Assembly (NCBI GenBank): GCA_002432655.1
Contig: DJFZ01000055.1
Location: 1,643 to 65,642, forward strand
Direction: 5' to 3'
Length of the DNA stretch: 64,000 nt
From: Thiotrichaceae bacterium UBA5859
GTDB taxonomy: Bacteria > Pseudomonadota > Gammaproteobacteria > UBA5859
Part shown: in pieces, positions 1-64,000 of the stretch
How positions within the stretch are numbered: position 1 is the stretch's first letter
Layout: the number at the start of each line of letters is the position of its first letter
Notes under the pieces: model-generated
The model's input: the letters and a program-made list of their open reading frames with translations, nothing else
The model's database searches: none
What the model was told of the DNA's origin: nothing
Position numbers and translations under genes: made by a program

Positions 1-1
1 A

Positions 2-241
2 CTAAGCTGGCCGCCAGATTTGGCCAGAATGCAAGGTGCTTGTGAACAGATCCATACCCAGTGTGGACGAATCAAAGTGCTGATTAACAATGCCAGAATC
101 TCTCTGCCTACCAAGTATTGGGAAAATTTGCACAACTGGCATAAATTAATTGAGGTCAATCTTTGGGGTGTATTGATTGGTATCCATATAAGGCATCACT
201 GGGCGAAAAGCGTATTGAATGGGCCGCAGGCTATATACTAG
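2..241 (+). pseudogene. Truncated short-chain dehydrogenase/reductase (SDR) remnant. The frame runs in from the window edge and stops about 75 aa after the NNAG motif.
   Basis: Translation from position 2 gives ...GRIKVLINNARIS...LIEVNLWGVLIG. This matches the SDR motifs (vDVLVNNAGI ... VNLxGvf). The catalytic YxxxK region is absent because the frame ends at 241. ORF track 20..241. Confidence 0.35.
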
Positions 242-369
242 AAGACGCCCCGCCTTAAGGCATTTGAAGAGTTCATGAAGGAATAGCGGCTTACTTGTTT
301 CGTTCTTATTTAGTGTCACTATTACATAATAGCGCGGTGACGTAATTTGGCGATTGGTGATTTGCTCTG

Positions 370-702
370 ATGGGATATTTTATTCTAAAAATAATCTTAA
401 CTGCATGCATTGTGGCATTTGTCTCAGAGCTGTCCAGACGTTATAGTCTAGCCGCTGCGGTTATCGCTTCGTTACCCTTGATCTCTTTATTATCCATTAT
501 ATGGATCTATATAGAGACTCGTGATATTCAAAGACTAACAGAACTATCTTATAATATATTCTGGATGGTGTTGCCCTCCCTTGCCTTCTTCTTAATATTT
601 CCGGCACTACTGAAACAGGGTGTGGTTTTTTGGGTATCAATCTTGATCGCTAGCAGTTTCACTGCCCTACTATATGGTGTAGCGATAAGACTCCTCCAGT
701 AG
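370..702 (+). CDS. Small integral membrane protein, 110 aa with about four predicted TM helices. Possibly DUF3147-like.
   Basis: ORF 370..702 is strongly hydrophobic with segments of TM length. No catalytic motif is recognisable. Confidence 0.45.
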   Translation: MGYFILKIILTACIVAFVSELSRRYSLAAAVIASLPLISLLSIIWIYIETRDIQRLTELSYNIFWMVLPSLAFFLIFPALLKQGVVFWVSILIASSFTALLYGVAIRLLQ

Positions 703-726
703 TTGGCTTGTATTGCCGTAGACAAC

Positions 727-3700
727 TTAGACTTTATTCTCATTCTTGAATTGCAAAACAAAACTATAAATTACAGGCAATACCAGAAGATTCAGAATCA
801 TCACAGTCAACATACCACCGAGCATCGGTGCGGCAATACGATGGGTAACATCTGCCCCAACACCACTACTTAACATGATTGGCACCAATCCTGCCATAGT
901 AGACATGGCCGTCATCACCACAGGTCGCACACGCTTAGAGGTGGCAGACACCACAGCTTCCCTTATCTCTAACGTTGATAATGTAGTAGGATTGCGTGTG
1001 TTTCTGAGTTCGATTTCTCGATCTATAAAACTAAGTACCAATACACCAATTTCTGCGGCCATACCTGCCAGCGCAATAAATCCCACTGCTACGGCAACAG
1101 AAATATTGTAATCGTTAAAATAGACGAACCATATGCCACCTACTAATCCAAAAGGTATTGATAACATCACTACTAACGGCTCTGTGATGTTACGAAAGTT
1201 CAAATAGAGCAGCAAAAAGATTACGACTAAGGTAGCAGGCGCCACGATTCGTAGCCGATCAGCAGCACGTTGCATATATTCGAACTGACCAGACCAAGTT
1301 AGTGTATAACCAGATGGAATTGGTACTTCAGATCTCACCACCTCTTTAGCTTTAGCAACAAAACCACCGATATCGGATGTAGAGATATCTACATACACCC
1401 AGGCATTGGGACGTGCATCTTCACTTTTGATCACTGGGGGGCCACGTTGATAACTGATATCAGCCACCAAAGCGAGAGGGATCTGTGTTCCGGTAGGTGT
1501 CGGTATCAATACTCTTTTTAATGTTTCTAGATTGTCTCTTAGTTCTCTGGGATAGCGGAGATTGACCGGATAACGCTCTAGTCCTTCCACTGTTTCCGTA
1601 ATGTTCATGCCACCGATAGCACTTTTAATCACATCTTGGACGGCACCTGTGGTGAGACCATAGCGGGCGGCCTTCTCTCGATTAATGTCAAAATCCAGGT
1701 AGTATCCACCCACTGATCGATCACCAAAAGCCGACATGGTTTCCGGCATAGACTTCATCGCTTGTTCGATCTGTTCAGAAAGCTGTTGCAACACTTTAAG
1801 GTTGGATCCGGATATTTTTATACCAATGGGTGTCTTGATACCGGTCGACAACATATCTATTCGGGTCTTGATGGGCATGGTCCAGGTATTGGCTAGTCCA
1901 GGGAACTGAATGGCCTCGTCCATTTCTGCCATTAACTCTCTTGTGGTTTTATCAGCATCAGGCCACTGTTCTTTGGGTTTTAAGCGCACAGTGGTTTCAA
2001 TCATCGCTAAGGGTGCTGAGTCAGTGGCGGTTTCCGCTCGTCCCACTTTACCAAACACATGATGCACCTCAGGAAATTGAGTGAGGATTTTATCTGTTTG
2101 TTGCAATAGCTCCTTTGCTTTGGTTATGGAAATGCCAGGAAATGTCGTTGGCATATACAAAATATCGCCTTCATCTAAAGGTGGCATAAATTCACTGCCC
2201 AATTTCGACAGCGGGTAATAGGTGAAAACCAGTAATATTAAAGCGATTAACAGTGTGCACCGCCGCCAGCGCATTGCTAATTTAAGCGCAGGGCCATGTA
2301 CCGAATGCATGGCACGATTTAGCGGATTCTGTTGTTCGGCGAAGATTTTGCCACGCAAAAAATAACCCATCATCACCGGCACTAAAGTGATTGCTAGAAT
2401 GGCGGATGCGGCCATGGCATAGGTGGCGGTAAATGCCAACGGACTGAATAGACGCCCTTCCTGTGCTTGCATGGTGAAAATGGGTAAAAAGGAAACGGTA
2501 ATCACCAATAGTGAAAAAAACAGTGCCGGTCCCACTTCGAAACAAGATTCACCAATAGTGTGCCACCGCTCTTCTGTGGTGAGCGCTCTTTTTTTCTGTT
2601 CTGTGGCTATCGCCAACTTGCTGTGAGCATTTTCCACCATCACTATCGCACCGTCCACCATGGCGCCAATGGTGATCGCAATTCCACCTAATGACATAAT
2701 GTTAGCATTCAGACCTTGAAATCTCATGACAATGAAGGCCATCAGAATACCCAGTGGTAAAGTCACTATCGCCACAAAAGCGGATCGTGCATGCATCAAA
2801 AACACAATGACCACCAAGCTGACAATGATCAATTCTTGCAATAAAGAGGTATTTAAACTCTGGATTGCGCCCTCAATCAGATCCCCTCGATCATAAACTG
2901 GCAGGATCTCAACACCAGCTGGTAATCCCTGTTTTAACGCTTCTAATTTATTGCGCACAGCTTGAATGGTGCTGAGTGCATTTTCTCCAAAACGCATCAC
3001 CACTATCCCACCCACTACTTCGCCTTCACCATTCAGATCGACTAAACCACGACGCAATTCCGGGCCGATTTGCACATGAGCAACATCTTTTAAACGTATC
3101 GGTGTACCATTGCTATTGACACCCACGGGAATGCCATTGAGATCTTCAATGGAGCGAATGTATCCATGACCGCGCACCATATACTCCGTTTCAGACATTT
3201 CTACCAAGCGGCCGCCCACATCCTGGTTTGACATTTGTATTGCCATTTTTATTGTGTTCAGGGGGATCTGATAACGTAGCAGCGCATTGGGATCGACTTC
3301 CACCTGATATTGTTTCACGTGGCCACCTACGGAAGCCACCTCTGCGACACCTTCAACTGTTTGCAATGGATAGCGTAGATACCAATCTTGTATCGATCTC
3401 AAGTGTGCCAAGTCGTGTTTACCGGATCTGTCCACTAATGCATATTCATATATCCAGCCAACTCCGGTGGCATCGGGCCCTAATGTCGGCGTCACTCCTT
3501 TCGGCAATCGCCCGCTCACATAGTTGAGTGATTCCAACACCCGGGAGCGCGCCCAATACATATCGGTATTATCTTCGAAGATGATATACACAAAGGACAT
3601 GCCGAAAAACGAATAACCACGCACCACTTTAGTATTCGGCACAGCCAACATAGATGTGGTTAATGGATAAGTGACTTGGTCTTCTACTACTTGGGGAGAT

Positions 3701-3867
3701 TGACCGGGATATTCAGTAAACACGATGACCTGAACATCCGACAGATCGGGGATCGCATCCAGAGGAATATTAATATAAGCGTATACTCCAGCTAAAGCAA
3801 TCACGGCTGCAGCGATTAACACCATGAATCGATCTCGTATGGAAGCCTCTATAATCGTTTTAATCAT
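727..3867 (-). CDS. cusA: Heavy-metal efflux RND permease, CusA type (Cu/Ag efflux pump inner-membrane subunit).
   Basis: The ORF is 1066 aa. From the internal Met (MIKTIIEASIRDRF...) it is collinear with E. coli CusA along its whole length (GPDATGVGWIYEYALVDRSGKHDL, MLSTGIKTPIGIK...). The start was moved to the ATG at 3867, which overlaps the cusB stop by 8 nt. Confidence 0.9.
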   Translation of the reverse strand: MIKTIIEASIRDRFMVLIAAAVIALAGVYAYINIPLDAIPDLSDVQVIVFTEYPGQSPQVVEDQVTYPLTTSMLAVPNTKVVRGYSFFGMSFVYIIFEDNTDMYWARSRVLESLNYVSGRLPKGVTPTLGPDATGVGWIYEYALVDRSGKHDLAHLRSIQDWYLRYPLQTVEGVAEVASVGGHVKQYQVEVDPNALLRYQIPLNTIKMAIQMSNQDVGGRLVEMSETEYMVRGHGYIRSIEDLNGIPVGVNSNGTPIRLKDVAHVQIGPELRRGLVDLNGEGEVVGGIVVMRFGENALSTIQAVRNKLEALKQGLPAGVEILPVYDRGDLIEGAIQSLNTSLLQELIIVSLVVIVFLMHARSAFVAIVTLPLGILMAFIVMRFQGLNANIMSLGGIAITIGAMVDGAIVMVENAHSKLAIATEQKKRALTTEERWHTIGESCFEVGPALFFSLLVITVSFLPIFTMQAQEGRLFSPLAFTATYAMAASAILAITLVPVMMGYFLRGKIFAEQQNPLNRAMHSVHGPALKLAMRWRRCTLLIALILLVFTYYPLSKLGSEFMPPLDEGDILYMPTTFPGISITKAKELLQQTDKILTQFPEVHHVFGKVGRAETATDSAPLAMIETTVRLKPKEQWPDADKTTRELMAEMDEAIQFPGLANTWTMPIKTRIDMLSTGIKTPIGIKISGSNLKVLQQLSEQIEQAMKSMPETMSAFGDRSVGGYYLDFDINREKAARYGLTTGAVQDVIKSAIGGMNITETVEGLERYPVNLRYPRELRDNLETLKRVLIPTPTGTQIPLALVADISYQRGPPVIKSEDARPNAWVYVDISTSDIGGFVAKAKEVVRSEVPIPSGYTLTWSGQFEYMQRAADRLRIVAPATLVVIFLLLYLNFRNITEPLVVMLSIPFGLVGGIWFVYFNDYNISVAVAVGFIALAGMAAEIGVLVLSFIDREIELRNTRNPTTLSTLEIREAVVSATSKRVRPVVMTAMSTMAGLVPIMLSSGVGADVTHRIAAPMLGGMLTVMILNLLVLPVIYSFVLQFKNENKV

Positions 3868-5173
3868 GATTATGTGCACCAGCGGAAGAGCCTTCCTCCT
3901 CATTGGGGGTAGGATTCTGTTCTGCATTCATCGTCTCTAACATTTTGGCAGTGGCTTCTCTTAGTTTTGATTCGGAATCCAATAAAAACTGTGCAGAAGT
4001 CACCACCTGTTCGCCGACATCTACACCCGATAGTACCGACACTCTTCCTTCGGACTCCACACCTAGTTGTACAATCCGAGGCTCATACTTTCCGGTAGCA
4101 CGCACCACGAAAACTTGAGTTCGACTACCACTGCGTACCACAGCCTCAGAGGGAATAACAATCGCATCTTTTTCAACATCCGATTGTATTTTGATGTCTG
4201 CAAACATGTCCGGACGCAGCAGCTGCGCCTGATTATCGAACACCATTCTGACTTTCGTGGTACGAGTGCTAGAATCTGCGTAGGGATATATGTAGGAGAC
4301 CGCACCCATAAATGTCTTCCCCGGTACAGCAGCCAAAGTCATTTCCACTTGGTCGCCAATTTTGACCCAAGGAAGTTCATATTCATACACGTCTGCGTAC
4401 ACCCATACGGTATTTAAATCTACAATCATGTATAGCTCTGTTTGTGGCGTGACAAACTGACCTTGTCTGGCGCCGATGCGGATTGCAGTACCCTTAACAG
4501 GTGAATGAATATGCAGACTCTTTTTTATTTCTCTAGTTTGTTCTAATTCCAGAATTTGATGCTCCGGCACGTCGAGAAGCGTCAAGCGTTCACGAGAACT
4601 TTTTACCAAATTAATTGCGCCGCTTCTCACTTCTTTGAAGGGACTGGTTTCCAATGCAGCCAAATTGTTCAATGCCAATAGATATTCCTGCTGCGCGGAG
4701 ACCAATTTAGGTGAATAGATCCTGAGTAACATTTGGTTGTGCTCTACGGCCTGACCGGTTTTATCCACCCAGATCTCTTCTATCCATCCATCTACCTTTG
4801 GATGTAAATGAATCATGCTCTCTTCATTAAAGTCCACTCGCCCCGCTGTTCGCACCAGTCGACTCATCGATTCTAGTTTTGCCTGCGCTGTACGCACGCC
4901 AATGTTTTGCACCACCACTGGATCGATCTCAACCGTGCCTACCACCTCCTGCTGACCCGAATCTGCATAAACCGGTATGTAGTCCATGCCCATAGAGTCC
5001 TTAGTTGGTATGGGTGAAGTAATAGTAGGATCCATAGGGTTACGGTAAAACAGAGGCGTTGAACTCTCTTGCACAATAGGTTCTGCAGGTGAGTGAAAAG
5101 TAGATAACCCATAACCAACAGCTAAACCCACCAACAACATAAAAATAGCCACAATAACAGTAGACTTACTCAT
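3860..5173 (-). CDS. cusB: Efflux RND periplasmic adaptor subunit, CusB-like. His-rich C-terminus.
   Basis: The N-terminal metal-binding segment YRNPMDP...KDSMGMDYIPVYAD parallels CusB (YDPMYP...KSPFMDMDLVPKYAD). It is a membrane-fusion-protein fold, and the C-terminus ends GAHNHD as in CusB (ATHAH). It overlaps the cusC start by 8 nt and the cusA start. Confidence 0.85.
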   Translation of the reverse strand: MSKSTVIVAIFMLLVGLAVGYGLSTFHSPAEPIVQESSTPLFYRNPMDPTITSPIPTKDSMGMDYIPVYADSGQQEVVGTVEIDPVVVQNIGVRTAQAKLESMSRLVRTAGRVDFNEESMIHLHPKVDGWIEEIWVDKTGQAVEHNQMLLRIYSPKLVSAQQEYLLALNNLAALETSPFKEVRSGAINLVKSSRERLTLLDVPEHQILELEQTREIKKSLHIHSPVKGTAIRIGARQGQFVTPQTELYMIVDLNTVWVYADVYEYELPWVKIGDQVEMTLAAVPGKTFMGAVSYIYPYADSSTRTTKVRMVFDNQAQLLRPDMFADIKIQSDVEKDAIVIPSEAVVRSGSRTQVFVVRATGKYEPRIVQLGVESEGRVSVLSGVDVGEQVVTSAQFLLDSESKLREATAKMLETMNAEQNPTPNEEEGSSAGAHNHD

Positions 5174-6542
5174 AGACTGATTCCGTTCCCACAGCTGCCT
5201 GTATTCGCGCTAAAGCTTGATTCGCTTCAGCGAGTGCTTGCCAATATTGAAGTTCGTAATTGAATAAAGTTACCTGGCTGCGTACCAAGTTTAAAAAGTC
5301 CACAACATTTACCTGATAACCGGCAAGCATGGACTCTACTGTTTGTGTCGCTTGGGGTACGATTCCACTAGAAAATAACAGGTATTGTTCCTGTGCGCGC
5401 CGAAAGTCAACCACAGCAGCAGAAATTTGAGACCGCACCTCTTCTTGTTTGTCTTGCACCGAATATTGATTGCTTTCTAATTCTTTACTCATCTGGGCGA
5501 CTGCCTGAGATTGCTTTTGTCCCGCATAAAGCGGTACTTTGACACCCAGCATCAGGGTGACAAGATCAGCACGTTTGTCACCATTGCCAGGGTTCTCACC
5601 TGTGCGCTCACCAAACATAAGACCAAGATTAAAGTTAGGATAATAGTTTCGTTGAGCCAGAGTTAGTCTAGTTTCTGCAGCGTCAAGACGATGTTGGACA
5701 AGCTTTAGCAATGGCCTGTTATTCTCGGCCAAGTCATAGAGTGCTTCTGTGGACCGCAAGTTAGGGATCTCTCTAGTCACATCAGTAGGCAATAAGATGG
5801 CTGACTCGGAAGCTCGATTCATTAGCAAATTAAAACCAATACTTTGGGTTTGACGAGCAGCTAATAATTGAATTCGTCGATCCAATAGTCTCGATAGCTC
5901 TAGTTGTGACAGCAATACATCCTGTTGTAACCCTTTGCCTGTTTCATATTTGGTTTGAGCGACAGTGATAAATTGTTCCAATAACACTTGAGTCTGATTA
6001 ATCGTCTCCAGTGCGCGATCTAGATAATAAAGCTGCCACCATGTATCTTTAACCTTTTTAATTAATTGCAGCCGCGCTTCTGCCAAGTTTTGCTCAGCAA
6101 CTTTTGCCATTAATTCTGCTATCTCCCCTTTTAATCGTAATTTTCCGGGAAAAGGCAGCGACTGGCTGATGCCAATCTGTAATTGCGTCATGGGCTCTTG
6201 CTCACGGTCGAAAGTATCTACCGGGAAGTTCATCGCATTGAGATGAATCATCGGATCCGGTAAAGCACGCTGTTGGGCCGGCAGCAGGGATAGCGATTGA
6301 AAACGTGAATCTATTTCTGCCAAGTTGGGGTTGTCTCGTACCGCGATGTCGATCGCCTTACTTAATTCAAGAGGTTCTTCGGATCCGTTGTTTGCTAGTA
6401 CGTTCGGAGTCGATGACAACAGTGCGTAGGCCAAAAATGTTGGTAGAGTCAATCGTCGATTGACATTCAACCAATATCCAATAACCCAAATATCTCTAAT
6501 TCGGTTGATTGTGGTGATTAATATGGTGCTCATAGTGGACAA
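5166..6542 (-). CDS. cusC: Outer membrane efflux protein (TolC/OMF family, CusC-like). Apparently not a lipoprotein.
   Basis: 458 aa with two-repeat OMF coiled-coil architecture. It is first in operon order, overlapping cusB. The N-terminus has a signal-peptide-like stretch ...LAYALLSSTPNVLA but no lipobox Cys. Confidence 0.8.
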   Translation of the reverse strand: MSTMSTILITTINRIRDIWVIGYWLNVNRRLTLPTFLAYALLSSTPNVLANNGSEEPLELSKAIDIAVRDNPNLAEIDSRFQSLSLLPAQQRALPDPMIHLNAMNFPVDTFDREQEPMTQLQIGISQSLPFPGKLRLKGEIAELMAKVAEQNLAEARLQLIKKVKDTWWQLYYLDRALETINQTQVLLEQFITVAQTKYETGKGLQQDVLLSQLELSRLLDRRIQLLAARQTQSIGFNLLMNRASESAILLPTDVTREIPNLRSTEALYDLAENNRPLLKLVQHRLDAAETRLTLAQRNYYPNFNLGLMFGERTGENPGNGDKRADLVTLMLGVKVPLYAGQKQSQAVAQMSKELESNQYSVQDKQEEVRSQISAAVVDFRRAQEQYLLFSSGIVPQATQTVESMLAGYQVNVVDFLNLVRSQVTLFNYELQYWQALAEANQALARIQAAVGTESVYE

Positions 6543-6762
6543 TACATTTCTAATATAAGTTTTCTTAAACAGTTCTTGTGGTTTTTGAGATTACAAACTC
6601 GTTCGAATGAAGTTCGCCCGAGATCTACCCTCATTTCTCCTGGCAGATTCTCCAGCAAGTGCCAGTAGTACCATTAAATACAAATGTTCGGATCGTCAGG
6701 TATAAGCAATCGCCACATTGAATACGGTATTAGCCAAGCGCTAATGACAGAGCCGCAAGATT

Positions 6763-7140
6763 TTAGGAAAAGAGAATAGGAGGACGATAAATAGAATGAT
6801 TCAAGAGTTGTCTTAATGGATCTTCTACGAGACCAAATTGCGTGGTAGTCGTCAGGCTCGTTGTAGAGGCTAGAGCGACAGGACCGAAACCCACTTTTAC
6901 ACAGTGACCCAAGGAGGCACAAATATCGTTAGTATCACAACAATCAGTTTGATTCGTGCCCATCTCATCAATATTCGAGACATCAACAGTGTGGTTTGTG
7001 TGATCAACCATCTCCATGGTGACCACACCAGCATGCACTGTACCCATCGTGCAACTAGGTACGGCATAGGCCAGCGACTGCCCCATAAAACAGAGCAGAA
7101 CAAACATGTACAGTGTTGATTTCAAATTCTGAAATTTCAC
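6763..7140 (-). CDS. Small secreted Cys/His/Met-rich protein immediately upstream of cusC. Putative periplasmic metal-binding protein (CzcI/DUF2946-like).
   Basis: Signal peptide MKFQNLKSTLYMFVLLCFMGQSLAYA. The mature part has H-x-H and Met-rich segments (VHAGVVTMEMVDHTNHTV), a CC...C...HC cluster (DCCDTNDICASLGHC) and a C-terminal RPP motif. It sits on the same strand 220 bp upstream of cusC, and there is no CusF homologue elsewhere in the operon. Confidence 0.5.
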   Translation of the reverse strand: MKFQNLKSTLYMFVLLCFMGQSLAYAVPSCTMGTVHAGVVTMEMVDHTNHTVDVSNIDEMGTNQTDCCDTNDICASLGHCVKVGFGPVALASTTSLTTTTQFGLVEDPLRQLLNHSIYRPPILFS

Positions 7141-7230
7141 GGTTTTTGCTGGATAATTAATTTGTCAACTTATAAATAGTCTAGCTTAACTGATTATATC
7201 GACGCAAATCAGCCAATCTTCATTGTTGGT

Positions 7231-8922
7231 TTAATCGTATTGACTAGGATCTGAAATTACTAAGGTATGTACATTTAGTTCAGCTTCAATCTGCTGTACG
7301 GCTTTAAATTGACTCAAAAACACCTCTCCAGTGAGATCGTCAAGAAAACTTGTCAATTTAAGTTTATCCATTACAGGCCCTTTTACCTCAGACAAATGAA
7401 AACAGACTCCTGCGTCTTTCAATCGCAGATTGATCGCTTCCATACTCTCTAGCGCGCTCGCATCGATGGCATTAATCGCTGAACACATTAAGATCACATG
7501 TTTCGCTTCGCTGTTGGCGGTAATTAACTCGAAAATTTTATCTTCGAGAAAACGGGCATTGGCAAAATAGAGGCTTTCGTCCACTCTTAAAGTAATAATA
7601 TGTGGATTAGTTAACACCGCATGTCGATGAATATTGCGGAAATGTTCGGTGCCGGGAACTTGGCCCACCACCGCACAGTGTGGACGACTGGTGCGATATA
7701 AAAATAGCAGCAAAGAAAGCACCACGCCGGTTAAGACTCCCGACTCAATGCCAAACATCAATGTGCCCAGCAAGGTGGCTGCCATGGCGATAAAATCACT
7801 CTTGGAATATCTCCAAGTTTTAAAAAAGGCAGGGATATCCACCAATGATAAAACAGCGACAATGATGGTCGCAGCGAGCGTCGCTTTCGGCAGATAATAC
7901 AACGCAGGTGTCAGAAATAGCGCCACTAGTGCGATACCCATGGCCGTCAGAGCGCCGGCTGCCGGCGTACGCGCACCGGCATCAAAGTTGACCACGGAGC
8001 GTGCGAATCCTCCGGTAACAGGATAGCCTCCCGTTAATCCTGCCGCCACGTTAGCTGTCCCCAAGCCGATCAGCTCCTGATTAGGATCAATGCGTTCACG
8101 TCGCTTGGCTGCCAAAGTTTGGGAAACAGAAACCGACTCGACAAAACCGATCACACTGATAAGAACCGCGGAGCGGGAAAGATTAAGCCAAAGTTCTTTA
8201 TCAAAAGCAGGTAGTGTGAATGGTGGAAGACCTTGAGGCACACTGCCCACAGTGGCCACGCCCACAGAGGCCAAATTCGCGATAATGGTCACCCCCGTGG
8301 TCACTACAATCGCCACAATGGGTGCAGTTTTAGTCAGCAAAATTGCGGAACGTTGAGGCATTCCCACGGTTTCTAAAACGGACTGTAACTGAACACGCAC
8401 CAAATATAGAAACACTAGACTGGACACGCCTATAGATAGGGTGGGTATATTGGTGTTCATCAAATCGCTCACGGTAGCGCTGATTAGGGAGATAAAATTA
8501 TTACCGCTGACTTCGAGCCCCAGTATATATTTTACTTGGCTGGTTGCGATGAGTATTCCTGCCGCAGATATAAACCCTGAAATGACGGGATGGCTGAGAA
8601 AATTGGCCAGAAATCCCGCCCGCAAAGCACCTAAGGCCATTAAAAAAATACCCGATAAAAAAGCTAATGTGAATGCGGCACTCCAATACTCGGTCGTTCC
8701 CAATGGTGCGACTTTAGAAATCGCTTCCGCCGTCATGAGCGAGACGATCGCCACGGGCCCAATCGCCAATACTCGGCTGGTGCCGAAAATGGCGTAAAGT
8801 AAAAGTGGGGCAATACTGGCGTACAATCCTACTTCTGCAGGCAATCCAGCCAATAATGCGTATGCGAGGGATTGTGGGATTAACATCAAAGTGACAATAA
8901 CTGCCGCCACCATATCATCCAC
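7231..8922 (-). CDS. SulP family inorganic anion (sulfate) permease with C-terminal STAS domain.
   Basis: N-terminal SulP signature (LIPQSLAYALLAGLPAEVGLYASIAPLLLYAIFGTSR) with multi-TM core. The C-terminal STAS domain reads HVILMCSAINAIDASALESMEAINLRLKDAGVCFHLSEV. Confidence 0.85.
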   Translation of the reverse strand: MDDMVAAVIVTLMLIPQSLAYALLAGLPAEVGLYASIAPLLLYAIFGTSRVLAIGPVAIVSLMTAEAISKVAPLGTTEYWSAAFTLAFLSGIFLMALGALRAGFLANFLSHPVISGFISAAGILIATSQVKYILGLEVSGNNFISLISATVSDLMNTNIPTLSIGVSSLVFLYLVRVQLQSVLETVGMPQRSAILLTKTAPIVAIVVTTGVTIIANLASVGVATVGSVPQGLPPFTLPAFDKELWLNLSRSAVLISVIGFVESVSVSQTLAAKRRERIDPNQELIGLGTANVAAGLTGGYPVTGGFARSVVNFDAGARTPAAGALTAMGIALVALFLTPALYYLPKATLAATIIVAVLSLVDIPAFFKTWRYSKSDFIAMAATLLGTLMFGIESGVLTGVVLSLLLFLYRTSRPHCAVVGQVPGTEHFRNIHRHAVLTNPHIITLRVDESLYFANARFLEDKIFELITANSEAKHVILMCSAINAIDASALESMEAINLRLKDAGVCFHLSEVKGPVMDKLKLTSFLDDLTGEVFLSQFKAVQQIEAELNVHTLVISDPSQYD

Positions 8923-9025
8923 TAACAGTTCGCTGTTATAAGTCCGTGCCCACTCGAGACAAGGCAGATAAGACCTTAAAGTGCGGTTAATCGTCTATCT
9001 CCAAGTCTAACAACTGGAATGATTG

Positions 9026-9475
9026 TTAATCTGAGGTTCCCCCACGAGTCTCTATACGGGCCCTAAGAGAGGAAAGATCGTACCCTGCCTGGTGGCAACG
9101 TGAGAGGATTTCTTCTGTGTTTAATGTGCCAACTTGAGACAAAGCCCACAACACAGTGCAACGGGTACCGGTTCGGCAGAACGCTAGCACGGGGCCTTCT
9201 ACCGAATCCAATAATTGCTCAAAAATATCTATGTCTTGATCTGTGATGTTGCCAGAAATGACAGGCTGATGGTGATATTCGATTCCTTCTTTTTGCGCAA
9301 CCTCGGCCAATTGGGAAGAGCTGGGTTGATTATCCGCTTCATCATCTGGGCGGTTATTGATAATGGTTTTGAATCCCAGTTTGGCAATCTCTGGCACATC
9401 ATCAGGGGAAATTTGAACGCTCACTGCGAATTCGGATGTTAGATGACTGCATTGCATGCTTTTTTGTCCTACCAA
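9026..9475 (-). CDS. DUF442/TIGR01244-type sulfurtransferase-like (phosphatase-fold) protein. This is the beta-lactamase-hydrolase-like N-domain family that is often fused or adjacent to persulfide dioxygenases.
   Basis: 149 aa with a Cys-containing P-loop-like motif (LAFCRTGTRCTVLW). It lies 3 bp downstream of the MBL-fold gene on the same strand. Confidence 0.55.
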   Translation of the reverse strand: MVGQKSMQCSHLTSEFAVSVQISPDDVPEIAKLGFKTIINNRPDDEADNQPSSSQLAEVAQKEGIEYHHQPVISGNITDQDIDIFEQLLDSVEGPVLAFCRTGTRCTVLWALSQVGTLNTEEILSRCHQAGYDLSSLRARIETRGGTSD

Positions 9476-9477
9476 AA

Positions 9478-10341
9478 TTAAAATACATCAATGGGAATTT
9501 TTAAATATCGTTGTCCATTCTCTTCTGGAGATGGCAGGTTTCCACCTCTCATATTGACCTGAATAGAAGGAATGATCAATTCAGGCAAGTCTAAAGATTT
9601 GTCTCGTTCATGACGCATGTTGACAAATTCTTCTTCAGTGACACCTGCATGCACATGGATATTTAACTGCTTCTGTTTTGCAATGGTAGTTTGCCAACAA
9701 AACTGGTCTCGATTTTTTGGTTTATAATCGTGGCATAAATATAGTTTCGTCTCATCAGGTAGCGTAAACAATTTTTGAATGGACTGATACAAGTGACGGG
9801 CGTCGCCACCAGGAAAATCAGCCCTGGCAGTGCCATAATCCGGCATAAAGAGTGTGTCACCGACAAACGCACAATCATCAATTACGTAAGTGATACATGC
9901 AGGAGTATGGCCTGGCGTGTAGATGACAGCGGCGGGAATCGAACCAATCATAAATGTATCGCCCTGCTCAAATAGCACATCGAACTGACTACCGTCTAGC
10001 TGAAAATCTGATCCAGCATTGAATACCTTGCCGAAAGTGCTTTGTACTTCAATAATCTTTGCACCAATGGCCAATTTACCGCCGAGCTTCTGTTTGATGT
10101 AAGGTGCCGCCGAAATATGGTCGGCGTGGACATGGGTTTCTAGTATCCATTCCACTTTAAGTTTGTTACTTTGAATATATTCAATGATGCCATCCGTGAA
10201 AGTGGACGAAGTTCTCCCAGAACGCAATGAAAAATCCAATACTGAATCAATAACGGCACAAGCTTTCGTTTTCGGATCAATGACCACATAGCTTATGGTA
10301 TTGGTAGGAAAATTAAAAAATCCTGCTACCTCTGGTTTCAT
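9478..10341 (-). CDS. MBL-fold metallo-hydrolase, ETHE1/persulfide dioxygenase-like.
   Basis: The HxHxDH motif (ILETHVHADHISAAPYI) and downstream His/Asp ligands are present. It is 287 aa, which is typical of bacterial persulfide dioxygenases. It forms a gene string with DUF442 and SulP. Confidence 0.75.
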   Translation of the reverse strand: MKPEVAGFFNFPTNTISYVVIDPKTKACAVIDSVLDFSLRSGRTSSTFTDGIIEYIQSNKLKVEWILETHVHADHISAAPYIKQKLGGKLAIGAKIIEVQSTFGKVFNAGSDFQLDGSQFDVLFEQGDTFMIGSIPAAVIYTPGHTPACITYVIDDCAFVGDTLFMPDYGTARADFPGGDARHLYQSIQKLFTLPDETKLYLCHDYKPKNRDQFCWQTTIAKQKQLNIHVHAGVTEEEFVNMRHERDKSLDLPELIIPSIQVNMRGGNLPSPEENGQRYLKIPIDVF

Positions 10342-10780
10342 TGAGCACTCCTCTATTTAGATCCAGAATCCACACAATATCGTATACTGAATAGCATTTC
10401 TCGGTGAAGCGGTTACAGCGCGCCTGAATGCTAATTTTAGATGGAAACCGACCCCCGTCATAGCGTAAATGTTTTACTTAAAACTATTGTTTAGAGTGAG
10501 GTGGCTAAAATCATGAGTATGTCACCGATGCTATTTTCCCATTTTCGAGGTTTTTGTAGCAACGAGCTGCCGTACCTGACCCAGAGTTGAGTGAATTCAT
10601 GAAAGTTATTGGATTCGGAAATCATCTTTCTCATGCTAAAAAACAACTCTCCCACATCACCGCTTTGTCCGAACAGGAGATCAGAGATTGGTCTTAATAA
10701 TTAAGAATCCACATTAAGAATCATACACAACGACATATAATCAGTATGATAACAATGAGTTATAGTTGTTTTCTAATATT

Positions 10781-11248
10781 TTATATATCTTCCAGGCGGT
10801 TGGCACTCTGTACCATTCGCATCGACTCATGTTCCTCTAATGAAATGAGTTGCGCCAATAACTCTTTCACTGATTCCGTGTCTGCCTGCTCCTCAAGATG
10901 ACGATAAAGTTCTAAAACTTGTTTATGTTTTGCCATTACAGAGTTGATAATCTCCTGCGTTCCCATCTCAGCATAAGATCTTCTATGCTCGGCCTCTATT
11001 TTAAGAGGATGATTGGAGATAAATTCATAACACCAAGTATTCAAAGCCTTGGCATCTGCAGTGTCTTCAAATCGTTTTAGTAGTTGGCTAAGTGTTGACT
11101 CATGATCGGCTAAATATTTCATGAGCATCTTTGCACGCTCATTTTGTTGCCTATCTGCATCTTTAGCCACATGCTCAGCCAGATGTTGATGCACCTGTCT
11201 AGACCAATCAATGATATCGCTCAAAGTCTCGATTTGCATGTCACTCAT
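10781..11248 (-). CDS. Hypothetical protein, 155 aa, acidic and predicted helical.
   Basis: Clean ORF on the same strand, 87 bp downstream of the Prs-like gene. No recognisable motif. Confidence 0.4.
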   Translation of the reverse strand: MSDMQIETLSDIIDWSRQVHQHLAEHVAKDADRQQNERAKMLMKYLADHESTLSQLLKRFEDTADAKALNTWCYEFISNHPLKIEAEHRRSYAEMGTQEIINSVMAKHKQVLELYRHLEEQADTESVKELLAQLISLEEHESMRMVQSANRLEDI

Positions 11249-11334
11249 ACCTTTTTAAGAAATAAGAAACAACACCCAGCGTTGCTACGACATTTTCGCC
11301 ATTCGCATCTTTAGGCTCTTTAAACAACTCTTGC

Positions 11335-12249
11335 TTAATTCTCAAGAAAGCTGTTAAGGGCGCTGCTTAAGGTAGGTGCAATGTCGATCTTGTTGGTGCT
11401 GTGAGGAATTGTGTTTGTGGTAACAATCGGCGTCAATCCTTGTTCTGCAAAAACTTGATCCACGTCATCTGCGAATATGCCATGAACTGCAACGCAACCA
11501 ATATTTGTAATGTGTTGCCTTTTTAAGGCTTGAGCGCACGCAAGTATCGTGTGACCGCTGGAAATGATGTCGTCGACAATCAAAGCTGAATTTCGGCTGT
11601 ATTTAGACAGATTCGGCAGAGTAATTTTGACCTCACGATCGCCCACTCTGATTTTTTCAGCAATCACGAAATCATGCCCACTCAAAGTCGATAAGTCAGA
11701 GAGCCACTGTTCACTTTCTTTATCTGGGCCAACTAACAATAGATCCTGCGTATCAGAGAGAAAATCTGCCAAAGCGGCGGCACCATGTACTACCTTAGTC
11801 GGTACAGAATAGAGTTGAGACAACGAGTGGTAACGATGCAAATGGGGATCGACCGTCATCAACCAGTCAATATGAGGGTTAAGCAGCGAAGCAAAATATT
11901 GAGCGCTCAAAGCCTCTCCAGGATGGAAACAGGTATCCTGTCGCAGGTAACAAAGATAAGGTGCCACCAAACCAATTCTTCCAGCGCCAAGAGATCTTAA
12001 AGTGTCTAAAAGAAAAATAAGAGGCAAAAACTTTTCATCTGGACGTGACAGATCTGCTAGTACAATGCAATCACGATTCTCCACTGCTGTATCAACACGG
12101 ATGTAGGACTCTCCATCTGGAAATCGCCGATGTGACCATTGCCCTACATTCGCTCCCAATGACTGACAGAGTGACTGAGCCAGGGCATCAGAATGCATGG
12201 AGAATAGAATGGTGCCGCGGCTAGATGCGATCTTCATTGGATTATTCAA
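11335..12249 (-). CDS. Ribose-phosphate pyrophosphokinase-like phosphoribosyltransferase (Prs family).
   Basis: Contains RRFPDGESYIRV (Prs FxDGE motif) and the PRPP-binding loop ALIVDDIISSGHTIL. It overlaps the stop of the upstream phosphorylase-family gene by 8 nt. Confidence 0.75.
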   Translation of the reverse strand: MNNPMKIASSRGTILFSMHSDALAQSLCQSLGANVGQWSHRRFPDGESYIRVDTAVENRDCIVLADLSRPDEKFLPLIFLLDTLRSLGAGRIGLVAPYLCYLRQDTCFHPGEALSAQYFASLLNPHIDWLMTVDPHLHRYHSLSQLYSVPTKVVHGAAALADFLSDTQDLLLVGPDKESEQWLSDLSTLSGHDFVIAEKIRVGDREVKITLPNLSKYSRNSALIVDDIISSGHTILACAQALKRQHITNIGCVAVHGIFADDVDQVFAEQGLTPIVTTNTIPHSTNKIDIAPTLSSALNSFLEN

Positions 12250-13750
12250 TATGAAACAGATCCATATTAGCCTGATAGTAGCTTAACGCATAGGCCAATT
12301 CCCCTGGACTCTCGCTAAATAGTTCAAAGAGCGGATCGCCCTTTGATACTTGACAACCAATATTCACGCTGAGTCGTAAGCCTGCGGCAGGGTCAAAAGG
12401 TGCACCGGCAAGTTTCGCCAAACGAGCCAATCTTCGATTATCAATGCTGTGAATGATGCCGGAGCGAGCAGAGTGGATTGTCTGTCTATAGTGCGGCGAT
12501 GGCAATGGCTTCAAACCACCCTGAGCTGCTGCGATAGACTGGAATTTTGCCCAAGCTTGACCACTTTCTAAAATAGAACGCGCTTGATGCAAACCTGCCT
12601 CGTAACCAAAGTGGTAAGCCATGTCCAACAGATGTGCGGCTAGAAATAACGCACGCTCTGTTAAATCTGCCGGTGCATCTGCTTGACCTTTCAACACGGC
12701 AAGTAGATCTCGGGCTTCTTCTGCTGGGCCGATTCCAGCGCCAATTGGACGACTGCCATCAGTGATTAGGCAACGTACGTAGAGATCACAGGCTTTTCCC
12801 ACTTCAGTAAATAACCACGCTAATCGATCTGCATCTGCCTGGTTGCGTACCTTGGCAGTTTCGCCCACTGGAATGTCGATAATGGCATGAGTAGAGCCTG
12901 CCGCAATCTTTTTGGATAATACCGACGCAATTAGTTGGCCTTCCACATCGAGATCCAATGCCCGCTCGATGCGAATCATTAAATCATCTGCGGGGCTAAG
13001 GTTGACCGCCCCACCCCACGCTAAGCAAGCGTCCGTCTTAGCCACTACCTGCCGAATTTGATCGATGGTTAAATTAACATTCATCAGGGTGTCCATGGTG
13101 TCCGCCGTTCCAGAGGGTGAGGTAATAGAACGAGAAGAAGTTTTCGGTACCGTCAGGCCCGCAGCGCTGGCAATGGCCACCACAAGAGGTGTGGTACGAT
13201 TCCCTGGAAGGCCGCCAATACAGTGTTTATCGAATATGCGCTCTTTACTAGGCCACTCAATATGTTCACCACAGGCCACCATGGCCCGTGTCAGACTGAT
13301 AATCTCATCAAGATTGAGACGATCGCCGGCACACACGCTTAGAAAACTAGCGATTTCAATGTCACTATATTTATGGTCATTGATATCTACAATGATCTGA
13401 TCGATTTCTGAGCTATCCAACGCATGGCCATGAATTTTTTTACGTACTGCCCCCAGTGAGAGTACGATAGGTGCTTGGCTAATAACCAACATATCACCCT
13501 CACCTACGTCCAAACGCCGTTGGGCAATTCGGGACAATCCGATGTTACCGCTTGGTAACTTGTTGCTATCGACAATGTTTAAAGTAGCTATTAATTCTTT
13601 ATTATTTGTCGCCCTAATTAATATTCTAGAAGTGGCATTGAAGCCTTCTGCGCGGCAAACTGGGCAGTCCTCGCGCATATAAACCACGGGCTCCTGATGG
13701 GTATTAATGCCCATGGCGTATGCAAATAGATGTCTCCCATTTTTATCCAT
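12242..13750 (-). CDS. Thymidine phosphorylase family protein, long form with an N-terminal extension. This is the AMP-phosphorylase-like TIGR02645-type that pairs with a Prs-like gene.
   Basis: 502 aa. It carries the pyrimidine-nucleoside phosphorylase glycine-rich phosphate loop (DKHCIGGLPGNRTTPLVVAIASAAGLTVPK) and the SxxGTADTMD motif. Confidence 0.75.
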   Translation of the reverse strand: MDKNGRHLFAYAMGINTHQEPVVYMREDCPVCRAEGFNATSRILIRATNNKELIATLNIVDSNKLPSGNIGLSRIAQRRLDVGEGDMLVISQAPIVLSLGAVRKKIHGHALDSSEIDQIIVDINDHKYSDIEIASFLSVCAGDRLNLDEIISLTRAMVACGEHIEWPSKERIFDKHCIGGLPGNRTTPLVVAIASAAGLTVPKTSSRSITSPSGTADTMDTLMNVNLTIDQIRQVVAKTDACLAWGGAVNLSPADDLMIRIERALDLDVEGQLIASVLSKKIAAGSTHAIIDIPVGETAKVRNQADADRLAWLFTEVGKACDLYVRCLITDGSRPIGAGIGPAEEARDLLAVLKGQADAPADLTERALFLAAHLLDMAYHFGYEAGLHQARSILESGQAWAKFQSIAAAQGGLKPLPSPHYRQTIHSARSGIIHSIDNRRLARLAKLAGAPFDPAAGLRLSVNIGCQVSKGDPLFELFSESPGELAYALSYYQANMDLFHIE

Positions 13751-13907
13751 TAAATTCTATATACACCTCAATAGTGTGCGGTTTACTTATACGAATAGGC
13801 TGTCCCTAAATTCACATACTAAATTCTTCAATTGATGCAAATCAACCAAATAGTTCCTAAAGGGTGTCAGACTCAATATGAAATTATTTTTTAGAGGGAA
13901 CGCAAAA

Positions 13908-14351
13908 ATGAAACTTTCATACATCAAGTTAATGGCATCTTTTTTAATATCTACTTCGCTCTTTATGGCACCAACCATAAGTTTGGCAGAAAAAGCTGAA
14001 ATCTGCGGGTTGTGCGGTACGGAAATCACCGCAGGAAGTAACCTATTCGAACTACAATTCAAAGATGGCTCTACCCAGACCTACGGGTGTCCAGCCTGCG
14101 GTTTAACCATGATGAAAAGTCCAGAAGTGATCTCCGCTAAGACTATGGACTTTTTGTCTAGAAAAATGCTCGATGCAAAAAAAGCTTATTATCTAAAGGA
14201 TACCGACGTGGGATATTGCTGTGAACCACATTGGCTTTCCTTTGATAGCAAAGAAAATGCGGAAAAATTCGCCAAAGGATTCGGTGGAGAGGTGTTATCC
14301 TATCAACAGGCTATACAAGCAAAAAGCTTCCATGAAGAACATACTCATTAA
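13908..14351 (+). CDS. NosL-like copper-binding protein, secreted. It is an orphan, with no nos genes nearby.
   Basis: Signal peptide, then an EICGLCGTEI (E-C-x-x-CG) motif, then C-terminal FAKGFGGEVLSYQQAI (compare NosL GGrVLrFeEi). The start was placed at the second Met (13908), which has a GAGGG ribosome-binding site (RBS). ORF track 13878..14351. Confidence 0.5.
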   Translation: MKLSYIKLMASFLISTSLFMAPTISLAEKAEICGLCGTEITAGSNLFELQFKDGSTQTYGCPACGLTMMKSPEVISAKTMDFLSRKMLDAKKAYYLKDTDVGYCCEPHWLSFDSKENAEKFAKGFGGEVLSYQQAIQAKSFHEEHTH

Positions 14352-14387
14352 AACGCGTTGAACTAAAACTCATGTTGAATCGAACGC

Positions 14388-14416
14388 CCGCAGTGATAGT
14401 AAACAACACTGCGGGT
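14388..14416 (+). terminator. Hairpin downstream of the NosL-like gene (cccgcagtg...cactgcggg). Weak T-tract.
   Basis: A 9-bp perfect stem 35 nt after the stop. It lies in the convergent gap with the cytochrome c gene. Confidence 0.35.
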
Positions 14417-14530
14417 ATCGATATTCTGCGATTAGAGAAGTGCGTTTTAAATGGCATGACTACAAAACCCTGTTTGTAAGGGTTTCGCAATTGTGGCCAA
14501 GATGTAGTCAGTTTGATGGCGCTTCGCGAA

Positions 14531-14989
14531 TCAATATTTAGTCATGTGATTAATGTAGTTCACAAGATGCCACACATCTTCTTCTGTGAGTTGCGGATCC
14601 CAGGTGGGCATATGACCCCGACCATTCTTGATTTTCCAAGCTAGTGCACCATCTGTATCCAGATCATCTGGATTATCATGTTCCGGCTGTACCACTCGTT
14701 TAGCGGTGACCGAATTACTTTCATTCATTGGCCCATGGCACTTGACACAATTCTTTTTAAATAGCTCTTCGCCTTTCATGACAGATTTGCGTGTTTCGCG
14801 CACGGGATTCTGTGTGGCGATGGCTTCCGCAGGCGCCTTCCAGCGCTCTGGATAAGTGACAGTGTTAGCGGAATCTAGCGCCTTATTAGAGGGGGAATCG
14901 TGGCTATGATCCGTCCCGCCCGCTGCAAACAGTGCCGATGTAGGAACCATGATAGAAATAGCAAATGCTACTATTTTTTTTGATTTCAT
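14531..14989 (-). CDS. Secreted mono-haem c-type cytochrome.
   Basis: CVKCHGP haem-binding motif. N-terminal signal MKSKKIVAFAISIMVPTSALFAAGG. The start was moved to the Met at 14989, which is preceded by AGGAG. Confidence 0.75.
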   Translation of the reverse strand: MKSKKIVAFAISIMVPTSALFAAGGTDHSHDSPSNKALDSANTVTYPERWKAPAEAIATQNPVRETRKSVMKGEELFKKNCVKCHGPMNESNSVTAKRVVQPEHDNPDDLDTDGALAWKIKNGRGHMPTWDPQLTEEDVWHLVNYINHMTKY

Positions 14990-15335
14990 TTTGTACTCCA
15001 TCTCCTGATGAGGCATAGTTTGTCCTGAAGCAACTACTCCCCTCCTACTCATACATTAAAACCCACCCTTAACCTCACTCGCCAAGAGCCAGTCTCGGTA
15101 ACCACAAGCCAACACGTTTATAGAACGATTTACAAGCAGATTATCTCCCCACGTCTGATCGGCACGATTTGATCTTACGCAGATTTTTTCGAGTTTGTCG
15201 ATAGCCTAAGCATTTAGCTCGTTTGATTATAAGCACATCAGCGACGTTTAAATCTTCGTTAAACAGACTACTACTAGACGATATAAACCCGTGCGAGCCG
15301 CAATGAAACCCCTTGAGCTCGCACGGTTAACCTAC

Positions 15336-15839
15336 TTATTTTATTTCGATTTTTTTCTTCTTGGATTGTTCTGATTTTGGCAATCTAATGGTTAGCAAGC
15401 CATTCTTGCAGGCTGCTTCCACCTTATCTGCATCCACATAGTCCGGCAGAGTAAGTGTTCGAGAAAAAGATTCCTCTCGACGTTCTTTACGGTAGATCTC
15501 CCCCTCCTCTGACTCTTTTTCCTCAGTATGGCTGCCTCGTAGTGTTAAGGTGCGATCCCCCACCAACACCTCAATATTTTCGCCTTGCATACCCGGCACT
15601 TCTGCCTTCACGATAATTTCCTTATCTTTATCCACAATATCTACTCTCGGAGTAGAGCCCTCAATCAAGTGCAGCGGATCAGCGAAAATCGGTTCGTTGA
15701 ATAAATTTTGAATACTCCTTGGATACCACCACTGTTTTTCAGATTCTAATGTGTCAAATGGGCTGAATAGACGTGAATGTAACTTTCTAGGGATCACCCT
15801 CTTCGACGATGGGTCAGAATCAGTTGCTTTTTCACTCAT
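15336..15839 (-). CDS. Hsp20/alpha-crystallin family small heat-shock protein.
   Basis: Alpha-crystallin domain with ...IEVLVGDRTLTLRG... and the C-terminal GLLTIRLPK motif. Confidence 0.85.
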   Translation of the reverse strand: MSEKATDSDPSSKRVIPRKLHSRLFSPFDTLESEKQWWYPRSIQNLFNEPIFADPLHLIEGSTPRVDIVDKDKEIIVKAEVPGMQGENIEVLVGDRTLTLRGSHTEEKESEEGEIYRKERREESFSRTLTLPDYVDADKVEAACKNGLLTIRLPKSEQSKKKKIEIK

Positions 15840-16084
15840 AGTAAACTCCCTTTTATTTGTTTTACCGTCTGTGAAATATAACGTCGCTTAGCGCCAGAGA
15901 TTCTGATTTAGATCAAGCCACAAATCTAATATATTTAATTTTGGCAAGCATATTTATTTATAATAAATAAAGAAAAACCTGATAGGTTTCTATGCCCACA
16001 AAAAACCCATGTCGGTTTCTTGCGCATCCTGTGGTGACGAGTAAGATTGACACCAAACCAGTTAAAAAAGGACACTGAAAATCC

Positions 16085-18478
16085 ATGTTACTTGGCCCAG
16101 AGCAACTTCACCAAAATTGTGACCTAGAACAATACGGCTTCGAAACCACTGCTGAGCTGACGACTGAACAGCAGCTATTGGGTCAGAACAGAGCAGTTGA
16201 TGCGTTCAAATATTCCCTCAATGTTAAGGATGGTGGACACCACCTATTCGCAATGGGATTGTCAGCCGGTAGCCGCGTAAATATTGCGCTTAATCTGGTC
16301 ACAGAATTGGGTTCCAATCGACCCACCGCTCCAGATTGGTGCTATGTCTACAACTTTTCTCAACCCAATTCGCCCAACGCCCTTTCCCTAGAAGCAGGCA
16401 TGGGATGTCTATTTAAACACGATGTTGCTCAATTAGTAGAAGATCTGACGACCATGATTCCAGCAGCATTTGAAAGCGAAGAGTATCAGGGACGACGCCA
16501 AGCAATTGAGCATAGATTACAGGAACGGCAGGAAGAGGCTCTCAACGTTCTAGGCAAAAAGTCACGGGAGTTAAATGTGGAACTGATCTCCACTCCTTCC
16601 GGCTTCGCCTTTGCTCCGATTAAAGAAGGCCAAGCCATCTTGCCTGACGCCTTTCAAGCTCTTCCTGAAGCTGAACAAAAACAGATTGAAAGTACAATTA
16701 AACAGTTACAAAAAGAATTACAAGAAACCTTGCGTCAATTTCCTAGCTGGCAAAAAGAGACGCTACAAGAAATTCGCACCCTAAATCATGAGGTCACTTC
16801 TAGCGTTGTAGATAGCTTAATCGGTGAACTGCTGATTAAGTATGAAGACCATGAGGAAATTTACGAATATTTGAGTGATTTTAAAAACGATGTCGTGGAG
16901 CATAGCGCCAGCTTCTTGCATCGACCGGAGTCGGAAAACCCCTTGGTGGCCGCACCAGACTTTTCCCGTTACCAGGTAAATGTCCTCGTCGCTCAGCCAA
17001 GTGATCGATCTATACCCGTGATCTATGAAGATAACCCTAGTCTGCCAAATCTAGTAGGACGTATAGAACACGAAGCGCAATTTGGTACCCTAACCACTAA
17101 TCATACTCTCATCAAATCCGGCGCACTACATCGTGCAGTCGGTGGGTTTTTGATTTTAGAGGTGGAAAAACTACTCACTAAACTCATGGCTTGGGAAGGA
17201 CTAAAACGCAGCCTATCTTCAGGGCTTATTCATTTTGACTCGATTGAACGCAGTTATGGTTGGGCCACAACAATAGGTTTAGATCCTGAACCTATACCGC
17301 TAGACACAAAAGTTATTTTAGTAGGAGATCGGCGCTATTTTTATCTGCTATCTGAATACGATCCAGAATTTTCTTCGCTGTTTAAAGTAGTTGCTGACTT
17401 CGATGAAATCGTTCCACGCAGTGTAGAAAATAATCTTAAATTTCCTAATCTGATTGCCAAGATTGTGGCAGAGGAACAGTTACTTCCCTTCAATCGCAGA
17501 GCAGTGGCGCGCCTAAATGAATTTAGTGCGCGGATGGCAGAAGATGCAGAAAGACTGTCAGTTAATCGCGATAAAATCCGCGATCTAATGATTGAAGCCA
17601 ACTATATCGCACAGCAAAATAATCAGTCTGTCGTTGAAGACAGCAATATCAATGATGCTCGTCGGTCTGCCATGTTTAGACATGATCGAATTCGAGAACG
17701 AGTTCAGGAACAGATATTACGCGAGACCTTATTGATAGACACCTCCGGGGAAAAAATTGGTCAAATTAATGGGCTGGCGGTTTATAGCTTAGGGCAAATG
17801 ATGTTTGGCAAACCTTCCCGAATTAGTGCCAGAGTTCGGCTGGGCAACGGTAACGTTTTAGATATTGAACGCAAAGCTGAATTGGGTGGCCCTACGCACA
17901 CTAAAGGGGTGATGATACTTTCAAGCTTTTTGGCGTCAAGATACGCTGCAGAAGCGCCTTTATCACTGTCGGCTAGTTTAGTCTTTGAACAATCCTATGG
18001 TGGGGTCGATGGTGATAGCGCCTCTTCCACTGAACTATATGCGCTCATGTCGGCATTAAGTGGTTTACCAATTCGTCAATCCTTTGCTGTGACAGGTTCA
18101 GTCAACCAGTTTGGCGACGTCCAAGCGATTGGGGGTGTGAATGAAAAAATAGAAGGATTTTTCGATATTTGCCAAACTCGAGGGCTAACTGGTGATCAGG
18201 GGGTGATTATTCCATTGGCGAATGTCAAAAACCTGATGCTTCGTGAAGATCTAGTGCAAGCTGTTCGTGATGAGCAGTTTCATATCCACGCGGTGCAACA
18301 TATTGATGAGGGCATCGAAATCTTAACCGGTATTCCGGCCGGTGAAGAGATAGGTGATAACGCATTTCCAGAAGGGTCAGTCAATGCGCTGATCATGGAA
18401 AAATTAAAAAGACTACAAGAGAAGAAAAAATCGATGCAAAAAAATGGTACAGATAATTCTAACCAGGAGAGTGAATGA
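16085..18478 (+). CDS. Lon-like protease homologue, YcbZ/LonC (COG1067) type. Degenerate AAA-like domain plus S16 Ser-Lys protease domain.
   Basis: The C-terminal half is collinear with E. coli YcbZ (RETLLIDTSGEKIGQINGLAVY..., IERKAELGGPTHTKGVMIL, SYGGVDGDSASSTELYALMSALSG, GGVNEKIEGFFDICQ). The candidate Walker A GLSAGSR lacks the Lys. It is divergent from Hsp20. Confidence 0.8.
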   Translation: MLLGPEQLHQNCDLEQYGFETTAELTTEQQLLGQNRAVDAFKYSLNVKDGGHHLFAMGLSAGSRVNIALNLVTELGSNRPTAPDWCYVYNFSQPNSPNALSLEAGMGCLFKHDVAQLVEDLTTMIPAAFESEEYQGRRQAIEHRLQERQEEALNVLGKKSRELNVELISTPSGFAFAPIKEGQAILPDAFQALPEAEQKQIESTIKQLQKELQETLRQFPSWQKETLQEIRTLNHEVTSSVVDSLIGELLIKYEDHEEIYEYLSDFKNDVVEHSASFLHRPESENPLVAAPDFSRYQVNVLVAQPSDRSIPVIYEDNPSLPNLVGRIEHEAQFGTLTTNHTLIKSGALHRAVGGFLILEVEKLLTKLMAWEGLKRSLSSGLIHFDSIERSYGWATTIGLDPEPIPLDTKVILVGDRRYFYLLSEYDPEFSSLFKVVADFDEIVPRSVENNLKFPNLIAKIVAEEQLLPFNRRAVARLNEFSARMAEDAERLSVNRDKIRDLMIEANYIAQQNNQSVVEDSNINDARRSAMFRHDRIRERVQEQILRETLLIDTSGEKIGQINGLAVYSLGQMMFGKPSRISARVRLGNGNVLDIERKAELGGPTHTKGVMILSSFLASRYAAEAPLSLSASLVFEQSYGGVDGDSASSTELYALMSALSGLPIRQSFAVTGSVNQFGDVQAIGGVNEKIEGFFDICQTRGLTGDQGVIIPLANVKNLMLREDLVQAVRDEQFHIHAVQHIDEGIEILTGIPAGEEIGDNAFPEGSVNALIMEKLKRLQEKKKSMQKNGTDNSNQESE

Positions 18479-19323
18479 TGATGACTTCTGAGTTGTCCGG
18501 TCTACCCAGGCAGATAGCACTAGCACTTGATGCGACGCCGGAAAGTATTCGGGTTTTGGATAGAGTGGCAGAAATTGCCTCAATTCTCGAAGCACGATTG
18601 GATGCTGTTTTTATAGAAGACGAAGCATTGTTGAGCTTAAGCGAATATCCTTTTTCTGAAGAGATTAGCCTCTACTCTCCCCGGCAACCGCTACAAAAAA
18701 CTCGCTTGGAGCAGGAATACCGGGCGCTCTCCAAGCAGCTGCAAAAGGCATTGGAGCAGAGTGCGAATAGATGGAAGTTACACTGGCAATTTAGAACTGT
18801 CCGCGCAAATTTAAACCAAGCATTGGAGCAGATCTCAAGTGAGATAGATCTAATCACATTGATGACAACGTGCCGAGGGCTCCAACGTTCCTATCAGTTT
18901 GAACACCATAGTGCCACTATCATGAGTCGCTTTCCCGGTTCTTGCATTATCTTACCTAGGCACATCACTGCGGGTAAGGAAGTGATGGTATTGATAGAAT
19001 CCGAGGAAAGTCGTCTCCCTCTCATGGCATTAGCGCAACGTTTTGCCAGCGCTGGTGAAAAACCGATGGTAGTTTTAGTACCCACCACTGAACAGCACCC
19101 TAAGCCGCGAGAAGAACTGTACCGACAGAGCCTTCTAGGGAAAAAGATCGACACGATACAATTAATTCCCATTGACACTACAGAGCCCAAAAAGTTAGCT
19201 AAGATGTTAGAAAATCGAAGTGTCCATATGTTCATAACTTCTAAATCAGACACTATTTTTTCGGTCGAAACTAAAATAGAAATGGCAGAAAAGTTTAAAG
19301 CGCCCCTGTATTTACTAGGTTAG
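18475..19323 (+). CDS. Hypothetical protein, 282 aa, translationally coupled to the Lon-like gene.
   Basis: Its start codon overlaps the Lon-like stop (TGATGATGA). Coding potential is clean and no motif is recognisable. Confidence 0.5.
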   Translation: MMMTSELSGLPRQIALALDATPESIRVLDRVAEIASILEARLDAVFIEDEALLSLSEYPFSEEISLYSPRQPLQKTRLEQEYRALSKQLQKALEQSANRWKLHWQFRTVRANLNQALEQISSEIDLITLMTTCRGLQRSYQFEHHSATIMSRFPGSCIILPRHITAGKEVMVLIESEESRLPLMALAQRFASAGEKPMVVLVPTTEQHPKPREELYRQSLLGKKIDTIQLIPIDTTEPKKLAKMLENRSVHMFITSKSDTIFSVETKIEMAEKFKAPLYLLG

Positions 19324-19406
19324 GAGTTATATTCACGCCTGTGCACTATTCCTGTGAGTCGCGGTACTCATATAGTTGTTCCGAGAGTAGTACAATGCCA
19401 CCTGTA

Positions 19407-20576
19407 TTATTGAGCACGTTGTAAGGCGATGCGAGCAGTGATAGTTCCAATGATTTCAAAAATGATAGTGGAAGCCACAATGGTAGTGAGTAGGATCTGG
19501 CTATATTGCGGGAACTGATTGGCGGCCACCAATGCCATACCAAGTGCTGCACTGGCTTGGGGTAACATCGCTAGCCCAATCCATCTTTTCGTATGCACGT
19601 CCGCTTGGCCAATTACGGCAGCAGTCCAACCCCCAGCCATTTTGCCGACTACCCGTGCAAATAGATAGATCAATCCAATAAATCCAATTGAGGAGAGCGC
19701 TGAAACGTCCAATGAAGCACCTGCCAATACGAAAAAAATAACAAACATGGGCCACTCTATTCCCTCTATCGCGTCAAAGGGATATTGATGATGGGATGCG
19801 AAATTAGCCACCATACTCCCCATCACCATAGACGCGATCAAATAAGAGACATTCAACCAGATTGCCAACCCACCACAGAGAAAAATGAGCCCAAGTGCTT
19901 CAGTCATCATCGGTTGCCCAGGATGGACCCTACCCGTTAAGTACGCAGCAGGTAATCCGATAAGTATTCCCAGCACAATCCCCCCTCCCACGTGGCTAAA
20001 ACCCAGTAGCCAACCGGTCGTACCCACCTCCGCTTGGGACAAAACTGAGGCCAAGGTCAAACCTATTCCGAATAGGATCATGCCCCAAGCGTCATCCAAC
20101 GCGACTACAGATAACAGATTTTGCGAAAACGCTGAGCAAAATTCGGACTCCTCAATAAGCTCTAGGATGGCCGTGCCATCGGTCGCTGCAGCAATCGATC
20201 CAAGTAAAATGGCGACGGCCAGAGGTACTTTAAACAAGAGCAGAATCGAGGAAACAATCACAGCAGTCAATGTGGCAGCTAAAATTGAGAGTGTGGCAAT
20301 GAGTTTTCCTTTTTCTTTTAATGATTCAAAGGTCAATGTACCACCCAGCATAAAGCCCACCATGACTAAGGTCATCTGAGCTATCAGTTCAAACTGTTCG
20401 ACAAAGAAGACGGGAACAAGTTTAAATACATACGGCCCGATCAAAATGCCAAACATGAGAAGTAACGTCACTCGAGGAAGGAAAGTTCGTCGCCCTAAAA
20501 AGTCAGTAGCCAGTCCGAGCAGCAATATGCTGCCTAAGAACAGTAAAAATTGGTAGCCATCTCCATTTTGGGCCAT
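19407..20576 (-). CDS. Cation:proton antiporter (Na+/H+ exchanger, CPA1 family).
   Basis: 389-aa polytopic membrane protein. It shows NhaP-type organisation, with a Gly-rich N-terminal TM (FLGRRTFLPRVTLLLMFGILIGP) and ATDGTAILELI. Confidence 0.8.
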   Translation of the reverse strand: MAQNGDGYQFLLFLGSILLLGLATDFLGRRTFLPRVTLLLMFGILIGPYVFKLVPVFFVEQFELIAQMTLVMVGFMLGGTLTFESLKEKGKLIATLSILAATLTAVIVSSILLLFKVPLAVAILLGSIAAATDGTAILELIEESEFCSAFSQNLLSVVALDDAWGMILFGIGLTLASVLSQAEVGTTGWLLGFSHVGGGIVLGILIGLPAAYLTGRVHPGQPMMTEALGLIFLCGGLAIWLNVSYLIASMVMGSMVANFASHHQYPFDAIEGIEWPMFVIFFVLAGASLDVSALSSIGFIGLIYLFARVVGKMAGGWTAAVIGQADVHTKRWIGLAMLPQASAALGMALVAANQFPQYSQILLTTIVASTIIFEIIGTITARIALQRAQ

Positions 20577-20776
20577 ATAGCGTTACTCTATTTCTCACAG
20601 TGATCGATGCCCAGAATTATGCCAAACGGAGCAGTCGATTGAAGCTTGGATTTGAATGCAACTCTCAGAAGTCTCCAGGCTGTGACTAATACGCTTATAT
20701 GATGACGTATGCCATGCAAGTAATCATATTTAGTACACCTTGATGTGAAGAATATAATTCTAGACGAGATCGTGGA

Positions 20777-20816
20777 TAAAAAAACACCCTGCATGCCCCC
20801 CGACAATACAGGGTGT
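20777..20816 (-). terminator. Rho-independent terminator on the minus strand downstream of the orphan 170-aa gene.
   Basis: acaccctg...cagggtgt stem preceded on the plus strand by an A8 run, which is a T-run on the minus strand. A second 11-bp hairpin (ccaagtggtta...taaccacttgg, 20938-20986) lies right after the stop of the gene. Confidence 0.5.
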
Positions 20817-21007
20817 TATAAAAAGTTAACTATATACTATAACTAACTGTTTATATGTTAATTATTATTGTATGCGCAGACGGAGGATGCGCTAAAACAC
20901 ACCGGTCTTTTGTCAAATCTTACTGAAAAGAAAGATACCCCAAGTGGTTATTTATATCAACACTAATAATAACCACTTGGGCAGGAGATAAAACTATCGG
21001 AAAATTA

Positions 21008-21520
21008 CTACTCAGATGAGGACGCTAATTTTAACAGTCTCTCAACGATGGCAGGATCTGGGGTAGGTGCGCGATATCTAGAATTCATAATAGAAAGTAT
21101 GGAATATATATTTTCTAATTTTTCTTCGCTGATATCTTCCAATTCTAAGCCGAGTTTCTCCGCTTCTTCGTGCACCCTGATGTATATCTTACTAAGCGCG
21201 AGATGGTTAATTTCATCTTCAGTTTGTCCCGGAAGAGTCTCAAATAGTAACCACATTTTTAAAGTGGTTGTGTCTGGGAACTGCGGGCAATATGGTAGTA
21301 AATCTTCACAAATTTGGTTTAATGTCCTCGATTTAGGTGGACGATCTTCTCGTAACCAAATTCTGCCACTTGATTTGCTGGCGCGATAACGTTCGGCAAT
21401 TGCCAACGCTCGACCATATTCTAATGGGGGCATATCCGGCACACCGTCAAGCAAGCTATTGAATCTGTTTGAAAAGCCATCTATCTGGCTGGTTTTCTTG
21501 GAGTACTTTGATTGGCTCAT
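21008..21520 (-). CDS. Hypothetical protein, 170 aa. Orphan gene inside an AT-rich islet.
   Basis: Clean ORF bounded by AT-rich DNA on both sides, with two hairpins downstream. No motif is recognised. Confidence 0.45.
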   Translation of the reverse strand: MSQSKYSKKTSQIDGFSNRFNSLLDGVPDMPPLEYGRALAIAERYRASKSSGRIWLREDRPPKSRTLNQICEDLLPYCPQFPDTTTLKMWLLFETLPGQTEDEINHLALSKIYIRVHEEAEKLGLELEDISEEKLENIYSILSIMNSRYRAPTPDPAIVERLLKLASSSE

Positions 21521-21687
21521 TTCTCTTCGTCTAATTTTATATGTATAAATTCGATTGATGGAATTAACGTTTGTTTATAGGAAACAACAGTATATTATTA
21601 AATAAAATAAATAAATCTGGCTCCGCGTGGGACTTATTATTTCATTAACGATTAAAAAATGTCCAGTTCAATTACGCCAGGATAAAG

Positions 21688-23559
21688 ATGAAAACCATTC
21701 AAATGAAAATTAAAACCAGTCATTGGTTACAGATGTTGCTCTTTATTCCCGCTATTCTATCGTTCGGGACAGTATTCTTGTTTTCGTGGTGGGAGCACGA
21801 TAAGACCGTCCAGGAGATGATTCATCACGAAGGTGAGCTATTGATGCGACAACTGACAGTCGCATCTCGATTCGCCTTGACAGCGAATGATCCTGCTCGG
21901 CTCAAAGAAATTGTGGCGTCATTGGCCGACGCGCCGGAGATCCGCAGTATTAGGCTACTCAACCACAACAATCGAGCTATTTTTGACTACGAGAGCGACT
22001 TTATTTACGACGATTCCTTTTACGAATATTCCCAACTCATTCTTGATGAATCTGTTGAACCCGTCGCCTTGCTAGGCGCGATTAAGTTGCAGATGTCTAA
22101 ACAATATTATCTTGACAACAAAAATATACTACTCACCTCACTGATCCCCATAATTTTGATCTATTCCTTTGTACTAATGCTTGTGGGCCTCTGGCACCGG
22201 AGAACAATTGCCACTCCTATCGATGCGGCAATCCGCAGCATACATCTCATGAAGCATGGTACAGCTATCTCTGTTACCGATAAACTTGGTGGCGAAATCG
22301 GACATCTCATTAAAAATATAAATGCCCTTTCGGAACATTTACAGAAAAGTAAAGAGCAAGACCAAAAACAAAAGCGCGCGCTCAAGTCCCAAGTTAATAT
22401 GTTAGCTCGTTCACAACAGGAAACCCTAGATGCCCTAAACAGTAACGAAGGCTTCTTGAATATTCTCAATGAGGAAATCAGAGGGCCAGTAAATACGATT
22501 AAGTTAATGTTGAATATGATAGCGAATACGAAAAGCGCGACCTTAAAAGAAAGATACCTACACTCTGCAGAAAAAAATGCGGACTATTTAGAAGCGCTGG
22601 TAGAAGAAGCAAGTGAATTTACCCGGCTGGCGTCAGGACAGTTTGATTTTAATGCGCAACCCTGCGATCCCCATATGGTGATCGAAGAATGTGTCGAGTC
22701 GCTGAATGAACTGTCTAAAGAAAAAAAAGTACGTTTGACTATAGAACCTTTGCAATTACAGATAATTGATAATCACCTAATTCATACCGATCCTAATTAC
22801 CTTGCTCAGGTAATAATCAACCTCTTGCATGGCGCTATCATGCATCCGAATATCGAACAAATTGTGTTGAAACAACCATGGCTCCAGTCTACAGCAGATA
22901 AGGTATCCCTAAATCTGACAATAGAAATGTTCGGTGGTAAAGCGTTAAATCCCGCGCAGCTGGATCAAAGCGTCACTATAACAGTTGCTAAACGCATTCT
23001 TGAGAACCTTTCAGGTGACTTGACTGTAGCATCAGAACATGGGAACCATCTCTTAATGTTTAATTTGGAGATTCCGGTGGATGTTATACCAATTATTGAA
23101 CCGGAGCGGACAATCGCCACAGGTGAACAGCCCAATCAGGCGGACATGCTTTTTTTTTCCCACGACTTGCGAGAAGCAAATTTAATCAAATCACAGTTTA
23201 TTAGTTCAACTCAAATGTTGGAGACTTCTAATGAATTTGATCGCTGCGGAGAAATATATCTAAAGTATAAAACTTCTATTGTTATATTAGAAATCTCAGC
23301 AGACCCTTTTAGCCAAGGTGCCGCAGCTGAAATCAGAACCATAGAAAAACAATTTGATATCGAACCTTGCTTACTGGTGGCATTATATACCGATCATACC
23401 GATTCTAATATTGTGATAGATACGCCCCAACAAGCATTATTTGACTTAGTATTGCCGAAACCGGATGGCATTCTCACTTTGTACAGGTTGCTCGCCGATC
23501 TTGGCTCTGCGAAGATGGATGTCGATATCTATCTGGACTCTCTTTGTTTGCCAGATTGA
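21688..23559 (+). CDS. Histidine-kinase-like sensor with a degenerate H-box (phospho-acceptor His replaced by Glu) and a degenerate C-terminal receiver-like domain.
   Basis: Two N-terminal TM segments and a HAMP-like linker (GGEIGHLIKNINALSEHLQKSKE). The dimerisation box LNILNEEIRGPVNTI aligns to SHELRTPLNAI with H replaced by E. The ATPase region lacks clear N, G1 and G2 boxes. The C-terminal alpha/beta domain has ILEISADP where a receiver would have LDxxMP. Confidence 0.6.
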   Translation: MKTIQMKIKTSHWLQMLLFIPAILSFGTVFLFSWWEHDKTVQEMIHHEGELLMRQLTVASRFALTANDPARLKEIVASLADAPEIRSIRLLNHNNRAIFDYESDFIYDDSFYEYSQLILDESVEPVALLGAIKLQMSKQYYLDNKNILLTSLIPIILIYSFVLMLVGLWHRRTIATPIDAAIRSIHLMKHGTAISVTDKLGGEIGHLIKNINALSEHLQKSKEQDQKQKRALKSQVNMLARSQQETLDALNSNEGFLNILNEEIRGPVNTIKLMLNMIANTKSATLKERYLHSAEKNADYLEALVEEASEFTRLASGQFDFNAQPCDPHMVIEECVESLNELSKEKKVRLTIEPLQLQIIDNHLIHTDPNYLAQVIINLLHGAIMHPNIEQIVLKQPWLQSTADKVSLNLTIEMFGGKALNPAQLDQSVTITVAKRILENLSGDLTVASEHGNHLLMFNLEIPVDVIPIIEPERTIATGEQPNQADMLFFSHDLREANLIKSQFISSTQMLETSNEFDRCGEIYLKYKTSIVILEISADPFSQGAAAEIRTIEKQFDIEPCLLVALYTDHTDSNIVIDTPQQALFDLVLPKPDGILTLYRLLADLGSAKMDVDIYLDSLCLPD

Positions 23560-23725
23560 ATCGTTATAATTGCCATTCCCACCAACCACATATCAACATC
23601 AATGGTAACAACCTAGCGTGCGCAGATAGTTCCTATGCAATATCTATCACATCTGGGAATTGCTACCAAACCATCGAATAAGTTTCAGACAGGGGTGGTA
23701 AAAGGCATCAACGGATTAGAGGCAA

Positions 23726-25237
23726 TTGCAAATGGAATCATTACTGCCGTTAATTGAGGGTCCGGTATTCAAGGGACTGATACTGCTAGCGGGTCTGTTC
23801 ATCCTGTTTTTGGGAACAGGATTCTTGTTATTGCTCAGCATGGCAATCGTAGATCGTATTCAAACCAAACAGGCCATACGTCGCAATTTTCCTCTGGTCG
23901 GCCGATTCCGTTATTTATTTGAAAAAATGGGAGAGTTTTTTCGCCAATACTTTTTCGCCCTCGATAGAGAAGAAATGCCATTTAACCGTGCGCAACGAAG
24001 TTGGGCATATCGTGCAGCAAAAAATCTGGATAACACCGTGGCTTTTGGCTCCACAAAAGATATCAAGCCTGAGGGAACAATATTGTTTGTAAACTGTCCT
24101 TATCCTACCTTAGATTCCGAGGCAATGAGTCCTTCACAACTGGTGGTGGGGCCGTACTGTCGTACCCCCTACCATACCGATAAAGTGTTACACATTTCCG
24201 GCATGAGTTACGGGGCGATATCCAAACCCGCTGTGATCGCCTTATCCAAAGGCGCCGCCATGGCCGGCTGCTGGCTCAACACCGGAGAGGGCGGGCTATC
24301 CCCATACCACTTGTCAGGCGGTGCAGATCTAGTATTTCAGATAGGCACTGCCAAATATGGCGTGCGACATCAGGACGGTAGTTTAAATCCAGATGCACTG
24401 CGAGAAATCGCCCGTCATGAACAGGTACGTATGTTCGAGGTCAAACTCAGTCAGGGAGCAAAACCGGGAAAAGGTGGAATTTTGCCGGCAGAGAAAGTGA
24501 CTGAAGAAATCGCCAGAATCAGAGGCATTGAAGCTGGAAAAGCGTCTATTAGTCCCAACCGGCATGTAGAAGTCACAGATGAAATCTCCCTATTACAACT
24601 GGTACAACAAGTGAGGGAGATAACCGGGAAACCGGTAGGCATTAAATTCGTGCTGGGTGCTTGGGCATGGTTGGATGATTTATTTAGTGAAGTCAGTCAT
24701 AGAGGGTTAGAATCCGCTCCGGATTTTATTAGCTTAGATAGTGCCGACGGGGGCACTGGGGCAGCACCCATGTCGTTAATGGATGATGTGGGTATGAGTG
24801 TCCGAGAATCATTACCCTTCTTAGTAGATAAGCTAGAGGAATACGGCTTACGGGAAAGAATAAAAGTAATAGCATCCGGTAAGCTGATCACCCCTTCTGA
24901 TATCGCTTGGGCACTCTGTATAGGCGCAGATTTTGTCGTATCTGCCCGTGGGTTCATGTTTGCCTTGGGATGTATTCAAGCCATGCAATGTAACAAGAAC
25001 ACCTGTCCATCCGGAGTCGCAACCCATGATAAGCGACTACAGCGAGGCTTAGTACCCAAAGAAAAAGCTATGCGAGTGGCCAACTATCAAATGAACATGG
25101 AAAAAGAGCTGGGGATAATAGCCCATTCCTGTGGCGTCAAGGAACCAAGACGATTAAAACGATATCATGCGCGCGTAGTCACAAAAGGCGGGCAATCTGT
25201 TCCATTGGACGAGTGGCATACTCAATCGATAAATTAA
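23726..25237 (+). CDS. FMN-binding glutamate synthase (GltS) domain family protein with N-terminal membrane anchor.
   Basis: Glu_synthase central-domain signature (GMSYGAISKPAVIALSKGAAMAGCWLNTGEGGLSPYH... with downstream GG/ASGK motifs). One to two N-terminal TM helices. Confidence 0.8.
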   Translation: MQMESLLPLIEGPVFKGLILLAGLFILFLGTGFLLLLSMAIVDRIQTKQAIRRNFPLVGRFRYLFEKMGEFFRQYFFALDREEMPFNRAQRSWAYRAAKNLDNTVAFGSTKDIKPEGTILFVNCPYPTLDSEAMSPSQLVVGPYCRTPYHTDKVLHISGMSYGAISKPAVIALSKGAAMAGCWLNTGEGGLSPYHLSGGADLVFQIGTAKYGVRHQDGSLNPDALREIARHEQVRMFEVKLSQGAKPGKGGILPAEKVTEEIARIRGIEAGKASISPNRHVEVTDEISLLQLVQQVREITGKPVGIKFVLGAWAWLDDLFSEVSHRGLESAPDFISLDSADGGTGAAPMSLMDDVGMSVRESLPFLVDKLEEYGLRERIKVIASGKLITPSDIAWALCIGADFVVSARGFMFALGCIQAMQCNKNTCPSGVATHDKRLQRGLVPKEKAMRVANYQMNMEKELGIIAHSCGVKEPRRLKRYHARVVTKGGQSVPLDEWHTQSIN

Positions 25238-25351
25238 GTCTTGAATTTAACGTTGCAATTGGCAGTAGCCGTTAACTATTTATATAACAGATTGATTGAG
25301 CTTTTGAGTCTTCCGACTCTTTGTTGATCAGACAGGGAAACCACTTAGATC

Positions 25352-27139
25352 ATGTCCTTCTTGGAGCAAGTCGTTGTTTATCTTGCCGCTGCTACTATTG
25401 CCGTGCCGCTGTTTCACCGCTTTAAGTTAAGTGATGTACTGGGCTATTTAATAATTGGCGTCGTGCTTGGTCCATCGGGAATCGCGTTTGTCAGCGATCC
25501 CGAACGGATCATGGAATTTGCTGAGTTGGGCGTGGTATTTCTGCTATTCATCATAGGATTAGAACTCAACCCTGCCCGTTTATGGGTATTCCGTCGCTAC
25601 CTCATTAATCTAGGTGCCACCCAAGTGTTTGTGGTGGGTACATTTCTAGCCGTGCTCGCACGGCTATTGGGACTAGATTGGGCAGCTGGATTTGTCATCG
25701 GATTCGCCTTAGCGCTTTCCAGTACTGCGTTCGTATTACAGTTCCTCAGAGAGCGTAACCACTTGATGCGTCCACATGGGCGCGCTGCTTTCGGTATTCT
25801 CTTGTTTCAGGATATTGCCATTATTCCCTTGTTGGGAATCATGTATGCGATGGCTCCAGCCACAGAATCGCCGGTTAACAGTCATATGCTTCTGCAGCTC
25901 GTCAGCTCCTTGGGATTGATCGCTGCATTCATCCTCTTTGGACACTTTCTGCTACGCCCGGTATTCAGATTGTTGGCTGAAGTGCAAATTAGAGAAGCTT
26001 TCTTAGCGGGGGCATTATTATTGGTATTAGGCTCAGGACTATTGATGGAGTATGCCGGCATGACCATGGCGTTTGGTGCGTTTCTGGCTGGAGTGCTGCT
26101 AGCCGACTCGGAATATCGCCATCAACTAGAAGCCGATATAGCCCCTTTTAAAGGTCTGCTACTTGGTTTGTTTTTTATTGCCATCGGTATGCTTGCCGAC
26201 CTCAGTTATCTCTCTACTGAACCACTCACGGTGTTGATGCTAGTCACCATCTTAGTAGGCATGAAAACCAGTCTAATCTTTTTTCTTGGGCGTGGATTTA
26301 AATTATCTCTACAGGACTCCTTTGGTTTGGGGATCTGCCTCTCTCAAGGTGGGGAATTGGCATTTGTCATTTTGACGGAAGCGGCGAACGTCAATCTGAT
26401 CACACAAGAAGTTCAGTCGATACTGGTACTGGTGGTTACCTTATCTATTGCCACCACCCCCATTCTCTATTTTTTTTACGAACGTTTTTTTCGTTCGTTA
26501 AAAGATGAAGAGTATGACGCCAACCTGCCGGGAGAGTCTGAAATCATTATTGCCGGTTTTGGTCGCTTTGCACAGATCATCGCGCGCGTGCTGGCATCAA
26601 AGAATATCCCCTTTACCGCCATCGAGAAAAACCCATCCCGGGTGGAGTTTGTGCGACGGTTTGGCAACAAGATTTATTTTGGCGACGCCACCGATCTGGA
26701 TCTACTCAGAGCCGCCAATACTGAACAAGCTAAAATTTTCATTCTAGCGGTGGACGACCTGGAAGATTCCGTGCTGATCGCGCAATTGATTCGCGAATAC
26801 TTTCCGCATCTAGTGATTTTGGCACGCGCACGCAATCGGCAACATGAATTGGTACTCAGAAGTCTGGGTGTGCAAAATGTGGTGCGCGAGACGTTACATT
26901 CGAGTCTCAATTTAACGGAACAAATACTCACGGAACAAGGCTTCAGCCAGGAGGATGCCCATTCCATCGTCGAAACCTTTAAAGAGCATGATGCAAAAAC
27001 ACTCATGATGCAGCTGGCAGTACATCAAGATGAGGAAGCGCTAATCCAGACCGCAAAAAGTGCCGCTGAAGAGTTGAGAGCACTATTTGATCGAGATGAG
27101 CAAGCTAAAGAGCACATAGATGAAACAGGCCCCCAATAA
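25352..27139 (+). CDS. Monovalent cation:proton antiporter-2 family K+ efflux protein (KefB/KefC-like) with C-terminal RCK/TrkA-N domain.
   Basis: The N-terminus parallels KefC (LAAATIAVPLFHRFKLSDVLGYLIIGVVLGPSGIAFVSD). The C-terminal Rossmann region reads IIIAGFGRFAQIIARVL...FGDATDLDLL. Confidence 0.85.
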   Translation: MSFLEQVVVYLAAATIAVPLFHRFKLSDVLGYLIIGVVLGPSGIAFVSDPERIMEFAELGVVFLLFIIGLELNPARLWVFRRYLINLGATQVFVVGTFLAVLARLLGLDWAAGFVIGFALALSSTAFVLQFLRERNHLMRPHGRAAFGILLFQDIAIIPLLGIMYAMAPATESPVNSHMLLQLVSSLGLIAAFILFGHFLLRPVFRLLAEVQIREAFLAGALLLVLGSGLLMEYAGMTMAFGAFLAGVLLADSEYRHQLEADIAPFKGLLLGLFFIAIGMLADLSYLSTEPLTVLMLVTILVGMKTSLIFFLGRGFKLSLQDSFGLGICLSQGGELAFVILTEAANVNLITQEVQSILVLVVTLSIATTPILYFFYERFFRSLKDEEYDANLPGESEIIIAGFGRFAQIIARVLASKNIPFTAIEKNPSRVEFVRRFGNKIYFGDATDLDLLRAANTEQAKIFILAVDDLEDSVLIAQLIREYFPHLVILARARNRQHELVLRSLGVQNVVRETLHSSLNLTEQILTEQGFSQEDAHSIVETFKEHDAKTLMMQLAVHQDEEALIQTAKSAAEELRALFDRDEQAKEHIDETGPQ

Positions 27140-27245
27140 TAACATTTTGGGAGCAGTCGATTTTTCATTAAAATAGCCGCCCATTAGCAAACCAAACGCT
27201 GATCGCTATACAGTCAAACCTGCAAATATCACACGGAGTGTTGAA

Positions 27246-27542
27246 TTGATTAAAGTGAAACAGAGTGCCATACATGGCAAAGGCTTGTTCGCCTCTCGCC
27301 CCATACGAGAAGGTCAATGGTTAGGAAAATGTATGATCCGACACGGCGTGAAAAAAGTCGGGCCCTACTCTCTTTGGGACGATTCCGGCGAAACATTCGT
27401 CGAAGTGATGTGTCGGCTCAGATTCATTAACCATTCAAAAGAGCCCAACGTGGAATATCAAGATGATTTATCTGTCATTGCGCTTCGGGACATTCGTCCA
27501 GGAGAAGAACTCACCCATGACTACGGGGACGACTGGGAATAA
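27246..27542 (+). CDS. Minimal SET-domain protein (putative lysine methyltransferase), 98 aa.
   Basis: Contains FINHSKEPN (NHSCxPN SET signature with Cys replaced by Lys), the N-terminal GxG region (IHGKGLFA) and the C-terminal ELTHDYG (ELTxDY). Confidence 0.7.
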   Translation: MIKVKQSAIHGKGLFASRPIREGQWLGKCMIRHGVKKVGPYSLWDDSGETFVEVMCRLRFINHSKEPNVEYQDDLSVIALRDIRPGEELTHDYGDDWE

Positions 27543-27931
27543 CGGGCACTCCGCCAAAGGTGTAAATATATTTGACATAATTGGCTGAAAATCTGGCCGC
27601 TTGACTAACAATTAGACATCCAATTCTTCAAATATAATGAAATCACTGATTTTTTGCGATTTCGGCTGACATTTATATCGATTTCATTCAGGAGACTGTC
27701 TATTTTACTGACACTTCTGGAAAAATATGATTATAAAATAACCAAATTAGTTTGAAATTATCGTTTTGAAAGGATTTTCTTACCCTCATGTAAATTTGCC
27801 AATTTGCCTAAATACTAGTTAAGTAATTGATTGCATTGATAATTATAATTGGCATGTGGATTGCAATACAGAAAAACGAAATATCGGTTTAAACAATAAA
27901 AAATCTATTTGTATTTTTCTGGAGGTATTAA

Positions 27932-28543
27932 ATGAAATTCTTGAGAAACACTGTCCTCGCGACTTCACTCACATTCCTAAGCTTTGGTGCCTCTGCGGCA
28001 ATTGTCACCACCGATTTCTTAGATTACATCAGTAAGCCCAATCCGGCAGATTACGGTGATTTCCCCAGCCCGAATCTATGTGAACACGCAATTATCGGCA
28101 CTTGCGACAAGTACGAGTTGATTCAGATAGATTACGATTCTAGCCTATGGGGCAATGATTGGAACAATGTGCTGTCTGCCACCCTAGACGTATGGCTAAG
28201 TAAATTTGACTTCGAATTAGGCGCAGAAATCGCCGTTATCGAAAGCATTGAACTCAGTGCTATCGGTACCTACCTGTGGGCGGAAGTTGATGGATTTGCT
28301 CCTCAAGCATACGGTCCTGTAGATGTATTAAACTTCCTGAAGACCGGTAATGATGACGATGTGTTCACCGCATTATTGAAAGCTGAAAGCAACAACTTTG
28401 AATATCATCAAGCCATTCTCTCTGTGACTTATGAAGATGGCATTAATCCTCCAACTGGCGTACCTGCACCTACCACTCTCCTGTTAATGGGTCTGGGTCT
28501 GTTAGGATTGGGTGCCACCAGACGTCGGGTAGCTGCAGCTTAA
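27932..28543 (+). CDS. PEP-CTERM sorting-domain secreted protein (exosortase substrate).
   Basis: N-terminal signal peptide. The C-terminus reads VPAPTTLLLMGLGLLGLGATRRR, which is a PEP-like motif followed by a hydrophobic helix and an Arg cluster. A 390-bp AT-rich leader lies upstream. Confidence 0.75.
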   Translation: MKFLRNTVLATSLTFLSFGASAAIVTTDFLDYISKPNPADYGDFPSPNLCEHAIIGTCDKYELIQIDYDSSLWGNDWNNVLSATLDVWLSKFDFELGAEIAVIESIELSAIGTYLWAEVDGFAPQAYGPVDVLNFLKTGNDDDVFTALLKAESNNFEYHQAILSVTYEDGINPPTGVPAPTTLLLMGLGLLGLGATRRRVAAA

Positions 28544-28567
28544 AGCGGTTATCTCACGCGAGATTAA

Positions 28568-28596
28568 AAGCCGGGGTTTCCCCGGCTTTTTTTTTG
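28568..28596 (+). terminator. Rho-independent terminator after the PEP-CTERM gene.
   Basis: aaagccggggtttccccggc followed by T9. Confidence 0.7.
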
Positions 28597-28723
28597 CCCA
28601 ATAAATGATTGGATTCTTATAAACAAGTTTTATTCGCATGGCTAGCTGTTTGAACAGCTTCGGTGGTACTCTTGGCGGTGGATAATGACAATTAAATTAT
28701 AAAACCATGACCAGGAGGTAATC

Positions 28724-29191
28724 ATGTTGAGTCCACCCGTTGCAAAAATAAATCCACCAGGCGTCCCTATAGAGAGAGGGAAAATTCACGAATTTGCCTG
28801 CTCCATCTACGATGATAATCCGCTTTATCATGATTTAGAGGCAGCCAAAGCCGCTGGCTTACCTTCAGTGGTGGCGCCTCCCACCTATACATCCGTGCAA
28901 GCATTCTTCTTTGACCCAAAAGATGCAGGAGCAATTTTAGAAAGCGGTCTGGATCTCGATTTACGTTTTGTGCTCCATGGCGGCCAAGAGTTTTATTTCG
29001 AACGCCCAATTTTTGCGGGAGACGTATTGACGGCCCATCAGGGAGAGATGCGCACCTACGAAAAAGAGGGTAAGCGTGGTGGTTTAATGAAGTTCGCTGA
29101 GATGGAATCCTATTACACGGACGAGAATGACGAAGTGGTGTTACGCGTTAAAAACATTCTCATTCAGACTGCGGGGGTAGTGAAAAAATGA
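28724..29191 (+). CDS. MaoC-like hotdog protein, N-terminal type. HadA-like non-catalytic partner of an (R)-specific enoyl-CoA hydratase.
   Basis: 155-aa hotdog-fold pattern. Its stop overlaps the start of the downstream MaoC dehydratase (ATGA). Confidence 0.65.
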   Translation: MLSPPVAKINPPGVPIERGKIHEFACSIYDDNPLYHDLEAAKAAGLPSVVAPPTYTSVQAFFFDPKDAGAILESGLDLDLRFVLHGGQEFYFERPIFAGDVLTAHQGEMRTYEKEGKRGGLMKFAEMESYYTDENDEVVLRVKNILIQTAGVVKK

Positions 29192-29610
29192 GTGCTTCAG
29201 CTTTTGATAACATTAAAGAAGGGGATGAGTTCGAGCTGGTGCATAAAGGCTTCACTCGGACCGATTTTGTTCGCTACGCTGGTGGTGGCGGTGACTTCAA
29301 CCCCATTCATCATGATGAGAGCTTTGCCAAAATGTCAGGTAACGAGACAGTGTTCGGTATGGGTATGTTAACCGCTGGCATGTTGAGTCGAGTGCCTGCC
29401 AAATGGTTTGGCGCTGAAAACGTCAAGAGTTTTGGTATTCGCTTCAAATCCAGATTATGGCCTGGAGATAATGTCACTTTTAAAGGGGTGGTGAATAAGG
29501 TCTACGAGGAAAACGGTGTCAAACACGTGGATATGGATCTTAGTGCTATCAACCAGAAAGAAGAGTTACTGATCCAGGGTTTTGCAACCTGCCGTCCTTG
29601 GAAGTCATAA
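29188..29610 (+). CDS. MaoC family (R)-specific enoyl-CoA hydratase/dehydratase, HadB-like catalytic subunit.
   Basis: Catalytic motif GDFNPIHHDESFA (D-x4-H hydratase-2 signature) and the glycine-rich GMGMLTAG. Confidence 0.8.
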   Translation: MSASAFDNIKEGDEFELVHKGFTRTDFVRYAGGGGDFNPIHHDESFAKMSGNETVFGMGMLTAGMLSRVPAKWFGAENVKSFGIRFKSRLWPGDNVTFKGVVNKVYEENGVKHVDMDLSAINQKEELLIQGFATCRPWKS

Positions 29611-29632
29611 ATTCATCACCCTAATGGGTAAA

Positions 29633-29665
29633 AAGAAAGGCCCCGTCTGGGGCCTTTTGACTTTT
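29633..29665. terminator. Bidirectional hairpin terminator between the convergent MaoC and acyl-CoA dehydrogenase genes.
   Basis: aggcccc-gtct-ggggcct flanked by an A-run upstream and a T-run downstream. Confidence 0.6.
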
Positions 29666-29688
29666 CATGTAGGCAATTAAAAGAAGAA

Positions 29689-30969
29689 CTATGCCACTCT
29701 CGCTGAGGTGGGAATTTCATTGAAGGGAATGCCCTTGTCCACGCGCTGCTCTGAAGGCAGTCCTAACATGCGCTCACCAATAATATTTCGTTGAATTTCG
29801 TCCGTCCCACCGGCGATTCGAATCGCAGGAATACCTAAGTAAAGCTGCTGAAAGGTGCCATGGGCAAACGCATTTTCATCTACCAAAGCACCCATTGGTC
29901 CCTGAATTTCCATACAAAAAGCAGCCATCTCCTGCATTAACAGACCAATAGAGAGCTTCAAGGTTGAGCCCTCCACCCCCGGCACACCGCCCTTCGCTAG
30001 GCCGGACATCAAGCGATTCCCGGTCAGCTCCAATGCTTTCAAGCGGCTGTAATAGCTAGCGATACGTTGCCGGCTGGCAGAATCGTATATCGCCAATTGG
30101 CCGTTGACGTGATAGGTCTCTAAGATTTTAACTAAATTTCGCACCAGACCCACACCGCCAAACATGCCAAATCCACCACCAATGCCCATTCTTTCGTTCA
30201 TGAGTGTCGTCAAAGCCACTGCCCAGCCATTACCTACTTGATCTAAACGGTTGGCATCCGGTATGCGCACATCTGTCATGAACACTTCGTTGAAGTTAGC
30301 CCCCCCAGTGATCTGCTTGATGGGTCTCACTTCTATTCCCGGAGAATTCATATCCACCAAAAAGTAGGTCATCCCCTTATGTTTCGGCACCGTAGGATCT
30401 GTGCGCGTGACTAAGATCCCCCAATTTGAATAGTGGGCGCCTGAGTTCCAAACTTTTTGACCGTTGACAACCCATTCATCACCATCTTTCACGGCGGATG
30501 TGCGCAAGCCGGCCAGATCTGATCCGGCCGCTGGCTCACTGAAAAGTTGGCACCAGATATCTTCGCCACGCAGAATTCGTGGTAAGAATTTCTCTCTTTG
30601 CGCCTCGGTACCATGTACTTGGATGGTAGGACCGGCTAAGCCAATACCCAACATAAACACGCTAGTGTTCGGCACCTTAAACTTGGCTTCCTCTTGGGAG
30701 AAAATAATGTTTTCCAGAATGCTGCCTCCTCGACCGCCATATTGCTTTGGCCAGGTGACGCAGGCCCAACCGGCATCCGCTTTTGTCTGTTGCCACTCCC
30801 TAGCGGCAGTCACTATCTGCGAGAACTGCTCGTCGGAGCCCTCCTCTTCAAACATAGACATCATGCCTTCTTCTTCAGCATTGATGTCTTTCTCTTCAGC
30901 ATGTTGGGATAGAAACGCTCTTACCTCTTCACGAATTTTGGCTTCTTGTGGGCTATCATTGAAATCCAT
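29689..30969 (-). CDS. Acyl-CoA dehydrogenase family protein (FadE-like).
   Basis: 426 aa. ACAD N, middle beta-barrel and C-terminal helical domains are recognisable (GLAGPTIQVHGTEAQREKFLP, ...GGTDEIQRNIIGERMLGLP). Confidence 0.85.
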   Translation of the reverse strand: MDFNDSPQEAKIREEVRAFLSQHAEEKDINAEEEGMMSMFEEEGSDEQFSQIVTAAREWQQTKADAGWACVTWPKQYGGRGGSILENIIFSQEEAKFKVPNTSVFMLGIGLAGPTIQVHGTEAQREKFLPRILRGEDIWCQLFSEPAAGSDLAGLRTSAVKDGDEWVVNGQKVWNSGAHYSNWGILVTRTDPTVPKHKGMTYFLVDMNSPGIEVRPIKQITGGANFNEVFMTDVRIPDANRLDQVGNGWAVALTTLMNERMGIGGGFGMFGGVGLVRNLVKILETYHVNGQLAIYDSASRQRIASYYSRLKALELTGNRLMSGLAKGGVPGVEGSTLKLSIGLLMQEMAAFCMEIQGPMGALVDENAFAHGTFQQLYLGIPAIRIAGGTDEIQRNIIGERMLGLPSEQRVDKGIPFNEIPTSARVA

Positions 30970-31375
30970 AATTTTCTGCTCCCCTAGGTGATGTGGTTAG
31001 TCCTTATTTTAGCCATTCAAGTCATCGGGCTTTGTAATCTATCATGAATATTGAACTGTTAGTCTATTGAGACTCAGGATGAACCACAAGCGCAAATCGC
31101 GGAGACCGTTTAACCACCAGCATACTTAGCTATTAGTGAGTATTTTTGGTCAGAACCAATGCTTCTATTTTTTATTAAAAGACTCGCTTAAGTTTTTGAA
31201 TATCTGTTCAATTATTGCGCGAATTAACCGGATTAATTAAATGATAATTAGCTTTGAATCTGAGTGGCTTAGACAGTACATTAACCTTGCAGAGGAGATC
31301 ACACACTCTTGCTTTTGCTCATCTCTGCGAACAACAGATTGACTAATAATCAATTTTGAAATGGGGGAATAATTT

Positions 31376-32884
31376 GTGAAACAACTGAAAAAAAATATGA
31401 CTGTAGTTTGCTTAAGCATCGCCTGCTTGGGCGCGACTGTCAGCCATGCAAATGAACGTTACATAGTTAAATTCAAAGAACAGCGAGCGAATGAAGGTCG
31501 TGCTATCTTGGCCCTAGAAGGATTGCGTGAAATTAAAGCATTGGCTTCTGACAATGCTGTGGTCACCAAGTTAGATAGAAGATCTCTAACACGCTTAAAA
31601 CGAGTTGCAGCCATTGAATATATAGAACCTGACGCCAAGCGTTATCCGCAGTCAGTGGGCGAAATCACACCCTATGGCATTAATATGGTCAATGCACCGG
31701 CTATTTCCGATTCAGCTGCAGCCTCCCGCACAGTCTGTATTATTGACTCGGGATACCGAATCGATCACGAAGATTTACCTGCCGGAGCCAACGTCTCAGC
31801 CTCTCCTGATGGTGGTGCCGGAGATCCATATAGCCCGTTAAATTCCCACGGTACTCACGTAGCAGGCACGATTGCCGCGCTCTCCAACGGGCTCGGTGTG
31901 TTGGGTGTTTTACCTAGCGATCTTATCAACTTGCATATTGTCAGAGTGTTTAACGATGTTGGTAATTTCGTCTATGCCTCTGATCTCGTAGGTGCCCTAG
32001 ATGAATGCGTGGAGAATGGCGCAAACATTGTCAACATGAGCCTTGGTGGGCCACAATTTTCGATTACTGAATCAAGAGCATTTAGAAATGTGCTGCGCTC
32101 AAATATATTGTCGGTAGCAGCAGCGGGTAATGATGGTACACGCGCACGAAGTTACCCCGCCTCATATTCCTCTGTGATATCAGTGGCAGCGATTGATTCT
32201 GCCAAACAGCACGCCGCTTTTTCCCAGCAAAATCGTAGCGTCGAGCTTGCTGCGCCTGGTGTCGCCGTCCGCTCTACCGTAGTGCCAGGAACAGGATTTG
32301 ATGAGCGTTTAGCGGTAGACGGCATTGCTTACGAGGCGGCTGCTTTGATAGGTTCCGCCTCGGCGACAGGATCCGGACCCTTAGTGAGCTGTGGAATAGG
32401 GGATATGCCCTGCCCTGGTGGCTCTGGACAGGTCTGCTTGATTGAACGAGGCCAGGTCTCTTTCGCCGACAAAGTGAATAACTGCGCCGCAGGAGGAGGA
32501 GTCGCGGCCGTGATTTACAACAATAGCGCAGGGCTTTTTGTGGGAACCTTAGGTGGTGTTGCCACCACAATTCCTGCAGTCTCCATAGCAGGTGATGACG
32601 CATCAACTCTACTCTCTTCGGGTATTGGTGAAACCGCTAATGTTACTACCTTGGGTGGTGGAGACTATGCCTTTTTTGATGGTACCTCGATGGCCACCCC
32701 CCATGTGGCTGGCGTCGCTGCTTTGGTGTGGAGCCATCATCTAGACTGTAGCGCATCTGAAATCCGTGCAGCTTTGACAGAAACCGCCGAAGATATTGCT
32801 TCCCCGGGGAAAGACAGGCTAACGGGTTACGGATTGGTGAATGCCTCCGAGGCAAAAATTTATTTGGACAATAATGGTTGCTAG
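31376..32884 (+). CDS. Secreted S8 family subtilisin-like serine peptidase.
   Basis: GTG start with a GGGGGA RBS and a signal peptide. Catalytic triad motifs are present: DSGY (Asp), HGTHVAGTIAA (His), GTSMATPHVAGVAALV (Ser). Confidence 0.85.
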   Translation: MKQLKKNMTVVCLSIACLGATVSHANERYIVKFKEQRANEGRAILALEGLREIKALASDNAVVTKLDRRSLTRLKRVAAIEYIEPDAKRYPQSVGEITPYGINMVNAPAISDSAAASRTVCIIDSGYRIDHEDLPAGANVSASPDGGAGDPYSPLNSHGTHVAGTIAALSNGLGVLGVLPSDLINLHIVRVFNDVGNFVYASDLVGALDECVENGANIVNMSLGGPQFSITESRAFRNVLRSNILSVAAAGNDGTRARSYPASYSSVISVAAIDSAKQHAAFSQQNRSVELAAPGVAVRSTVVPGTGFDERLAVDGIAYEAAALIGSASATGSGPLVSCGIGDMPCPGGSGQVCLIERGQVSFADKVNNCAAGGGVAAVIYNNSAGLFVGTLGGVATTIPAVSIAGDDASTLLSSGIGETANVTTLGGGDYAFFDGTSMATPHVAGVAALVWSHHLDCSASEIRAALTETAEDIASPGKDRLTGYGLVNASEAKIYLDNNGC

Positions 32885-32905
32885 CTCCTGTTCTAAACAG
32901 AGTCA

Positions 32906-32940
32906 GGCGTGAAATCGAAAGGTTCCACGCCTTTTTTTTA
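32906..32940 (+). terminator. Rho-independent terminator after the S8 peptidase gene.
   Basis: ggcgtg...cacgcc stem followed by T8. Confidence 0.7.
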
Positions 32941-33013
32941 TGAAAAATCTATAAATAAGAACAATAGCTTTATAATGACTTTCTCGCCAAGTAGAGGAAA
33001 GTAGTGACATCAG

Positions 33014-34204
33014 ATGGGAACAAATCAATCACAATCAATTAACACACTTTGGCAAGATATCTTTCGACTGGCCCAACAGCTCAGTTCGGAAGAATTACTG
33101 ATATACCAAACCGCCAAACGCTACAGCGAAGAAAAGTTAATGCCACGCATTCTCGAAGCCAATCGAGAAGAGCACTTTGATGGAGCGATTATGCAAGAGA
33201 TGGGCGAACTGGGATTACTTGGATTAACGATTAAGGGCTATGGCTGTGCCGGTGCCTCCTATGTGGCTTATGGATTAGCCGCACGGGCGATCGAAGCTGT
33301 CGATAGTAGCTATCGTTCTGCTTTAAGCGTGCAATCTAGTTTGGTTATGTTTCCCATTGAGGCTTTTGGCAGCGAAAAGCAAAAGCGTCAATACTTACCC
33401 AAACTGGCGTCTGGTCATTACATAGGATGTTTTGGACTCACTGAACCCAACAGCGGATCTGATCCCTCAAGCATGCAGACCAAAGCGCAAAAAACCGAAC
33501 AAGGATATCTACTTTCAGGTCAGAAAACGTGGATAACTTCAGCACCACTTGCTGACTTATTTATCATCTGGGCAAAAGATGAGAGAGATCTAATTCGAGG
33601 ATTTTTAATAGAAAAAGACGCACCAGGATTAGTGGTACGCAGGATCAAAAATAAGTTATCCCTCAGAGCATCCTGTACCGGTGAGATTACCTTGGACAAT
33701 GTTTTTGTACCAGAAGAACAGTTACTGGGTAGTGTCACCGGTTTGAAAGGTCCATTTAGTTGTCTGAATCGTGCCCGATATGGCATTGCCTGGGGATCCT
33801 TAGGCGCAGCGGAATTCTGCTGGCAAGCAACTCGAGATTATGTGATGCAGCGCCATCAATTTGGCAAGCCGCTGGCGCATACGCAATTGATACAAAAGAA
33901 ACTCGCAGACATGCAAACTGAAATCACCATTGGATTGCAAGCCGCATTGCGGGTCGGTCGACTGATGGATGAGGATAGTTTTACACCGGAAATGATTTCT
34001 CTAATCAAGAGAAATTCCTGTGGTAAGGCACTGGCCATTGTCAGGGAAGCGAGGGACATGCATGGGGCCAACGGGGTGGCTGACGAGTACCACATCATGA
34101 GGCACATGTCGAACCTAGAGGCGGTCAATACCTATGAAGGAACCCATGACGTTCACGCATTAATTTTAGGTCGCGCGCAGACTGGGCTGAATGCCTTTTT
34201 CTAA
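33014..34204 (+). CDS. Acyl-CoA dehydrogenase, glutaryl-CoA dehydrogenase-like.
   Basis: 396 aa. It has the GCDH-like N-terminal region and the ACAD signature ([19 protein letters not shown]...). The size and motif order fit the GcdH subgroup. Confidence 0.75.
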
Positions 34205-34220
34205 TCTAAATAGAATAAGT

Positions 34221-35981
34221 TTATGCTCCTACAAAAAACCAATACAGAATCGTCAATTGACTTAATAACAGCAACAAACTGATTATTTGCCAAAAACGAA
34301 CTGGATTTCTCTCAATGAGGGGCAATCGATTTGTGTATACATATGACCTGCTTGGATGACGCAAATCATGAAGAAACTCAGACAGAGAATCATACCTATC
34401 TTTTTTCTCTATGCTCAAAGCTTTTTCTAAGGTTTTATCTAACCAGTCGGGTATCAAAGAATTAAATTCAGTACTCCGTTGATACTCCAACTGCTGATAA
34501 TCTTTTAACGTATGACATTGACTCAATTTGCCCTCGTAGGGTTTTCTTCCCGTCAACAACTCAAAAGCGATAACACCAATAGAGAAAAAATCAGACTCGA
34601 TAGTAGCGCCTGCACCCAAAAACACTTCAGGCGCGCTATACTCAGCGGTGCCTAATATTTTGTCTCTTGCAATCGGTGTATTGATTTCATCAATTCCCGC
34701 AATGTGCACTGAACCAAAATCAATGATTTTGATCTGTGCGTGATCATTGATCATTATATTGCCCGGTTTCAAATCTTGATGGATGACTTCTCGGCGATGA
34801 AACGCCCGCACACCTTTGGCAATCTGTTCAACTATGTGAATGATCTGCTGAATGTTGCTGGTCTGATTATGGGTTGCCATCCATTGTTCTAGGGTTTGAC
34901 CTTCTACCAACTCCGTTAAACTGTACATGAACTTTCGTGGTCTAATAGGTGCAACCACCTTCACCACATAGTCACTCTGTATGCGACTACCGATCCATTC
35001 CTCCATCACGAATCTTTCTATATAGGCAAGATCATCTTCATAATTCGCAGAAGGAGTTTTCATCACGTATTTATCACTGGTTGCAACATCCTCAACCACG
35101 TAGAGTTGACTACGTGAACTTGCGTGTATCTCTTGCAATATTCGAAACCCATCCAGTAACAAACCAGTTTTCAAGAAAGGCGGAAAGGGCAAATCTGCCA
35201 GGCGCTTTACCACATCATCAGCGGACTCTACCGGCAGGGAGGTGACTTTGATTATTTGACAACTAAGATTGTCATAACTACCTTGATCATAGGCTTGACG
35301 AACGATCTGTTCACACTTAGTTGTCAAATCGCCCTCTTCTTTGCTGACTATCTGTTGAATTTGTTTGGCATTTAACCAATCATGAACACCATCTGTGCTA
35401 CAAAAGAAGATATCACCCGAGCGCACGTCCAGTGCCCGATAATCCACATCCAACATTAACCCGATCCCCATAGCTCTGGCTAAATACGCTTTGCTACGAC
35501 CGATTTTAGCAACATGATCGTTTGTAAGTTGTTCCCAATCACCATCTCGTAAGCGACAAATTCGTGTATCCCCTACATGGAACAGATGTACTGTGCGTGA
35601 TTTCAATACCAATGAACTAAAGGTAGTGATGTATCCTTTATCCTCTTGAATATGATGTTGGCCTTGAGAATAAAGCCAGCGATTTAAAGCGGCCAATATC
35701 TTGTGCGCAGAGGTTTTTACCGTCCAGGAGTCAGGTGTGGAGTAGTAGTCCGATAAAAAGCTACGTACAGAAATTTCACTGGCTTCTTTGCCCTCCTCGG
35801 CACTGCTCACACCATCCGCGATAGCAACGGCGATACCTTTGGTCGTCAGCAGCGGTTCATCTGGAATCACATAGCCTAAACAATCTTCATTGAGTGCCTT
35901 TTGTCCACGGTCAGAATATTGCCCAACATGAACCTCAAGTTTGGTACTGAGATGCTCAATATCCATTTCATCACTATTCAA
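34221..35981 (-). CDS. Bifunctional PP2C phosphatase / Ser-Thr protein kinase with C-terminal transmembrane anchor.
   Basis: N-terminal PP2C motifs (VAIADGVSSAEEG..., CSTDGVHDW). Central Hanks kinase motifs (HRREVIHQDLKPGNIMIND, DFGSV, GTAEYSAPE). A C-terminal hydrophobic helix. It lies 17 bp downstream of narK on the same strand. Confidence 0.8.
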   Translation of the reverse strand: MNSDEMDIEHLSTKLEVHVGQYSDRGQKALNEDCLGYVIPDEPLLTTKGIAVAIADGVSSAEEGKEASEISVRSFLSDYYSTPDSWTVKTSAHKILAALNRWLYSQGQHHIQEDKGYITTFSSLVLKSRTVHLFHVGDTRICRLRDGDWEQLTNDHVAKIGRSKAYLARAMGIGLMLDVDYRALDVRSGDIFFCSTDGVHDWLNAKQIQQIVSKEEGDLTTKCEQIVRQAYDQGSYDNLSCQIIKVTSLPVESADDVVKRLADLPFPPFLKTGLLLDGFRILQEIHASSRSQLYVVEDVATSDKYVMKTPSANYEDDLAYIERFVMEEWIGSRIQSDYVVKVVAPIRPRKFMYSLTELVEGQTLEQWMATHNQTSNIQQIIHIVEQIAKGVRAFHRREVIHQDLKPGNIMINDHAQIKIIDFGSVHIAGIDEINTPIARDKILGTAEYSAPEVFLGAGATIESDFFSIGVIAFELLTGRKPYEGKLSQCHTLKDYQQLEYQRSTEFNSLIPDWLDKTLEKALSIEKKDRYDSLSEFLHDLRHPSRSYVYTNRLPLIERNPVRFWQIISLLLLLSQLTILYWFFVGA

Positions 35982-35998
35982 TGCGGCGTTCGGAGCAG

Positions 35999-37471
35999 CT
36001 ATCCTACATCGATAAGTTGCACACTACCATCGGGTAATATTTCCGCCATTTTACCCCGCGGCTCTACGAGGAACTGTACCGCAACCAATACCAAGATGGC
36101 TGATCCGCCTATAATCAAGAAAAAGGTACTGTAATCCACGAAGGTTAGTACTGTGAGAAAAATGACTGCACCCACATTTCCGTACGCACCCACCATGCCC
36201 GCGATTTGACCCGTCATACGTCTTTTTACTAGGGGTACTACCGCAAACACCGCACCTTCACCTGCTTGCACGAAAAAAGAACAGCTCATGGTGGCTAATA
36301 CGGCAAGAAAAATAGGCCATTGACTGTTTATTTGACTTAGAATTAGATAGCCAAATGATAGACCTAGTATTAAAAATGACAAACTTTTTCGTCGACCAAA
36401 GGTATCACTGAACCAGCCGCCGCTCGGGCGCGCCACTAAATTCATAAAGGCGAATCCAGAAGCCAACAAGCCAGCTTTTACGGGATTAAGATCGGTATAG
36501 GTTTCAAGAAAGAAGAGCGGCAACATGGATACCACTGCCAATTCGGAGCCAAAAGTTACTAAGTAAGCCAAGTCCAAGATGGCCACCTGCTTGAATTGGT
36601 AACGGTGTATCTCTTCTACAGGGCGTTTAAATACATCTATGTTGACGCGATAAATGTTATACACCTGGAAAATAAACAAAGCCACTAGTGCCAAATAAAT
36701 TGCGTAGCATATCTCAATTGCAAGCAAGCCAATATTTGAAGGAGATAATTTCCAAGTTAACACGGAAAGCGCCAGATACATGGGCAAATTCATAAAAATA
36801 TAGAAATAAAAATCTTTCACGCTCGACACTTCCAACCCACCATGTTTTTTTGGTTTAAAATAGGTTGAGCCTTTTGGCGTGTCTCTAGCCACTAAAAAGT
36901 AGACAATTCCATATACAAAGATAATTGCGGCAGTACAATAAAGTGCGTATCGCCAACCTTCATCCCCACCAAACCAATACGCAATTGCTGGCAAACTCAT
37001 TGCCGCCGCTGCCGAACCAAAGTTTCCCCAACCCCCATAGATACCTTCAGCAATCCCAACTTGTTTGGCGGGAAACCACTCCCCTACCATGCGAATACCA
37101 ATCACAAATCCGGCACCCGACACACCTAATAAAAATCGGAACAACGCAAGTTGATCAAAACTTTGTGCGCTGGCAAAACCCACACAGATAACTGAAGAGA
37201 GGATTAATAAGGTTGAATAGACCCGTCGCGGTCCATAGAGATCTACCATAATGCCCACGACAATACGTGCCGGTATCGTCAAGGCCACATTCAGGATCAT
37301 TAAACCCTTCACTTGTTCGCTACTCAATTGCAGCGACTCCTGGATCAAAACCAACAAGGGCGCATGATTGAACCAAACCACAAAAGAGAGAAAAAACGCA
37401 AACCAAGTGATGTGAAGCGTTCTGATTTTAGGATCGTTTACAGCCAATAGATTTAAATTTTCGGTACTCAT
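35999..37471 (-). CDS. narK: MFS nitrate/nitrite transporter (NarK/NNP family).
   Basis: 12-TM MFS with NNP-type glycine-rich motifs. It is divergent from nirBD-narGHJI. The start was set to ATG at 37471 (AAGGA RBS); the track ORF begins at TTG 37486. Confidence 0.75.
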
Positions 37472-37899
37472 GAATGTTCCTTGCAAGACAGCTTGTCTCC
37501 ACAGAGACGCAAAAGTTGCGCGCCTCAGAGCAATCCATATGCCATGCTGTGTACGTTGAAGGAGCGCAATGCTTTACCAACCAGTTAACAATAACTTAGC
37601 CGTCCTTTAGGATGAGAACTGCATACGCTTTGAACGGCATTGATGATTTTATAGTCAAGACTGTGCACCAGAATGTGGCCTCACGGGAATTGCCTCCCTC
37701 ATTTGGTGCTTAGAAACGCAGGTCAATTTTCCCTCAGGATTGTTTATTGTTTATATTCAATTGCTTATCATATCGATTCTAGTGGCATAGCTATTGCTGA
37801 GAGCCAGCGGAAACGAATGACCGTGGATCGCAAACAACCTGGGTCAACAAAACTGATGAACATCATCTTTTCAATATCAACTGAATAAACGGGGTACAC
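37472..37899. promoter_or_regulatory. Divergent narK / nirB intergenic control region with inverted repeats.
   Basis: 428 bp of non-coding sequence between divergent starts. Inverted repeats AGACA-gct-TGTCT (37486-37498) and TGATG-aa-CATCA (about 37853-37866) are present. No canonical FNR box was found. Confidence 0.35.
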
Positions 37900-40446
37900 A
37901 TGCGTGACGCGCATCGACCGAACATCATCGTCATCGGCAACGGCATGGTCGGCCAAAAATTACTGGAAAATCTAGTAGAAGCTGAAGTACATAAGCAGTT
38001 TAATATTCTGACTTTTTCTGAGGAACCTCGCCCAGCGTACGATAGAGTGGCGCTAAGTTCTTTTTTTTCAGGCAACCGTGCAGAGGATTTGTCTCTCGTA
38101 CCCGAGGGATTCTTTCAACAGAACGGTATCGGCTTACAACTTTCAGAAGCCGTCACTGAAATTGATAGGGCTAAAAAAGAAGTGTGTACCGAGGCCGGGA
38201 ATCGCTATACCTACGAGCTATTGATTCTTGCCACCGGATCTTATCCATTCGTGCCACCGTTACCGGGGCGTGATCGAAAACACTGCTATGTCTATCGCAC
38301 GATCGAAGATCTTGAAGCAATTGCTGCTTGCGGCAAACAGAGTCAGATCGGCGTCGTGGTTGGCGGCGGCCTATTGGGTTTAGAAGCCGCTAAGGCACTA
38401 AAAGACATGGATCTAGAAACCCATGTGGTAGAGTTCGCACCCAGACTCATGGCGGTACAGGTAGATGAAATCGGTGGACAGTTATTACGCAGTAAAATTG
38501 AAGCCTTAGGCGTACAGGTCCACACACAGAAAAACTCAAAAGAAATTGTGGATGGTAATCAACATCTGCATCGCATTAATTTCGTTGACGGCGAACATCT
38601 TGAAACCGACATGATTGTGTTTTCCGCGGGGATCCGACCTCAGGATGCATTGGCGCGCCAATGCGACTTAGCTTTGGGAGAGCGAGGCGGTATCGTCATC
38701 AATGACCATTGCCAAACCTCCGATACCTCTATTTACGCCATTGGTGAATGCGCCTTATGGCAAAATCGTATTTTTGGGCTGGTGGCACCCGGCTATCAAA
38801 TGGCAAAGGTAGCAGCAGAACATATCGCCGGCGGATCGGCTGCTTTTACTGGTGCAGATATGAGTACCAAATTAAAGCTATTGGGCGTGGATGTGGCCAG
38901 CGTTGGCGACGCTCACGCTCGTACGGAAGGTGCGCGTTGTTTCAATTATTTGGATGAAATTAAAGGTGTCTACAAAAAGGTGGTAGTAGACGCTAAACGC
39001 GAACGTCTGCTCGGTGCCGTGCTAGTAGGAGATGCTGAGGAATACGGTACACTCCTACAAATGACACTGAATGACATGCCGTTGCCGGAAAATGTCGATT
39101 CTTTGATTTTGCCACACTATGATGGCAGCGGCATGACAGGGCTGGGCGTCGACGCTCTGCCGGAATCCGCGCAAATATGCTCCTGTAACAACGTCAGTAA
39201 AGGAGATATCTGCCAGGCAGTGGGTTCGGGCGCAACCACACTTGCGGCCATTAAAGAGGCCACCAAAGCCTCTACTACCTGCGGTGGCTGCACCGCTCTA
39301 GTCGGTCAAGTATTAAATGCGGAATTACTCAAATTAGGTGTCGAGGTAAACACAGATATCTGTGAGCACTTCCCTCACACTCGTCAGGAGTTGTATCACA
39401 TAGTACGTATCAACAACATCCAAACATTCGCTGAATTGATAGAAAAACACGGCAAAGGTAGGGGCTGTGATATCTGCAAACCCGCGGTAGCTTCTATTCT
39501 GGCTTCTTGTTGGAATCAATATATTCTAAAACCGGAACATAGCCAGTTACAGGATACAAACGATAGATTCTTAGCCAATATGCAAAAAAACGGTACCTAC
39601 TCGGTAGTGCCTCGTGTGCCAGGTGGCGAAATCACCCCTGACAAACTCATTGCCATTGGTGAAGTGGCAAAAAAATACGACTTGTATACGAAAATAACCG
39701 GTGGTCAAAGAATAGATTTGTTCGGTGCCAGGCTCGAGCAGTTGCCCGCCATATGGGAAGAACTTATCGCCGCTGGATTTGAAAGCGGTCATGCCTATGG
39801 TAAAGCAATGCGTACGGTGAAATCCTGTGTAGGCAGTACTTGGTGTCGGTATGGCGTGCAAGACAGCGTAAGCATGGCGATTCAAATCGAAAATCGTTAT
39901 CGCGGCGTGCGCTCTCCCCATAAGTTAAAGCTAGCCGTATCCGGATGTACTCGAGAATGCGCTGAAGCACAGAGTAAAGATGTCGGTGTGATCGCAACTG
40001 AAAAAGGGTGGAATCTCTATGTCTGCGGCAACGGCGGCATGAAGCCGAGACATGCCGATTTACTGGCATCGGATCTCGACGATCAGACTTTGATCCAGTA
40101 CATCGATCGCTTTTTGATGTTTTATATACGCACGGCCGATCGTCTACAGCGCACTTCCGTCTGGTTAGACAATCTAGAAGGCGGTATTGACTATGTCCGA
40201 CAGGTAGTCTGTGAAGATTCTTTATCCATCGCCACAGAATTAGAAAACGACATGCAGTCTCTAATAGATAGCTATGTGTGTGAATGGCGCTACACTGTCG
40301 AAAATGAAGAAGAACGTAAGCGATTCTCTCATTTTGTAAATAGTTCTGAACCGGATAGCGGTGTTCAATTCGTCAAAGAGCGCGGGCAAATTCGCCCGGC
40401 TTCGACAGATGAGCTCCAGCAAATCCCTACGCAGGCAATAAATTAG
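37900..40446 (+). CDS. nirB: NAD(P)H-dependent nitrite reductase large subunit.
   Basis: 848 aa. N-terminal FAD/NAD Rossmann domain (IIVIGNGMVG), BFD-like [2Fe-2S] region and sirohaem/4Fe-4S Cys cluster (CVGSTWCRYG..., SGCTRECAEA). Confidence 0.9.
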   Translation: MRDAHRPNIIVIGNGMVGQKLLENLVEAEVHKQFNILTFSEEPRPAYDRVALSSFFSGNRAEDLSLVPEGFFQQNGIGLQLSEAVTEIDRAKKEVCTEAGNRYTYELLILATGSYPFVPPLPGRDRKHCYVYRTIEDLEAIAACGKQSQIGVVVGGGLLGLEAAKALKDMDLETHVVEFAPRLMAVQVDEIGGQLLRSKIEALGVQVHTQKNSKEIVDGNQHLHRINFVDGEHLETDMIVFSAGIRPQDALARQCDLALGERGGIVINDHCQTSDTSIYAIGECALWQNRIFGLVAPGYQMAKVAAEHIAGGSAAFTGADMSTKLKLLGVDVASVGDAHARTEGARCFNYLDEIKGVYKKVVVDAKRERLLGAVLVGDAEEYGTLLQMTLNDMPLPENVDSLILPHYDGSGMTGLGVDALPESAQICSCNNVSKGDICQAVGSGATTLAAIKEATKASTTCGGCTALVGQVLNAELLKLGVEVNTDICEHFPHTRQELYHIVRINNIQTFAELIEKHGKGRGCDICKPAVASILASCWNQYILKPEHSQLQDTNDRFLANMQKNGTYSVVPRVPGGEITPDKLIAIGEVAKKYDLYTKITGGQRIDLFGARLEQLPAIWEELIAAGFESGHAYGKAMRTVKSCVGSTWCRYGVQDSVSMAIQIENRYRGVRSPHKLKLAVSGCTRECAEAQSKDVGVIATEKGWNLYVCGNGGMKPRHADLLASDLDDQTLIQYIDRFLMFYIRTADRLQRTSVWLDNLEGGIDYVRQVVCEDSLSIATELENDMQSLIDSYVCEWRYTVENEEERKRFSHFVNSSEPDSGVQFVKERGQIRPASTDELQQIPTQAIN

Positions 40447-40558
40447 AGCCTGTTCCTGTTTGAATATTGCGCTGACTATTTTTGACCAACGGCACTCAAC
40501 AGCATGTATTTTGTTGAATGAATAGTTTGGCGTTAACCAATTTAGGAGCCGTCAACCC

Positions 40559-40900
40559 ATGACATTAAAGTGGACTCAAGTTTGTCTTCTTGAAGAGATT
40601 TTACCGAACACCGGTTGTTGCGCGTTGTATAATCAAATGCAGATCGCAATATTTCGGGTAGATAGTTCGGAACAACTATATGCGGTACAAAATTATGATC
40701 CCCTTGGCGAAGCGAATGTCTTATCGCGAGGCATTGTAGGCGATGTCAATGGAGAATTAGTTGTGGCTTCACCCCTGTATAAACATCACTACTCATTAAA
40801 AACAGGAAAATGTTTGGAAGACGAAACGGTTCAAATTCAAACCTATCCTATCCGAGTGGAAAATGGCCGAGTGGAACTCGGTACGGTTTCTTCACATTAA
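40559..40900 (+). CDS. nirD: Nitrite reductase small subunit (Rieske-like).
   Basis: 113 aa. NirD-like beta-sandwich pattern, directly downstream of nirB. Confidence 0.85.
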   Translation: MTLKWTQVCLLEEILPNTGCCALYNQMQIAIFRVDSSEQLYAVQNYDPLGEANVLSRGIVGDVNGELVVASPLYKHHYSLKTGKCLEDETVQIQTYPIRVENGRVELGTVSSH

Positions 40901-40921
40901 TACACTACTTAGGCAGTTTAA

Positions 40922-43900
40922 ATGAGTCATTTCCTAGATAGATTACAGTTTTTCAAAAAAAAACAAGGACAATTTGCGGACGGCCATGGTGAGATCAGCA
41001 ATGAAGATCGCTCCTGGGAAGATGGTTATCGTCAACGCTGGCAGCACGATAAAATTGTCCGCTCTACCCATGGTGTCAATTGCACCGGATCCTGTAGCTG
41101 GAAAATATACGTTAAAAACGGCCTAGTGACTTGGGAGACTCAACAGACGGATTATCCGCGTACTCGCCCAGACTTACCCAACCACGAACCGAGAGGATGT
41201 CCCCGGGGTGCCAGCTATTCTTGGTACATATATAGTGCTAATCGACTCAAATATCCATTGATTCGCAAAAAGCTGGTGCAATTATGGCGGGCCGCTAGGC
41301 AAACTCACGATCCCGTAGATGCCTGGGAATCTATCGTAGAAGACAGCGAGAAAGCGGCAACCTATAAGCAACAGAGAGGTTTAGGCGGTTTTGTCCGGGC
41401 AACTTGGGATGAAGTGAATGAAATCATCGCCGCTGCCAATACCTACACAATTAAACAGTACGGCCCTGATCGAGTATGTGGTTTTTCACCGATACCTGCC
41501 ATGTCGATGGTGTCCTACGCAGCCGGTACTCGCTATTTGTCCTTAATTGGCGGTACTTGTTTGAGCTTTTATGACTGGTATTGCGATTTACCCCCTAGCT
41601 CTCCTCAAGTGTGGGGAGAACAAACCGATGTGCCCGAATCTGCCGATTGGTATAACTCCAATTTTTTGATCTTATGGGGTTCAAATGTGCCGCAAACTCG
41701 AACACCGGATGCACATTTCTATGCCGAAGTACGTTACAAAGGCACCAAAAGCGTGGTCATTACTCCCGACTTTTCAGAGGCATCAAAGTTTGCCGACCTC
41801 TGGCTTGCGCCTAAACAGGGAACGGATGCTGCGCTCGCAATGGCCTTTGGGCATGTGATCTTAAAAGAGTTTCACGTAGACAATCCGAGTCCATACTTCT
41901 TGAATTATTGTCGTCAATATACGGATATGCCGCTGTTGGTCAAATTGGTGCCTCACGAAGACGGCGCCTTTAAAGCAGATCGTTTTCTTCGCGCTTCAGA
42001 TTTTAACGATGCGTTGGGTGAGGAGAACAACCCCGAGTGGAAAACAGTGGGCTATGACGAACATTCAAAGCAATTTTGTGTGCCCACTGGATCAATAGGT
42101 TTTCGCTGGGGGGAGCAAGGTAAATGGAATATTGAAGAGAAGGACGCCACTGGTCAAGCCACCCAGTTATCTCTGACTCTACTCGACCAACGAGATGAGG
42201 TGGCTTCCGTTGCATTCCCCTACTTTGGCGGAAACGAACGTGAACACTTTCAACATACGGCACACAACGATGTATTGTATCGCAACATTCCTACGAAGAA
42301 AGTGACTTTGTCTACTGGCGAAGAAGTCTTAGTTGCCACTGTCTATGATCTATTATTGGCTCACTACGGTATTGATCGCGGTTTAGGTGGCGACAATGTC
42401 GCGACAAGTTACGACGATGACATTCCTTGCACACCAGCGTGGCAACATAAAATTACTGGCGTTAAATCTCAAGATGTGATCACCGTAGCCCGTCAGTTTG
42501 CCGAGACCGCCCATAAAACTAAAGGGCGCTCCATGATTATCGTGGGTGCGGGGCTGAACCACTGGTATCACAACGATATGAACTATCGCGGCTTAATAAA
42601 TATGCTGTTGATGTGCGGCTGCGTGGGCCAAACAGGCGGTGGCTGGTCGCATTATGTGGGCCAGGAAAAACTTCGACCACAAACCGGATGGACAGCGCTC
42701 GCGTTCGCTCTCGATTGGAATCGTCCACCCAGACAGATGAATGGCACCTCTTTTTTCTATAATCATACCAGTCAATGGCGTTACGAAAAGGTGGGTATTG
42801 AAGAGATCCTTTCGCCGTTAGCGGATAAAGAAAAATATTCCGGTAATGTTTTAGACTATAACATTCGTGCCGAGCGTATGGGTTGGTTACCAAGCGCACC
42901 ACAACTGAATACTAATCCGTTGAATTTGGCTGCTCGAGCGGAAGAGAATAACTTATCAGTAGAAGAGCACCTATGTACCGAACTGAAGTCTGAACAGATC
43001 TCAATGGCTTGTGAAGATCCGGAAGATCCACAAAATTTTCCCCGTAATTTATTTGTCTGGCGTTCTAATATTTTGGGTTCAAGTGGTAAAGGTCACGAAT
43101 ATTTCTTACATCACTTGTTAGGTACCAAACATGGACTGTTGGGCAAAGAACTGGGTGACGACACGAACTTAAAACCAGAAGAGGTAAATTGGCATGAGCA
43201 AGGTGCCACCGGGAAGCTGGATCTGTTGGTCACTTTAGACTTTCGTATGTCTACCACCTGCCTCTATTCAGACATCGTGTTACCCACAGCCAGTTGGTAT
43301 GAAAAGGATGATTTAAACACCTCCGACATGCACCCTTTTATTCATCCATTATCTGCAGCAGTAGATCCAGTATGGGAATCGAGAACTGACTGGGATATCT
43401 ACAAAGGAATAGCGAACAAATTTTCTGAAGTCTGTGTCGGCCACTTAGGCAAAGAAAAAGATGTGGTATTGACCCCGCTGATGCACGATTCCCCTGGTGA
43501 AATTGCCCAGCCCTTTGAGGTAAAAGATTGGAAAAAAGGAGATTGCGATCCCATTCCTGGGAAAACCATGCCGCAGATTAGCGTCATCGAACGCGACTAT
43601 CCAAACACTTATAAAAAGTTCACCTCTCTTGGACCTTTGATGGAGTCCTTAGGCAACGGTGGCAAAGGCATTCATTGGGATACAAAAACGGAAGTAGAAT
43701 TCCTCGGCAAATTGAATCATCCCGTCTTAGATGAGGGTGTTTCTAAAGGACGGCCACAAATTGAAAGCGCCATTGACGCCGCTGAGGTAATCTTGTCTTT
43801 AGCACCAGAAACCAATGGTCAAGTCGCCGTAAAAGCCTGGGAATCCCTAGGTAAAATCACCGGCCGCCAACACACTCATTTGGCAGAACCAAAACAAGAC

Positions 43901-44674
43901 GAAAAAATACGTTTTCGAGACATACAAGCGCAACCGAGAAAAATTATCTCTTCCCCCATCTGGAGTGGGCTCGAAGATGAACATGTCAGTTACAATGCAG
44001 GATACACAAACGTGCATGAGCTGATCCCCTGGCGCACCCTAACCGGAAGGCAACAGTTCTATTTGGATCACCAATGGATATTGGCTTTTGGTGAAGGCTT
44101 TTGCCAATATCGTCCACCAATAGATACCAAGACTGTGAACCCGATATTAAATAAGACGCCTAATGGCAATCGAGAAATTGCGTTAAATTGGATTACGCCT
44201 CACCAAAAATGGGGTATCCACAGCACCTATACTGAAAACCTGCTGATGCTTACTCTTTCAAGAGGTGGTCCCATTATTTGGTTGAGTGAGGTGGATGCAG
44301 CAAAAGTCGACATTGCTGATAATGATTGGGTAGAAGTGTTTAACGTCAACGGGGCGTTAACCGCGCGCGCTGTGGTCAGCCAACGGGTAAATGAAGGCAT
44401 GACGATGATGTATCACGCCCAGGAACGTATCGTCAATAATCCAGGCGCTGAAACCACCGGCACCAGAGGCGGTATTCACAACTCGGTCACTAGAGTGGTA
44501 CTCAAACCCACCCACATGATAGGCGCCTACGCGCAGTTCAGTTATGGTTTTAACTATTACGGTACTGTCGGTTCTAATCGAGATGAATTTGTTATTGTGA
44601 GAAAAATGAATGAAATTGATTGGCTCGACGGTGAAAGTCAACCCTACAAGCAAACAGACGGAGCAGTAGTTTAA
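40922..44674 (+). CDS. narG: Respiratory nitrate reductase alpha subunit.
   Basis: 1250 aa. NarG N-terminal HGVNCTGSCSW Fe-S motif and Mo-bisMGD domains along the full length. It starts 21 bp after the nirD stop. Confidence 0.95.
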   Translation: MSHFLDRLQFFKKKQGQFADGHGEISNEDRSWEDGYRQRWQHDKIVRSTHGVNCTGSCSWKIYVKNGLVTWETQQTDYPRTRPDLPNHEPRGCPRGASYSWYIYSANRLKYPLIRKKLVQLWRAARQTHDPVDAWESIVEDSEKAATYKQQRGLGGFVRATWDEVNEIIAAANTYTIKQYGPDRVCGFSPIPAMSMVSYAAGTRYLSLIGGTCLSFYDWYCDLPPSSPQVWGEQTDVPESADWYNSNFLILWGSNVPQTRTPDAHFYAEVRYKGTKSVVITPDFSEASKFADLWLAPKQGTDAALAMAFGHVILKEFHVDNPSPYFLNYCRQYTDMPLLVKLVPHEDGAFKADRFLRASDFNDALGEENNPEWKTVGYDEHSKQFCVPTGSIGFRWGEQGKWNIEEKDATGQATQLSLTLLDQRDEVASVAFPYFGGNEREHFQHTAHNDVLYRNIPTKKVTLSTGEEVLVATVYDLLLAHYGIDRGLGGDNVATSYDDDIPCTPAWQHKITGVKSQDVITVARQFAETAHKTKGRSMIIVGAGLNHWYHNDMNYRGLINMLLMCGCVGQTGGGWSHYVGQEKLRPQTGWTALAFALDWNRPPRQMNGTSFFYNHTSQWRYEKVGIEEILSPLADKEKYSGNVLDYNIRAERMGWLPSAPQLNTNPLNLAARAEENNLSVEEHLCTELKSEQISMACEDPEDPQNFPRNLFVWRSNILGSSGKGHEYFLHHLLGTKHGLLGKELGDDTNLKPEEVNWHEQGATGKLDLLVTLDFRMSTTCLYSDIVLPTASWYEKDDLNTSDMHPFIHPLSAAVDPVWESRTDWDIYKGIANKFSEVCVGHLGKEKDVVLTPLMHDSPGEIAQPFEVKDWKKGDCDPIPGKTMPQISVIERDYPNTYKKFTSLGPLMESLGNGGKGIHWDTKTEVEFLGKLNHPVLDEGVSKGRPQIESAIDAAEVILSLAPETNGQVAVKAWESLGKITGRQHTHLAEPKQDEKIRFRDIQAQPRKIISSPIWSGLEDEHVSYNAGYTNVHELIPWRTLTGRQQFYLDHQWILAFGEGFCQYRPPIDTKTVNPILNKTPNGNREIALNWITPHQKWGIHSTYTENLLMLTLSRGGPIIWLSEVDAAKVDIADNDWVEVFNVNGALTARAVVSQRVNEGMTMMYHAQERIVNNPGAETTGTRGGIHNSVTRVVLKPTHMIGAYAQFSYGFNYYGTVGSNRDEFVIVRKMNEIDWLDGESQPYKQTDGAVV

Positions 44675-46261
44675 ATGAAAATACGCGCACAGATCGGTAT
44701 GGTATTAAATTTAGACAAATGTATTGGTTGTCATACCTGCTCTATTACCTGTAAGAACGTTTGGACTTCCCGAGAAGGCACCGAATACGCTTGGTTTAAC
44801 AACGTCGAAACTAAACCCGGTGTCGGCTATCCAAAAGAGTGGGAGAATCAGGATCGGTGGAAAGGTGGTTGGAAGCTGAAAGGCAATGGTGAATTGCAAC
44901 CTAAAATTGGTGGCAAATTTAGGGTGCTGGCCAATATTTTTGCCAATCCAGACTTACCAGAAATCGACGACTATTACGAACCATTCGACTTTGATTACCA
45001 ACACCTACATGAAGCGCCAGAGGGCAAACACCAACCCACTGCACGACCTCGCTCACTGATCTCCGGTGAACGCATGGAAAAAATAGAATGGGGGCCAAAC
45101 TGGGAAGAAATTCTGGGTACAGAATTCAAGAAAAGATCAAAAGACAAAAATTTTGACCAAGTACAAAAGGAGATTTACGGTCAATTTGAGAACACATTCA
45201 TGATGTACTTACCGCGTCTATGTGAGCACTGTTTAAATCCTGCTTGTGTAGCCACTTGCCCGTCCGGTGCAATTTACAAACGAGAAGAAGACGGCATTGT
45301 ACTTATCGACCAAGATAAGTGTCGTGGTTGGCGCATGTGCGTGAGTGGATGTCCTTATAAAAAAATCTACTATAACTGGAAATCAGGCAAGTCGGAAAAA
45401 TGTATCTTTTGCTATCCTCGTATAGAGGTGGGACAACCTACTGTTTGCTCCGAAACCTGTGTGGGTCGTATTCGCTATCTCGGTGTGTTGCTCTATGATG
45501 CAGATCGAATTGCGGAAGTGGCTGCCACACCCAACGATCAAGATCTCTATAAAAAACAGCTAGAGATATTCTTAGATCCGAATGATCCAGACATCATTGC
45601 GCAGGCCAGAAAAGATGGCGTTCCAGACAATTGGTTGGAAGCAGCGCAGCGTTCACCAGTTTATATGTTAGCAATGGACTGGCAACTTGCCCTACCCTTA
45701 CACCCGGAATACCGCACCTTGCCCATGGTTTGGTACGTGCCTCCCCTGAGTCCAATTCAGAGTGCTGCGGACAGCGGCGCCATCGGCATGAATGGCATCA
45801 TTCCAGATGTCGACAGTTTGCGGATCCCACTAAAATATCTTGCCAACATGCTCACCGCAGGAGACGAAGCACCAGTGTTACTGGCCCTAAAGAGACTCCT
45901 CGCCATGCGCGCCTATAAGCGAAGCGAAGAAGTGGATGGAGAAGTCAATCATAAAGTTTTGGATGAAGTTAACCTCACTCGCGAACAGGTTGAAAGCATG
46001 TACCGCTATTTGGCTATCGCCAATTATGAAGATAGGTTTGTCATCCCAACCGGCCACCGAGAATATGCAGTGGAGGCGTTCCCAGAAAAATCGGGTTGTG
46101 GCTTCAGCTTCGGTAATGGTTGCTCCGATGGGAACTCAAACCTAGGTCTATTTGGTAATAATCGCGCCAATTCAACCACAGTGAAGTCCTTGTCTGGATC
46201 TGAGTCTGCCACCGAAGGCAATCCATTAGAGATCCGTCAATTATTCTCCTCCCGACGCTAA
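44675..46261 (+). CDS. narH: Respiratory nitrate reductase beta subunit.
   Basis: Four Cys clusters (CIGCHTCSITC, CEHCLNPACVATCPSGA, CRGWRMCVSGCPY, CIFCYPR). Its ATG abuts the narG stop. Confidence 0.95.
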   Translation: MKIRAQIGMVLNLDKCIGCHTCSITCKNVWTSREGTEYAWFNNVETKPGVGYPKEWENQDRWKGGWKLKGNGELQPKIGGKFRVLANIFANPDLPEIDDYYEPFDFDYQHLHEAPEGKHQPTARPRSLISGERMEKIEWGPNWEEILGTEFKKRSKDKNFDQVQKEIYGQFENTFMMYLPRLCEHCLNPACVATCPSGAIYKREEDGIVLIDQDKCRGWRMCVSGCPYKKIYYNWKSGKSEKCIFCYPRIEVGQPTVCSETCVGRIRYLGVLLYDADRIAEVAATPNDQDLYKKQLEIFLDPNDPDIIAQARKDGVPDNWLEAAQRSPVYMLAMDWQLALPLHPEYRTLPMVWYVPPLSPIQSAADSGAIGMNGIIPDVDSLRIPLKYLANMLTAGDEAPVLLALKRLLAMRAYKRSEEVDGEVNHKVLDEVNLTREQVESMYRYLAIANYEDRFVIPTGHREYAVEAFPEKSGCGFSFGNGCSDGNSNLGLFGNNRANSTTVKSLSGSESATEGNPLEIRQLFSSRR

Positions 46262-46271
46262 GAGGTGATGA

Positions 46272-46958
46272 ATGAAAAACCTTAAGCTCATCTCTATTCT
46301 GCTCTCCTATCCAGAGCCTAGTTGGTTCTGTGAATTCGATAACATGATTGAATACATCAATGCAGATCAAGAGTTCACCCCGGAGCAGAAGCAAAAACTA
46401 TTAGAGTTTATTGAGTTACTCTCTTCTGAAGATGTTCTGGACTCTCAGGAGCGTTATGTGGCTACCTTTGATAGAGGCCGCTCTGTATCTATGTTGCTGT
46501 TCGAACATATCCACGGCGAATCAAGAGATAGAGGCCAAGCCATGGTGGATTTGCTGCACACTTACGAATCACGCGGATTTGAACTGAGCGTATCAGAACT
46601 ACCCGATCACTTAACTGTTTTTTTAGAATTTCTATCCCAATGTGCTCCCGAGGAATCTGTTCTATGGCTTTCTGAGGTTTCGAATATATTGGTTCTCATT
46701 TGTTCTAGACTCTACGAACGGCAGAACCCTTATTCAGATCTTTTCAAAATACTCTGCGAGCTCGGCGGAATAACTGAGTTTGATAACCAAACGCTGAACC
46801 AGGTGAAATTGGAGCCAAGGGATGATACACCCGATGCTCTCGACAAGGTTTGGGAAGAAGAGGCGGTACGTTTTGTTGGTAATAATGTCATGGGGGGCGT
46901 ACCCGCTTCTTCTGACCAACAATCTATAAACGACCTAACGCTTAAATCTATATCATAA
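46272..46958 (+). CDS. narJ: Nitrate reductase molybdenum cofactor assembly chaperone.
   Basis: 228-aa acidic protein at the canonical position between narH and narI. TorD/NarJ-like helical pattern. Confidence 0.8.
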   Translation: MKNLKLISILLSYPEPSWFCEFDNMIEYINADQEFTPEQKQKLLEFIELLSSEDVLDSQERYVATFDRGRSVSMLLFEHIHGESRDRGQAMVDLLHTYESRGFELSVSELPDHLTVFLEFLSQCAPEESVLWLSEVSNILVLICSRLYERQNPYSDLFKILCELGGITEFDNQTLNQVKLEPRDDTPDALDKVWEEEAVRFVGNNVMGGVPASSDQQSINDLTLKSIS

Positions 46959-46970
46959 AGGAGCCAAACC

Positions 46971-47663
46971 ATGGCATGGTTGAATCATTTCATTCACGAA
47001 ATTCTTTTTGGGCTTTTCCCTTATTTCGCTCTGACGGTTATGGTACTAGGTTCAATCATAAGATTTGACCGCGAACAATATACTTGGCGAAGCGGATCCA
47101 GTCAGATGTTGCGCAATAAATCATTTAGGTTGGCAAGTAACCTATTTCATTTCGGCATCTTATTTCTCATGCTAGGTCATTTTGTCGGACTCTTAACGCC
47201 ACCCAAAATCTATCATGCATTTGGATTATCGACAGCGGACAAACAGATCCTTGCTATGAGCGCTGGAGGGGCTGCTGGCATTGTTTGTTTTGTCGGACTA
47301 ACCATGTTGTTACATAGACGGCTCTACGATCCCAGGATTAGAGCAACGAGTTCATTTAGCGATATTTTGATTCTTCTACTCATTTATGCGCAGTTGATCT
47401 TGGGTCTTTTTTCAATTGTTGTTTCCGCGTTTCATATGGATGGTACACAGATGGTATTGCTGGCAGAGTGGGCCCAACGAATTGTCAGTTTCAGATCTGA
47501 TGCCGCCGATCAACTCCTACACGTGAATTGGGTATATAAGTTACATGTGTTTCTCGGACTCATTATCATCTTAGTATTTCCTTTCACACGATTGATACAC
47601 ATCATCAGTGCCCCGATATGGTATCTAGGCAGAAGTTATCAGATTGTGAGAACCAGAAGGTAA
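46971..47663 (+). CDS. narI: Respiratory nitrate reductase gamma subunit (dihaem cytochrome b).
   Basis: 230 aa with five TM helices and conserved haem-ligand His positions. Confidence 0.85.
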   Translation: MAWLNHFIHEILFGLFPYFALTVMVLGSIIRFDREQYTWRSGSSQMLRNKSFRLASNLFHFGILFLMLGHFVGLLTPPKIYHAFGLSTADKQILAMSAGGAAGIVCFVGLTMLLHRRLYDPRIRATSSFSDILILLLIYAQLILGLFSIVVSAFHMDGTQMVLLAEWAQRIVSFRSDAADQLLHVNWVYKLHVFLGLIIILVFPFTRLIHIISAPIWYLGRSYQIVRTRR

Positions 47664-47667
47664 GCAT

Positions 47668-48507
47668 ATGTCCAATCCCATCGAAATCAAAATATCAGAG
47701 CCACTACATACCCAGAGCCCAGCTGAATCTGTTGATACTGTTGTTAAAGTCAATGGGCAAACCATCAGCGAAGAGACCATTGCTCGGGAAATGCAATATC
47801 ACCCAGCAGACAATCAAGAGCAAGCATATTTTCTGGCCACCCAAGCGTTGGTGATCCAAGAGGTTCTCTGTCAACGTGCTGACTCTCTATTCGTCAATCA
47901 AAAAACCAAGTTAACTTTAAATACAGACAAAAAAATCGAAGCTGTGCTAGAAGAGGAAGTAGCAGTACCTACCCCTTCTGAGCCAGAACTCAGGCGGTAT
48001 TATTCTCAGAATGAAGACAAATTTAGAACCGGCGATTTGTTGGAAGTCAGCCATATCTTGTTGGCAGCCGCACCAGAAGATGCCGTCATGCGACAACAAC
48101 TGAAAGAAAAGGCGTATCTACTCATTGAACAATTAGTTAAACAACCCAAGAAATTTTCTAAATTGGCGAAAACCTATTCCGCCTGCCCTTCCAACAATAC
48201 GGGCGGCAGTCTTGGACAAATTAGCAAAGGTCAAACCGTTGTGGAATTTGAAAAAGCCTTACAAACCTTGCCTGAAGGACTTTCACCGCACCCAATTGAA
48301 TCTCGTTACGGCTTTCATATAATTCGTATAGACAGAAGAGTAGAAGGTAAATTGTTGCCATTTGAGTTGGCGCGAGATCGCATACATCAATACATGTTTG
48401 AACAGGTACAAAGACGCGCCATCAGTCAATACATTTCTCTATTATTAGCAGAGGCAGAAATTGAAGGCTTTGACATCAATACGCCTTCTAGTCCTCTGGT
48501 CCAGTAG
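47668..48507 (+). CDS. PpiC/parvulin-type peptidyl-prolyl cis-trans isomerase linked to the nar operon.
   Basis: C-terminal parvulin domain (SHILLAAAPED..., GFHIIRIDRR). It starts 4 bp after narI. A comparable ppiC-type gene follows narI in Pseudomonas. Confidence 0.75.
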   Translation: MSNPIEIKISEPLHTQSPAESVDTVVKVNGQTISEETIAREMQYHPADNQEQAYFLATQALVIQEVLCQRADSLFVNQKTKLTLNTDKKIEAVLEEEVAVPTPSEPELRRYYSQNEDKFRTGDLLEVSHILLAAAPEDAVMRQQLKEKAYLLIEQLVKQPKKFSKLAKTYSACPSNNTGGSLGQISKGQTVVEFEKALQTLPEGLSPHPIESRYGFHIIRIDRRVEGKLLPFELARDRIHQYMFEQVQRRAISQYISLLLAEAEIEGFDINTPSSPLVQ

Positions 48508-48509
48508 AA

Positions 48510-48541
48510 AAAAATAGCCACTCAACTAGAGTGGCTATCCG
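48510..48541 (-). terminator. Hairpin terminator, minus-strand oriented and possibly bidirectional. It closes both the nar operon and the convergent 484-aa gene.
   Basis: tagccactc-aacta-gagtggcta stem preceded on the plus strand by A7, which gives a T-run on the minus strand. Confidence 0.45.
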
Positions 48542-48567
48542 ATGGCCAGATGATGCTATCAATCTCT

Positions 48568-50022
48568 CTAAATGTTTCGCACACTCACCTTAGGCAGATT
48601 TTCGGTTTCTTTTTCTTTAAACTCTCCTGCCCCCATACCCAATTGATCAGGGAAGAAGAACTGCACATCTAGATCAATTTCTTGAAAGTCTTTAGGTAGT
48701 TCGTAGACATCGAAACCTGCCCTGGGATACGCACCTGGAAAATTTTCAAATTTCATTTCATCATTCGGATCATCTACATATAGTAGTTTAACGCCCACAG
48801 GAAAGGTCTCTGGTATATTGATTCTGGCAAATACGTCCCAACCGTAAGGACTAGATAACCATAGCCAAGAACGTTCACGATCGATGTCTAAATTCTTTTC
48901 AAAATCACTTAGTTTCCCGTCGACAATGCCCCAGGCGTTAACATCCGGGGAAATGGCAGAATTAAAACGTGCACCGGTCTGCTCGTTAAAATCTAATGCA
49001 ATATAGATGTGAGGCTCCACCAGAAAACGAGTCAAAATATCTGCTCCGGGGATATTAATTCGCGCCTTAAACCCAAGCATTTGATCAAAAATATTCATCT
49101 GTGCACGAATTTTAAATACAGGCACTTTGGCAACCACCACAGTCAATTTAATGATAACGTTGGTTTTTACGGGCCCGCTCACAGCGCCTACCGGCACAGC
49201 TTTAATATCTTCAAAAGTGTTGAGATTAACTCTGGGCGCGAATCTCGTTAATACGCCGGTATCTATTTCTGCAAACACAGAATCCAATACTCTAGCGCCG
49301 GCCATGGGTCCAATCAAAGGATAAAAATCTTCGAAATTGAGAAAATTTTTGGTATCAGTATCAAATCCGTAAAAGGTGGTTTTAGCAGCGGAAGTTTCGA
49401 AATCGTAAGTCACATAGCTGACTTCGGAACGTTGAGAAGACCCCTTCACAATGTATATGTATCTCTTATTACCGTCCCGCTCTAATTCTACTTCTTTGAC
49501 AATATCTAAACCGGTTTCTCCAGCCGTGGAGAGGTGCTCGCCGGTATCACGGTACATAAACACCAATTGATCGTTCTTATCTAAAATGCCTAATGTGCCG
49601 TCTATCTTGCCTTCACCTTCTAAATAAACCCAACCCTTAGTATCGTATTCATCAAATTGAAAGGGAATGGGGATCACTTTCCCATCTCGAATGGTCACTA
49701 CAGACAATTGCTCTAGTGATTCACCTAATAAATCTCCCAATTCTTCTCCCCGTAACTCAACTGGATATAAATAGGTAAAGTGGCTAAACCCCATTTCTGC
49801 GATTGCACTGGAAAGTTGTTCTGGAGAGAGTTGCGTCATTAATTCGCTATTCTTAGCGAGATAAGTTGGATCTTTCTTGTATTCTTTTAATAAAGATTGA
49901 AACTGTTCATCGGGCAAGTACTCAAATTTTGCTTGAATGCCCGGCGAGATGAGAAATACAGATAAAGAAAAAAACCAAGCATAACGACTTGCAAAAATTG
50001 ATTTAGATATTTTTTTTCTCAT
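48568..50022 (-). CDS. Hypothetical secreted protein, 484 aa. Possibly a DUF1329/LolA-like beta-rich protein.
   Basis: N-terminal signal peptide. Beta-rich composition with aromatic residues at alternating positions. No catalytic motif. Confidence 0.45.
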   Translation of the reverse strand: MRKKISKSIFASRYAWFFSLSVFLISPGIQAKFEYLPDEQFQSLLKEYKKDPTYLAKNSELMTQLSPEQLSSAIAEMGFSHFTYLYPVELRGEELGDLLGESLEQLSVVTIRDGKVIPIPFQFDEYDTKGWVYLEGEGKIDGTLGILDKNDQLVFMYRDTGEHLSTAGETGLDIVKEVELERDGNKRYIYIVKGSSQRSEVSYVTYDFETSAAKTTFYGFDTDTKNFLNFEDFYPLIGPMAGARVLDSVFAEIDTGVLTRFAPRVNLNTFEDIKAVPVGAVSGPVKTNVIIKLTVVVAKVPVFKIRAQMNIFDQMLGFKARINIPGADILTRFLVEPHIYIALDFNEQTGARFNSAISPDVNAWGIVDGKLSDFEKNLDIDRERSWLWLSSPYGWDVFARINIPETFPVGVKLLYVDDPNDEMKFENFPGAYPRAGFDVYELPKDFQEIDLDVQFFFPDQLGMGAGEFKEKETENLPKVSVRNI

Positions 50023-50278
50023 TTTTGGCCATCCTCAAAATTAATAATTGACATTAGTGACGATGCATCTTTAGCTACAGAATAAAAGGTCCATAGTCAA
50101 TATTGGACTGTTTATTCCCTACTAATTAGTCTGCTAATAGACTACTGCAATTTTTTTATTTAGAACTACTATTTATTTTTGATTCAATTCAACAGGCGAA
50201 AATTCTACGCATGTCACGCTAAAATCGCCAACATTTGTATTTATTGAACGTTAAACAAAAGCGGCCGTTGGACCATAC

Positions 50279-51907
50279 TTAATTCTCATTGGTGGAATAC
50301 ACTAAAAACACATTACCAGCTTTCTCACCAAAGATTTTATAACCGGAATTGACATACAGCTGGTTTCCCACGATCACCGGACCATCTGCATCCAAAGAAC
50401 CACCTTTACCGATCTTGCCATCAGTGGTTGGTACTTCCGCTGTCGTATCCACTTGCCAAAGCACCTTACCGTTAACCGCGTCATACGCACGTAAATGACC
50501 GTCCAGTGCCCCGGAGAAGATCACACCCGGAATCGCGCTCGGTGCGGCTGACAGTCCAGGATCACACTCTTCTCTATTTTCACAGATTGGCAGTGACGGC
50601 GTCTCCCACAAGACAGACCCATCTGTTGGAGACAGAGCATACAGACCAGGCACCTTGCTCATGCTCGGATCTTCCGGAAGTGGCGCATTTAAGCCGGGAA
50701 TTTCCTGAAGATAATCGGAAACTGGCACATATAAGCGCTCGCCATCAAAAGTTAACCCCCAGTGGATACCACCTAGTGCACCGCCCCGGCCGACGCGTTT
50801 TTGCCAGATGAGTTGACCACCGTTATCCGGATCTAATGCGTAAACAACGCCATTCTTTTGCCCTGCAAATATCATATCTTTGCCATTTGCCAAGGTTGCG
50901 AGTAATGGGGAAGCACCAAAATCCAAGTCTAATCCTGGGTTCTCAGGACAGTTAATTGCACCAGGTAGTGCGCAACCAAAATTCCAGGCATCATTGCTCG
51001 TGGCTTGGAACACCCACTTCATTTCCCCGTTTTTAAGATCCATTGCCAATATCGCATCACTGGTATTGGTGGCAGGATGGGAATAATTTTCACCTGTACC
51101 GACATACAATAGGCCGCGTTTTTCGTCTATGGTGGGACTGTTCCAGATGGGCGCTCCAGATGGCCCATACTGTGAAACAAACAATTTATTTCTTCCTTGT
51201 TTCGTAGGTGCCTCCGACACGTACTGTTGCCATATTATTTCACCCGATTTTGCATCTAAGGCGGCAACAGAGCCGCGAAATTTACAGCAGCTGTAAAACG
51301 GTATCGCCGGTAATGCTACCTCAAAGGACGAGACTGGTACGTAAAGTATGCCATTGTGGAGCGTGGGAGAACCAGTGATAGTTGCGGCAATGTGATCATC
51401 AAGGGAGGTCTTCCATACTCTCTCTCCAGTTGCGGCCCGCACCGCATGTGCATTGCCAAAAAAATCGCCAAAGAAAAGTAGTCTCTCCCCTCCAGCTCCA
51501 GCATAACCAATAGAAATCGCTGTTCTGATTTCCGGGCTAATACCGAATCCGTCACTAGTTTTATACTGCCAGCGTATACAACCTGTTTCTCTGTCTAAGG
51601 CGTAGAGCTTACCCTTCTGGCTACCAACAAATATCGTGTCCTCCGTTATCGCTGGTTGAGAACGCGCTTTATTTGCACGTGGGAAACGAAATGCCCATTT
51701 TAGGGTGAGCTTGGAGACCGAGTCTTTATCGATAGCAACTGTGTCACTATCTAAGTAGCGTGTGTTAGTAGGTGTGAATCCCCAACCACTAGCCAAAATT
51801 TTTGCGGTGTCATTGTAGTTTTGGTTGGTTTGTTCTGAACATAATTTGGCGGATACAGAAAAACTAAAAGTAACAGAAAATACAGCTAGAATAATTCTAT
51901 TCAACAT
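50279..51907 (-). CDS. PQQ-like beta-propeller repeat protein. Putative secreted quinoprotein-like dehydrogenase, not an MxaF/XoxF-type methanol dehydrogenase.
   Basis: Signal peptide. Repeated W-x-Y/W propeller blades (KLYALDRETGCIRWQYK, GEIIWQQY, GEMKWVFQ, GQLIWQKR, GSVLWETP, GKVLWQV). It lacks the MDH signature motif and the vicinal Cys-Cys. Confidence 0.6.
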   Translation of the reverse strand: MLNRIILAVFSVTFSFSVSAKLCSEQTNQNYNDTAKILASGWGFTPTNTRYLDSDTVAIDKDSVSKLTLKWAFRFPRANKARSQPAITEDTIFVGSQKGKLYALDRETGCIRWQYKTSDGFGISPEIRTAISIGYAGAGGERLLFFGDFFGNAHAVRAATGERVWKTSLDDHIAATITGSPTLHNGILYVPVSSFEVALPAIPFYSCCKFRGSVAALDAKSGEIIWQQYVSEAPTKQGRNKLFVSQYGPSGAPIWNSPTIDEKRGLLYVGTGENYSHPATNTSDAILAMDLKNGEMKWVFQATSNDAWNFGCALPGAINCPENPGLDLDFGASPLLATLANGKDMIFAGQKNGVVYALDPDNGGQLIWQKRVGRGGALGGIHWGLTFDGERLYVPVSDYLQEIPGLNAPLPEDPSMSKVPGLYALSPTDGSVLWETPSLPICENREECDPGLSAAPSAIPGVIFSGALDGHLRAYDAVNGKVLWQVDTTAEVPTTDGKIGKGGSLDADGPVIVGNQLYVNSGYKIFGEKAGNVFLVYSTNEN

Positions 51908-51968
51908 GACCTCGGCTCCTTGGGCAAACTGAACTTAGTATTATGATTATAAGTTTGCTTAAAGATAC

Positions 51969-53072
51969 CTAAATTTTATCTTGATTGATAGAATTAATCT
52001 CATCACAGGCCTGCAATGCAGCAGCCTCTGATCCAAGCACAATAGAGAGCCACTTAGTTGTGGGCTGTTCTTCCAATCCTACTTTTAATGCCATCGTTAG
52101 GGGCACAGAAAGCAACATGCCTACTGGACCTAATATCCAACCCCAAAATACTAATGAGAGAAAAACCACCAGTGTCGATAGGCCCAAACCTTTGCCCATC
52201 ACCCGAGGCTCGAGAATATTTCCCATGAATACATTAACTAATAGAAAACCACCAGCTACTGCGAGCGCCTGACCGACACCCAGTTGAACCAGTGCCAGAA
52301 GCACCGCCGGAAAGGCAGCAATAATGGAGCCTAGGTTGGGAATATAATTAAGCAAAAAGGCCACTAATCCCCAAAGTAATGCGTAGTCGACTCCCAATAT
52401 CAACAGCCAGACGGCGATGATGGCTCCGGTGGCCAGGCTGATAACTGTTTTAATCGCCAGGTAGTGACGAACGTTCACTAATATCTTTTTAAATTGCTGG
52501 AAGGAATCTTCTGAAGAACCGAAGATTGCCTTAATTTTAGCCGGATAACTTGTTATCTCCAGTAATATAAACACTACTGCCAATATAATTAGAAAAGCAT
52601 TCGTCAGCACACCTCCTAATTCAGTTAAGGTGCTGGCCACCACTTGCATGGCCACGGCGGGGTTAAAGTATTCAAACACCAATTCGTTGGAAATACGAAT
52701 ACCGAACCGTGATAACCAGTTAATAATATCGTCAAATATCATTTGCAATCTTTGTTGGTATAGAGGTAGATCCTCAGAGAACCCAGCCAGGGAAGTACCT
52801 ATCAACGCGCCCACCATGAGAAAAATAAATACTGACGCGATTAAAATTAGGCTTAAAGAAATTGAAGTGGGTATACCTTTGCTGTTTAACCAGATATAGG
52901 GGGGAGCAAATATAACCGCTAGAAATATGGATAATATAAACGGTACTACGATCGGTTGGGCCATGCGCATCCCAGCAATAATAATGATTAAGTAGGCCAA
53001 AACAGACAATACTTTTAAGGTGGTGCTTCCAGAATCATGATCATTAGGTTGCATAAGATTTATATCAATCAA
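51969..53072 (-). CDS. AI-2E family transporter (PerM/YhhT-like).
   Basis: 367 aa, 7-8 TM. AI-2E family pattern (NYIPNLGSIIAAFPAVLLAL...). Confidence 0.8.
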   Translation of the reverse strand: MIDINLMQPNDHDSGSTTLKVLSVLAYLIIIIAGMRMAQPIVVPFILSIFLAVIFAPPYIWLNSKGIPTSISLSLILIASVFIFLMVGALIGTSLAGFSEDLPLYQQRLQMIFDDIINWLSRFGIRISNELVFEYFNPAVAMQVVASTLTELGGVLTNAFLIILAVVFILLEITSYPAKIKAIFGSSEDSFQQFKKILVNVRHYLAIKTVISLATGAIIAVWLLILGVDYALLWGLVAFLLNYIPNLGSIIAAFPAVLLALVQLGVGQALAVAGGFLLVNVFMGNILEPRVMGKGLGLSTLVVFLSLVFWGWILGPVGMLLSVPLTMALKVGLEEQPTTKWLSIVLGSEAAALQACDEINSINQDKI

Positions 53073-53095
53073 TGTGATGCCGCAGGGCGTTTGAA

Positions 53096-55006
53096 TTAAG
53101 GTAAATCTAGATCTAAAACTTCGTTTAGTAGCTGTTTCAATTGTTGTGTGGTAAATGGTTTTTGTAAGAAACCAGAGATACCTTCATTGCGAAATTGTTG
53201 CATGGATTCTTGTTCAGTAAAACCACTCATGAGTAATACTTGGATTGCTGGATCGATCTCCTTTAGGGCGTGATAGGTCTCCACGCCGTTCATACGAGGC
53301 ATGGTCAAATCTAGGATCACTGCCGAAAATTCCGGATTTGATCGATAAAGTTCTACAGCTTGCTCGCCACTATTCACCATTTGGGTCCTTAACCCGAAAG
53401 ATTCAAGCATACGTACTGTAACAATTGCCACCGTTTCTTCATCATCAACCACCAGTATGGCATCACCTTGAGCATCTAAATCACTGGCGATAACTCTGCT
53501 CGTTTCGGCAATTTGAGCGACTGCGGGTAATAATATTTTTATTTTGGTACCTGCGCCTAATTCACTACTGACTTGAATGGCACCTTGGTGCGCACGCACG
53601 ATCCCCAACACAGCTGCTAATCCAAGCCCTCGCCCACCCGGTTTGGTGGAAAAGAAAGGATCAAATAATTTTTCTTGAGCAGGTTCGGTCAAACCAACAC
53701 CGTTATCCTCAACTTCCAAAAATACAAAGTCACCTGAAAAACTTTCTGGTGAATAGATCATCGTACTCGCGTCGTGACTTGTCACCCGTTGCATTCCGGT
53801 ACTCAAGCGAATCACGCCACTTCTGTGGCCAATAGCATCTGACGCGTTAGTGACCAAGTTCAAGAAAATTTGTCGTATTTGAGTGGCATCTGCCGAAATG
53901 TTCGGCAAACCCTCCTTCAGACAAAAATCTACAATAATTCCTTTATTCACTGACAACTTCAATAACTGTTTGCAATCTCGTAATAGGTTATTAATGTTTT
54001 GCGGTTGCACAAAATACTTGCCTTTGCCCGCGTAGGCTAACATCTGTTTACACAATTCTGCTGCGCGAATCGCGGAAGTCTCTATTTGCTCTAAATGGGA
54101 CTCCAATCGAGATTCTGGCTCCAACTGCATACGCGCTAAGTTTGCATTACCAAGAATACCGGTCAAAATATTGTTAAACTCATGGGCAATCCCCCCCGCT
54201 AGCATGCCTAGGCTTTCATACTTTTGCCCTTCTTGCATTTTCTTTGACATCATACGCCGGACATCTTCCGACACTTTCCTATCGGTAATATCCTGCAGCG
54301 TGCCGTTGATGCGTACCAGCTCACCAAACTCGTTTGTCTCTCTCTCAAGATTAGTGTAAACCCAACTCCAGCCATAGGCGCCGTGAAATATTCTAAATTC
54401 GATACTGGATATCTCTGAACCTTGCTTAATATTCTCTAAAGCTTGCCTCAGTTGCTCTCTGTCTTCTTCGTGTACCTTTTCTAAAATATTGTCGATGGTT
54501 AGGGGGCCACTGGTAAAATCCAATCCAAAGTGTTCGAATCCGTTGCCCAGAAACATGCGTTCCCCATTGGCTACATCGATAGTCCAGTTAAAGATTTTCA
54601 TGCGCTGAAAACCGCGCTCTAGGTTTCTTTCTCGCTCTATAGTTTCCTGGGAAGCACTATCTCCTGGCACAATGGTGATACATGCAGCTAATTTATCTTG
54701 AAAACTAATTGCTTGTGCAAAGGCTCGAGCCCACCTGCACTCCCCATCCCCAGGTTTTACCTTCACAATAAATGGATTGGCGGGAACAGGGTTCGACACC
54801 AATTGCTGCAGAACTTCAGCGATTCCGCTGGTACCAAAATCTATGATGAGATCTTGAAGGTATGACTGCTCCAGCTCCTCTTGAGACAAGCCAGTAAATT
54901 TTGACGCACCGCAATTCGCAAGCAGGATTTGCAAACTTTCCGGATCAACGACTACGTAAAGATGATGGGAGTTATCGAGAACAGTCCCGAAATAGGCTTC
55001 GTTCAT
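53096..55006 (-). CDS. PAS-domain hybrid sensor histidine kinase with C-terminal receiver.
   Basis: Two PAS/PAC regions. Intact H-box (IAHEFNNILTGILGNANLA). HATPase N/G boxes (NLVTNASDAI, DNGVGL, GGRGLGLA). Receiver domain (ILVVDDEETV..., DLTMPRMNG). Confidence 0.85.
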   Translation of the reverse strand: MNEAYFGTVLDNSHHLYVVVDPESLQILLANCGASKFTGLSQEELEQSYLQDLIIDFGTSGIAEVLQQLVSNPVPANPFIVKVKPGDGECRWARAFAQAISFQDKLAACITIVPGDSASQETIERERNLERGFQRMKIFNWTIDVANGERMFLGNGFEHFGLDFTSGPLTIDNILEKVHEEDREQLRQALENIKQGSEISSIEFRIFHGAYGWSWVYTNLERETNEFGELVRINGTLQDITDRKVSEDVRRMMSKKMQEGQKYESLGMLAGGIAHEFNNILTGILGNANLARMQLEPESRLESHLEQIETSAIRAAELCKQMLAYAGKGKYFVQPQNINNLLRDCKQLLKLSVNKGIIVDFCLKEGLPNISADATQIRQIFLNLVTNASDAIGHRSGVIRLSTGMQRVTSHDASTMIYSPESFSGDFVFLEVEDNGVGLTEPAQEKLFDPFFSTKPGGRGLGLAAVLGIVRAHQGAIQVSSELGAGTKIKILLPAVAQIAETSRVIASDLDAQGDAILVVDDEETVAIVTVRMLESFGLRTQMVNSGEQAVELYRSNPEFSAVILDLTMPRMNGVETYHALKEIDPAIQVLLMSGFTEQESMQQFRNEGISGFLQKPFTTQQLKQLLNEVLDLDLP

Positions 55007-55167
55007 GGATCTGGGATTCGTGTTTCTGAATTTGACTTAAACGCCGATCTAAACTTAACTGAATAATTTGGATACCCGAACGGCACAGGATGGGTAGTTC
55101 AATTAGTACACTCAGCAGCTTAGCTATGTTCAATTCGAGAAGCAAGTATTCTAACTAGTTCTGGTGA

Positions 55168-55940
55168 TTAAAATTCTTCAGACAGCTGGTAGAGCAAGTC
55201 CTGAACCTCTCCTATTATCACTTCCAAATGCTCCAAATCCAAGTCTAGGACGTCAAGAATCATATCACAAGAGCGCTGCCATTCAATATCTGCCAGGCAA
55301 TTCTGGCACTCTTTGCAATGATGTATCGACAGGTTGAGAATACCCACATATGAATTGTATTGTTTGGCATCCTTTCCCTCTAAGAACATAGTTTCAGAAT
55401 CGTGATGATTTCGAATCATGTGGCAAATTGACATCGGTAACGCTCAGAATTTAGCGACCATATAACCCACAAACGCGTGGTTCGTGTCATATTGTGCATC
55501 TTCCAAACTCACGAGACTGTCTTCTAAGTCAAATATATCTTCGTGGATTAAATCTTGATAGCCAGGCAACCTTCCCTGCAAAATGGCGATACCACAATCC
55601 TAAAAGAGTCCAATGATAATGCTATCGACTAAAAAGTGATTGCGGGCCAGTTAGAGACTAACATTGGCCACATTGCTGGCGGTTTCCCAACACTCTTCAA
55701 AAGAACAGATAGATCTGCTGGCGATGTGCGTTTGATTGCAACACCCGTGACCAAATTGATCACCGTACGCAGTCCCAAAACCACAACGGCATGCTTGATG
55801 GATGTGATTTCCTTACACAGACCGTCATTCAGAAGAATTAACAATTTTCAAGACTCCAGCAGCTATAGAAACATCTGGATGTATCAGACTAGTGATCTTC
55901 TCAATGTCGGGGTGATCTATCGCATTTTCCTTTCTTAGAT
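55168..55940 (-). pseudogene. Decayed HDOD-domain signalling gene upstream of the hybrid kinase. Two frameshifts and one in-frame TGA.
   Basis: Minus-strand translations in three pieces give HDOD-like sequence (…DHPDIEKITSLIHPDVSIAAGVLKIVNSSE* / LNDGLCKEITSIKHAVVVLGLRTVINL… / …YDTNHAFVGYMVAKF-TGA-ALPMSICHM…). Pieces two and three share a frame and are separated by TGA at 55444-55446. Piece one is in a different frame. Confidence 0.45.
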
Positions 55941-56212
55941 CTGCCAAATTTCCGCCTGAGGCCGGACTTCAATCCCCGACATTAGTTTACTGACCTCAGC
56001 TCGACTTTAAATATAATCTACACCATGGGCTATTTCCGCAGGTACAGCCACTGTCCTCATCGGGTTGCTGCGACAGAGGCAGCGAACACTGTCTAGATCT
56101 GCGGTCAATCAGGCACTAATCGTCACAAAAGGCAAATTTTAATGGTGACCAGGGGGCGAGAATATCGCTAATTTCGCAGTAATGAAATAAAACAGCCAAT
56201 CACATGCATGGT

Positions 56213-57385
56213 TTATTGGCTAGGTGGATAGACCGTTGGTATATAGCTCCTGTCTGTATTAACAAAGATATATTTCCAAGTGATGGCCAATGCCAGCAAG
56301 ACTGCTATTGCCGCGATGAAAAAAGTCTCTGAGGCCCCTAGCCTTTCCCATGCGTAACCACTGTATAGCGCCCCAGCGACACCGCCCAAACCAAATCCCA
56401 TACTACTGTATAACGCTTGTCCGCGACTCTGTGTGGGACCGACAAAATAGTGATGAATAAAACTGATAGCTACCGCATGACATGTACCGAAAGATACCGC
56501 GTGGAGTATCTGCGCCCCTAACAATAAAGGCAAACTTTGCACGCCGAACCCAATCAAAAGCCAGCGAACGGCAGAAAGCCACAAACTCCATAATAGGATA
56601 CGGCGAATACCCCACTTCAACATCCATCGGGGCATCAATAGAAAAATCACAATTTCCGCAATCACGCCAAGAGACCAAAGTACGCCAATCAAGTCTCCCC
56701 GGTAACCCGTAGACTCAAGGTAAATCGTATAGAAAGTGTAGTAAGGCCCATGAGCCATTTGTATCAGGAGATTAACCAGTAAAAATGCAATCACCTCCGG
56801 TCGGCGCAGAATCGGGCCAATTGAGGTATGACTATGTGACAGAGGAATTCTTTTAGGCCGCGCTACCATTAAACTGGCTACATAGATGGCGCAAAATAGT
56901 AAAAACAGAACATTCGGTAGAATAGAAATATGATAACGGTCAACCAACACGCCGAGCATCAGCGCCATCAGTACGAACCCGGCCGATCCCCATAATCTGA
57001 TTTGCGAATAGCGGTGCCCCTTATCCCCCAATTGGTTCATGGTAATAGTTTCGAACTGAGGTAATACGGCATTCCAAAAAAAACTGAATAGCGTCACCAC
57101 CATTAACATGGGCACAAAGCTTTGCACGACGAAAACAAGTGAAAATGACAGTGCTGCCAATAAGGAGCCCATTCTCACCATCGCCAAGTGCTGCTGTCGT
57201 CTGTCCGCTATCCAGGCCCATAGGTTTGGCGCTAGAATTTTTGTCAGCATTTGGACCGCGATGACTTGGCCGATTTGTGGTGGCGTAAAACCCAAATGAC
57301 TCAAATATAGCGCCCAAAAAGGTAACAGCGCACCTAAACTTGCAAAATAAGCAGCATAGAATGCCGCTAAACGCCAGCTAGGCAT
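56213..57385 (-). CDS. MFS transporter (HcaT/MFS_1_like type).
   Basis: 390 aa, 12 TM. Its start overlaps the aroC stop by 1 nt. Confidence 0.75.
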   Translation of the reverse strand: MPSWRLAAFYAAYFASLGALLPFWALYLSHLGFTPPQIGQVIAVQMLTKILAPNLWAWIADRRQQHLAMVRMGSLLAALSFSLVFVVQSFVPMLMVVTLFSFFWNAVLPQFETITMNQLGDKGHRYSQIRLWGSAGFVLMALMLGVLVDRYHISILPNVLFLLFCAIYVASLMVARPKRIPLSHSHTSIGPILRRPEVIAFLLVNLLIQMAHGPYYTFYTIYLESTGYRGDLIGVLWSLGVIAEIVIFLLMPRWMLKWGIRRILLWSLWLSAVRWLLIGFGVQSLPLLLGAQILHAVSFGTCHAVAISFIHHYFVGPTQSRGQALYSSMGFGLGGVAGALYSGYAWERLGASETFFIAAIAVLLALAITWKYIFVNTDRSYIPTVYPPSQ

Positions 57386-58485
57386 CAGTTGGCGGAAGCG
57401 GGGATAATTGGAGTTTGTAACTGAACTTCAGAGTTCTGGCCTCTATGACGCAACAGGTGATCCATAAGGACAATAGCTAACATTGCTTCGGCGATCGGTG
57501 TCGCGCGAATACCTACACAAGGATCATGCCTACCGGTAGTGATCACATCGTTATTTTTACCATTTATATCAATGGACTGAGCAGGTATTCTCAAGCTAGA
57601 AGTAGGTTTAAGCGCAATACTCACGAGGAGGTCCTGACCACTTGAGATACCACCAAGCACGCCTCCGGCATGATTGGATAGAAATCCCTCAGGGGTCATC
57701 AGATCTCTGTGTTCGGTGCCTTTTTGTTCTATACATTCAAAACCAGCGCCGATCTCCACCCCCTTTACTGCATTAATGCTCATCATGGCTTTGGCGATAT
57801 CCGCGTCGAGGCGATCGAAAACCGGCTCTCCTAAACCTGGGATCATACCAGTTGCCACCACATTAATTCTTGCGCCTATCGAGTCACCCGCTTTACGAAT
57901 GTGTTGAATATATTCTGCGAGCTTAGGCACCAAAGCAGCATCGGGACAGAAAAAATCATTTCTATCCACCTCCGACCAATCGAAATCTTGGATCTGATGC
58001 GGGCCGATCGCCGCCAGGTAACCTGAGATGCGTATCCCCACAGACTGCGCCAAGTATTTTTTGGCAATAGCCCCCGCCGCAACACGCATAGCCGTTTCCC
58101 GGGCAGAGGATCGCCCTCCTCCGCGATAGTCCCGCAAGCCATATTTTTGTTGATAGACATAGTCTGCATGGCCCGGTCTAAAACTGTCTTTAATTTTAGA
58201 ATAATCTTTCGAACGTTGATCCCTATTTTCAATCAGTAATCCGATTGGTGTACCAGTGGTATGCCCTTCGAATACGCCGGATAGGATCTTCACCTCATCG
58301 GTTTCCCGACGTTGTGTCGTATATTTCGATTGCCCTGGTTTGCGTCTGTCCAAATCTTTTTGCAAGTCAGTCTCTGTGAGTGCCATTCCAGGTGGACAGC
58401 CATCCACCACAGCGCCGAGCGCAGGCCCATGACTTTCGCCAAACGTGCTGACTTTAAACAAGTTCCCAAAACTACTACCGGCCAT
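57385..58485 (-). CDS. aroC: Chorismate synthase.
   Basis: N-terminal [18 protein letters not shown] and downstream signatures (RPGHADY..., GRHDPCVG). 366 aa. Confidence 0.9.
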
Positions 58486-58538
58486 GAGGTCTCCTTAGCG
58501 CCGAAATCATTAGGTTTTTAGCTGCCAACTTAAAGCGA

Positions 58539-59447
58539 CTATAGATGGTCAATCAAATCCTGTTTTTGAAGACAAAATACGCCCTCCCCACCGCGCTCAA
58601 AATCTAACCAATTGAAGGGCAACCTAGCAAAGTGTCGTTCCAGATTTTCACGGGAAAACCCCACTTCACATACTAATACTCCATTTTCAGTCAGGTAGTT
58701 AGGCGCGAATTCGATGATTTCCCGCACTATCTCCAATCCATTCTCGCCAGCGGCCAATCCTAAATCAGGCTCCCATCGAAACTCATCCGGTAACGCATTC
58801 ATCTCATCACTAGTGACATACGGGGGATTAGAGACAATCAAATCGTATTGCCTACCCTGCACGGGATCATAAAGATCCCCTAACAACAACTCGATTTGCT
58901 CTTCGGCATTGTGCTTGGAGATATTTTTTTGCGCAATTTCGAAGGCAGCCTCAGACAACTCAACTGCATCTACCATGGCATGGGGAAACCATGCCGCACA
59001 AGCCACGGCGATGCAACCACTGCCGGTACAGAGATCTAAAATTCGCTCAACGGCCTGAGGAATGACCCAAGGTTCAAACTGTTGTTCTATCAACTCTGCC
59101 ATCGGCGATCGAGGAATCACTACCTGCTCGTCCACATAGAATTCCATTCCTGCAAAAAAAGCCCTATTGACCAAGTAACAAACGGGCACTTTCTCCACAC
59201 AGCGGCGGCGAAACAACTCTGTGATTTTAAGTCTCTCTCTGGGCGTTAGCTTCGCCCCAGCATAGGCAGGCGGTAAATCATGAGGCAGGTAGAGCGCACC
59301 GAGAACCAGGGCGACTGCCTCGTCCCAAACGTTGTCAGTACCCTGTCCATAACAGAGCGGATATTGACTCATCTCGCTAGCACCCCAGCGGATGAAGTCT
59401 AAAATTGTCTCCAGACCATCTGGGGGTTGGATTTGTTCTATACTCAT
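58539..59447 (-). CDS. prmB: Ribosomal protein L3 N5-glutamine methyltransferase.
   Basis: From the internal Met (MSIEQIQ...) it is collinear with E. coli PrmB/YfcB. SAM motif DLCTGSGCIAVA and NPPY. The conserved prmB-aroC linkage is present. ORF track 58539..59543; the start was moved to 59447. Confidence 0.85.
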   Translation of the reverse strand: MSIEQIQPPDGLETILDFIRWGASEMSQYPLCYGQGTDNVWDEAVALVLGALYLPHDLPPAYAGAKLTPRERLKITELFRRRCVEKVPVCYLVNRAFFAGMEFYVDEQVVIPRSPMAELIEQQFEPWVIPQAVERILDLCTGSGCIAVACAAWFPHAMVDAVELSEAAFEIAQKNISKHNAEEQIELLLGDLYDPVQGRQYDLIVSNPPYVTSDEMNALPDEFRWEPDLGLAAGENGLEIVREIIEFAPNYLTENGVLVCEVGFSRENLERHFARLPFNWLDFERGGEGVFCLQKQDLIDHL

Positions 59448-59530
59448 GGGTGAAATTGCATCCAATAGAAGATAGAATTTGTTTTTAATTATAGTACAAT
59501 CAATAAGGTATGTCGTTAATTTAAAATAGT

Positions 59531-60106
59531 ATGGCACGTGCACGCAGCAAAAATAATCTTTCTAGGTCCGCGCGGTATACCTCGATCTCAGAGACCGACA
59601 GAGCTTTATTTCGTCAAAGTATCGAGAATGTTGTGCCGCTCGCTTCTGACCGTATTGCCTTACGCAAACCGCGGCCGAAGCCGAATGCCCGACACACCTT
59701 AGCGGACGACAAGGCAGTGTTGAGAGAGTTAGCCAATCCCTCTATAGATTTCGATTCCATTGAAAATGGCGATCAACTTCAGTTTGCTAGACCCGGCTTT
59801 CAAATTAGTAGACTACGGAAATTGAAGCGTGGTTGCTATAGCGTGGAAGCCGAGCTAGATCTTCATGGGTTGACGGTGCAACAAGCTCAACATGAAACGG
59901 CAAAATTTATACAAAATAGTCGGAAAGCGGGCTTTAAATGCGTTCGTATCATTCACGGCAAAGGTAATCGCTCTAAAGGAAACATCCCTAAAATTAAGCA
60001 AAACTTAGATAGATGGTTGCGCCAATGGGATGCTGTTTTAGCATACAGTAGCGCCCGCACATATGATGGAGGAACCGGTGCCCTCTATGTGCTCTTGAGA
60101 AATTAA
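59531..60106 (+). CDS. smrB: Smr-domain endonuclease (SmrB/YfcN-like ribosome-rescue nuclease).
   Basis: C-terminal Smr domain (LDLHGLTVQQAQHETAKFI...IIHGKGNRS). It is divergent from prmB, as in enterobacteria. Confidence 0.8.
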   Translation: MARARSKNNLSRSARYTSISETDRALFRQSIENVVPLASDRIALRKPRPKPNARHTLADDKAVLRELANPSIDFDSIENGDQLQFARPGFQISRLRKLKRGCYSVEAELDLHGLTVQQAQHETAKFIQNSRKAGFKCVRIIHGKGNRSKGNIPKIKQNLDRWLRQWDAVLAYSSARTYDGGTGALYVLLRN

Positions 60107-60623
60107 AACTCAACGAGCGGCATCCCCAATTTTTTTCTGAGCCACATTAATAAACTCGCCTGTTTCATTTCCTCTGATTAATTGTATTTATAGTAGGAAA
60201 TACAAGAAAATTTTTTGCAATTAGCCGACTAAATGTAGACAGGCTGTTGCTTCTTCTTGTTATTAACAAATGAAAATTGTAAAAGCCATTAAAGTAATAG
60301 TAAGCCCATATTCAACATCATTAGTTACAAATTCAAATAATTCGATTATATACCCCTCTTTTATAACCTGCCTTGAATCTCTTCTTATAATATTTTTAAT
60401 ATCATTCCATTTACCATAAGTTAGCTGTATTACTAACATAGGATAATCTATTCACGTAGTCCTAATATTTAAGTGGGCATCAAATCTGACTAATGTTTAA
60501 TAAGCAATAAATTAGTTTGAATGTCAATTTCGATGTGTGGATGCTAAAAAGATAGTCGCAATAGACTAGGCACGTAAATAACAAGTAATTAAATCAATTG
60601 GTGGACACTAACGGAGAATGCAT
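60107..60623 (+). promoter_or_regulatory. AT-rich 510-bp leader/promoter region upstream of the copper monooxygenase operon.
   Basis: No ORF. Strongly AT-rich with a TATAAT hexamer at 60386-60391. Canonical pmo/amo operons also carry long 5-prime leaders. Confidence 0.35.
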
Positions 60624-61430
60624 ATGGCTACAACCTTAGATAATCAGCGCACATTGCTGCGCGATGACATTCAGGTGAAAGAAGTTGAAGATCTGGACAA
60701 ACCACCAAAAGTACCTTGGTTAATGGCCATCGTTGGAGTTTCCGCAGGCGTAGCCATTTTCATCGCTTATCGACTGTATATGAATCATTACTCCTTTACT
60801 GTGGGTTTGGATTATTTTTCACAAGAATTTCAAGTTTATTGGATGCGAGTCTTCTGGGGACAACTAGCAATTATGGGTGTCATTTTTGCCGTGGCCGCTC
60901 CTTGGTTGTGGATGACAAGAGAAAAAGATCCTGCGGCTGTACCACCAAGGCTTGAGCTGAGAAGATACTATAGTATGTTTGCTATTTTGGCATTGGCTGC
61001 ATTTGCTGCCTTTGTGGCATTAGGTCTCTTCGGCGAAGCTGATGCAGCATGGCACCAAGTCACCATTAGAGATACAGATTTCACGCCAACCCATATTGGT
61101 CTGTTTTATTTTGCCATGCCGCTGATGTTTGGCGCTCTGTTGCTGGCATTTATTTGGATTCATACTCGTCTTCCGGATTTTATGAATCGAATATCCATTC
61201 CATTTGCTCTATTGGCTGCTGGTCCCTTTCTGATTTTCCCTAATCTTGGTTTTAACGAATGGGGGCATACCTTCTTCTATGCTGAAGAGTTATTTGGCTC
61301 ACCAGTACATTATGGATTCTTTGTATTGGGGTTTGGTTTCTTTGCTTTCGGCGGTTTTTTAGTTCAATGCTACAATCGCATCGCAAAATTAACAGACTTA
61401 GATGGTGACGAAGAACCCGATCACGCATAA
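60624..61430 (+). CDS. pmoC: Copper membrane monooxygenase subunit C (PmoC/AmoC family).
   Basis: Long collinear match to PmoC of Methylococcus, as recalled from memory: WHQVTIRDTDFTPTHIGLFYF..., TRLP..., ISIPFALLAAGPFLIFPNLGFNEWGHTFFYAEELF..PVHYGF. The start was set to the second ATG, which has a GGAGA RBS. ORF track 60618..61430. Confidence 0.85.
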   Translation: MATTLDNQRTLLRDDIQVKEVEDLDKPPKVPWLMAIVGVSAGVAIFIAYRLYMNHYSFTVGLDYFSQEFQVYWMRVFWGQLAIMGVIFAVAAPWLWMTREKDPAAVPPRLELRRYYSMFAILALAAFAAFVALGLFGEADAAWHQVTIRDTDFTPTHIGLFYFAMPLMFGALLLAFIWIHTRLPDFMNRISIPFALLAAGPFLIFPNLGFNEWGHTFFYAEELFGSPVHYGFFVLGFGFFAFGGFLVQCYNRIAKLTDLDGDEEPDHA

Positions 61431-61588
61431 TTAAAATATCTGCAAAAGCGGAAGTGCTAAACCCTTCCGCTTTTTTTTATTCGAAGTTAGATGATTATTT
61501 TTCTTCAATCATTTTTGCGTTAAACATTCTAAAACAATACTAACGCGCCCATTAATCCTAAAAATAGATTAATCACCAGAGGTAAATT

Positions 61589-62395
61589 ATGGCCATAGTC
61601 ACACCAGAGTCCAATGAAAGTCCCGACAAAGATCCCAAGTATAGTGGCGAGCGCAGCGCCAAGTCCGCCATAACCACTAGAGAGGAACAAATAGAAGCAT
61701 TTCGCAATATCGATCTGGTGAGTATTCCCATCATTATCTTATTGTTCGGTGGCATTACCGTATTTTTGTCCGCGGTTACGGTTGGAGACTGGGACTATTG
61801 GATGGACTGGCGGGATCGTCGTTGGTGGCCGTTAGTGACTCCGGCCGTCTACATTATATTCCCAGCGGTAATTGGTACCTTTACCTGGAAAAAATTTCGA
61901 TTACCCATTGGCGCCACAGCTACTATGTTTGCCTTTGTTATCGGTTTATGGCAAAGCCGATATTTCAACTTCCATTCTTTTGCAGGTTTTCCGTTAAACT
62001 TTGTTGCGCCCTCAACATTTATTGTTTTAGGAATTATTCTGGATGCCACTTTGCTGTGGACAAAGAGTTTTTTCGCAACCGGATTTATCGGTGCCTTCTT
62101 TTTTGGTGCCCTACCCTACGCAGTAAACTGGCCGGTGTTTGCATTATGGCATGTACCCGTATCTTACGACGGCAATTTGCTCACAGTCGCCGATCTTGCG
62201 GGGTATCAATATATTCGCACTGCCATCCCAGAGTATGTTCGCATCATCGAGGAATCTACCCTACGCACCTTCGGTGAGGCCGTGACACCGCTCACCGCTT
62301 TCTTTGCAGGGTTTGTCTGTGTACTCAACTACTACCTTTGGGTGGTGATTGGTAGTTACCTATCAGAAAGTCGTTGGACTCATAAAGTCTGGTAA
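61589..62395 (+). CDS. pmoA: Copper membrane monooxygenase subunit A (PmoA/AmoA family). Divergent, with a roughly 16-aa N-terminal extension.
   Basis: Matches PmoA as recalled from memory: GDWDYWMDWRDRRWWPLVTP..., RYFNF, PLNFVAP, ILDATLL, ALWHVPVSYDGNLLTVADLAGYQYIRTAIPEYVRIIEESTLRTFGEAV. AGAGG RBS. Identity to canonical gammaproteobacterial PmoA is about 50% by eye. Confidence 0.85.
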   Translation: MAIVTPESNESPDKDPKYSGERSAKSAITTREEQIEAFRNIDLVSIPIIILLFGGITVFLSAVTVGDWDYWMDWRDRRWWPLVTPAVYIIFPAVIGTFTWKKFRLPIGATATMFAFVIGLWQSRYFNFHSFAGFPLNFVAPSTFIVLGIILDATLLWTKSFFATGFIGAFFFGALPYAVNWPVFALWHVPVSYDGNLLTVADLAGYQYIRTAIPEYVRIIEESTLRTFGEAVTPLTAFFAGFVCVLNYYLWVVIGSYLSESRWTHKVW

Positions 62396-62430
62396 ATCTT
62401 TCTGTTAAGTACATTAGGAGTGTTGTTGAA

Positions 62431-63762
62431 ATGAAAACGAATCAAAACCGACAATCTAATTTGAGACAAATTCAAGTCAAGATCCGAGCACAAAAACCGC
62501 ATCAAGATATGAATCGAATCTTTGCTGCCACTTTCTTACTACTATTGATTCTCATGGCGACCTTTATTTTAGCCAGTAACGCTTATGCTCATGGTGAGAA
62601 GGCGCAACAAGCAGGATTACGCATGCGTACTCTGAACTGGTTCGACACGGAAATATACCCTAGGGAGATGTCTGTCAACGACAACTTGACGATCAAAGGT
62701 AAATTTATGCCTTCTGAACACTGGCCGCGACATATGGCCTCTATTACAGATACGGCATTTTTGAATGTAGGGGTGCCCGGTCCTGCCTTTATTCGAGTTA
62801 ATTCCAATGTGAATGGCACACCCATGATTCGCTCCACCAGTTTTGAACTTGGTAAGATCTATGAGTATGAAATCAATTTGAAAGCACGTATTCCAGGCCG
62901 CTATCACGTACACCCCATTATTAATGTGAAAGGTGCCGGACCTATTATTGGACCTGCTTTTTGGGTAAACGTGGGTGGTGATCAAGCAAACTTTGTCAAT
63001 ACAGCCACCACACTCGATGGCACCGTCATTGATATGGAAACCTACGGTTTAAACGCCTCAATTTGGCTCCATGTCTTTTGGGTTATTTTTGGGTTGGCGT
63101 GGATTGCATATTGGTTCCGTAATATGCGAAAAGATCCTGTTATTATGCCCCGCTTTAAAAAGGTAAAGATGTTAGGGCCAGAGAGAGCTGACGAATTAAT
63201 TACCCGTCGCGAAACCCTTATGGGCATGATAGTGCTGGGGGCAATGCTCACTATTATCACCGGAGGATTCTTCTTAACTCAGCAGGTTGTTCCGCAAACA
63301 ATTCCTTTACAAACTGGTTGGATACCTATTGAGCCCATAGAAAACCCCACCACCAATGAAGTAATTAAAATCAAAGTAGGAGAATCCACCTATCGAATTC
63401 CTGGTAGAAGTTTCCAAGTCGAAATGACCATCACCAATAATACGCCTCGCCCAATTCAGATAGGGGAATTTATGACGGCCAATATTCGTTTTATAAATTC
63501 TCAGGTACAGACTGTAATAGCAGAAGATACGCATCATCTAATTGCCTCCGATGCACTCCGAGTAGAAGGTGGCCCAATTCTGCCCGGAGAAACCAAAACC
63601 ATTAAGATGATCGCAGAAGACGCGCTTTGGGAATCAGAGCGATTGACTAGTTTGGTATATGATCCAGATAGCTTCTTCGCTGGAATGATATTCTTCTTTG
63701 ATGATGAGGGTAACCGCTATTATCGTGAAATCGGCGGTACTATGTTCCCTACCTTCATCTAA
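62431..63762 (+). CDS. pmoB: Copper membrane monooxygenase subunit B (PmoB/AmoB family).
   Basis: The signal peptide ends ...ASNAYA followed by HGEK (N-terminal copper-ligand His). It has the GRYHVHP HxH motif, NVKGAGPIIGP, a central two-TM hairpin and the C-terminal cupredoxin domain ending YDPDSFFAGMIFFFDDEGNRY. AGGAG RBS. The true start may be the internal Met 26 codons downstream. Confidence 0.85.
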   Translation: MKTNQNRQSNLRQIQVKIRAQKPHQDMNRIFAATFLLLLILMATFILASNAYAHGEKAQQAGLRMRTLNWFDTEIYPREMSVNDNLTIKGKFMPSEHWPRHMASITDTAFLNVGVPGPAFIRVNSNVNGTPMIRSTSFELGKIYEYEINLKARIPGRYHVHPIINVKGAGPIIGPAFWVNVGGDQANFVNTATTLDGTVIDMETYGLNASIWLHVFWVIFGLAWIAYWFRNMRKDPVIMPRFKKVKMLGPERADELITRRETLMGMIVLGAMLTIITGGFFLTQQVVPQTIPLQTGWIPIEPIENPTTNEVIKIKVGESTYRIPGRSFQVEMTITNNTPRPIQIGEFMTANIRFINSQVQTVIAEDTHHLIASDALRVEGGPILPGETKTIKMIAEDALWESERLTSLVYDPDSFFAGMIFFFDDEGNRYYREIGGTMFPTFI

Positions 63763-63817
63763 AAATCTGTTAGAAAGTTCGTTTTTTATTGGACGACTAG
63801 ATACAAACCATAAAAAA

Positions 63818-63847
63818 CCCCCGCGAAAATGCGGGGGTCTTTTGTTT
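63818..63847 (+). terminator. Rho-independent terminator after pmoB.
   Basis: cccccgc-gaaaat-gcggggg followed by tcttttgttt. Confidence 0.7.
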
Positions 63848-64000
63848 CTAAGTTTCCTAACCTTTAGGAGTAAGAAATTTAATAATACGCCGCATCCATT
63901 TTGGCGCTGATTGTCCATAGGGTTTGCTTAAAAATGGTGTCGGAGAAAAGGCATCTGCACTTTTTACCATGACCGACTTTTTATGAGAGAACTCTGCAAA

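Follow-up and report, generated by a model that had tools for sequence, protein, structure and literature searches.

A LonC-type protease gene recurrently coupled to the gene of a divergent tandem universal stress protein

What is the product of a gene that overlaps the end of a Lon-like protease gene, and do the two proteins belong together? This question is raised by a locus in the window, that is, the whole stretch of 64,000 nucleotides analysed here. The locus comprises three open reading frames: one of 167 aa on the reverse strand (15336–15839) and two on the forward strand, encoding the 797-aa protease (16085–18478) and a 282-aa protein (18475–19323). The protease gene ends with ...GAA TGA, and the ATG of the downstream gene starts at 18475, which results in a 4-nt ATGA stop/start overlap (18475–18478, forward strand). 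A Shine-Dalgarno sequence, AGGAG (18465–18469), is situated within the end of the protease gene, 5 nt upstream of this ATG. A further in-frame ATG is found at 18478, and its use would reduce the overlap to 1 nt. The reading frames, the overlap and the divergent Hsp20 gene described in an earlier note on this DNA are all present in the sequence, and the overlap is real.

The protease contains the Pfam domains LonC_helical, AAA_32, LonB_AAA-LID and Lon_C, with the S16 protease domain matching PF05362. A phmmer comparison with MtaLonC from Meiothermus taiwanensis (4fwd) gives an E-value of 7e-85, and the AlphaFold2 (AF2) model (pLDDT 83.6) has MtaLonC chains 8k91_A and 8k8v_A as its best Foldseek matches (TM 0.70/0.77 over 767 columns). 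The full-length domain order is the same as in MtaLonC (PDB 4fw9, 4fwd, 8k8v and 8k91): a P-loop subdomain, a helical hairpin extension, an AAA-like alpha/beta subdomain with LID and the S16 protease domain. The enzyme is a full-length LonC (MEROPS S16 subfamily C), a class of ATP-independent Lon-like serine proteases. It differs from MtaLonC in sequence, with an overall identity of approximately 27%, and is 65 aa longer, chiefly in the hairpin extension.

The proteolytic site is intact. The catalytic serine, Ser645, is preceded by Asp644 within the motif GDSAS (18014–18019, forward strand, as are all features of the two coupled genes), and GDSA[ST] is found in 84 of 84 aligned relatives. An aspartate at this position is the signature of LonB and LonC, and LonA enzymes have a proline (PMC9569914). 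Lys688 (18146–18148) lies in the sequence VNEKIEG, and xN[EQD]K[IV]EG occurs in all 84 aligned sequences. The two LonC-specific insertions, for which CX3GLX[G/E] and phi-X2-A-phi have been given as consensus (PMC3391209), are represented by C696-QTR-GL-T-G703 and L723-VQ-A-V727 (18170–18265). The Asp-Ser/Lys dyad, both insertions and a Walker B motif without the catalytic Glu are shared with MtaLonC.

The nucleotide-binding motifs, by contrast, are degenerate. Most of the 83 aligned relatives show GPxGTGK[HYRQ][ST] at the position of the Walker A motif (GxxGxGK[ST]); in the window this is reduced to G58-LSAGSRV-65 (16256–16279), and both the P-loop Gly and the Lys are gone. This decay exceeds what is usual in the clade; MtaLonC, unlike the enzyme in the window, retains both residues (GPPSLGKHE). 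In place of the Walker B consensus hhhhDE we find GGFLILEVE (residues 353–361; 17141–17167), which lacks the canonical Asp-Glu. The relatives have GGYLILDA here, and the MtaLonC counterpart is GYLILDA (PMC3391209). Judging by these residues, the enzyme is predicted to have no ATPase activity and to degrade unfolded substrates independently of ATP. The earlier description as a LonC-type homologue whose Ser-Lys protease domain is intact and whose P-loop is dead is thereby upheld.

Between the Walker A and Walker B remnants lies the helical hairpin extension (approximately residues 106–272; 16400–16900), which was located with AF2 and Foldseek, matches PF20437 and consists of predicted helices 106–129, 132–162, 195–252 and 257–272. 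This extension is a LonC hallmark in the AAA-like alpha/beta subdomain and replaces the membrane anchor of LonB (PMC9569914). The archaeal LonB TonLonB (3k1j) likewise has AAA_32, a LonB-type LID and an Asp-Ser protease domain, but LonB is a membrane-anchored, active ATPase, whereas the LonC in the window carries the hairpin at the position of the anchor and dead ATPase motifs. Escherichia coli YcbZ (b0955) shares only the AAA_32/LID/protease core, which is 39% identical including the catalytic motifs (window residues 327–747, YcbZ 123–540); it lacks approximately 200 N-terminal residues and matches neither LonC_helical nor the LID family in Pfam. The earlier note had counted these 200 residues correctly, but they are the standard LonC P-loop subdomain and hairpin extension and not a novel addition.

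The 282-aa protein has no match in Pfam, NCBIfam or PADLOC and none to PF00582, the Pfam Usp family, at E≤0.01. The statement that it has no recognisable domain thus holds for sequence profiles; it does not hold for the fold. Structure prediction, which had been proposed as a check, yields a confident tandem universal stress protein (Usp) with two beta-alpha-beta units (pLDDT 83, pTM 0.82). The best 22 Foldseek matches in the PDB are all tandem Usps with a probability of 1.0. Among the matches are TTHA0350 (3ab8; E 3.5e-11), Rv2623 of Mycobacterium tuberculosis (3cis, 2jax) and UspE/YdaA (5cb0, 4r2j), which also have two Usp alpha/beta domains in a chain of approximately 280 aa; E-values against these tandem Usps range from 1e-9 to 1e-11, with a TM score of approximately 0.6. 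PF00582 is matched by 31 of 43 relatives (best E 5e-22), and it is this transitive homology, together with the fold, that places the protein among the Usps, its own match being absent. A search of defence and Usp-like families, also suggested earlier, thus gave nothing in PADLOC and reached Usp only by way of the relatives. We therefore describe the protein, on the basis of AF2, Foldseek and profile searches, as a divergent tandem-type Usp (18475–19323) of a LonC-associated subfamily. At E≤1e-30, a profile of this family is matched by 1630 cluster representatives.

Sequence identity to the solved tandem Usps is only 11–15%, and, unlike them, the subfamily carries the signature [FY][VIL]ED-x2-LL-x6-PF after strand 2 of the first Usp domain. 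In the window it corresponds to F46-IEDEALLSLSEYPF-60 (18610–18654). This is the best-conserved stretch of the family, with columns that are invariant or at least 90% conserved (alignments A1 and A3 and an alignment of 65 pairs), and it is modelled with a pLDDT of 85–93. The segment is a candidate for an interface or a ligand site. To our knowledge, no link to a protease has been reported for any of the solved tandem Usps.

The ATP motif of the UspFG/MJ0577 class, G-x2-G-x9-G-[ST], is kept in domain 1 of 31 of the 65 paired relatives. The protein in the window has it in neither domain: domain 1 retains the degenerate version M130-x2-C133-x9-E143-H144 (18862–18906), and domain 2 has nothing comparable. 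With this motif lost, the protein belongs to the kind of Usp that does not bind ATP. Residues 133–143 also form the sole internal low-confidence loop of the AF2 model.

Is the pairing a peculiarity of this genome? We examined LonC loci with room downstream of the protease gene and found a member of the partner family directly behind LonC on the same strand in 61 of 77, the partner starting between −10 and +314 nt from the LonC stop. The recurrence of the same adjacency in so many independent loci puts the arrangement far beyond chance. Pairs occur in Chloroflexota, Chlorobiaceae, Acidobacteriota, Alpha-, Beta- and Gammaproteobacteria, Desulfobacterota, Bacteroidota, Planctomycetes and Trueperaceae. 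Conversely, all 10 partner-family proteins that were looked up directly follow a LonC gene; among them are a marginal match (E 6e-6) and a protein from a metagenome-assembled genome labelled Bathyarchaeota. Of 67 homologous pairs, 53 (79%) have overlapping stop and start codons, 33 of them by the 4 nt of ATGA or GTGA. The downstream gene is hence a genuine, translationally coupled partner, as the earlier note had supposed; a partner missing or not adjacent in relatives, which the note had named as grounds for refutation, is not the pattern found. Both genes in the window are members of known families in an arrangement typical of the clade, and the one unusual trait is that a nucleotide site has decayed in each of the two proteins, the P-loop in LonC and the ATP motif in the Usp.

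In the other 16 of the 77 loci (approximately 21% of close LonC relatives) the partner is absent. These LonCs are interspersed with those that have it, a pattern compatible with an accessory gene that was lost or moved elsewhere more than once. The biochemically studied LonCs of the Thermaceae, MtaLonC and its Thermus homologues, also lack the partner, and the gene downstream of them is that of an S41 peptidase or, in convergent orientation, of a penicillin amidase; YcbZ, too, has no Usp neighbour, and is flanked by fabA (downstream) and matP (upstream). Across the loci compared, no conserved third gene was found around the pair. Evolution is much faster in the partner than in LonC, with mean identities of approximately 29% and 52%, respectively. 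Our literature search found no paper describing a LonC–Usp pairing. Usp genes are frequent in stress islands, and part of the association could be co-regulation.

The recurrence of the two-gene unit hints that Usps of this subfamily serve LonC as subunits or regulators. On balance, we favour a stress protease built of two subunits, in which the Usp plays an accessory or regulatory part. The operon encodes a serine protease of the self-compartmentalising, ATP-independent LonC type, whose characterised homologue also has a chaperone-like holding function, followed by a dedicated, translationally coupled tandem Usp paralogue. The two proteins would probably be produced in fixed proportion and probably form one complex, in which the Usp may dock on the LonC ring and modulate its assembly state or substrate access. 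According to PMC3391209 and PMC13069640, ring assembly of MtaLonC responds to ATP-gamma-S and phosphate, and a regulator linked to assembly or nucleotides is therefore plausible. The partner is not obligatory for LonC function, since MtaLonC and Thermus LonC work alone in vitro and a fifth of the relatives lack it. A stricter version, an obligate LonC–Usp hetero-oligomer in which the tandem Usp senses nucleotides or stress and gates a proteolytic chamber that works without ATP, is conceivable, but we put it forward tentatively.

The ancestral module probably sensed the nucleotide or energy state but did not hydrolyse ATP, since relatives for the most part keep the glycine motif of Usp domain 1 and the LonC P-loop Lys and have no catalytic Glu in Walker B. 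Over 65 pairs, however, losses of the P-loop Lys and of the Usp glycine motif show no correlation (Fisher p = 0.19) and thus lend no support to a shared nucleotide-dependent mechanism. With both sites decayed in the lineage of the window, any control there would be independent of nucleotides or purely structural.

Usps are very widespread, yet a biochemical function is known for only a minority of them; for LonC, structures have been solved, but no physiological role or regulator is known. A Usp subfamily that is nearly always coupled to LonC across many phyla offers a concrete entry to both problems. It also means that the model enzyme MtaLonC comes from a partner-less lineage, and conclusions drawn from it may not fit the majority form. 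If LonC is indeed gated by its Usp, a whole Usp subfamily would for the first time have a defined biochemical role, and the physiological form of most LonCs would still be unstudied, the only characterised one stemming from the partner-less branch.

Persistent gene order across great evolutionary distances is typical of interacting proteins, and the order of LonC and Usp persists in this way. Nevertheless, the two could merely be co-expressed, the Usp acting independently and sharing a promoter and coupling because both serve the same stress or dormancy need. Usp genes often cluster with stress genes (at locus L006 the pair lies next to a further two Usp genes and to a gene for a ribosome hibernation factor, and the window has Hsp20), LonC functions alone in vitro (PMC3391209) and partner-less loci exist. 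We nonetheless regard this as unlikely: among the members examined the subfamily never occurred elsewhere than behind LonC, its signature is distinct from generic Usps, the overlap is maintained across phyla despite the low identity of the partners, and the pair has no other conserved neighbour. That the Usp is an inhibitor or immunity-like factor, restraining a harmful protease until a phage or stress trigger in the manner of a defence or toxin–antitoxin module, we consider quite improbable. Tight coupling is typical of toxin–antidote pairs, and Lon-like proteins are known in defence systems, but the fold match of LonC to BrxL is distant and weak (TM approximately 0.2). PADLOC matches neither LonC nor the partner nor Hsp20, the flanking genes are ordinary chromosomal ones, vary by locus and bear no mobile-element or defence-island signature, and LonC without a partner is natural in many genomes and non-toxic when expressed for biochemistry; the immunity-like role proposed earlier is accordingly unsupported. 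A proteolytic switch in which LonC sets the level of the Usp, its dedicated substrate or pro-protein, is more improbable still, and we give it the least credence. Protease–substrate co-expression is known in some regulatory circuits, and fast evolution of the partner would suit a substrate; the Usp, however, is predicted to be compact and confidently folded without a conserved disordered tail. Since MtaLonC degrades substrates only if they are unfolded or unstructured (PMC3391209), a folded Usp is an unlikely one, and 1:1 coupled synthesis of enzyme and substrate would be wasteful.

The earlier emphasis on Hsp20, which would make Hsp20, LonC and Usp a heat-shock triad under one bidirectional control region, also seems very improbable to us, if marginally less so than the substrate model. 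The 167-aa Hsp20/alpha-crystallin protein (PF00011, E 9e-25; 15336–15839, reverse strand) is indeed divergent from LonC across an AT-rich intergenic region of 245 nt (15840–16084; 35% GC, window 44.7%). The layout is kept at L001, a relative of the window (74–89% identical), and PMC13069640 describes MtaLonC as shifting to a chaperone-active heptamer at high temperature. Against this, Hsp20 lies close to LonC in only three of approximately 85 loci (the window, L001 and L067), in one of them in a different orientation; it is a lineage-specific neighbour outside the conserved LonC–Usp module. By eye, the region has no sigma-32, CIRCE or HAIR consensus, and a search of 15840–16084 against Rfam matched no RNA thermometer or other family. 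One 19-nt block with the core TTCTGATTTAGATCAAG (15899–15917) is kept between the window and L001 (alignment A4) and may be a shared operator or an Hsp20 promoter element. For the LonC–Usp operon, a candidate sigma-70-type promoter, TTGCGC-N16-TAAGAT, can be read at 16020–16047 (forward strand); a stricter promoter consensus scan did not report it, and both of its hexamers are kept in L001.

The window LonC gene (16085–18478, + strand, 797 aa) and its partner gene (18475–19323, + strand, 282 aa) share a 4-nt ATGA junction, in which the first ATG of the partner (18475–18477) overlaps the LonC stop codon TGA (18476–18478); an AGGAG sequence (18465–18469) is situated 5 nt upstream of this ATG. 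A divergent Hsp20 gene (15336–15839, − strand, 167 aa) is separated from LonC by a 245-nt spacer with a GC content of 35%, compared with 44.7% for the entire window. The three ORFs lie exactly where an earlier note on this sequence placed them and the stop/start overlap is as described there; its observation is confirmed as a whole, and its interpretation is partly supported.

The protease is a genuine member of the LonC subfamily. Pfam identifies LonC_helical (84–117), AAA_32 (310–440), LonB_AAA-LID (468–532) and Lon_C (642–745) domains, and the closest solved structure by sequence is the characterised LonC of Meiothermus taiwanensis, MtaLonC (4fwd, E = 7e-85), with LonB (archaeal LonB 3k1j, E = 8e-23) and LonA far behind. 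The protein carries every subfamily-defining feature of the LonC literature (PMC3391209, PMC9569914). Asp precedes the catalytic Ser (D644-S645), catalytic Lys688 is present, the LonC-specific insertions CX3GLX(G/E) and phi-X2-A-phi correspond to C696-QTRGLTG and L723-VQAV, respectively, and Walker B (GGFLILEVE) has no catalytic Glu. The AlphaFold model (pLDDT 83.6) aligns with full-length cryo-EM MtaLonC (8k91_A, 8k8v_A) over 767 columns with TM-scores of 0.70/0.77, and its long helices 106–162 and 195–272, located between the Walker A and Walker B remnants, constitute the helical hairpin extension. The count of some 200 additional N-terminal residues compared with the Escherichia coli Lon-like protein YcbZ is correct, but these residues are standard LonC architecture missing from YcbZ rather than a novel addition; YcbZ 123–540 and window LonC 327–747 are 39% identical. 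Among genome representatives, the nearest LonC shares about 51% identity with the window protein. Most of 83 aligned relatives keep GPxGTGK[HYRQ][ST] where the window has the Walker A remnant GLSAGSRV, and both the P-loop glycines and the lysine are lost only in the window and in locus L001 of a close relative. Judged against these relatives, the lack of a convincing Walker A, noted previously from GLSAGSR, is a true degeneration.

The partner had been described as a protein without recognisable domain. This holds at the level of sequence profiles, since the window protein alone has no match in Pfam, NCBIfam, PADLOC or PDB sequences, but not for the fold, which is that of a tandem universal stress protein (Usp). 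The AlphaFold model (pLDDT 83, pTM 0.82) consists of two beta-alpha-beta units, and its top Foldseek matches are all tandem-type Usps (TTHA0350, Rv2623, UspE/YdaA and Archaeoglobus 3loq; E = 1e-9 to 3.5e-11). A database search retrieved one orthologue at 74% identity and remote relatives at 18–26%, several of which are already annotated as PF00582 Usp. With a profile of the family, a word-indexed search found 48 proteins, mostly named universal stress protein, and an exhaustive search found 1630 cluster representatives at E ≤ 1e-30, the best 150 of which are mostly 270–295 aa long and cover nearly the full profile. Pfam Usp is matched by 31 of 43 aligned family members, the window member not being among them. 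Its fold and its relatives mark the partner as a divergent Usp of the tandem type; the comparison with defence systems proposed in the earlier note returned nothing from PADLOC.

The best-conserved part of the partner family is a signature comprising ALDAS (D19), [FY][VIL]ED-x2-LL-x6-PF (F46 to F60), W104, R110-G and D125. The Usp ATP motif G-x2-G-x9-G-[ST] of domain 1 is retained by 31 of 65 paired relatives, several of which read LGKAGWS...RLGSTA. Prosthecochloris ethylica N3 (L050) is a cultured relative whose motifs are intact. The window partner has M-x2-C-x9-E-H in its place, and this is the sole internal low-confidence loop of the model. At eight relatives' loci (L040 of Methylotuvimicrobium sp. 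KM1, L032, L049, L062, L072, L076, L084 and L085), the partner match is split or its first match covers domain 1 only (profile up to ~130–143); certain lineages may have a strongly diverged second Usp domain or none at all.

The real finding of the analysis is the pairing. GTDB representatives contain at least 583 relatives of LonC. We collected, with the LonC alignment, 80 LonC loci from genome representatives (43–51% identical to window LonC) that include Chloroflexota, Chlorobiaceae, Acidobacteriota, Alpha-, Beta- and Gammaproteobacteria, Desulfobacterota, Bacteroidota, Planctomycetes, Trueperaceae and Salinivenus. A same-strand partner-family ORF starts −10 to +314 nt from the LonC stop in 61 of the 77 loci with room downstream of LonC, and the earlier note withstands its own refuting condition of a partner absent or non-adjacent in relatives; in the other 16, an unrelated gene follows. 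Partner-less LonCs occur interspersed with partner-bearing ones, a pattern suggesting that the partner was repeatedly lost or relocated. Conversely, all 10 partner-family proteins that were looked up, including a marginal member (E = 6e-6) and one from a MAG labelled Bathyarchaeota, are encoded directly 3′ of a LonC gene with overlaps of 4–11 nt. Stop and start overlap in 53 of 67 pairs (ATGA or GTGA in 33 of these), and another 7 pairs lie within 20 nt. Translational coupling of the two genes is maintained across phyla. The partner evolves much faster than the protease (mean identity 29% versus 52%), and pairwise identities of the two correlate with r = 0.77, a value confounded by shared phylogeny.

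The characterised LonC lineage has no such partner. In Meiothermus, the gene for a protein with 95% identity to the MtaLonC PDB sequence has an S41/Tricorn_C1 peptidase gene downstream rather than a Usp gene. At the Meiothermus locus L091 (7291–8301), such a peptidase gene comes 47 nt after the MtaLonC-type gene on the same strand; characterised LonC may have a different co-expressed neighbour. Thermus homologues have a convergent penicillin amidase gene downstream, and E. coli ycbZ is likewise without a Usp neighbour. No accessory protein of LonC is mentioned in PMC3391209 or in the abstract of PMC13069640, and MEROPS held only eight LonC members at the time of a 2022 review (PMC9569914). Full-text searches for LonC or Lon-like protease together with Usp found no linking paper; given their incomplete coverage, this is no evidence of absence. 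Both genes fall into known families. The conserved two-gene module seems not to have been described before, and it makes two poorly understood families accessible to testing.

Both proteins are intact with recognisable folds, and the protease dyad is conserved. Since the coupling is so persistent and involves just two genes, we infer that LonC and Usp would form a stoichiometric complex; pure co-expression is not favoured by the data. A Usp that is degraded by its neighbour is not favoured either: MtaLonC degrades unfolded substrates only (PMC3391209) and a compact fold is predicted for the partner, which makes an accessory or regulatory subunit more likely than a substrate. The data likewise do not favour the Usp as an inhibitor, or the pair as a defence module, for which PADLOC gave no matches.

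A heat-shock triad with Hsp20 would account for the divergent arrangement and shared control region, which are indeed present in the window. This arrangement is not conserved with LonC, however, as Hsp20 adjoins LonC in only three loci (the window, L001 and a further relative, L067), and the triad is not favoured. Clustering all ORFs within ±4 kb of about 85 loci against each other gave no third component either: no neighbour family occurs in more than five loci, and those five reflect Chlorobiaceae synteny.

For a regulatory Usp, a nucleotide-responsive gate is an attractive candidate for the ancestral mechanism, because ATP-gamma-S and phosphate affect how the MtaLonC ring assembles (abstract of PMC13069640) and many partners keep the ATP-binding Usp motif. 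Joint degeneration of the two nucleotide sites (LonC P-loop lysine and partner G-x2-G-x9-G-[ST]) was not supported across 65 pairs (odds ratio 2.1, Fisher p = 0.19). Both sites are gone in the window, and any regulation there must work differently.

Within the Hsp20–LonC spacer, a TTGCGC-N16-TAAGAT element (16020–16047) upstream of LonC and a 19-nt block at ~15899–15917 (core TTCTGATTTAGATCAAG, an imperfect palindrome) are conserved in L001, and the remaining spacer has diverged. The 19-nt block matched no recognised regulator site, and no sigma-32, CIRCE or HAIR consensus was recognised by eye upstream of LonC. A consensus promoter scan gave fewer promoter-like sites than shuffled sequences, and no convincing terminator was found downstream of the partner. 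Rfam lent no support to a known RNA element or thermometer in the spacer: nothing in the entire window reached gathering score, and matches at E ≤ 1 were at chance level only.

Several neighbouring genes deserve mention. In the partner-less loci L086 and L088, a same-strand ORF starting MYKILFVCTGNICRSPTA, a CX5R(S/T) motif of the low-molecular-weight phosphatase/ArsC type, begins 7 nt past the LonC stop at the Usp position and may represent an alternative coupled partner. At locus L006 (2396–3812), an S30AE ribosome hibernation factor gene with a single-domain Usp gene on each side comes after the LonC–Usp pair, a dormancy-type context. A few kilobases upstream of the window pair (11335–13750, − strand), a PRPP-synthetase-like gene (304 aa) and a thymidine/AMP-phosphorylase-like gene (502 aa) overlap by 8 nt. 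Phosphoribosyltransferase-fold genes (PF00156) also occur a few kilobases from LonC in several unrelated loci, but in only about 4–5 of 85 by clustering; this could be due to chance or to a loose link with stress or nucleotide salvage. Outside the window, the genes concerned are at L001, 920–3263; L003, 2046–2708; L096, 862–1548; L094, 7622–8563; and L092, 10594–11538. The interval from the phosphorylase pair to Hsp20 contains, at 13878–15052, genes for a NosL-like lipoprotein (157 aa) and a mono-haem cytochrome c of the cbb3 type (173 aa), in the same order in L001. The order is also kept there for two genes just beyond a Na+/H+ exchanger gene, a 170-aa ORF without Pfam match (21008–21520, − strand) and the gene for a 623-aa protein with a HisKA domain only and no recognisable ATPase domain (21688–23559, + strand). 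Finally, the window encodes a NirB-type assimilatory nitrite reductase (848 aa) and a NarG-like respiratory nitrate reductase alpha subunit (1250 aa) at 37900–44674; the organism is a nitrate-respiring bacterium.

Follow-up and report, generated by a model that had tools for sequence, protein, structure and literature searches.

A 98-residue stand-alone SET-domain protein of a gammaproteobacterium and its family of minimal bacterial relatives

SET genes have been recognised in free-living bacteria since the mid-2000s (PMC3980110), and the characterised prokaryotic SET proteins comprise host-directed effectors, cpnSET (which also acts on the chlamydial Hc1), the archaeal Go1-SET (which acts on MC1-alpha) and BurB (PMC10117894, PMC12542666). 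The secreted nucleomodulins (Chlamydia NUE/cpnSET, Legionella RomA/LegAS4, Burkholderia BtSET and Bacillus anthracis BaSET) belong to host-associated bacteria and act on host histones (PMC10117894); they are larger proteins with secretion or nuclear-targeting parts. BurB of Burkholderia thailandensis (172 aa; PDB 9l4t/9l4v) is a SET-fold methionine S-methyltransferase that forms S-methylmethionine in DMSP synthesis; it is tetrameric and holds methionine and SAM by residues C-terminal to Tyr124, namely V130, M132, R133 and H138 (PMC12542666). In the MLL/KMT2 and Set1 family (MLL1, PDB 2w5y), the SET domain shows a long SET-I, an NHSC motif, a Zn-binding post-SET and a need for WRAD partners. 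Finally, vSET (PBCV-1 A612L, 119 aa; PDB 1n3j/3kma) is a dimeric viral H3K27 methyltransferase and has been called the smallest histone methyltransferase (PMC7019647). The 98-aa protein described here is encoded in the window, which is the whole 64-kb stretch of DNA analysed. By every testable feature it is a member of the SET superfamily, and it is an uncharacterised addition to a widespread SET family whose members are already annotated by domain.

The protein matches the Pfam SET profile (PF00856) over the full length of the profile (positions 1-105 of 105, residues 11-94) with 55.4 bits, a gathering threshold of 22.4 and an E-value of 9.5e-15, well outside what chance would give. This bears out the original prediction, made from the letters of the DNA, of core SET signatures in fewer than 100 residues: the GxG, NHSKEPN (with Lys in place of Cys) and ELTHDYG motifs are all present (Table 1). 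The closest solved structures by sequence are the MLL2 and MLL1 SET domains (E-value of about 3e-7), followed by vSET (8e-6). Across 117 homologues, G11 and G13 are invariant, and by homology the G11-K12-G13 loop would contact the methionine moiety of SAM. N62 and H63 are likewise invariant, with K65 found in 88% of the sequences, as are E88 and Y93, with H91 found in 95%. The short C-terminal flank contains Trp97, which 77% of the family share and which may take the place of a post-SET aromatic residue. The first SET strand lies three residues from the N-terminus and five residues remain after Tyr93, the SET fold covering residues 2-94 of 98, which agrees with the earlier reading that pre-SET and post-SET regions are absent. 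No signal peptide or hydrophobic N-terminus was found in the protein, as had been expected, nor is there room for one; there is no N- or C-terminal extension able to accommodate a secretion signal, nor a nuclear localization signal or ankyrin domains, and the match with the NCBIfam T4SS AnkI/LegAS4 model is negligible (14.4 bits, cutoff 550).

Table 1. Coordinates of the SET gene, its motifs and signals, its flanking genes and the tailed-phage SET genes. Positions without a sequence name refer to the window.
Feature	Position	Strand	Basis or remark
CDS, 98-aa stand-alone SET-domain protein, predicted SAM-dependent methyltransferase	27246..27542	+	ORF; TTG start, TAA stop
Candidate sigma-70 promoter of the SET gene	27147..27174	+	-35 TTGGGA, 16-nt spacer, -10 TAAAAT; consensus scan
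Shine-Dalgarno GGAG	27234..27237	+	8 nt 5' of the TTG start; read from sequence
GxG loop of SET-N, G11-K12-G13 within S-x-I-H-G-K-G-L-F	27276..27284	+	aligns to IHGRGLF of MLL1/MLL2
NHSxxPN motif, N62-H63-S64-K65-E66-P67-N68, preceded by RFI	27429..27449	+	predicted SAM-binding/pseudoknot segment; Lys replaces the Zn-ligand Cys
ELxxDY motif, E88-L-T-H91-D-Y93-G94, catalytic-site Tyr93	27507..27527	+	aligns to ELTYDY of MLL1
Whole C-terminal flank, D95-D96-W97-E98	27528..27539	+	aligns with YGDDY(W) of vSET
KefB/KefC-like CPA2 K+ efflux protein, flanks the SET gene	25352..27139		
PEP-CTERM protein, flanks the SET gene	27932..28543		
Tailed-phage SET gene (IMG/VR UViG 3300029448_000107)	L094:4881-5531		
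Tailed-phage SET gene	L090:4986-5318		
Tailed-phage SET gene	NC_031908 33002-33355		
Tailed-phage SET gene	NC_029061 21896-22264		

The tertiary structure was modeled with AlphaFold2 on the 117-sequence alignment, with a mean pLDDT of 82.2 and a pTM of 0.71. The pLDDT is above 90 at residues 1-30 and 61-90, and ranges between 55 and 71 at residues 31-60, the weakly modeled region that would form the substrate groove. By global superposition in Foldseek, the vSET crystal structure is the top match (TM 0.75), so that the SET beta-fold is recovered, and according to the model the core SET fold is complete in the 98-aa protein. In relation to canonical enzymes, it lacks nearly all of the SET-I insert (about 10 residues are left), part of the hairpin after NHSxxPN and the entire C-flank/post-SET; none of the MLL/Set1 features listed above is found in it. 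As in vSET, the protein is SET-only, shows NHSK(D/E)PN with Lys instead of Cys, and ends in YGDD followed by an aromatic residue. However, the two proteins are 25% identical, and that of the window is 21 residues shorter, lacks the 10-14 residue C-terminal tail of vSET, is reduced both in SET-I and in the beta-hairpin that follows NHSxxPN, and belongs to a bacterium, a host without histone H3. Judged by these comparisons, the architecture is closest to vSET, while the sequence is closer to MLL-type SET domains.

Among 5.8 billion proteins searched, 135 relatives were found, nearly all of 91-111 aa (median 99) and 45-60% identical to the query. In the 117-member alignment of this mini-SET family (mean column identity 35%), the invariant residues also include S7 and F15, and H10, K12, L14, C56, K65, Y71, D73, D74, H91 and W97 reach at least 75% conservation. 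When 1.84 billion cluster representatives were searched with a profile, about 800 clusters (50% identity) were matched at E-values up to 1e-10, and 100 of the best 149 representative sequences examined have 135 aa or fewer. At least 514 GTDB species genomes encode a relative. Marine or saline Gammaproteobacteria predominate among the carriers, with Alcanivorax/Alloalcanivorax, Halieaceae (Parahaliea), Zhongshania, Spongiibacter, Thiohalophilus, Gilvimarinus and Pleionea. Furthermore, relatives are found in genomes labeled as Spirochaetota (three MAG loci: L043, L049 and L062), Planctomycetales/Planctomycetota (four loci: L053, L060, L077 and L082) and Verrucomicrobiaceae (one MAG locus: L008). 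These copies are 63-71% identical to gammaproteobacterial ones, whereas the window protein has at most 59% identity to any genome copy; the cross-phylum identities therefore point to horizontal transfer or, in some cases, to mis-binned MAG contigs, although the Planctomycetales case L053 is real because it is a complete chromosome. Two contigs of the MAG Alcanivorax sp. Bin_5 (L012 and L017) each show a mini-SET gene with the same RluA/Lon neighbours; the region is duplicated, or else the bin contains more than one strain. NCBI and UniRef already label members of the family as "SET domain-containing protein" (e.g. WP_047011043.1, WP_368374547.1 and WP_116364533.1, the orthologues of Alcanivorax, Zhongshania and Parahaliea, respectively), and the finding is therefore less novel than the original prediction implied; literature searches found no paper on the small mini-SET family or on Alcanivorax SET proteins.

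The nearest longer relatives are three proteins of 152-172 aa (P0113, P0114 and P0115) with 37-39% identity over the full query. P0113 comes from a Candidatus Tectomicrobia MAG, and this Tectomicrobia protein is an example of those annotated as "SET domain-containing protein-lysine N-methyltransferase". All three share SPIHGKGLF and GEELTHD with the 98-aa protein, but they retain NHSC and an MLL-like CxCx4C post-SET, both of which the mini-SET family has lost. They also show a Trp at the position of the invariant catalytic-site Tyr (GEELTHDW), with the NHSC and post-SET cysteines retained. Among the best-scoring representatives, the post-SET motif is confined to 16 sequences, all longer than 135 aa, 12 of which also have Cys after NHS; at 135 aa or fewer, the motif is found in none of 100 sequences and the Cys in one of 100. 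Together with the post-SET, the Cys that follows NHS coordinates Zn, and the change from Cys to Lys is therefore the expected companion of post-SET loss and not a sign of decay; vSET carries NHSK as well. Three much longer proteins (P0244, P0284 and P0285, with 1415, 1449 and 1479 aa, respectively) contain 5-7 tandem SET and post-SET repeats and have high scores with the mini-SET profile. Several proteins of 260-370 aa hold two SET units; these were considered as support for dimerisation and rejected, being repeats of SET plus post-SET rather than mini-SETs.

On balance, the 98-aa protein is probably a protein-lysine methyltransferase that works in the cytoplasm, depends on SAM and has a bacterial protein as its target; we infer the use of SAM, the lysine acceptor, the endogenous target and the dimer. 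The enzyme would be a stand-alone SET fold with little beyond the SET-N and SET-C halves, linked by a SET-I remnant of about 10 residues. By homology, the GxG loop (G11-G13) on one side and the RFINHS segment (N62, H63) on the other would hold SAM, and Tyr93, together with the family-conserved Y/H41, Y71, H91 and W97, would line the channel for the substrate lysine, in which the methyl group would pass from SAM to the lysine amine. Because there is no post-SET lid, the pocket would probably be completed by homodimerisation, as in vSET, or by the substrate itself. Tyr71 lies eight residues after His63, the spacing between His297 and Tyr305 of human SET7/9, where Tyr305 is the Phe/Tyr-switch residue; this would predict a low methylation state. 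Most likely, the target would be found among the proteins of the bacterium and not among eukaryotic histones. The more specific nucleoid-associated or ribosomal target suggested in the original prediction has precedents in the action of cpnSET on Hc1 and of Go1-SET on MC1-alpha (PMC10117894), but no result of the analysis favours it.

A SET-fold methyltransferase need not act on lysine, and its methyl group could instead go to a small molecule, as with BurB, or to another type of residue, as with the histidine methyltransferase SETD3. The fold match supports this explanation as well, and since BurB methylates a small molecule with a SET fold, lysine is not guaranteed as the acceptor (PMC12542666). 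However, the sequence affinity is stronger to lysine methyltransferases, and the window protein ends five residues past Tyr93, so the C-terminal segment by which BurB binds methionine and SAM is absent; a non-lysine acceptor is consequently considered unlikely. No DMSP-pathway genes (burI/D/E-like) were found downstream among the window neighbours, which encode KefB-like and PEP-CTERM proteins, hotdog dehydratases and acyl-CoA dehydrogenases.

The original prediction placed the SET gene between a K+ efflux gene and a PEP-CTERM gene and derived an endogenous target from this position. Both flanking genes are confirmed. The KefB-like neighbour did not place the source in a genus: apart from an orthologue with 91% identity, its best matches are about 50% identical and belong to Gammaproteobacteria without a genus name, a Woeseia MAG and Ectothiorhodospiraceae. 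Six-frame ORFs within 6 kb of the SET gene were collected from 80 genome loci and the window, searched all-against-all with BLASTP and clustered, and neighbours were counted per SET clade (33 clades at 70% identity). The K+ efflux/PEP-CTERM setting is found only in close strains of the window and in the related organism L087; it is absent from the other 80 loci examined, where no gene that neighbours the SET gene in the window was found again except in close strains. Because only near-identical or close strains share it, this setting carries no functional signal, and the neighbourhood fails as a clue to function. The endogenous target itself stands as the most economical reading and is strengthened by the phage SET genes described below, but its derivation from the neighbourhood does not hold, the setting being uninformative. 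No universal partner or substrate gene was found across the 80 loci and the window; the commonest neighbour, a convergent RluA-type pseudouridine synthase, was found in six of the 33 clades, mostly of Alcanivoracaceae. PADLOC gave no match.

Genes related to quinone biosynthesis are adjacent to the mini-SET gene in three lineages. In one uncultured clade of Gammaproteobacteria, eight MAGs have a bona fide ubiD directly upstream and co-directional, at most 30 bp from the SET gene (L034, L040, L044, L057, L067, L074, L075 and L078; e.g. L044:6506-7981). In Spongiibacter, a gene for an ABC1/UbiB-family paralogue is directly downstream and co-directional (L081:8292-9734 and L046), and in Alcanivoracaceae another such paralogue is encoded divergently upstream (L020, L021 and L031; e.g. 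L021:6220-7938). These kinase paralogues score below the UbiB equivalog cutoff, and no link with ubiquinone genes was found at the SET locus of the window. The adjacency could reflect chance or retained synteny, and a role of the mini-SET in quinone biosynthesis is a more speculative proposal.

SET relatives are also encoded in 144 viral contigs of IMG/VR. One viral contig of 46.6 kb encodes a mini-SET of 110 aa with 41% identity to the window protein. In a larger group of tailed phages, the SET gene is located between the portal gene (phrog_1216) and the scaffold/major-head genes, and its SET core is even shorter than that of the window, with about 25 residues from GxG to NH. This short phage-type SET has cultured carriers, among them Pseudoalteromonas phage PH1 and Rhodoferax phage P26218, with the gene annotated as hypothetical; they were recovered only with the shorter phage-type query, and no GenBank phage was matched when the window protein served as the tblastn query. 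For the window SET protein, PHROGs gave only weak partial matches, and UniProt already lists a [quoted passage not shown]. Phages are a plausible vehicle for the cross-phylum spread of mini-SET genes. Furthermore, phage enzymes meet only bacterial or phage molecules and therefore give indirect support to bacterial targets of small SET enzymes.

The phage relatives also bear on the proposal that the protein is an exported effector whose substrates are histones or further proteins of a eukaryote (a grazer, an alga or a host), comparable to NUE, RomA/LegAS4, BtSET, BaSET and vSET. Apart from cpnSET, which acts on Hc1, and the archaeal Go1-SET, all characterised bacterial SET proteins have eukaryotic histones as substrates (PMC10117894). 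H3K27 is the target of vSET, the small protein closest in structure, and the patchy, cross-phylum distribution resembles that of an accessory gene. However, bacteriophages never meet eukaryotic chromatin, the protein lacks the signal peptide, secretion-capable extension, nuclear localization signal and ankyrin domains of an effector, no linked secretion system was found at the loci examined, and a free-living habit is shown by carriers that include Alcanivorax, Halieaceae and Thiohalophilus. Unlike the nucleomodulins, the source contig of the window comes from a beach-sand metagenome and not from a host-associated bacterium, and the original description of a minimal SET domain in a free-living type of genome is in agreement with this source, the full PF00856 match and the absence of effector features. 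An effector function is thus regarded as improbable.

The SET ORF is a real gene under purifying selection. L087 encodes a SET protein with 96% identity in the same gene order, and the two SET genes differ by 48 synonymous and six non-synonymous changes, with a dN of 0.026 and saturated dS. Neighbouring housekeeping-type genes show dN/dS values of 0.005-0.07 in the same comparison, from which the glutamate-synthase-like neighbour was left out (invalid estimate). The identical SET protein recurs in five further samples and on a beach-sand metagenome contig of 181 kb, where the gene and both flanking spacers match the window exactly. The GC content of the gene is 47.5%, and both GC and GC3 are like those of the neighbouring genes, which indicates that it is not a recent import into the source genome. 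The ORF cannot be extended upstream. The ribosome-binding block GGAGTGTT and the TTG start are conserved in L087, and TTG is the supported start because the alternative in-frame GTG (Val4) is GTA in that organism. The candidate promoter has a consensus-scan score that, taken alone, is no better than that of shuffled sequences; both of its hexamers are kept in the orthologous spacer of L087, although the 106-nt spacer is otherwise divergent and synonymous changes have reached saturation, and this suggests that the SET gene may be transcribed from a promoter of its own.

The original prediction also raised a decayed domain. Such a remnant without catalysis, whether pseudo-enzyme or spurious ORF, would be in line with the very short length, the missing post-SET and the low model confidence in the predicted substrate-binding region. 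It is rejected as highly improbable given the strong purifying selection, the conserved start codon and Shine-Dalgarno, the invariance of the SAM-binding and catalytic motif residues in 117 diverse homologues, the roughly 800 clusters and the conserved length (median 99 aa).

Taken as a family, the proteins of about 91-103 aa could represent the smallest self-sufficient SET methyltransferase, a resident enzyme that acts on a specific bacterial protein with a site completed by a dimer or by the substrate, with phage cousins acting likewise on host or capsid proteins; we regard this wider proposal as tentative and rather doubtful. If it were true, Alcanivorax, Zhongshania and Parahaliea would offer a tractable entry to the role of SET proteins in free-living bacteria. 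The mini-SETs are abundant, strongly conserved and reduced to the bare catalytic core in cultivable, genetically accessible marine bacteria, and they are a convenient system for the endogenous substrate of a bacterial SET protein and the minimum requirements of a SET enzyme. The window alone adds one more member of an annotated type and gives no clue to the substrate; the interest rests on the size, abundance and cultivable hosts of the family and not on a function revealed by the window.

Downstream of the SET gene, a 389-bp AT-rich spacer (27543-27931, 30% GC) precedes the PEP-CTERM gene. Several of its blocks are conserved with L087, including TATTTGACATAAT, ACATCCAATTC..CAAATATAATGAAATCA.TGATTTT and GTCGATTTCATT. 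These blocks are conserved although synonymous sites are saturated, and the spacer is probably a regulatory region for the PEP-CTERM gene. An Rfam search of the whole window gave no match. Within the SET protein, a marginal Pfam SAF-domain match (21.1 bits, cutoff 21) covers residues 76-92 (27471-27521), over the last SET strands, and fits the published proposal that SET derives from the SAF/beta-clip fold (PMC3980110).

Follow-up and report, generated by a model that had tools for sequence, protein, structure and literature searches.

Why should the gene for a nitrate transporter be followed, on the same strand, by one whose product joins a Ser/Thr kinase to a phosphatase? Such a pair lies in the 64,000 nucleotides analysed here (the window; Thiotrichaceae bacterium UBA5859, contig DJFZ01000055.1), and an earlier note on this DNA read it as eukaryote-like phospho-regulation of nitrate uptake or respiration, distinct from classical NarXL/FNR control. 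The idea can no longer be presented as novel: the 2013 genome paper of Pseudomonas sp. UW4 noted the adjacency of the kinase and transporter genes and proposed the same hypothesis (PMC3596284). The question is what the kinase/phosphatase acts on, and whether that is the transporter beside it.

Layout of the locus and its promoters

Both ORFs of the proposed pair, narK and the kinase/phosphatase gene, are present on the minus strand (Table 1). The longest narK ORF spans 35999–37486 and that of the kinase gene 34221–35981 (586 aa), each with a TTG start; independent gene callers start narK at the ATG at 37471 (490 aa), and for the kinase gene both the gene callers and an identical database protein (P0001) use the ATG at 35966 (581 aa, the numbering used below). 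With these starts the two genes are 32 bp apart, and the 17 bp reported previously applies only to the longest ORFs; in relatives they typically stand farther apart (median 84 bp). NarK matches the NarK family profile TIGR00886 (338.5 bits, cut-off 311.7) as well as Pfam MFS_1, and contains GGWGNFGS (146–153) and GAYGNVGA (428–435), which we take to be the two NNP signature motifs. A sequence search of the PDB gave no solved relative of NarK at E ≤ 0.001. Its family membership and the nirBD/narGHJI context suggest that it moves nitrate or nitrite.

Table 1. Features of the narK-kinase locus, in positions of the window.
Feature	Position	Strand	Description	Basis
Kinase/phosphatase gene	34221..35966	-	Bifunctional PP2C phosphatase / Hanks-type Ser/Thr kinase with predicted C-terminal tail anchor, 581 aa	Pfam PP2C_2 + Pkinase
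C-terminal hydrophobic helix, residues 558-581	34224..34295	-	Predicted tail anchor	Only hydrophobic 19-residue stretch
Hanks-type kinase domain, ~residues 270-536	34359..35159	-	Non-RD (HQD), without glycine-rich loop	Pfam Pkinase, invariant residues, fold match
PP2C (PPM) phosphatase domain, ~residues 10-245	35232..35939	-		Pfam PP2C_2, invariant residues, fold match
narK-kinase intergenic spacer	35967..35998	-	32 bp	Without promoter-like or terminator-like site
narK	35999..37471	-	NarK/NNP-family nitrate/nitrite MFS transporter, 490 aa	Gene callers, TIGR00886, Pfam MFS_1
NarK C-terminal tail motif LPDGSV, residues 479-484	36020..36037	-	Candidate phospho-acceptor site	Inference only
NarK central cytoplasmic-loop motif, 13 aa, residues 197-209	36845..36883	-	Candidate phospho-acceptor site	Inference only
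Sigma-54-type promoter box TGGCATATGGATTGCT	37529..37544	-	Upstream of narK	
Sigma-54-type promoter box TGGCATAGCTATTGCT	37783..37798	+	Upstream of nirB	
nirB + nirD	37900..40900	+	NADH nitrite reductase, divergent from narK	NF011565 (nirB), NF007066 (nirD)
narG, narH, narJ, narI + PpiC-type prolyl isomerase gene	40922..48507	+	Respiratory-type nitrate reductase	TIGR01580, other profiles

The nitrite and nitrate reductase genes are divergent from narK, as had been described: nirB (37900–40446; NF011565, 1361.8 bits), nirD (40559–40900; NF007066, 135.6 bits) and narGHJI (40922–47663), which begins 21 bp past nirD, with narG at 2282 bits against TIGR01580 and narH, narJ and narI each above cut-off. 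This set of operon partners, with nirBD fused to narGHJI, is unusual, and the same order is found in the sister species. The position that narGHJI occupies here is that of nasC in relatives. Homologues of NasT, NasS, NasR and CobA, features of the classical nas cluster, are absent from the window, as is a NasC-type reductase, the sole match to which (25%) falls inside narG. An Rfam scan of 33000–49000 at E ≤ 1 gave no match, and hence no known leader or riboswitch.

Matches to the sigma-54 box pattern number three in the window against 0.18 expected. In the sister species the box upstream of narK is unchanged while the spacer around it has diverged, and that upstream of nirB is conserved too. 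The same motif precedes narK by 49–104 bp in some 21 of 62 loci; it was never seen upstream of the kinase gene. We looked for a separate kinase promoter, and the 32-bp gap, which can be aligned with the sister species, holds no promoter-like signal; sigma-70 promoter and terminator scans gave counts equal to those of shuffled controls and none within this gap. From this arrangement we infer that narK and the kinase gene are probably co-transcribed. With 3 mismatches allowed, a pattern for the full NtrC palindrome is not informative alone (19 matches, 22.7 expected), and the two half-sites kept in the sister species, GCACCAA and TGGTGC, are tentative. The FNR-box pattern has zero sites in the narK-nirB spacer. 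The proposal that control is not of the classical NarXL/FNR type thus holds as far as the sigma-54 boxes and the lack of an FNR box go, but one relative (L080) has its kinase module directly downstream of narXL, and the module would add to transcriptional control rather than replace it.

Domains and family of the kinase/phosphatase protein

The domain order described before, an N-terminal PP2C phosphatase, a Hanks-type kinase and a C-terminal helix, is borne out by Pfam PP2C_2 at residues 49–204 (58.2 bits, cut-off 24), Pkinase at residues 291–531 (133 bits, cut-off 31.7; 1.6e-38) and a single hydrophobic segment. The phosphatase carries the motifs NED (26–28), ADGVS (50–54), TDGVHD (191–196) and DNLS (232–235), with D28, D51, G52, D192, G193 and D232 invariant among 96 relatives. 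In the kinase the lysine is K303, HQDLKPGN lies at 396–403, DFG at 416–418 and SAPE at 444–447; K303, E322, H396, D398 and N403 are found in 96 of the 96 relatives and D416 in 95, with one gap. Every metal-binding residue of the PP2C domain and every catalytic residue of the kinase is thus kept in these relatives, down to 27% identity. In an AlphaFold2 model of the 581-aa protein (pLDDT 86.5), the PP2C domain matches the folds of PppA, tPphA and PstP with TM-scores of 0.83–0.86, and the kinase domain resembles PknB with a Foldseek TM-score of up to 0.86–0.87.

The kinase had been called complete, and HQDLKPGN, DFG and SAPE are indeed present, but the glycine-rich loop (GxGxxG, subdomain I) is missing and is replaced by IHASSRSQLY, with zero glycine. 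The loop is missing family-wide, with H-A-S-x-R-S conserved in its place, and because this loop binds ATP, kinase activity is not guaranteed. The hydrophobic helix, modelled at 555–580, has only 2 residues after its best 19-residue stretch (median 2 residues in the 96 relatives), and would serve as a tail anchor. No extracytoplasmic or recognisable ligand-binding domain was found in the protein, and nothing lies past the membrane helix.

The protein is not new as a kind. It shares 50–56% identity over 96–100% of its length with more than 100 database proteins, several of which bear the NCBI family name 'bifunctional protein-serine/threonine kinase/phosphatase' (Proteobacteria); so-named proteins of Alkalimarinus, Cellvibrio, Litoribrevibacter and Parahaliea match at 50–53% over 96–100% of length. 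These have the same layout of PP2C, kinase and C-terminal helix and the same place downstream of a transporter, although the window protein forms a deep branch: one protein of the sister species reaches 84% identity, and no other exceeds 56%. The locus therefore adds one more family member, in the unusual nirBD-narGHJI setting. A search of the accessible literature found neither a functional or biochemical study of, nor phosphorylation data for, any family member.

In sequence and fold alike, the two halves are best matched by PknB/PstP of Mycobacterium and StkP/PhpP of Streptococcus, where a kinase and an opposing PP2C are likewise encoded together. Those are two separate proteins, however, and their kinases cross the membrane by a helix in the middle of the chain and expose PASTA sensor domains outside the cell, whereas here both activities share one chain with its helix at the extreme C-terminus and nothing extracellular. 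The protein falls far below the cut-offs for PASTA kinases (PknB/Stk1, NF033483; 161.7 against 450 bits, with the match confined to the kinase domain) and for Stp1/IreP PP2C phosphatases (NF033484; 102.7 against 230 bits).

Another counterpart is PA1782 ('ppkB') of Pseudomonas, a Ser/Thr kinase gene directly downstream of the nitrate transporter gene nasA (PMC3596284) that is listed as predicted and uncharacterised (PMC11197903, PMC8560001). Its product is probably a PP2C-kinase fusion of the same family, and its place between nasA and nirB resembles that of the kinase gene downstream of narK. Locus tag order and annotation suggest a cluster of nasA-PA1782-nirBD-nitrate reductase-cobA with nasST nearby, whereas here the narK-kinase pair is divergent from nirBD-narGHJI and nasST are absent from the window. 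In P. aeruginosa, PA1782 is reduced about 96-fold in an ntrB mutant and about 151-fold in an ntrC mutant, alongside nasA and nirB (PMC7214821 supplement).

Linkage to transporters across relatives

Conservation of the linkage had been set beforehand as a point on which the proposal could fail. We counted the neighbours of 84 homologous genes in 80 species-level genomes, 81 of the genes being informative and 3 lying at contig ends. The upstream same-strand neighbour is NarK in 65 cases, an FNT (formate/nitrite) transporter in 5 and nirD in 2, and the remaining 9 are elsewhere, next to no transporter; the narK-kinase pair is thus kept in 65 of the 81 informative homologues, and 72 of the 81 adjoin a nitrate/nitrite transporter or nitrite reductase gene, albeit in 80 loci that are the closest relatives of one query and hence not phylogenetically independent. 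Linked homologues span many orders and several proteobacterial classes, as well as MAGs labelled Verrucomicrobiota and Pontiella. A guess that narK-less kinase genes would adjoin ABC-type nitrate transporters was rejected, their neighbours being FNT or nirD genes, or the gene being an orphan.

The pair also travels. FNT-kinase pairs are present on annotated plasmids of Azospirillum, Acinetobacter, Methylobacterium, Cupriavidus, Comamonadaceae, Psychrobacter and Pseudoalteromonas, an MFS-kinase pair on one of Methylocystis, and an APC permease-kinase pair on one of Burkholderia. Two genomes contain two divergent narK-kinase pairs each, in which kinases and transporters share the same pattern of relatedness, with 65% and 70% identity across genomes against 44–52% within a genome. 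Two genomes combine an FNT-linked copy with a second copy, which is NarK-linked in L046 and upstream of nirBD in L076.

Kinases cluster by partner transporter, not by host taxonomy. In a nearest-neighbour analysis, the nearest neighbours of all 12 FNT-linked kinases (12/12) are themselves FNT-linked, across three proteobacterial classes; in a midpoint-root test for monophyly of the FNT-linked kinases, the root fell inside the group. Because the kinase pairs with FNT as well as NarK and clusters by partner type, these patterns point to the transporter as its functional partner.

What the module may act on

Our preferred reading, to which we assign a probability of roughly 0.45, is a dedicated, cytoplasm-facing phospho-switch on the cognate transporter, encoded as a two-gene module under NtrC/sigma-54 rather than FNR/NarXL control. 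The two genes would be transcribed together from a nitrogen-regulated (sigma-54/NtrC-type) promoter, and the tail anchor would fix the product to the inner membrane on its cytoplasmic side, without an external sensor domain. Its Ser/Thr kinase and PP2C phosphatase, both presumed active within the single polypeptide, would set the phosphorylation of cytoplasmic Ser/Thr on the transporter (NarK here, an FNT channel or other permease in paralogous modules), and a nitrogen or nitrite signal inside the cell would thereby raise or lower nitrate/nitrite flux in a matter of seconds. Two NarK segments are candidate acceptors. Among 63 kinase-linked NarKs, T198 and T203 of the central loop are 100% and S202 is 94% conserved within the invariant form DTPxGSTYFKP, which is changed or missing in two unlinked, more distant NarKs; in the tail the form is LPDG[ST]V, with Ser or Thr at position S483 in 95% of kinase-linked NarKs. 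In kinase-linked FNTs the candidate is an invariant Thr within a [KR]-T-x-P tail motif. As acceptor sites the NarK motifs are weak candidates, tracking phylogenetic closeness as well as kinase linkage, with two unlinked controls only.

The transporter could instead be the sensor, with the kinase reading the transport state of NarK or FNT by membrane contact and phosphorylating another target, for example one of the reductases for nitrite and nitrate, a regulator such as NasT or NtrC, or a PII protein. BceS reads BceAB and DcuS reads DctA in this way, and a general-purpose reader of flux could well look like this protein, which has no recognisable ligand-binding domain, only about 2 residues past its helix, and neighbours from three transporter families that are unrelated to one another (MFS, FNT, APC); in Moritella, moreover, the kinase gene follows nirBD and not a transporter. 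We nevertheless regard this as rather unlikely, since the FNT-kinase plasmid pairs of Azospirillum, Methylobacterium and Cupriavidus have no other nitrogen gene, enzyme or regulator nearby to serve as target, and no candidate downstream target shows conserved linkage; the tight clustering by partner type is explained by either model. A different role for the PP2C domain, mainly resetting kinase autophosphorylation as an internal off-timer and not opposing the kinase on a shared substrate, has its parallel in PstP and PhpP, separately encoded PP2C proteins that dephosphorylate their cognate kinases PknB and StkP, and the activation loop does carry a conserved Thr-Pro in a segment predicted to be flexible (pLDDT < 50 at residues 427–433). 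Yet 85 of the 96 members are non-RD, with HQD for HRD, and such kinases usually do not need activation-loop phosphorylation, so that we consider an off-timer improbable as the main function, although it is compatible with a phospho-switch on the transporter.

Control of respiratory nitrate reduction through the Nar complex is suggested by narGHJI in the divergent operon, after nirBD both here and in the sister species, by L080, where narXL-narK-kinase lies beside narK1K2-narG, and by a Shewanella plasmid copy with narL and narG nearby. It is very improbable, for just one of the 80 loci has narG less than 10 kb away, many relatives have a nasC-type assimilatory reductase or no reductase, and the promoters here are of sigma-54 type with no FNR box between the divergent genes. 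Of the two processes first proposed, uptake or respiration, the second therefore loses ground, and the sigma-54 promoters, nirBD and the nasC-type reductases of relatives indicate a context that is mainly assimilatory and nitrogen-controlled. That the adjacency is incidental, and the cellular role of the protein unrelated, could appeal to the 9 of 84 homologues not beside a transporter, but is effectively refuted by the 72 of 81 that are linked and by the duplication of the whole module and its movement onto plasmids as a pair.

A phospho-switch on the transporter would have parallels elsewhere. Nitrate transporters are under phospho-control in plants, where CIPK kinases and PP2C phosphatases act with NRT1.1 and NRT2.1, and in yeast, where Npr1 acts with Ynt1. 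The UW4 paper draws the analogy with eukaryotic nitrate transporters (PMC3596284). It is one of function only, with no sign of common descent of the regulatory pair; here the enzymes are fused, predicted to be tail-anchored and encoded in the putative operon of the transporter, their putative substrate. Within bacteria, BceAB-BceS and DctA-DcuS also place a sensor-less kinase beside a transporter, and NtrB, GlnD, GlnE and AceK also join opposing activities in one protein, a design that gives an output robust to enzyme level. These are histidine kinases or nucleotidyl-transferases, or use a single shared active site, whereas the present protein has two separate eukaryote-like catalytic domains.

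More tentatively, tail-anchored fusions of this kind could be a general bacterial gatekeeper of nitrogen-compound transporters (NarK-type MFS, FNT and APC), each paralogue phosphorylating and dephosphorylating its own transporter. Such a gatekeeper would directly parallel, in bacteria, the phospho-switching of plant NRT proteins, and might account for the rapid inhibition of nitrate uptake by ammonium in heterotrophic Proteobacteria, for which we know of no explanation. If the phospho-switch proposed above operates, many marine, soil and pathogenic Proteobacteria would set nitrate/nitrite flux post-translationally through an operon-encoded, eukaryote-like kinase/phosphatase. The word 'threonine' appears nowhere in a 2021 review of how bacterial nitrate respiration is controlled at the transcriptional and post-transcriptional levels (PMC8139620), which suggests that current models lack a layer of phospho-control. 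Since the module is small and conserved, and probably occurs in species amenable to genetics, Pseudomonas among them, it is directly testable with mutants already made; and a family whose kinases sort by partner also provides a clean setting in which to ask how Hanks-type kinases acquire specificity for their substrates.

The narK-kinase gene pair and its product

Positions 34221-37486 hold two minus-strand ORFs, confirming the pairing proposed in the earlier note: narK and, directly downstream, a gene for a bifunctional PP2C phosphatase and Hanks-type Ser/Thr kinase (the kinase gene). NarK scores 338.5 bits against its NCBIfam model (cut-off 311.7). The 17-bp gap first described between the genes holds for the longest ORFs only; gene callers in public assemblies start narK at the ATG at 37471 (490 aa), and both the gene callers and the identical database protein (P0001) start the kinase at the ATG at 35966 (581 aa), so that the spacer is 32 bp.

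Coordinates of features in and around the narK-kinase pair (motif residue numbers refer to the 581-aa form)
Feature	Position	Strand	Basis or remark
narK, NarK-family nitrate/nitrite MFS transporter	35999-37486 (longest form, TTG start)	-	NCBIfam TIGR00886
PP2C/kinase gene	34221-35981 (longest form, TTG start, 586 aa)	-	Pfam PP2C_2 and Pkinase
PP2C domain	residues 49-204		Pfam PP2C_2
Kinase domain	residues 291-531		Pfam Pkinase
Kinase motifs	HQDLKPGN 396-403; DFG 416-418; SAPE 444-447		
Sigma-54-type box facing narK	37529-37544	-	within 413-bp narK-nirB spacer
Sigma-54-type box facing nirB	37783-37798	+	within 413-bp narK-nirB spacer
nirB, nirD, then 21 bp later narG, narH, narJ, narI, PpiC-type isomerase gene	37783-48507, sigma-54-type box included	+	divergent from narK
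Third sigma-54-type box (TGGCATGTGGATTGCA)	27850-27865	+	67 bp upstream of 203-aa ORF
203-aa ORF	27932-28543	+	
SET (lysine methyltransferase) domain protein, 98 aa	about 27246-27542	+	gene calls on identical public contig, coordinates converted from L087

All of the kinase motifs named from the sequence are present, together with the PP2C motifs NED, DGVS, TDGVHD and DNLS. The kinase was also described as complete, which is not correct, as the glycine-rich loop is absent; the β1-β2 turn reads IHASSRSQLY, and the loss is family-wide. In an alignment of 96 family members (84 genes from 80 species-level genomes, the window protein and 11 plasmid copies, with identities down to 27%), PP2C residues D28, D51, G52, D192, G193 and D232 and kinase residues K303, E322, H396, D398, N403, P446 and R524 are invariant; D416 is kept in 95 of the 96, and the remaining one has a gap there. 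The HRD arginine is replaced by glutamine in 85 of the 96 members, which makes this a non-RD kinase. In a Foldseek comparison the C-terminal half resembles PknB (target TM-score up to 0.86-0.87), and the N-terminal half resembles PppA, tPphA, S. agalactiae STP and PstP, all PP2C phosphatases (0.83-0.86); no solved chain spanning both halves was found in this search (query TM-score ≤0.41). Purifying selection for catalysis appears to act on both halves, with the missing glycine loop as the single caveat for the kinase.

The predicted C-terminal transmembrane helix is borne out: the sole hydrophobic segment is the last 24 residues (558-581), modelled by AlphaFold2 as a long terminal helix (mean pLDDT of the model 86.5, pTM 0.65). 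Across the 96 members a median of 2 residues follows this helix, and only two members have a second hydrophobic window. This is the signature of a tail anchor, which presumably inserts in the membrane; placed at the very C-terminus, such an anchor would require both catalytic domains to face the cytoplasm and would leave no room for an external sensor.

Predicted promoters and transcription of the pair

A scan for sigma-70-like promoters and terminators found none in the narK-kinase spacer, with region-wide counts equal to those in shuffled sequence, and no sigma-54 motif lies upstream of the kinase gene; the separate kinase promoter that was to speak against co-transcription is thus not seen. 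The sigma-54 pattern TGGCAY-N5-TTGCW has three matches in the 64-kb window compared to 0.18 expected. Two of these lie between narK and nirB, one facing each gene, and both stand out as islands of perfect conservation when aligned with a sister species (kinase 84% identical). In about 21 of 62 related loci the motif is found 49-104 bp upstream of narK, and it is never upstream of the kinase gene. No FNR box was found in the narK-nirB spacer, no Rfam family was found, and the window contains no NasT, NasS or NasR genes. Given the lack of signals in the narK-kinase spacer and the box before narK, the sequence argues that the two genes most likely form a single transcript from a nitrogen-regulated sigma-54 promoter. 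Data from Pseudomonas aeruginosa agree with this reading: PA1783 (nasA), PA1782 (a probable Ser/Thr kinase) and PA1781 (nirB) are down 162-, 96- and 50-fold in an ntrB mutant and 651-, 151- and 137-fold in an ntrC mutant (PMC7214821, supplement), and the three go up together in biofilms (PMC6954232).

The divergent nirBD and narGHJI genes and the isomerase gene all lie behind one sigma-54 box. The narGHJI set is full and of respiratory type, no nasC-type assimilatory reductase was found in the 64-kb window, and the sister species locus (L090) has the same layout, nirB-nirD-narG-narH, as far as the DNA examined extends. The membrane-bound Nar here may serve nitrogen-regulated nitrate assimilation or ammonification. 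The ORF behind the third sigma-54-type box has no family match at an E-value cut-off of 1e-10 and may be another nitrogen-regulated gene. Close by is a gene for a SET domain protein; the SET domain is uncommon in bacteria.

Conservation of the linkage and sorting by partner transporter

Scanning one genome per GTDB species gave at least 578 loci encoding a relative of the kinase, and the best 80 of these were analysed. They span many gammaproteobacterial groups (Cellvibrionales-type families, Oceanospirillales-type genera, Moritella, Colwellia, Methylophaga, Methylococcales, Beggiatoa relatives and Chromatiales) and include MAGs labelled Betaproteobacteria, Verrucomicrobiota and Pontiella. The linkage is conserved in these genomes: the loci contain 84 kinase genes, of which 65 have NarK as the same-strand upstream neighbour, 5 a formate/nitrite transporter (FNT), 2 NirD and 9 something else, and 3 lie at contig ends. 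The nine with another neighbour are orphans that adjoin unrelated genes. The median narK-kinase gap in relatives is 84 bp.

Annotated plasmids carry the linkage into further classes. FNT-kinase pairs are found on plasmids of Azospirillum, Methylobacterium and Cupriavidus, isolated from any other nitrogen gene, and of Pseudoalteromonas; in a Comamonadaceae strain the order is nirBD-FNT-kinase, and in Psychrobacter and Acinetobacter cyanase (cynS) is adjacent. The pairs also occur on small mobilizable plasmids, often as an isolated two-gene module. A Methylocystis plasmid has a nitrate reductase gene, then an MFS transporter, then the kinase. On two plasmids a glutamate-synthase-like gene has a distant family member (27-28% identical) downstream of it: on a Burkholderia sp. 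PAMC 26561 plasmid (L097) an APC-family amino-acid permease gene stands between the two, and on an Acidithiobacillus caldus megaplasmid (L098) IS elements interrupt the region. These two suggest that transporters of other nitrogen compounds are served by the kinase family as well. On the Shewanella aestuarii plasmid pPN3F2_1 (L082, L084) the kinase gene adjoins fragmented MFS genes and IS elements, and 25 kb off, beside a transposase, lies a NarK that is intact, belongs to the kinase-linked subfamily (59.7% identical) and keeps the motifs, an arrangement that looks like a module split by transposition.

Several genomes carry more than one copy. Loci L021 and L024 each contain two narK-kinase modules in divergent orientation; one of these has a counterpart in the other genome (kinase 65%, NarK 70% identity), and within-genome paralogues are 44-52% identical for both proteins, a matching relatedness that suggests the module was duplicated as a whole long ago. 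L046 has one FNT-kinase and one NarK-kinase pair, and L076 an FNT-kinase pair together with another kinase gene immediately upstream of nirBD. The kinase-linked FNTs constitute a distinct, tight and highly conserved subfamily, 26-29% identical to E. coli NirC, and in every case examined (plasmids L081, L083 and L091-L095; loci L045, L046, L064, L066 and L076) an FNT of this subfamily is followed by a paralogous kinase gene. For all 12 of 12 FNT-linked kinases, from alpha-, beta- or gammaproteobacterial hosts, the three nearest neighbours are FNT-linked, and a gammaproteobacterial example shares 53-59% identity with FNT-linked kinases of alpha- and betaproteobacteria versus 47% with the NarK-linked paralogue in its own genome. 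The kinases therefore sort by partner transporter and not by host, which gives the best argument available that the direct functional partner would be the transporter.

Possible role of the kinase/phosphatase

Functional coupling of the kinase to nitrate/nitrite transport is well supported. The best-supported reading is that the kinase/phosphatase, anchored by its tail, lacking a sensor and produced alongside its transporter, would respond to a cytoplasmic signal by setting the phosphorylation state of that transporter. In the main rival reading the transporter would be a co-sensor, with the kinase acting on something else. Among 63 kinase-linked NarKs the central cytoplasmic loop carries the motif D-T-P-x-G-S-T-Y-F-K-P, with T198 and T203 100% conserved and S202 94%, and L-P-D-G-[ST]-V is found in the C-terminal tail, where 95% have Ser or Thr at position 483. 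These motifs are missing or altered in a respiratory NarK1 (43% identical) and a NasTS-type NasA (28.5%), neither of which is beside a kinase gene; both controls are more distant relatives, and the correlation of motif with linkage is therefore not independent of phylogeny. The loop and tail motifs hint weakly at candidate target sites. In the kinase-linked FNTs, the tail contains a [KR]-T-x-P motif whose Thr is invariant.

A role specific to respiratory Nar, close to the alternative of respiration offered in the earlier note, is unlikely because narG lies near the module (within 10 kb) in only one of the 80 related loci, in an arrangement that differs from the nirBD-narGHJI of the window. At L080 (1-11719), whose NarK is the closest relative of the window NarK (72%) among the best 80 of at least 578 loci, the narK-kinase pair follows narX-narL directly, with narK1-narK2-narG running divergently, so that the module can be part of a classical respiratory nar locus as well.

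Transporter phosphorylation is not a new idea: the 2013 genome paper of Pseudomonas sp. UW4 noted 'ppkB' immediately downstream of nasA and proposed the same by analogy with plants and yeast (PMC3596284). PA1782 is listed as predicted but unconfirmed in P. aeruginosa papers of 2021 and 2024 (PMC11197903, PMC8560001), and the word 'threonine' is absent from a 2021 review on control of nitrate respiration (PMC8139620). No functional study of any family member was found in the searchable full-text literature, in which the sorting of kinases by NarK, FNT or APC partner did not appear either, and could be known elsewhere. The window protein adds a fairly divergent new member to a family that is recognised, though uncharacterised, and that NCBI names 'bifunctional protein-serine/threonine kinase/phosphatase'. 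None of the best 80 of at least 578 GTDB species loci exceeds 53% kinase identity, and the sister species is known only from a Logan assembly. The kinase gene and roughly 20 kb around it are also present, with the same gene order and an identical kinase protein, on a 181,739-bp beach-sand metagenome contig (ENA ERZ937833, run SRR1570769, PRJNA260285).

Follow-up and report, generated by a model that had tools for sequence, protein, structure and literature searches.

A nirBD-narGHJI-ppiC gene string behind sigma-54 type promoters in a Thiotrichaceae bacterium suggests a nas-type operon with a respiratory-type nitrate reductase

In a 64,000-nucleotide stretch of DNA from Thiotrichaceae bacterium UBA5859 (hereafter the window, meaning this whole 64-kb stretch), genes for the cytoplasmic nitrite reductase NirBD are followed directly by narGHJI-ppiC, which encode a membrane-bound nitrate reductase of the respiratory type and a foldase. 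We favour, with moderate confidence, the reading that this string is a nitrogen-regulated nas-type operon in which quinol-dependent Nar would replace Nas for nitrate assimilation, possibly with a respiratory benefit. The wiring of the locus, with its sigma-54 promoters, no FNR boxes, a nas-type transporter and narGHJI in the place of a Nas gene, points to nitrogen assimilation.

The gene order nirB-nirD-narG-narH-narJ-narI-ppiC on one strand, described previously in a sequence-only reading, was confirmed. Identities of all genes except ppiC and the kinase gene were judged against curated NCBIfam equivalog cut-offs, which every scored gene exceeded, including narH, narJ and narI in the expected order downstream of narG; ppiC was recognised by its Pfam domains (Table 1). 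NirB contains the Pfam domains Pyr_redox_2, Fer2_BFD and NIR_SIR, so that flavin/NAD, BFD [2Fe-2S] and siroheme/[4Fe-4S] modules are all present beside a Rieske-like NirD, as expected of NirBD. NarG residues 2-1236 align to TIGR01580 positions 1-1235, which covers the whole length and leaves no export extension at the N terminus. Its Pfam domains Nitr_red_alph_N (PF14710), Molybdopterin (PF00384) and Molydop_binding (PF01568) give the N-terminal FS0 domain and Mo-bisMGD domains of a cytoplasm-facing nNar. The gaps along the string measure 112, 21, 0, 10, 12 and 4 bp. Direct reading of the junctions bore out the spacing claimed earlier, 21 bp from nirD to narG, the narG TAA abutting the narH ATG and ppiC 4 bp beyond narI. 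Almost all related nar loci likewise have ppiC 3' of narI. The third codon position GC content is similar in nirB (0.464) and narG (0.455), so nothing here points to a foreign insert acquired recently. The string is divergent from narK, as stated before, and from a PP2C phosphatase/Ser-Thr kinase gene downstream of narK, which the sequence-only reading had overlooked; 413 bp separate the two units. The likeliest narK start is the ATG at 37472, which gives 490 aa and agrees with the gene call in L001, and the longest open reading frame reaches a TTG at 37486.

Table 1. Coordinates of genes and candidate regulatory features at the locus, in window positions.
Feature	Position	Strand	Evidence or remark
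PP2C phosphatase/Ser-Thr protein kinase fusion gene	34221..35981	-	Pfam PP2C_2 + Pkinase; downstream of narK, divergent unit
narK, NarK/NasA-family MFS nitrate transporter	35999..37472	-	TIGR00886 338.5 bits (cut-off 311.7)
Sigma-54 type -24/-12 element TGGCATATGGATTGCT facing narK	37529..37544	-	exact match; block perfectly conserved in L009
Candidate enhancer, NtrC-like half sites GCACCA ... TTGGTGC	37665..37711	.	between the two promoter elements; half sites kept in L009; putative
Sigma-54 type -24/-12 element TGGCATAGCTATTGCT facing nirB	37783..37798	+	exact match; about 100 nt before nirB ATG
nirB, NAD(P)H siroheme nitrite reductase large subunit	37900..40446	+	NF011565 1361.8 bits (cut-off 883); TIGR02374 1139 bits
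nirD, small Rieske-like subunit	40559..40900	+	NF007066 135.6 bits (cut-off 135); TIGR02378 128.3 bits
Small hairpin inside nirD 3' end	40866..40882	+	terminator-like scan; may act as attenuator or stabiliser (uncertain)
narG, catalytic Mo-bisMGD subunit of membrane-bound nitrate reductase	40922..44674	+	TIGR01580 2282 bits (cut-off 1084)
narH, Fe-S subunit	44675..46261	+	TIGR01660 1004 bits (cut-off 524)
narJ, assembly chaperone	46272..46958	+	TIGR00684 121 bits (cut-off 59)
narI, di-haem b membrane anchor/quinol oxidase subunit	46971..47663	+	TIGR00351 259.7 bits (cut-off 105.6)
ppiC, PpiC-type (NifM-like) peptidyl-prolyl isomerase, last gene of string	47668..48507	+	Pfam Rotamase, Rotamase_3
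Strong hairpin between convergent ppiC and orf484	48512..48540	-	minus-strand intrinsic terminator

The exact NirD sequence was found on 11 contigs, which stem from five or more independent assemblies; narG begins 21 nt after nirD in every listed contig with this NirD that reaches beyond nirD. This repetition rules out an assembly artefact as the source of the string. L009, a Thiotrichaceae MAG of about 90% identity, displays full synteny with 86-95% aa identity and keeps the nirD-narG junction. The source habitat is oiled beach sand or marine oil sand.

Two conserved sigma-54 elements are the sole recognisable promoter signals at the locus. Exact matches to TGGCAT-N5-TTGCT occur three times in the 64 kb (0.18 expected by chance); two of them lie in the 413-bp divergent region, one correctly oriented for each unit. 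The third precedes a PEP-CTERM gene, a gene class that is sigma-54 dependent. The nirB-facing element is part of a 19-nt island identical in L009, the flanks of which are only about 50% identical. A -24/-12 promoter of the TGGCAC-N5-TTGCW type thus precedes the first structural gene, as in nas operons, and the Nas-containing relative L011 has the same divergent sigma-54 pair. Searches for FNR boxes (TTGAT-N4-ATCAA, up to one mismatch) before nirB or narG, in the nirB-nirD gap and in nirD revealed none in the window or L009. In the control nar loci, FNR boxes were detected as exact matches in L061 and L062 and with one mismatch in L065.

NtrC and RpoN directly activate nirBD in Methylomonas (PMC12799797) and Pseudomonas (PMC12830290), and phosphorylated NtrC is the most probable activator here as well. 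The best full NtrC-type site (TGCACC-N5-GGTGCA) in the window has two to three mismatches, which is chance level, so that a different enhancer-binding partner of sigma-54 could be the activator. L009 carries a one-mismatch NtrC-type site at -82, at a position aligned with the window region. Upstream of the sigma-54 elements in a sister clade of NarG, NtrC-core palindromes (GCAC-N7-GTGC) are strongly enriched, with four exact copies where 0.014 were expected and eight at up to one mismatch where 0.40 were expected; none of 2000 shuffles matched either count. We consider it very improbable that the promoters answer to a different activator, for instance a NorR-like protein sensing NO, nitrite or nitrate, and that the operon is a nitrosative-stress or nitrite-detoxification module. 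In several bacteria NirBD acts in detoxification (PMC12830290), and the window offers neither a good NtrC palindrome nor a linked activator gene; the enriched palindromes, the L009 site and an architecture equal to that of Nas-containing nas clusters nevertheless argue for NtrC. The 64-kb window holds no ntrBC, rpoN, nasST or nasR gene; for NasR and NasS/NasT, none was recognised among the scanned open reading frames of at least 150 aa (all but a few of this size class, such as 14531-15052), and such genes may lie elsewhere in the genome. The predicted fold of the nirB leader is indistinguishable from shuffled sequences (z 0.37 and -0.25).

We infer co-transcription from nirB to ppiC because the gap between nirD and narG is 21 nt long and conserved and because promoter and terminator motifs are lacking. 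The gap contains only a ribosome-binding region, and neither the nirB-nirD gap nor nirD has a sigma-54 element at up to one mismatch in the window or L009. Terminator-like sites in the region number 14 (15.2 by chance) and sigma-70-like matches 25 (29.6 by chance), in line with the earlier statement that no plausible terminator separates nirD from narG, although a sigma-70 promoter inside nirD may be compatible with such consensus scans. The small hairpin at the nirD 3' end (MFE -12.4 kcal/mol, z -2.3) is kept in L009 via two one-sided pair changes and could partly uncouple nirBD from narGHJI; the U-rich stretch behind it is predicted to pair with an upstream GGAAA. It appears quite unlikely to us that the string consists of two adjacent units, with nirBD read from the sigma-54 promoter, narGHJI-ppiC from an unrecognised promoter in nirD or the nirB-nirD gap, and the hairpin acting as an attenuator. 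Such an arrangement would accord with the conserved hairpin, with the Staphylococcus nir and nar operons, which are adjacent yet separate (PMC5620643), and with relatives in which nirD and narG are parted by phzF and a 116-nt gap (lineage P0003) or sigma-54 elements stand near narG (L064, L059) or farther upstream (L057, L063). It is at odds with the 21-nt gap that leaves room for ribosome binding only, with the missing sigma-54 and FNR motifs, with promoter- and terminator-like matches at or below chance, and with the predicted pairing of the U-rich stretch. A terminator proposed behind ppiC was upheld as a structure but assigned mainly to the opposite strand: the hairpin there is stable (-16 kcal/mol on the plus strand, -19.7 on the minus strand), but its T-run exists on the minus strand only, and the nar strand has a preceding A-run and no U tract. 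It therefore primarily terminates the convergent gene at 48568-50022.

The neighbourhood of the string was compared with nas clusters of relatives. The window transporter shares 64% identity with its counterpart in the nas cluster of L012, which has a transporter and kinase of the same type, and only 26% with a respiratory NarK1; a search of PDB NarK/NarU entries with the window NarK gave no match at 1e-5. The nas clusters of L010, L012 and L022 have a kinase homologue beside their nitrate transporter gene. The Pseudomonas nas arrangement is nasA-kinase-nirBD-nasC. In the genomes with the next-closest NirD (L011, L012, L014, L015, L020, L021), a Nas-type reductase of 880-930 aa comes directly after nirD, and the NirD proteins of these Nas-bearing relatives are 50-60% identical to that of the window. 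Judged by gene order, narGHJI-ppiC fills the slot held there by the Nas-type reductase. No match to a Nas-type nitrate reductase was found anywhere in the 64 kb, and we infer its absence from the rest of the genome too; as only 64 kb of the genome are covered, a Nas, Nap or NarB enzyme may lie elsewhere.

In E. coli, nar and nirBD are separate transcription units (PMC8139620), as the sequence-only reading held to be usual. It framed their union as a direct coupling of nitrate respiration to nitrite detoxification, which the sigma-54 promoters, the lack of an FNR box and the Nas slot do not support. In its fuller form, we regard this idea as unlikely, though the least so of the alternatives: the operon would be DNRA-like and expressed under oxygen limitation, with Nar conserving energy and NirBD detoxifying nitrite or fermenting it to ammonium, thereby avoiding NO and N2O. 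NarGHI is a bona fide respiratory-type enzyme, Nar together with NirBD has been interpreted as DNRA in methanotrophic mussel symbionts (PMC10652631) and E. coli (PMC8139620), tight gene linkage would match the fluxes, and oiled beach sand has oxic-anoxic gradients. The locus nevertheless has no FNR/ANR boxes, narXL, dnr/fnr or moa genes, all of which canonical loci possess, and no NarK2-type antiporter; its promoters are of the sigma-54 type in a nas-cluster architecture and narGHJI occupies the Nas slot. The DNRA-like and assimilatory functions are not mutually exclusive. A proposed relevance to the copper monooxygenase encoded at the end of the window appears weak, since the enzyme groups with hydrocarbon-oxidising CuMMOs, namely those of Pseudomonadales, Solimonas, Nevskia and Cycloclasticus, and not with those of ammonia or methane oxidisers.

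For the assimilatory operon that we favour, the following scheme can be proposed. Two back-to-back sigma-54 promoters in the 413-bp region would drive a leftward unit of the NasA-like NarK transporter and the PP2C/Ser-Thr kinase and a rightward unit transcribed as a single nirB-nirD-narG-narH-narJ-narI-ppiC mRNA of about 10.7 kb. Both would be switched on by an enhancer-binding protein, most probably NtrC~P arising in nitrogen limitation. Nitrate taken up by NarK would be reduced to nitrite by NarGHI at the cytoplasmic face with electrons from the quinol pool, a route that would add to the proton-motive force without spending NAD(P)H, and NirBD would convert nitrite to ammonium for GS/GOGAT in the same compartment. 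The chaperone NarJ and the PpiC-type foldase would accompany NarGHI in replacing a soluble Nas. Since NirBD would consume what NarGHI makes, co-transcription would prevent nitrite build-up. The same enzymes could dispose of electrons in hypoxia, a use that the visible promoter signals do not encode. The narG gene at this locus thus probably supplies biomass nitrogen and is probably no marker of denitrification.

Among known systems, gammaproteobacterial nas clusters (L011, L012, L014/15, L020/21) share with the window a divergent or linked NasA-type transporter, the Ser/Thr kinase, nirB, nirD, sigma-54 promoter(s) and a nitrate reductase gene right behind nirD. They have one soluble Nas protein, whereas the window has the four-gene membrane enzyme NarGHJI and PpiC; neither a gene for NasR or NasS/NasT nor a structured leader was found in the window. 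Canonical anaerobic narXL-narK1K2-narGHJI-ppiC loci of the Pseudomonas type (L061, L062, L065) share the narGHJI-ppiC order, with NarG 75% and NarH 81-83% identical. In these loci FNR boxes precede narK1 and narG, and genes for a Crp/Fnr regulator and two NarK paralogues are present along with narXL and moaA/moaB/moeA, but there is no sigma-54 element and no nirBD; conversely, the window flanks contain no narXL, NarK1/NarK2 pair, moa or fnr/dnr.

The sister NarG clade consists of Methylococcales MAGs in which sigma-54 elements precede nar, exact in L057, L063 and L064 and with one mismatch in L052 and L059. In L064 and L059 the element lies no more than about 110 nt from the narG start, in L057 about 520 nt upstream of narG; that of L063 precedes the open reading frame before narG. 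In L057, nas genes adjoin nar, hence Nar does not always replace Nas. One Methylococcales lineage of this clade, P0003 (L052-L054), has the order narK(-) ... nirB-nirD-(phzF)-narGHJI-ppiC, with a NarG 79% identical to that of the window and, before nirB, three NtrC-type sites and a sigma-54 element close to the consensus. It differs from the window in the PhzF-family gene and 116-nt gap between nirD and narG, in LysR and cytochrome c peroxidase genes inserted beside narK, in a Nas-like 733-aa reductase after ppiC, and in NirB and NirD, which are only 64% and 52% identical. In Mycobacterium tuberculosis, narGHJI and nirBD are unlinked and nirBD is under GlnR; the window, unlike that system, has one gene string behind a sigma-54 promoter and is gammaproteobacterial. 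NarGHI of M. tuberculosis serves both assimilation and respiration (PMC7816997), and nitrite from this respiratory-type Nar feeds NirBD during growth on nitrate (PMC7816997, citing Malm et al. 2009), which is the physiology proposed here. In the Staphylococcus nir-nar-nre locus, narGHJI follows nirB and nirD in the same orientation, as in the window, with nirR-sirA-nirB-nirD-sirB and narGHJI described as separate operons (PMC5620643). This Firmicute locus differs in having nirR and sirA/sirB, with sirB separating nirD from narG, in the oxygen and nitrate control of its operons by NreABC (PMC8139620) and in its dissimilatory role.

The ORF map and the NCBIfam and Pfam matches agree with the layout proposed in the sequence-only reading, with nirBD, narGHJI and ppiC in one string and narK divergent from it (see table). 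Direct reading of the junction sequences placed narG 21 nt after nirD and the narH ATG immediately against the narG TAA; the remaining gaps downstream of narH are 10, 12 and 4 nt long, and the largest internal gap (112 nt) separates nirB from nirD. An identical NirD was found on 11 public contigs from at least five independent assemblies, with sources including oil-contaminated beach-sand metagenomes (PRJNA260285) and the MAG GCA_003490045.1, and narG begins 21 nt 3' of nirD in all contigs listed that extend past nirD. The Thiotrichaceae-labelled MAG locus L009, a syntenic close relative, shows the same gene order from the kinase through the convergent unknown gene, with 70-96% amino-acid identity to the window. 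Because it recurs across independent assemblies and in L009, the arrangement is not an assembly accident. GC and GC3 run on without a discontinuity into the nar genes and so give no sign of their recent horizontal insertion.

Genes and promoter elements of the nitrate cluster and other features in the window
Feature	Position	Strand	Remarks
Third exact sigma-54 element	27850-27865	+	67 nt upstream of ORF 27932-28543, encoding a 203-aa protein with PEP-CTERM sorting motif
PP2C phosphatase fused to Ser/Thr kinase	34221-35981	-	586-aa ORF
NarK-family MFS nitrate/nitrite transporter (narK)	35999-37486	-	495-aa ORF; NCBIfam above curated cut-off
Sigma-54 element facing narK	37529-37544	-	57 nt before probable narK ATG
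narK-nirB intergenic gap			413 bp, between divergent units
Sigma-54 element facing nirB	37783-37798	+	~100 nt before nirB ATG
nirB	37900-40446	+	NCBIfam above curated cut-off
nirD	40559-40900	+	NCBIfam above curated cut-off
narG	40922-44674	+	NCBIfam above curated cut-off
narH	44675-46261	+	NCBIfam above curated cut-off
narJ	46272-46958	+	NCBIfam above curated cut-off
narI	46971-47663	+	NCBIfam above curated cut-off
PpiC-type rotamase gene (ppiC)	47668-48507	+	last gene of plus-strand string
Copper membrane monooxygenase operon	60618-63762	+	C-A-B order

An 11-mer around the start codon, AGTTTAAATGA, is common to the nirD-narG (40912-40926) and narG-narH (44665-44679) junctions; the nirD-narG copy in L009 reads AATTTAAATGA. 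This common stretch may reflect a translation-initiation context, or chance.

A NirD scan with one genome per species found 27 loci, among which only L009 carries narG after nirD. In the next-closest genomes (NirD 50-60% identical), which include Porticoccaceae, Alcanivorax and other Gammaproteobacteria, nirD is followed by a molybdoenzyme of 880-930 aa; next to the generic Fdh-alpha model, which ranks first, NCBIfam matches it best to the models of the assimilatory enzymes NasC and NasA. Two of these nas-cluster relatives share further features with the window: L011 has the same divergent sigma-54 pair, and L012 the same transporter (64% identity) with the kinase directly after it. No match to a Nas-type reductase was detected anywhere in the 64-kb window. 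The comparison thus identifies the window cluster as a nas cluster in all but one respect, narGHJI-ppiC replacing the absent soluble assimilatory nitrate reductase (Nas). Scanning metagenomes with NirD revealed only ~50%-identical relatives (one truncated match, L051, reached 65%), none with narG, and no intermediate lineages.

The fusion of a PP2C phosphatase to a Ser/Thr kinase repeatedly adjoins the nas-cluster nitrate transporter, in the window (34221-35981, minus strand) and in the compared loci L010, L012 and L022. Its position beside the transporter in several gammaproteobacterial lineages suggests that nitrate uptake is under post-translational control. A gene for a PhzF-family isomerase, with no obvious connection to nitrite reduction, lies directly 3' of nirD in two unrelated lineages (L010, 10382-11299; L052, 6964-7884).

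Seen from narG, the L009 lineage is nearest (92%); the next sequences, at 77-79% identity, come, where named, from Methylococcales MAGs; in a neighbour-joining NarG tree the window and lineage P0001 are sister to this Methylococcales-type clade. We inspected the gene neighbourhoods of eleven NarG lineages. Three of them (P0016, P0020 and P0021; NarG 75% identity) display the classical respiratory context, in the order narXL, narK1, narK2, narGHJI, ppiC, carbonic anhydrase, moaA, Crp/Fnr regulator, moaB and moeA. Within the Methylococcales-type clade, the abundant P0003 lineage (L052-L054) has narK on the minus strand, LysR and cytochrome c peroxidase genes, and then nirB-nirD-phzF-narGHJI-ppiC; in P0004, genes for a NasB-like reductase and a Nas-type enzyme lie downstream of narGHJI-ppiC. 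No nir or nas neighbours were found in the remaining lineages of the clade that we inspected. The P0003 and P0004 contexts show that linkage of nar to assimilation genes recurs in the clade and is not universal; the direct abutment of nirD and narG is specific to the window/L009 lineage among the lineages inspected. In a comparison aimed at the ancestry of the nirBD-nar linkage, P0003 NirB and NirD are 64% and 52% identical to those of the window, no closer than the Alcanivorax or Porticoccaceae proteins.

In L052 (15639-19753) a 733-aa Nas/NapA-like molybdoenzyme directly follows ppiC and precedes a fused DmsB-like Fe-S/DmsC-like membrane protein; such a membrane-anchored partner is unusual for a Nas-like catalytic subunit. 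In L055, the 79%-identical narGHJI-ppiC is preceded in tandem by another, divergent nar-like cluster (1-7444), whose NarG is 46% identical and which includes a hemerythrin gene.

Alignment of the narK-nirB intergenic region with that of L009 showed flanks of ~50% identity broken by two perfectly conserved islands, each of which holds TGGCAT-N5-TTGCT, the sigma-54 -24/-12 consensus. The 64-kb window holds just three matches to TGGCAY-N5-TTGCW, where 0.18 would be expected, and each of these exact matches precedes a correctly oriented gene. Genes for PEP-CTERM proteins, such as the one behind the third match, are a sigma-54-dependent class, and all three matches are therefore plausibly genuine promoters. 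Oxygen control through FNR was considered as well. Two-mismatch FNR matches over the whole window exceed chance (81 versus 55), but those in the intergenic region are not kept in L009, and neither the narK-nirB and nirB-nirD gaps nor nirD itself contain an FNR/ANR box with one mismatch or fewer, in the window as in L009; we therefore rejected FNR boxes as a signal here. Matches to sigma-70-like and terminator-like consensus sequences were at or below chance between 34000 and 50500.

An antitermination leader of the NasR/NasT type likewise found no support, as the 107-nt nirB leader folds no better than shuffled sequences (z 0.37 in the window, -0.25 in L009); the window ORFs scanned included no recognisable ANTAR or NasR gene. 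Searched against Rfam at gathering thresholds, the whole window gave no match, hence no Moco riboswitch, and no tRNAs were found in the window. Elsewhere in the window we noted an isolated weak NosL-like ORF (13878-14351, plus strand; 29 bits) with no other nos genes linked, and a 503-aa protein (23726-25237, plus strand) with only the FMN/'Glu_synthase' domain of GltB and no other glt genes linked.

We extended the promoter scan to the regions upstream of the first gene in each nar-containing string. The three canonical narXL-narK1K2-narGHJI-ppiC control loci (L061, L062 and L065) carry exact or one-mismatch FNR boxes ahead of both narK1 and narG and lack a sigma-54 element. No FNR box was found in the Methylococcales-type loci scanned; sigma-54 elements are exact in L057, L063 and L064 (38 nt before the narG ATG in L064) and have one mismatch in L052 and L059, and neither signal was detected in L055 and L060. 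The core of the site for NtrC, the sigma-54 activator of nitrogen limitation (GCAC-N7-GTGC), is enriched within 250 bp upstream of these elements, with four exact sites against 0.014 expected and eight against 0.40 at up to one mismatch; in 2000 shuffles neither number was reached once. Three such sites lie at -120 to -182 in L052 and one each at about -70 in L059 and L064; L009 has a one-mismatch site at -82. In the window, the full NtrC palindrome has only three-mismatch matches, at chance frequency, and just the conserved half sites GCACCA and TTGGTGC are retained, so that for the window NtrC is suggested by homology and not by a demonstrated site. These patterns hint that nitrogen, and not oxygen, governs nar throughout this NarG clade. 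Our wider proposal is a tentative one, which we consider possible and not the likelier outcome: that the clade formed by the window lineage and its Methylococcales-affiliated sister swapped FNR/NarXL for sigma-54/NtrC control, that in these hydrocarbon- and methane-oxidising gammaproteobacteria Nar serves primarily as a nitrogen-starvation enzyme for energy-conserving, NAD(P)H-sparing assimilation of nitrate, and that the window lineage displaced Nas altogether. An exact sigma-54 element precedes narG by ~520 nt in the P0004/P0006 lineage (L057, 7463-8000; L066, 1-371), and the stretch from the element to the gene, ~92% conserved between two metagenome contigs, forms a long conserved leader.

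The hairpin at about 48510-48541, previously taken as the terminator of the nar string, is real and strong (48512-48540; -16 and -19.7 kcal/mol on the two strands, with no shuffle folding as well). Its T-run lies on the minus strand only, which identifies it as primarily the intrinsic terminator of the convergent gene at 48568-50022; seen from the nar string, the hairpin is preceded by an A-run and lacks a U tract. Neither Pfam nor NCBIfam gave a match for this minus-strand gene, a 484-aa ORF that converges on ppiC and carries a strong intrinsic terminator of its own; in L009 it is syntenic and 85% conserved. At the 3' end of nirD, the plus strand folds into a two-tier hairpin (40858-40895, core 40866-40882; -12.4 kcal/mol, z -2.3), which in a comparison of two sequences is kept in L009 through two one-sided pair changes (G.U to G-C and C-G to U.G). 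It might attenuate read-through, act as a processing site, stabilise the upstream mRNA, or merely reflect coding constraint.

We read the locus most economically as a nitrate-to-ammonium module under nitrogen regulation, in which Nar fills the Nas slot of a nas-type sigma-54 operon; its co-transcription, start site and activator are inferred. Both divergent promoters would respond to a sigma-54 activator, probably NtrC~P, and the NasA-like NarK would bring nitrate in. NarGHI would then reduce nitrate to nitrite at the cytoplasmic face with quinol electrons, and NirBD would convert nitrite to ammonium with NAD(P)H. Placing nar behind nirBD on one transcript would match production of toxic nitrite to its consumption, and Nar in place of Nas would save NAD(P)H and gain proton-motive force. 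The sequence-only reading had seen the string as coupling nitrate respiration to nitrite detoxification. The single gene string stands, but this rationale is not favoured: a respiratory role may apply, possibly alongside the assimilatory one, yet the visible regulatory DNA gives it no support.

The suggested tie of nar to the copper monooxygenase at the window end looks indirect. The A and C subunits of this enzyme fall short of the NCBIfam cut-offs for AmoA/AmoC and pMMO/AMO. Its A subunit groups with the CuMMOs of Pseudomonadales MAGs, Solimonas, Nevskia, Sinimarinibacterium and Cycloclasticus, which we take to be the hydrocarbon-oxidising group; the nearest A subunits (47-80% identity) are from these taxa and from Hydrogenophaga. 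One 94%-identical A subunit shares a contig with the L009 nar cluster. By sequence, the enzyme is probably a short-chain hydrocarbon monooxygenase and not an AMO or pMMO. The grouping and the scores indicate that the host is probably a short-chain hydrocarbon oxidiser on a nitrogen-poor substrate, which fits a premium on nitrate assimilation.

The chief consequence concerns the interpretation of narG, a widely used marker of denitrification and dissimilatory nitrate reduction, in genomes and metagenomes. If Nar, here and in the Methylococcales-type clade, belongs to the nitrogen-starvation regulon and stands in for Nas, narG annotations would overstate nitrogen-loss potential, and metagenome counts from such organisms would be misread as denitrification or DNRA potential. 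Annotations would also overlook a way of assimilating nitrate that saves NAD(P)H and contributes to proton-motive force, and such a route could favour monooxygenase-dependent hydrocarbon degraders on nitrogen-poor, carbon-rich substrates such as spilled oil. One enzyme family with either FNR boxes or sigma-54/NtrC sites makes the locus a clean natural test case of how a respiratory module is re-plumbed through promoter swap and operon fusion.

Each element of the mechanism has a precedent. The NarGHI of M. tuberculosis is active in assimilation as well as in respiration (PMC7816997, citing Malm 2009 and Sohaskey & Wayne 2003), and nirBD is directly activated by NtrC with RpoN in Methylomonas sp. 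DH-1 (PMC12799797) and in Pseudomonas (PMC12830290). In Staphylococcus, nirBD is also located upstream of narGHJI, but in two NreABC-controlled operons (PMC5620643, PMC8139620). In the literature searched, no paper describes a nirBD-narGHJI operon driven by sigma-54, an absence that is no proof. Read as a nas-type operon under sigma-54 in which Nar holds the Nas slot, the locus is a variant of these known systems.
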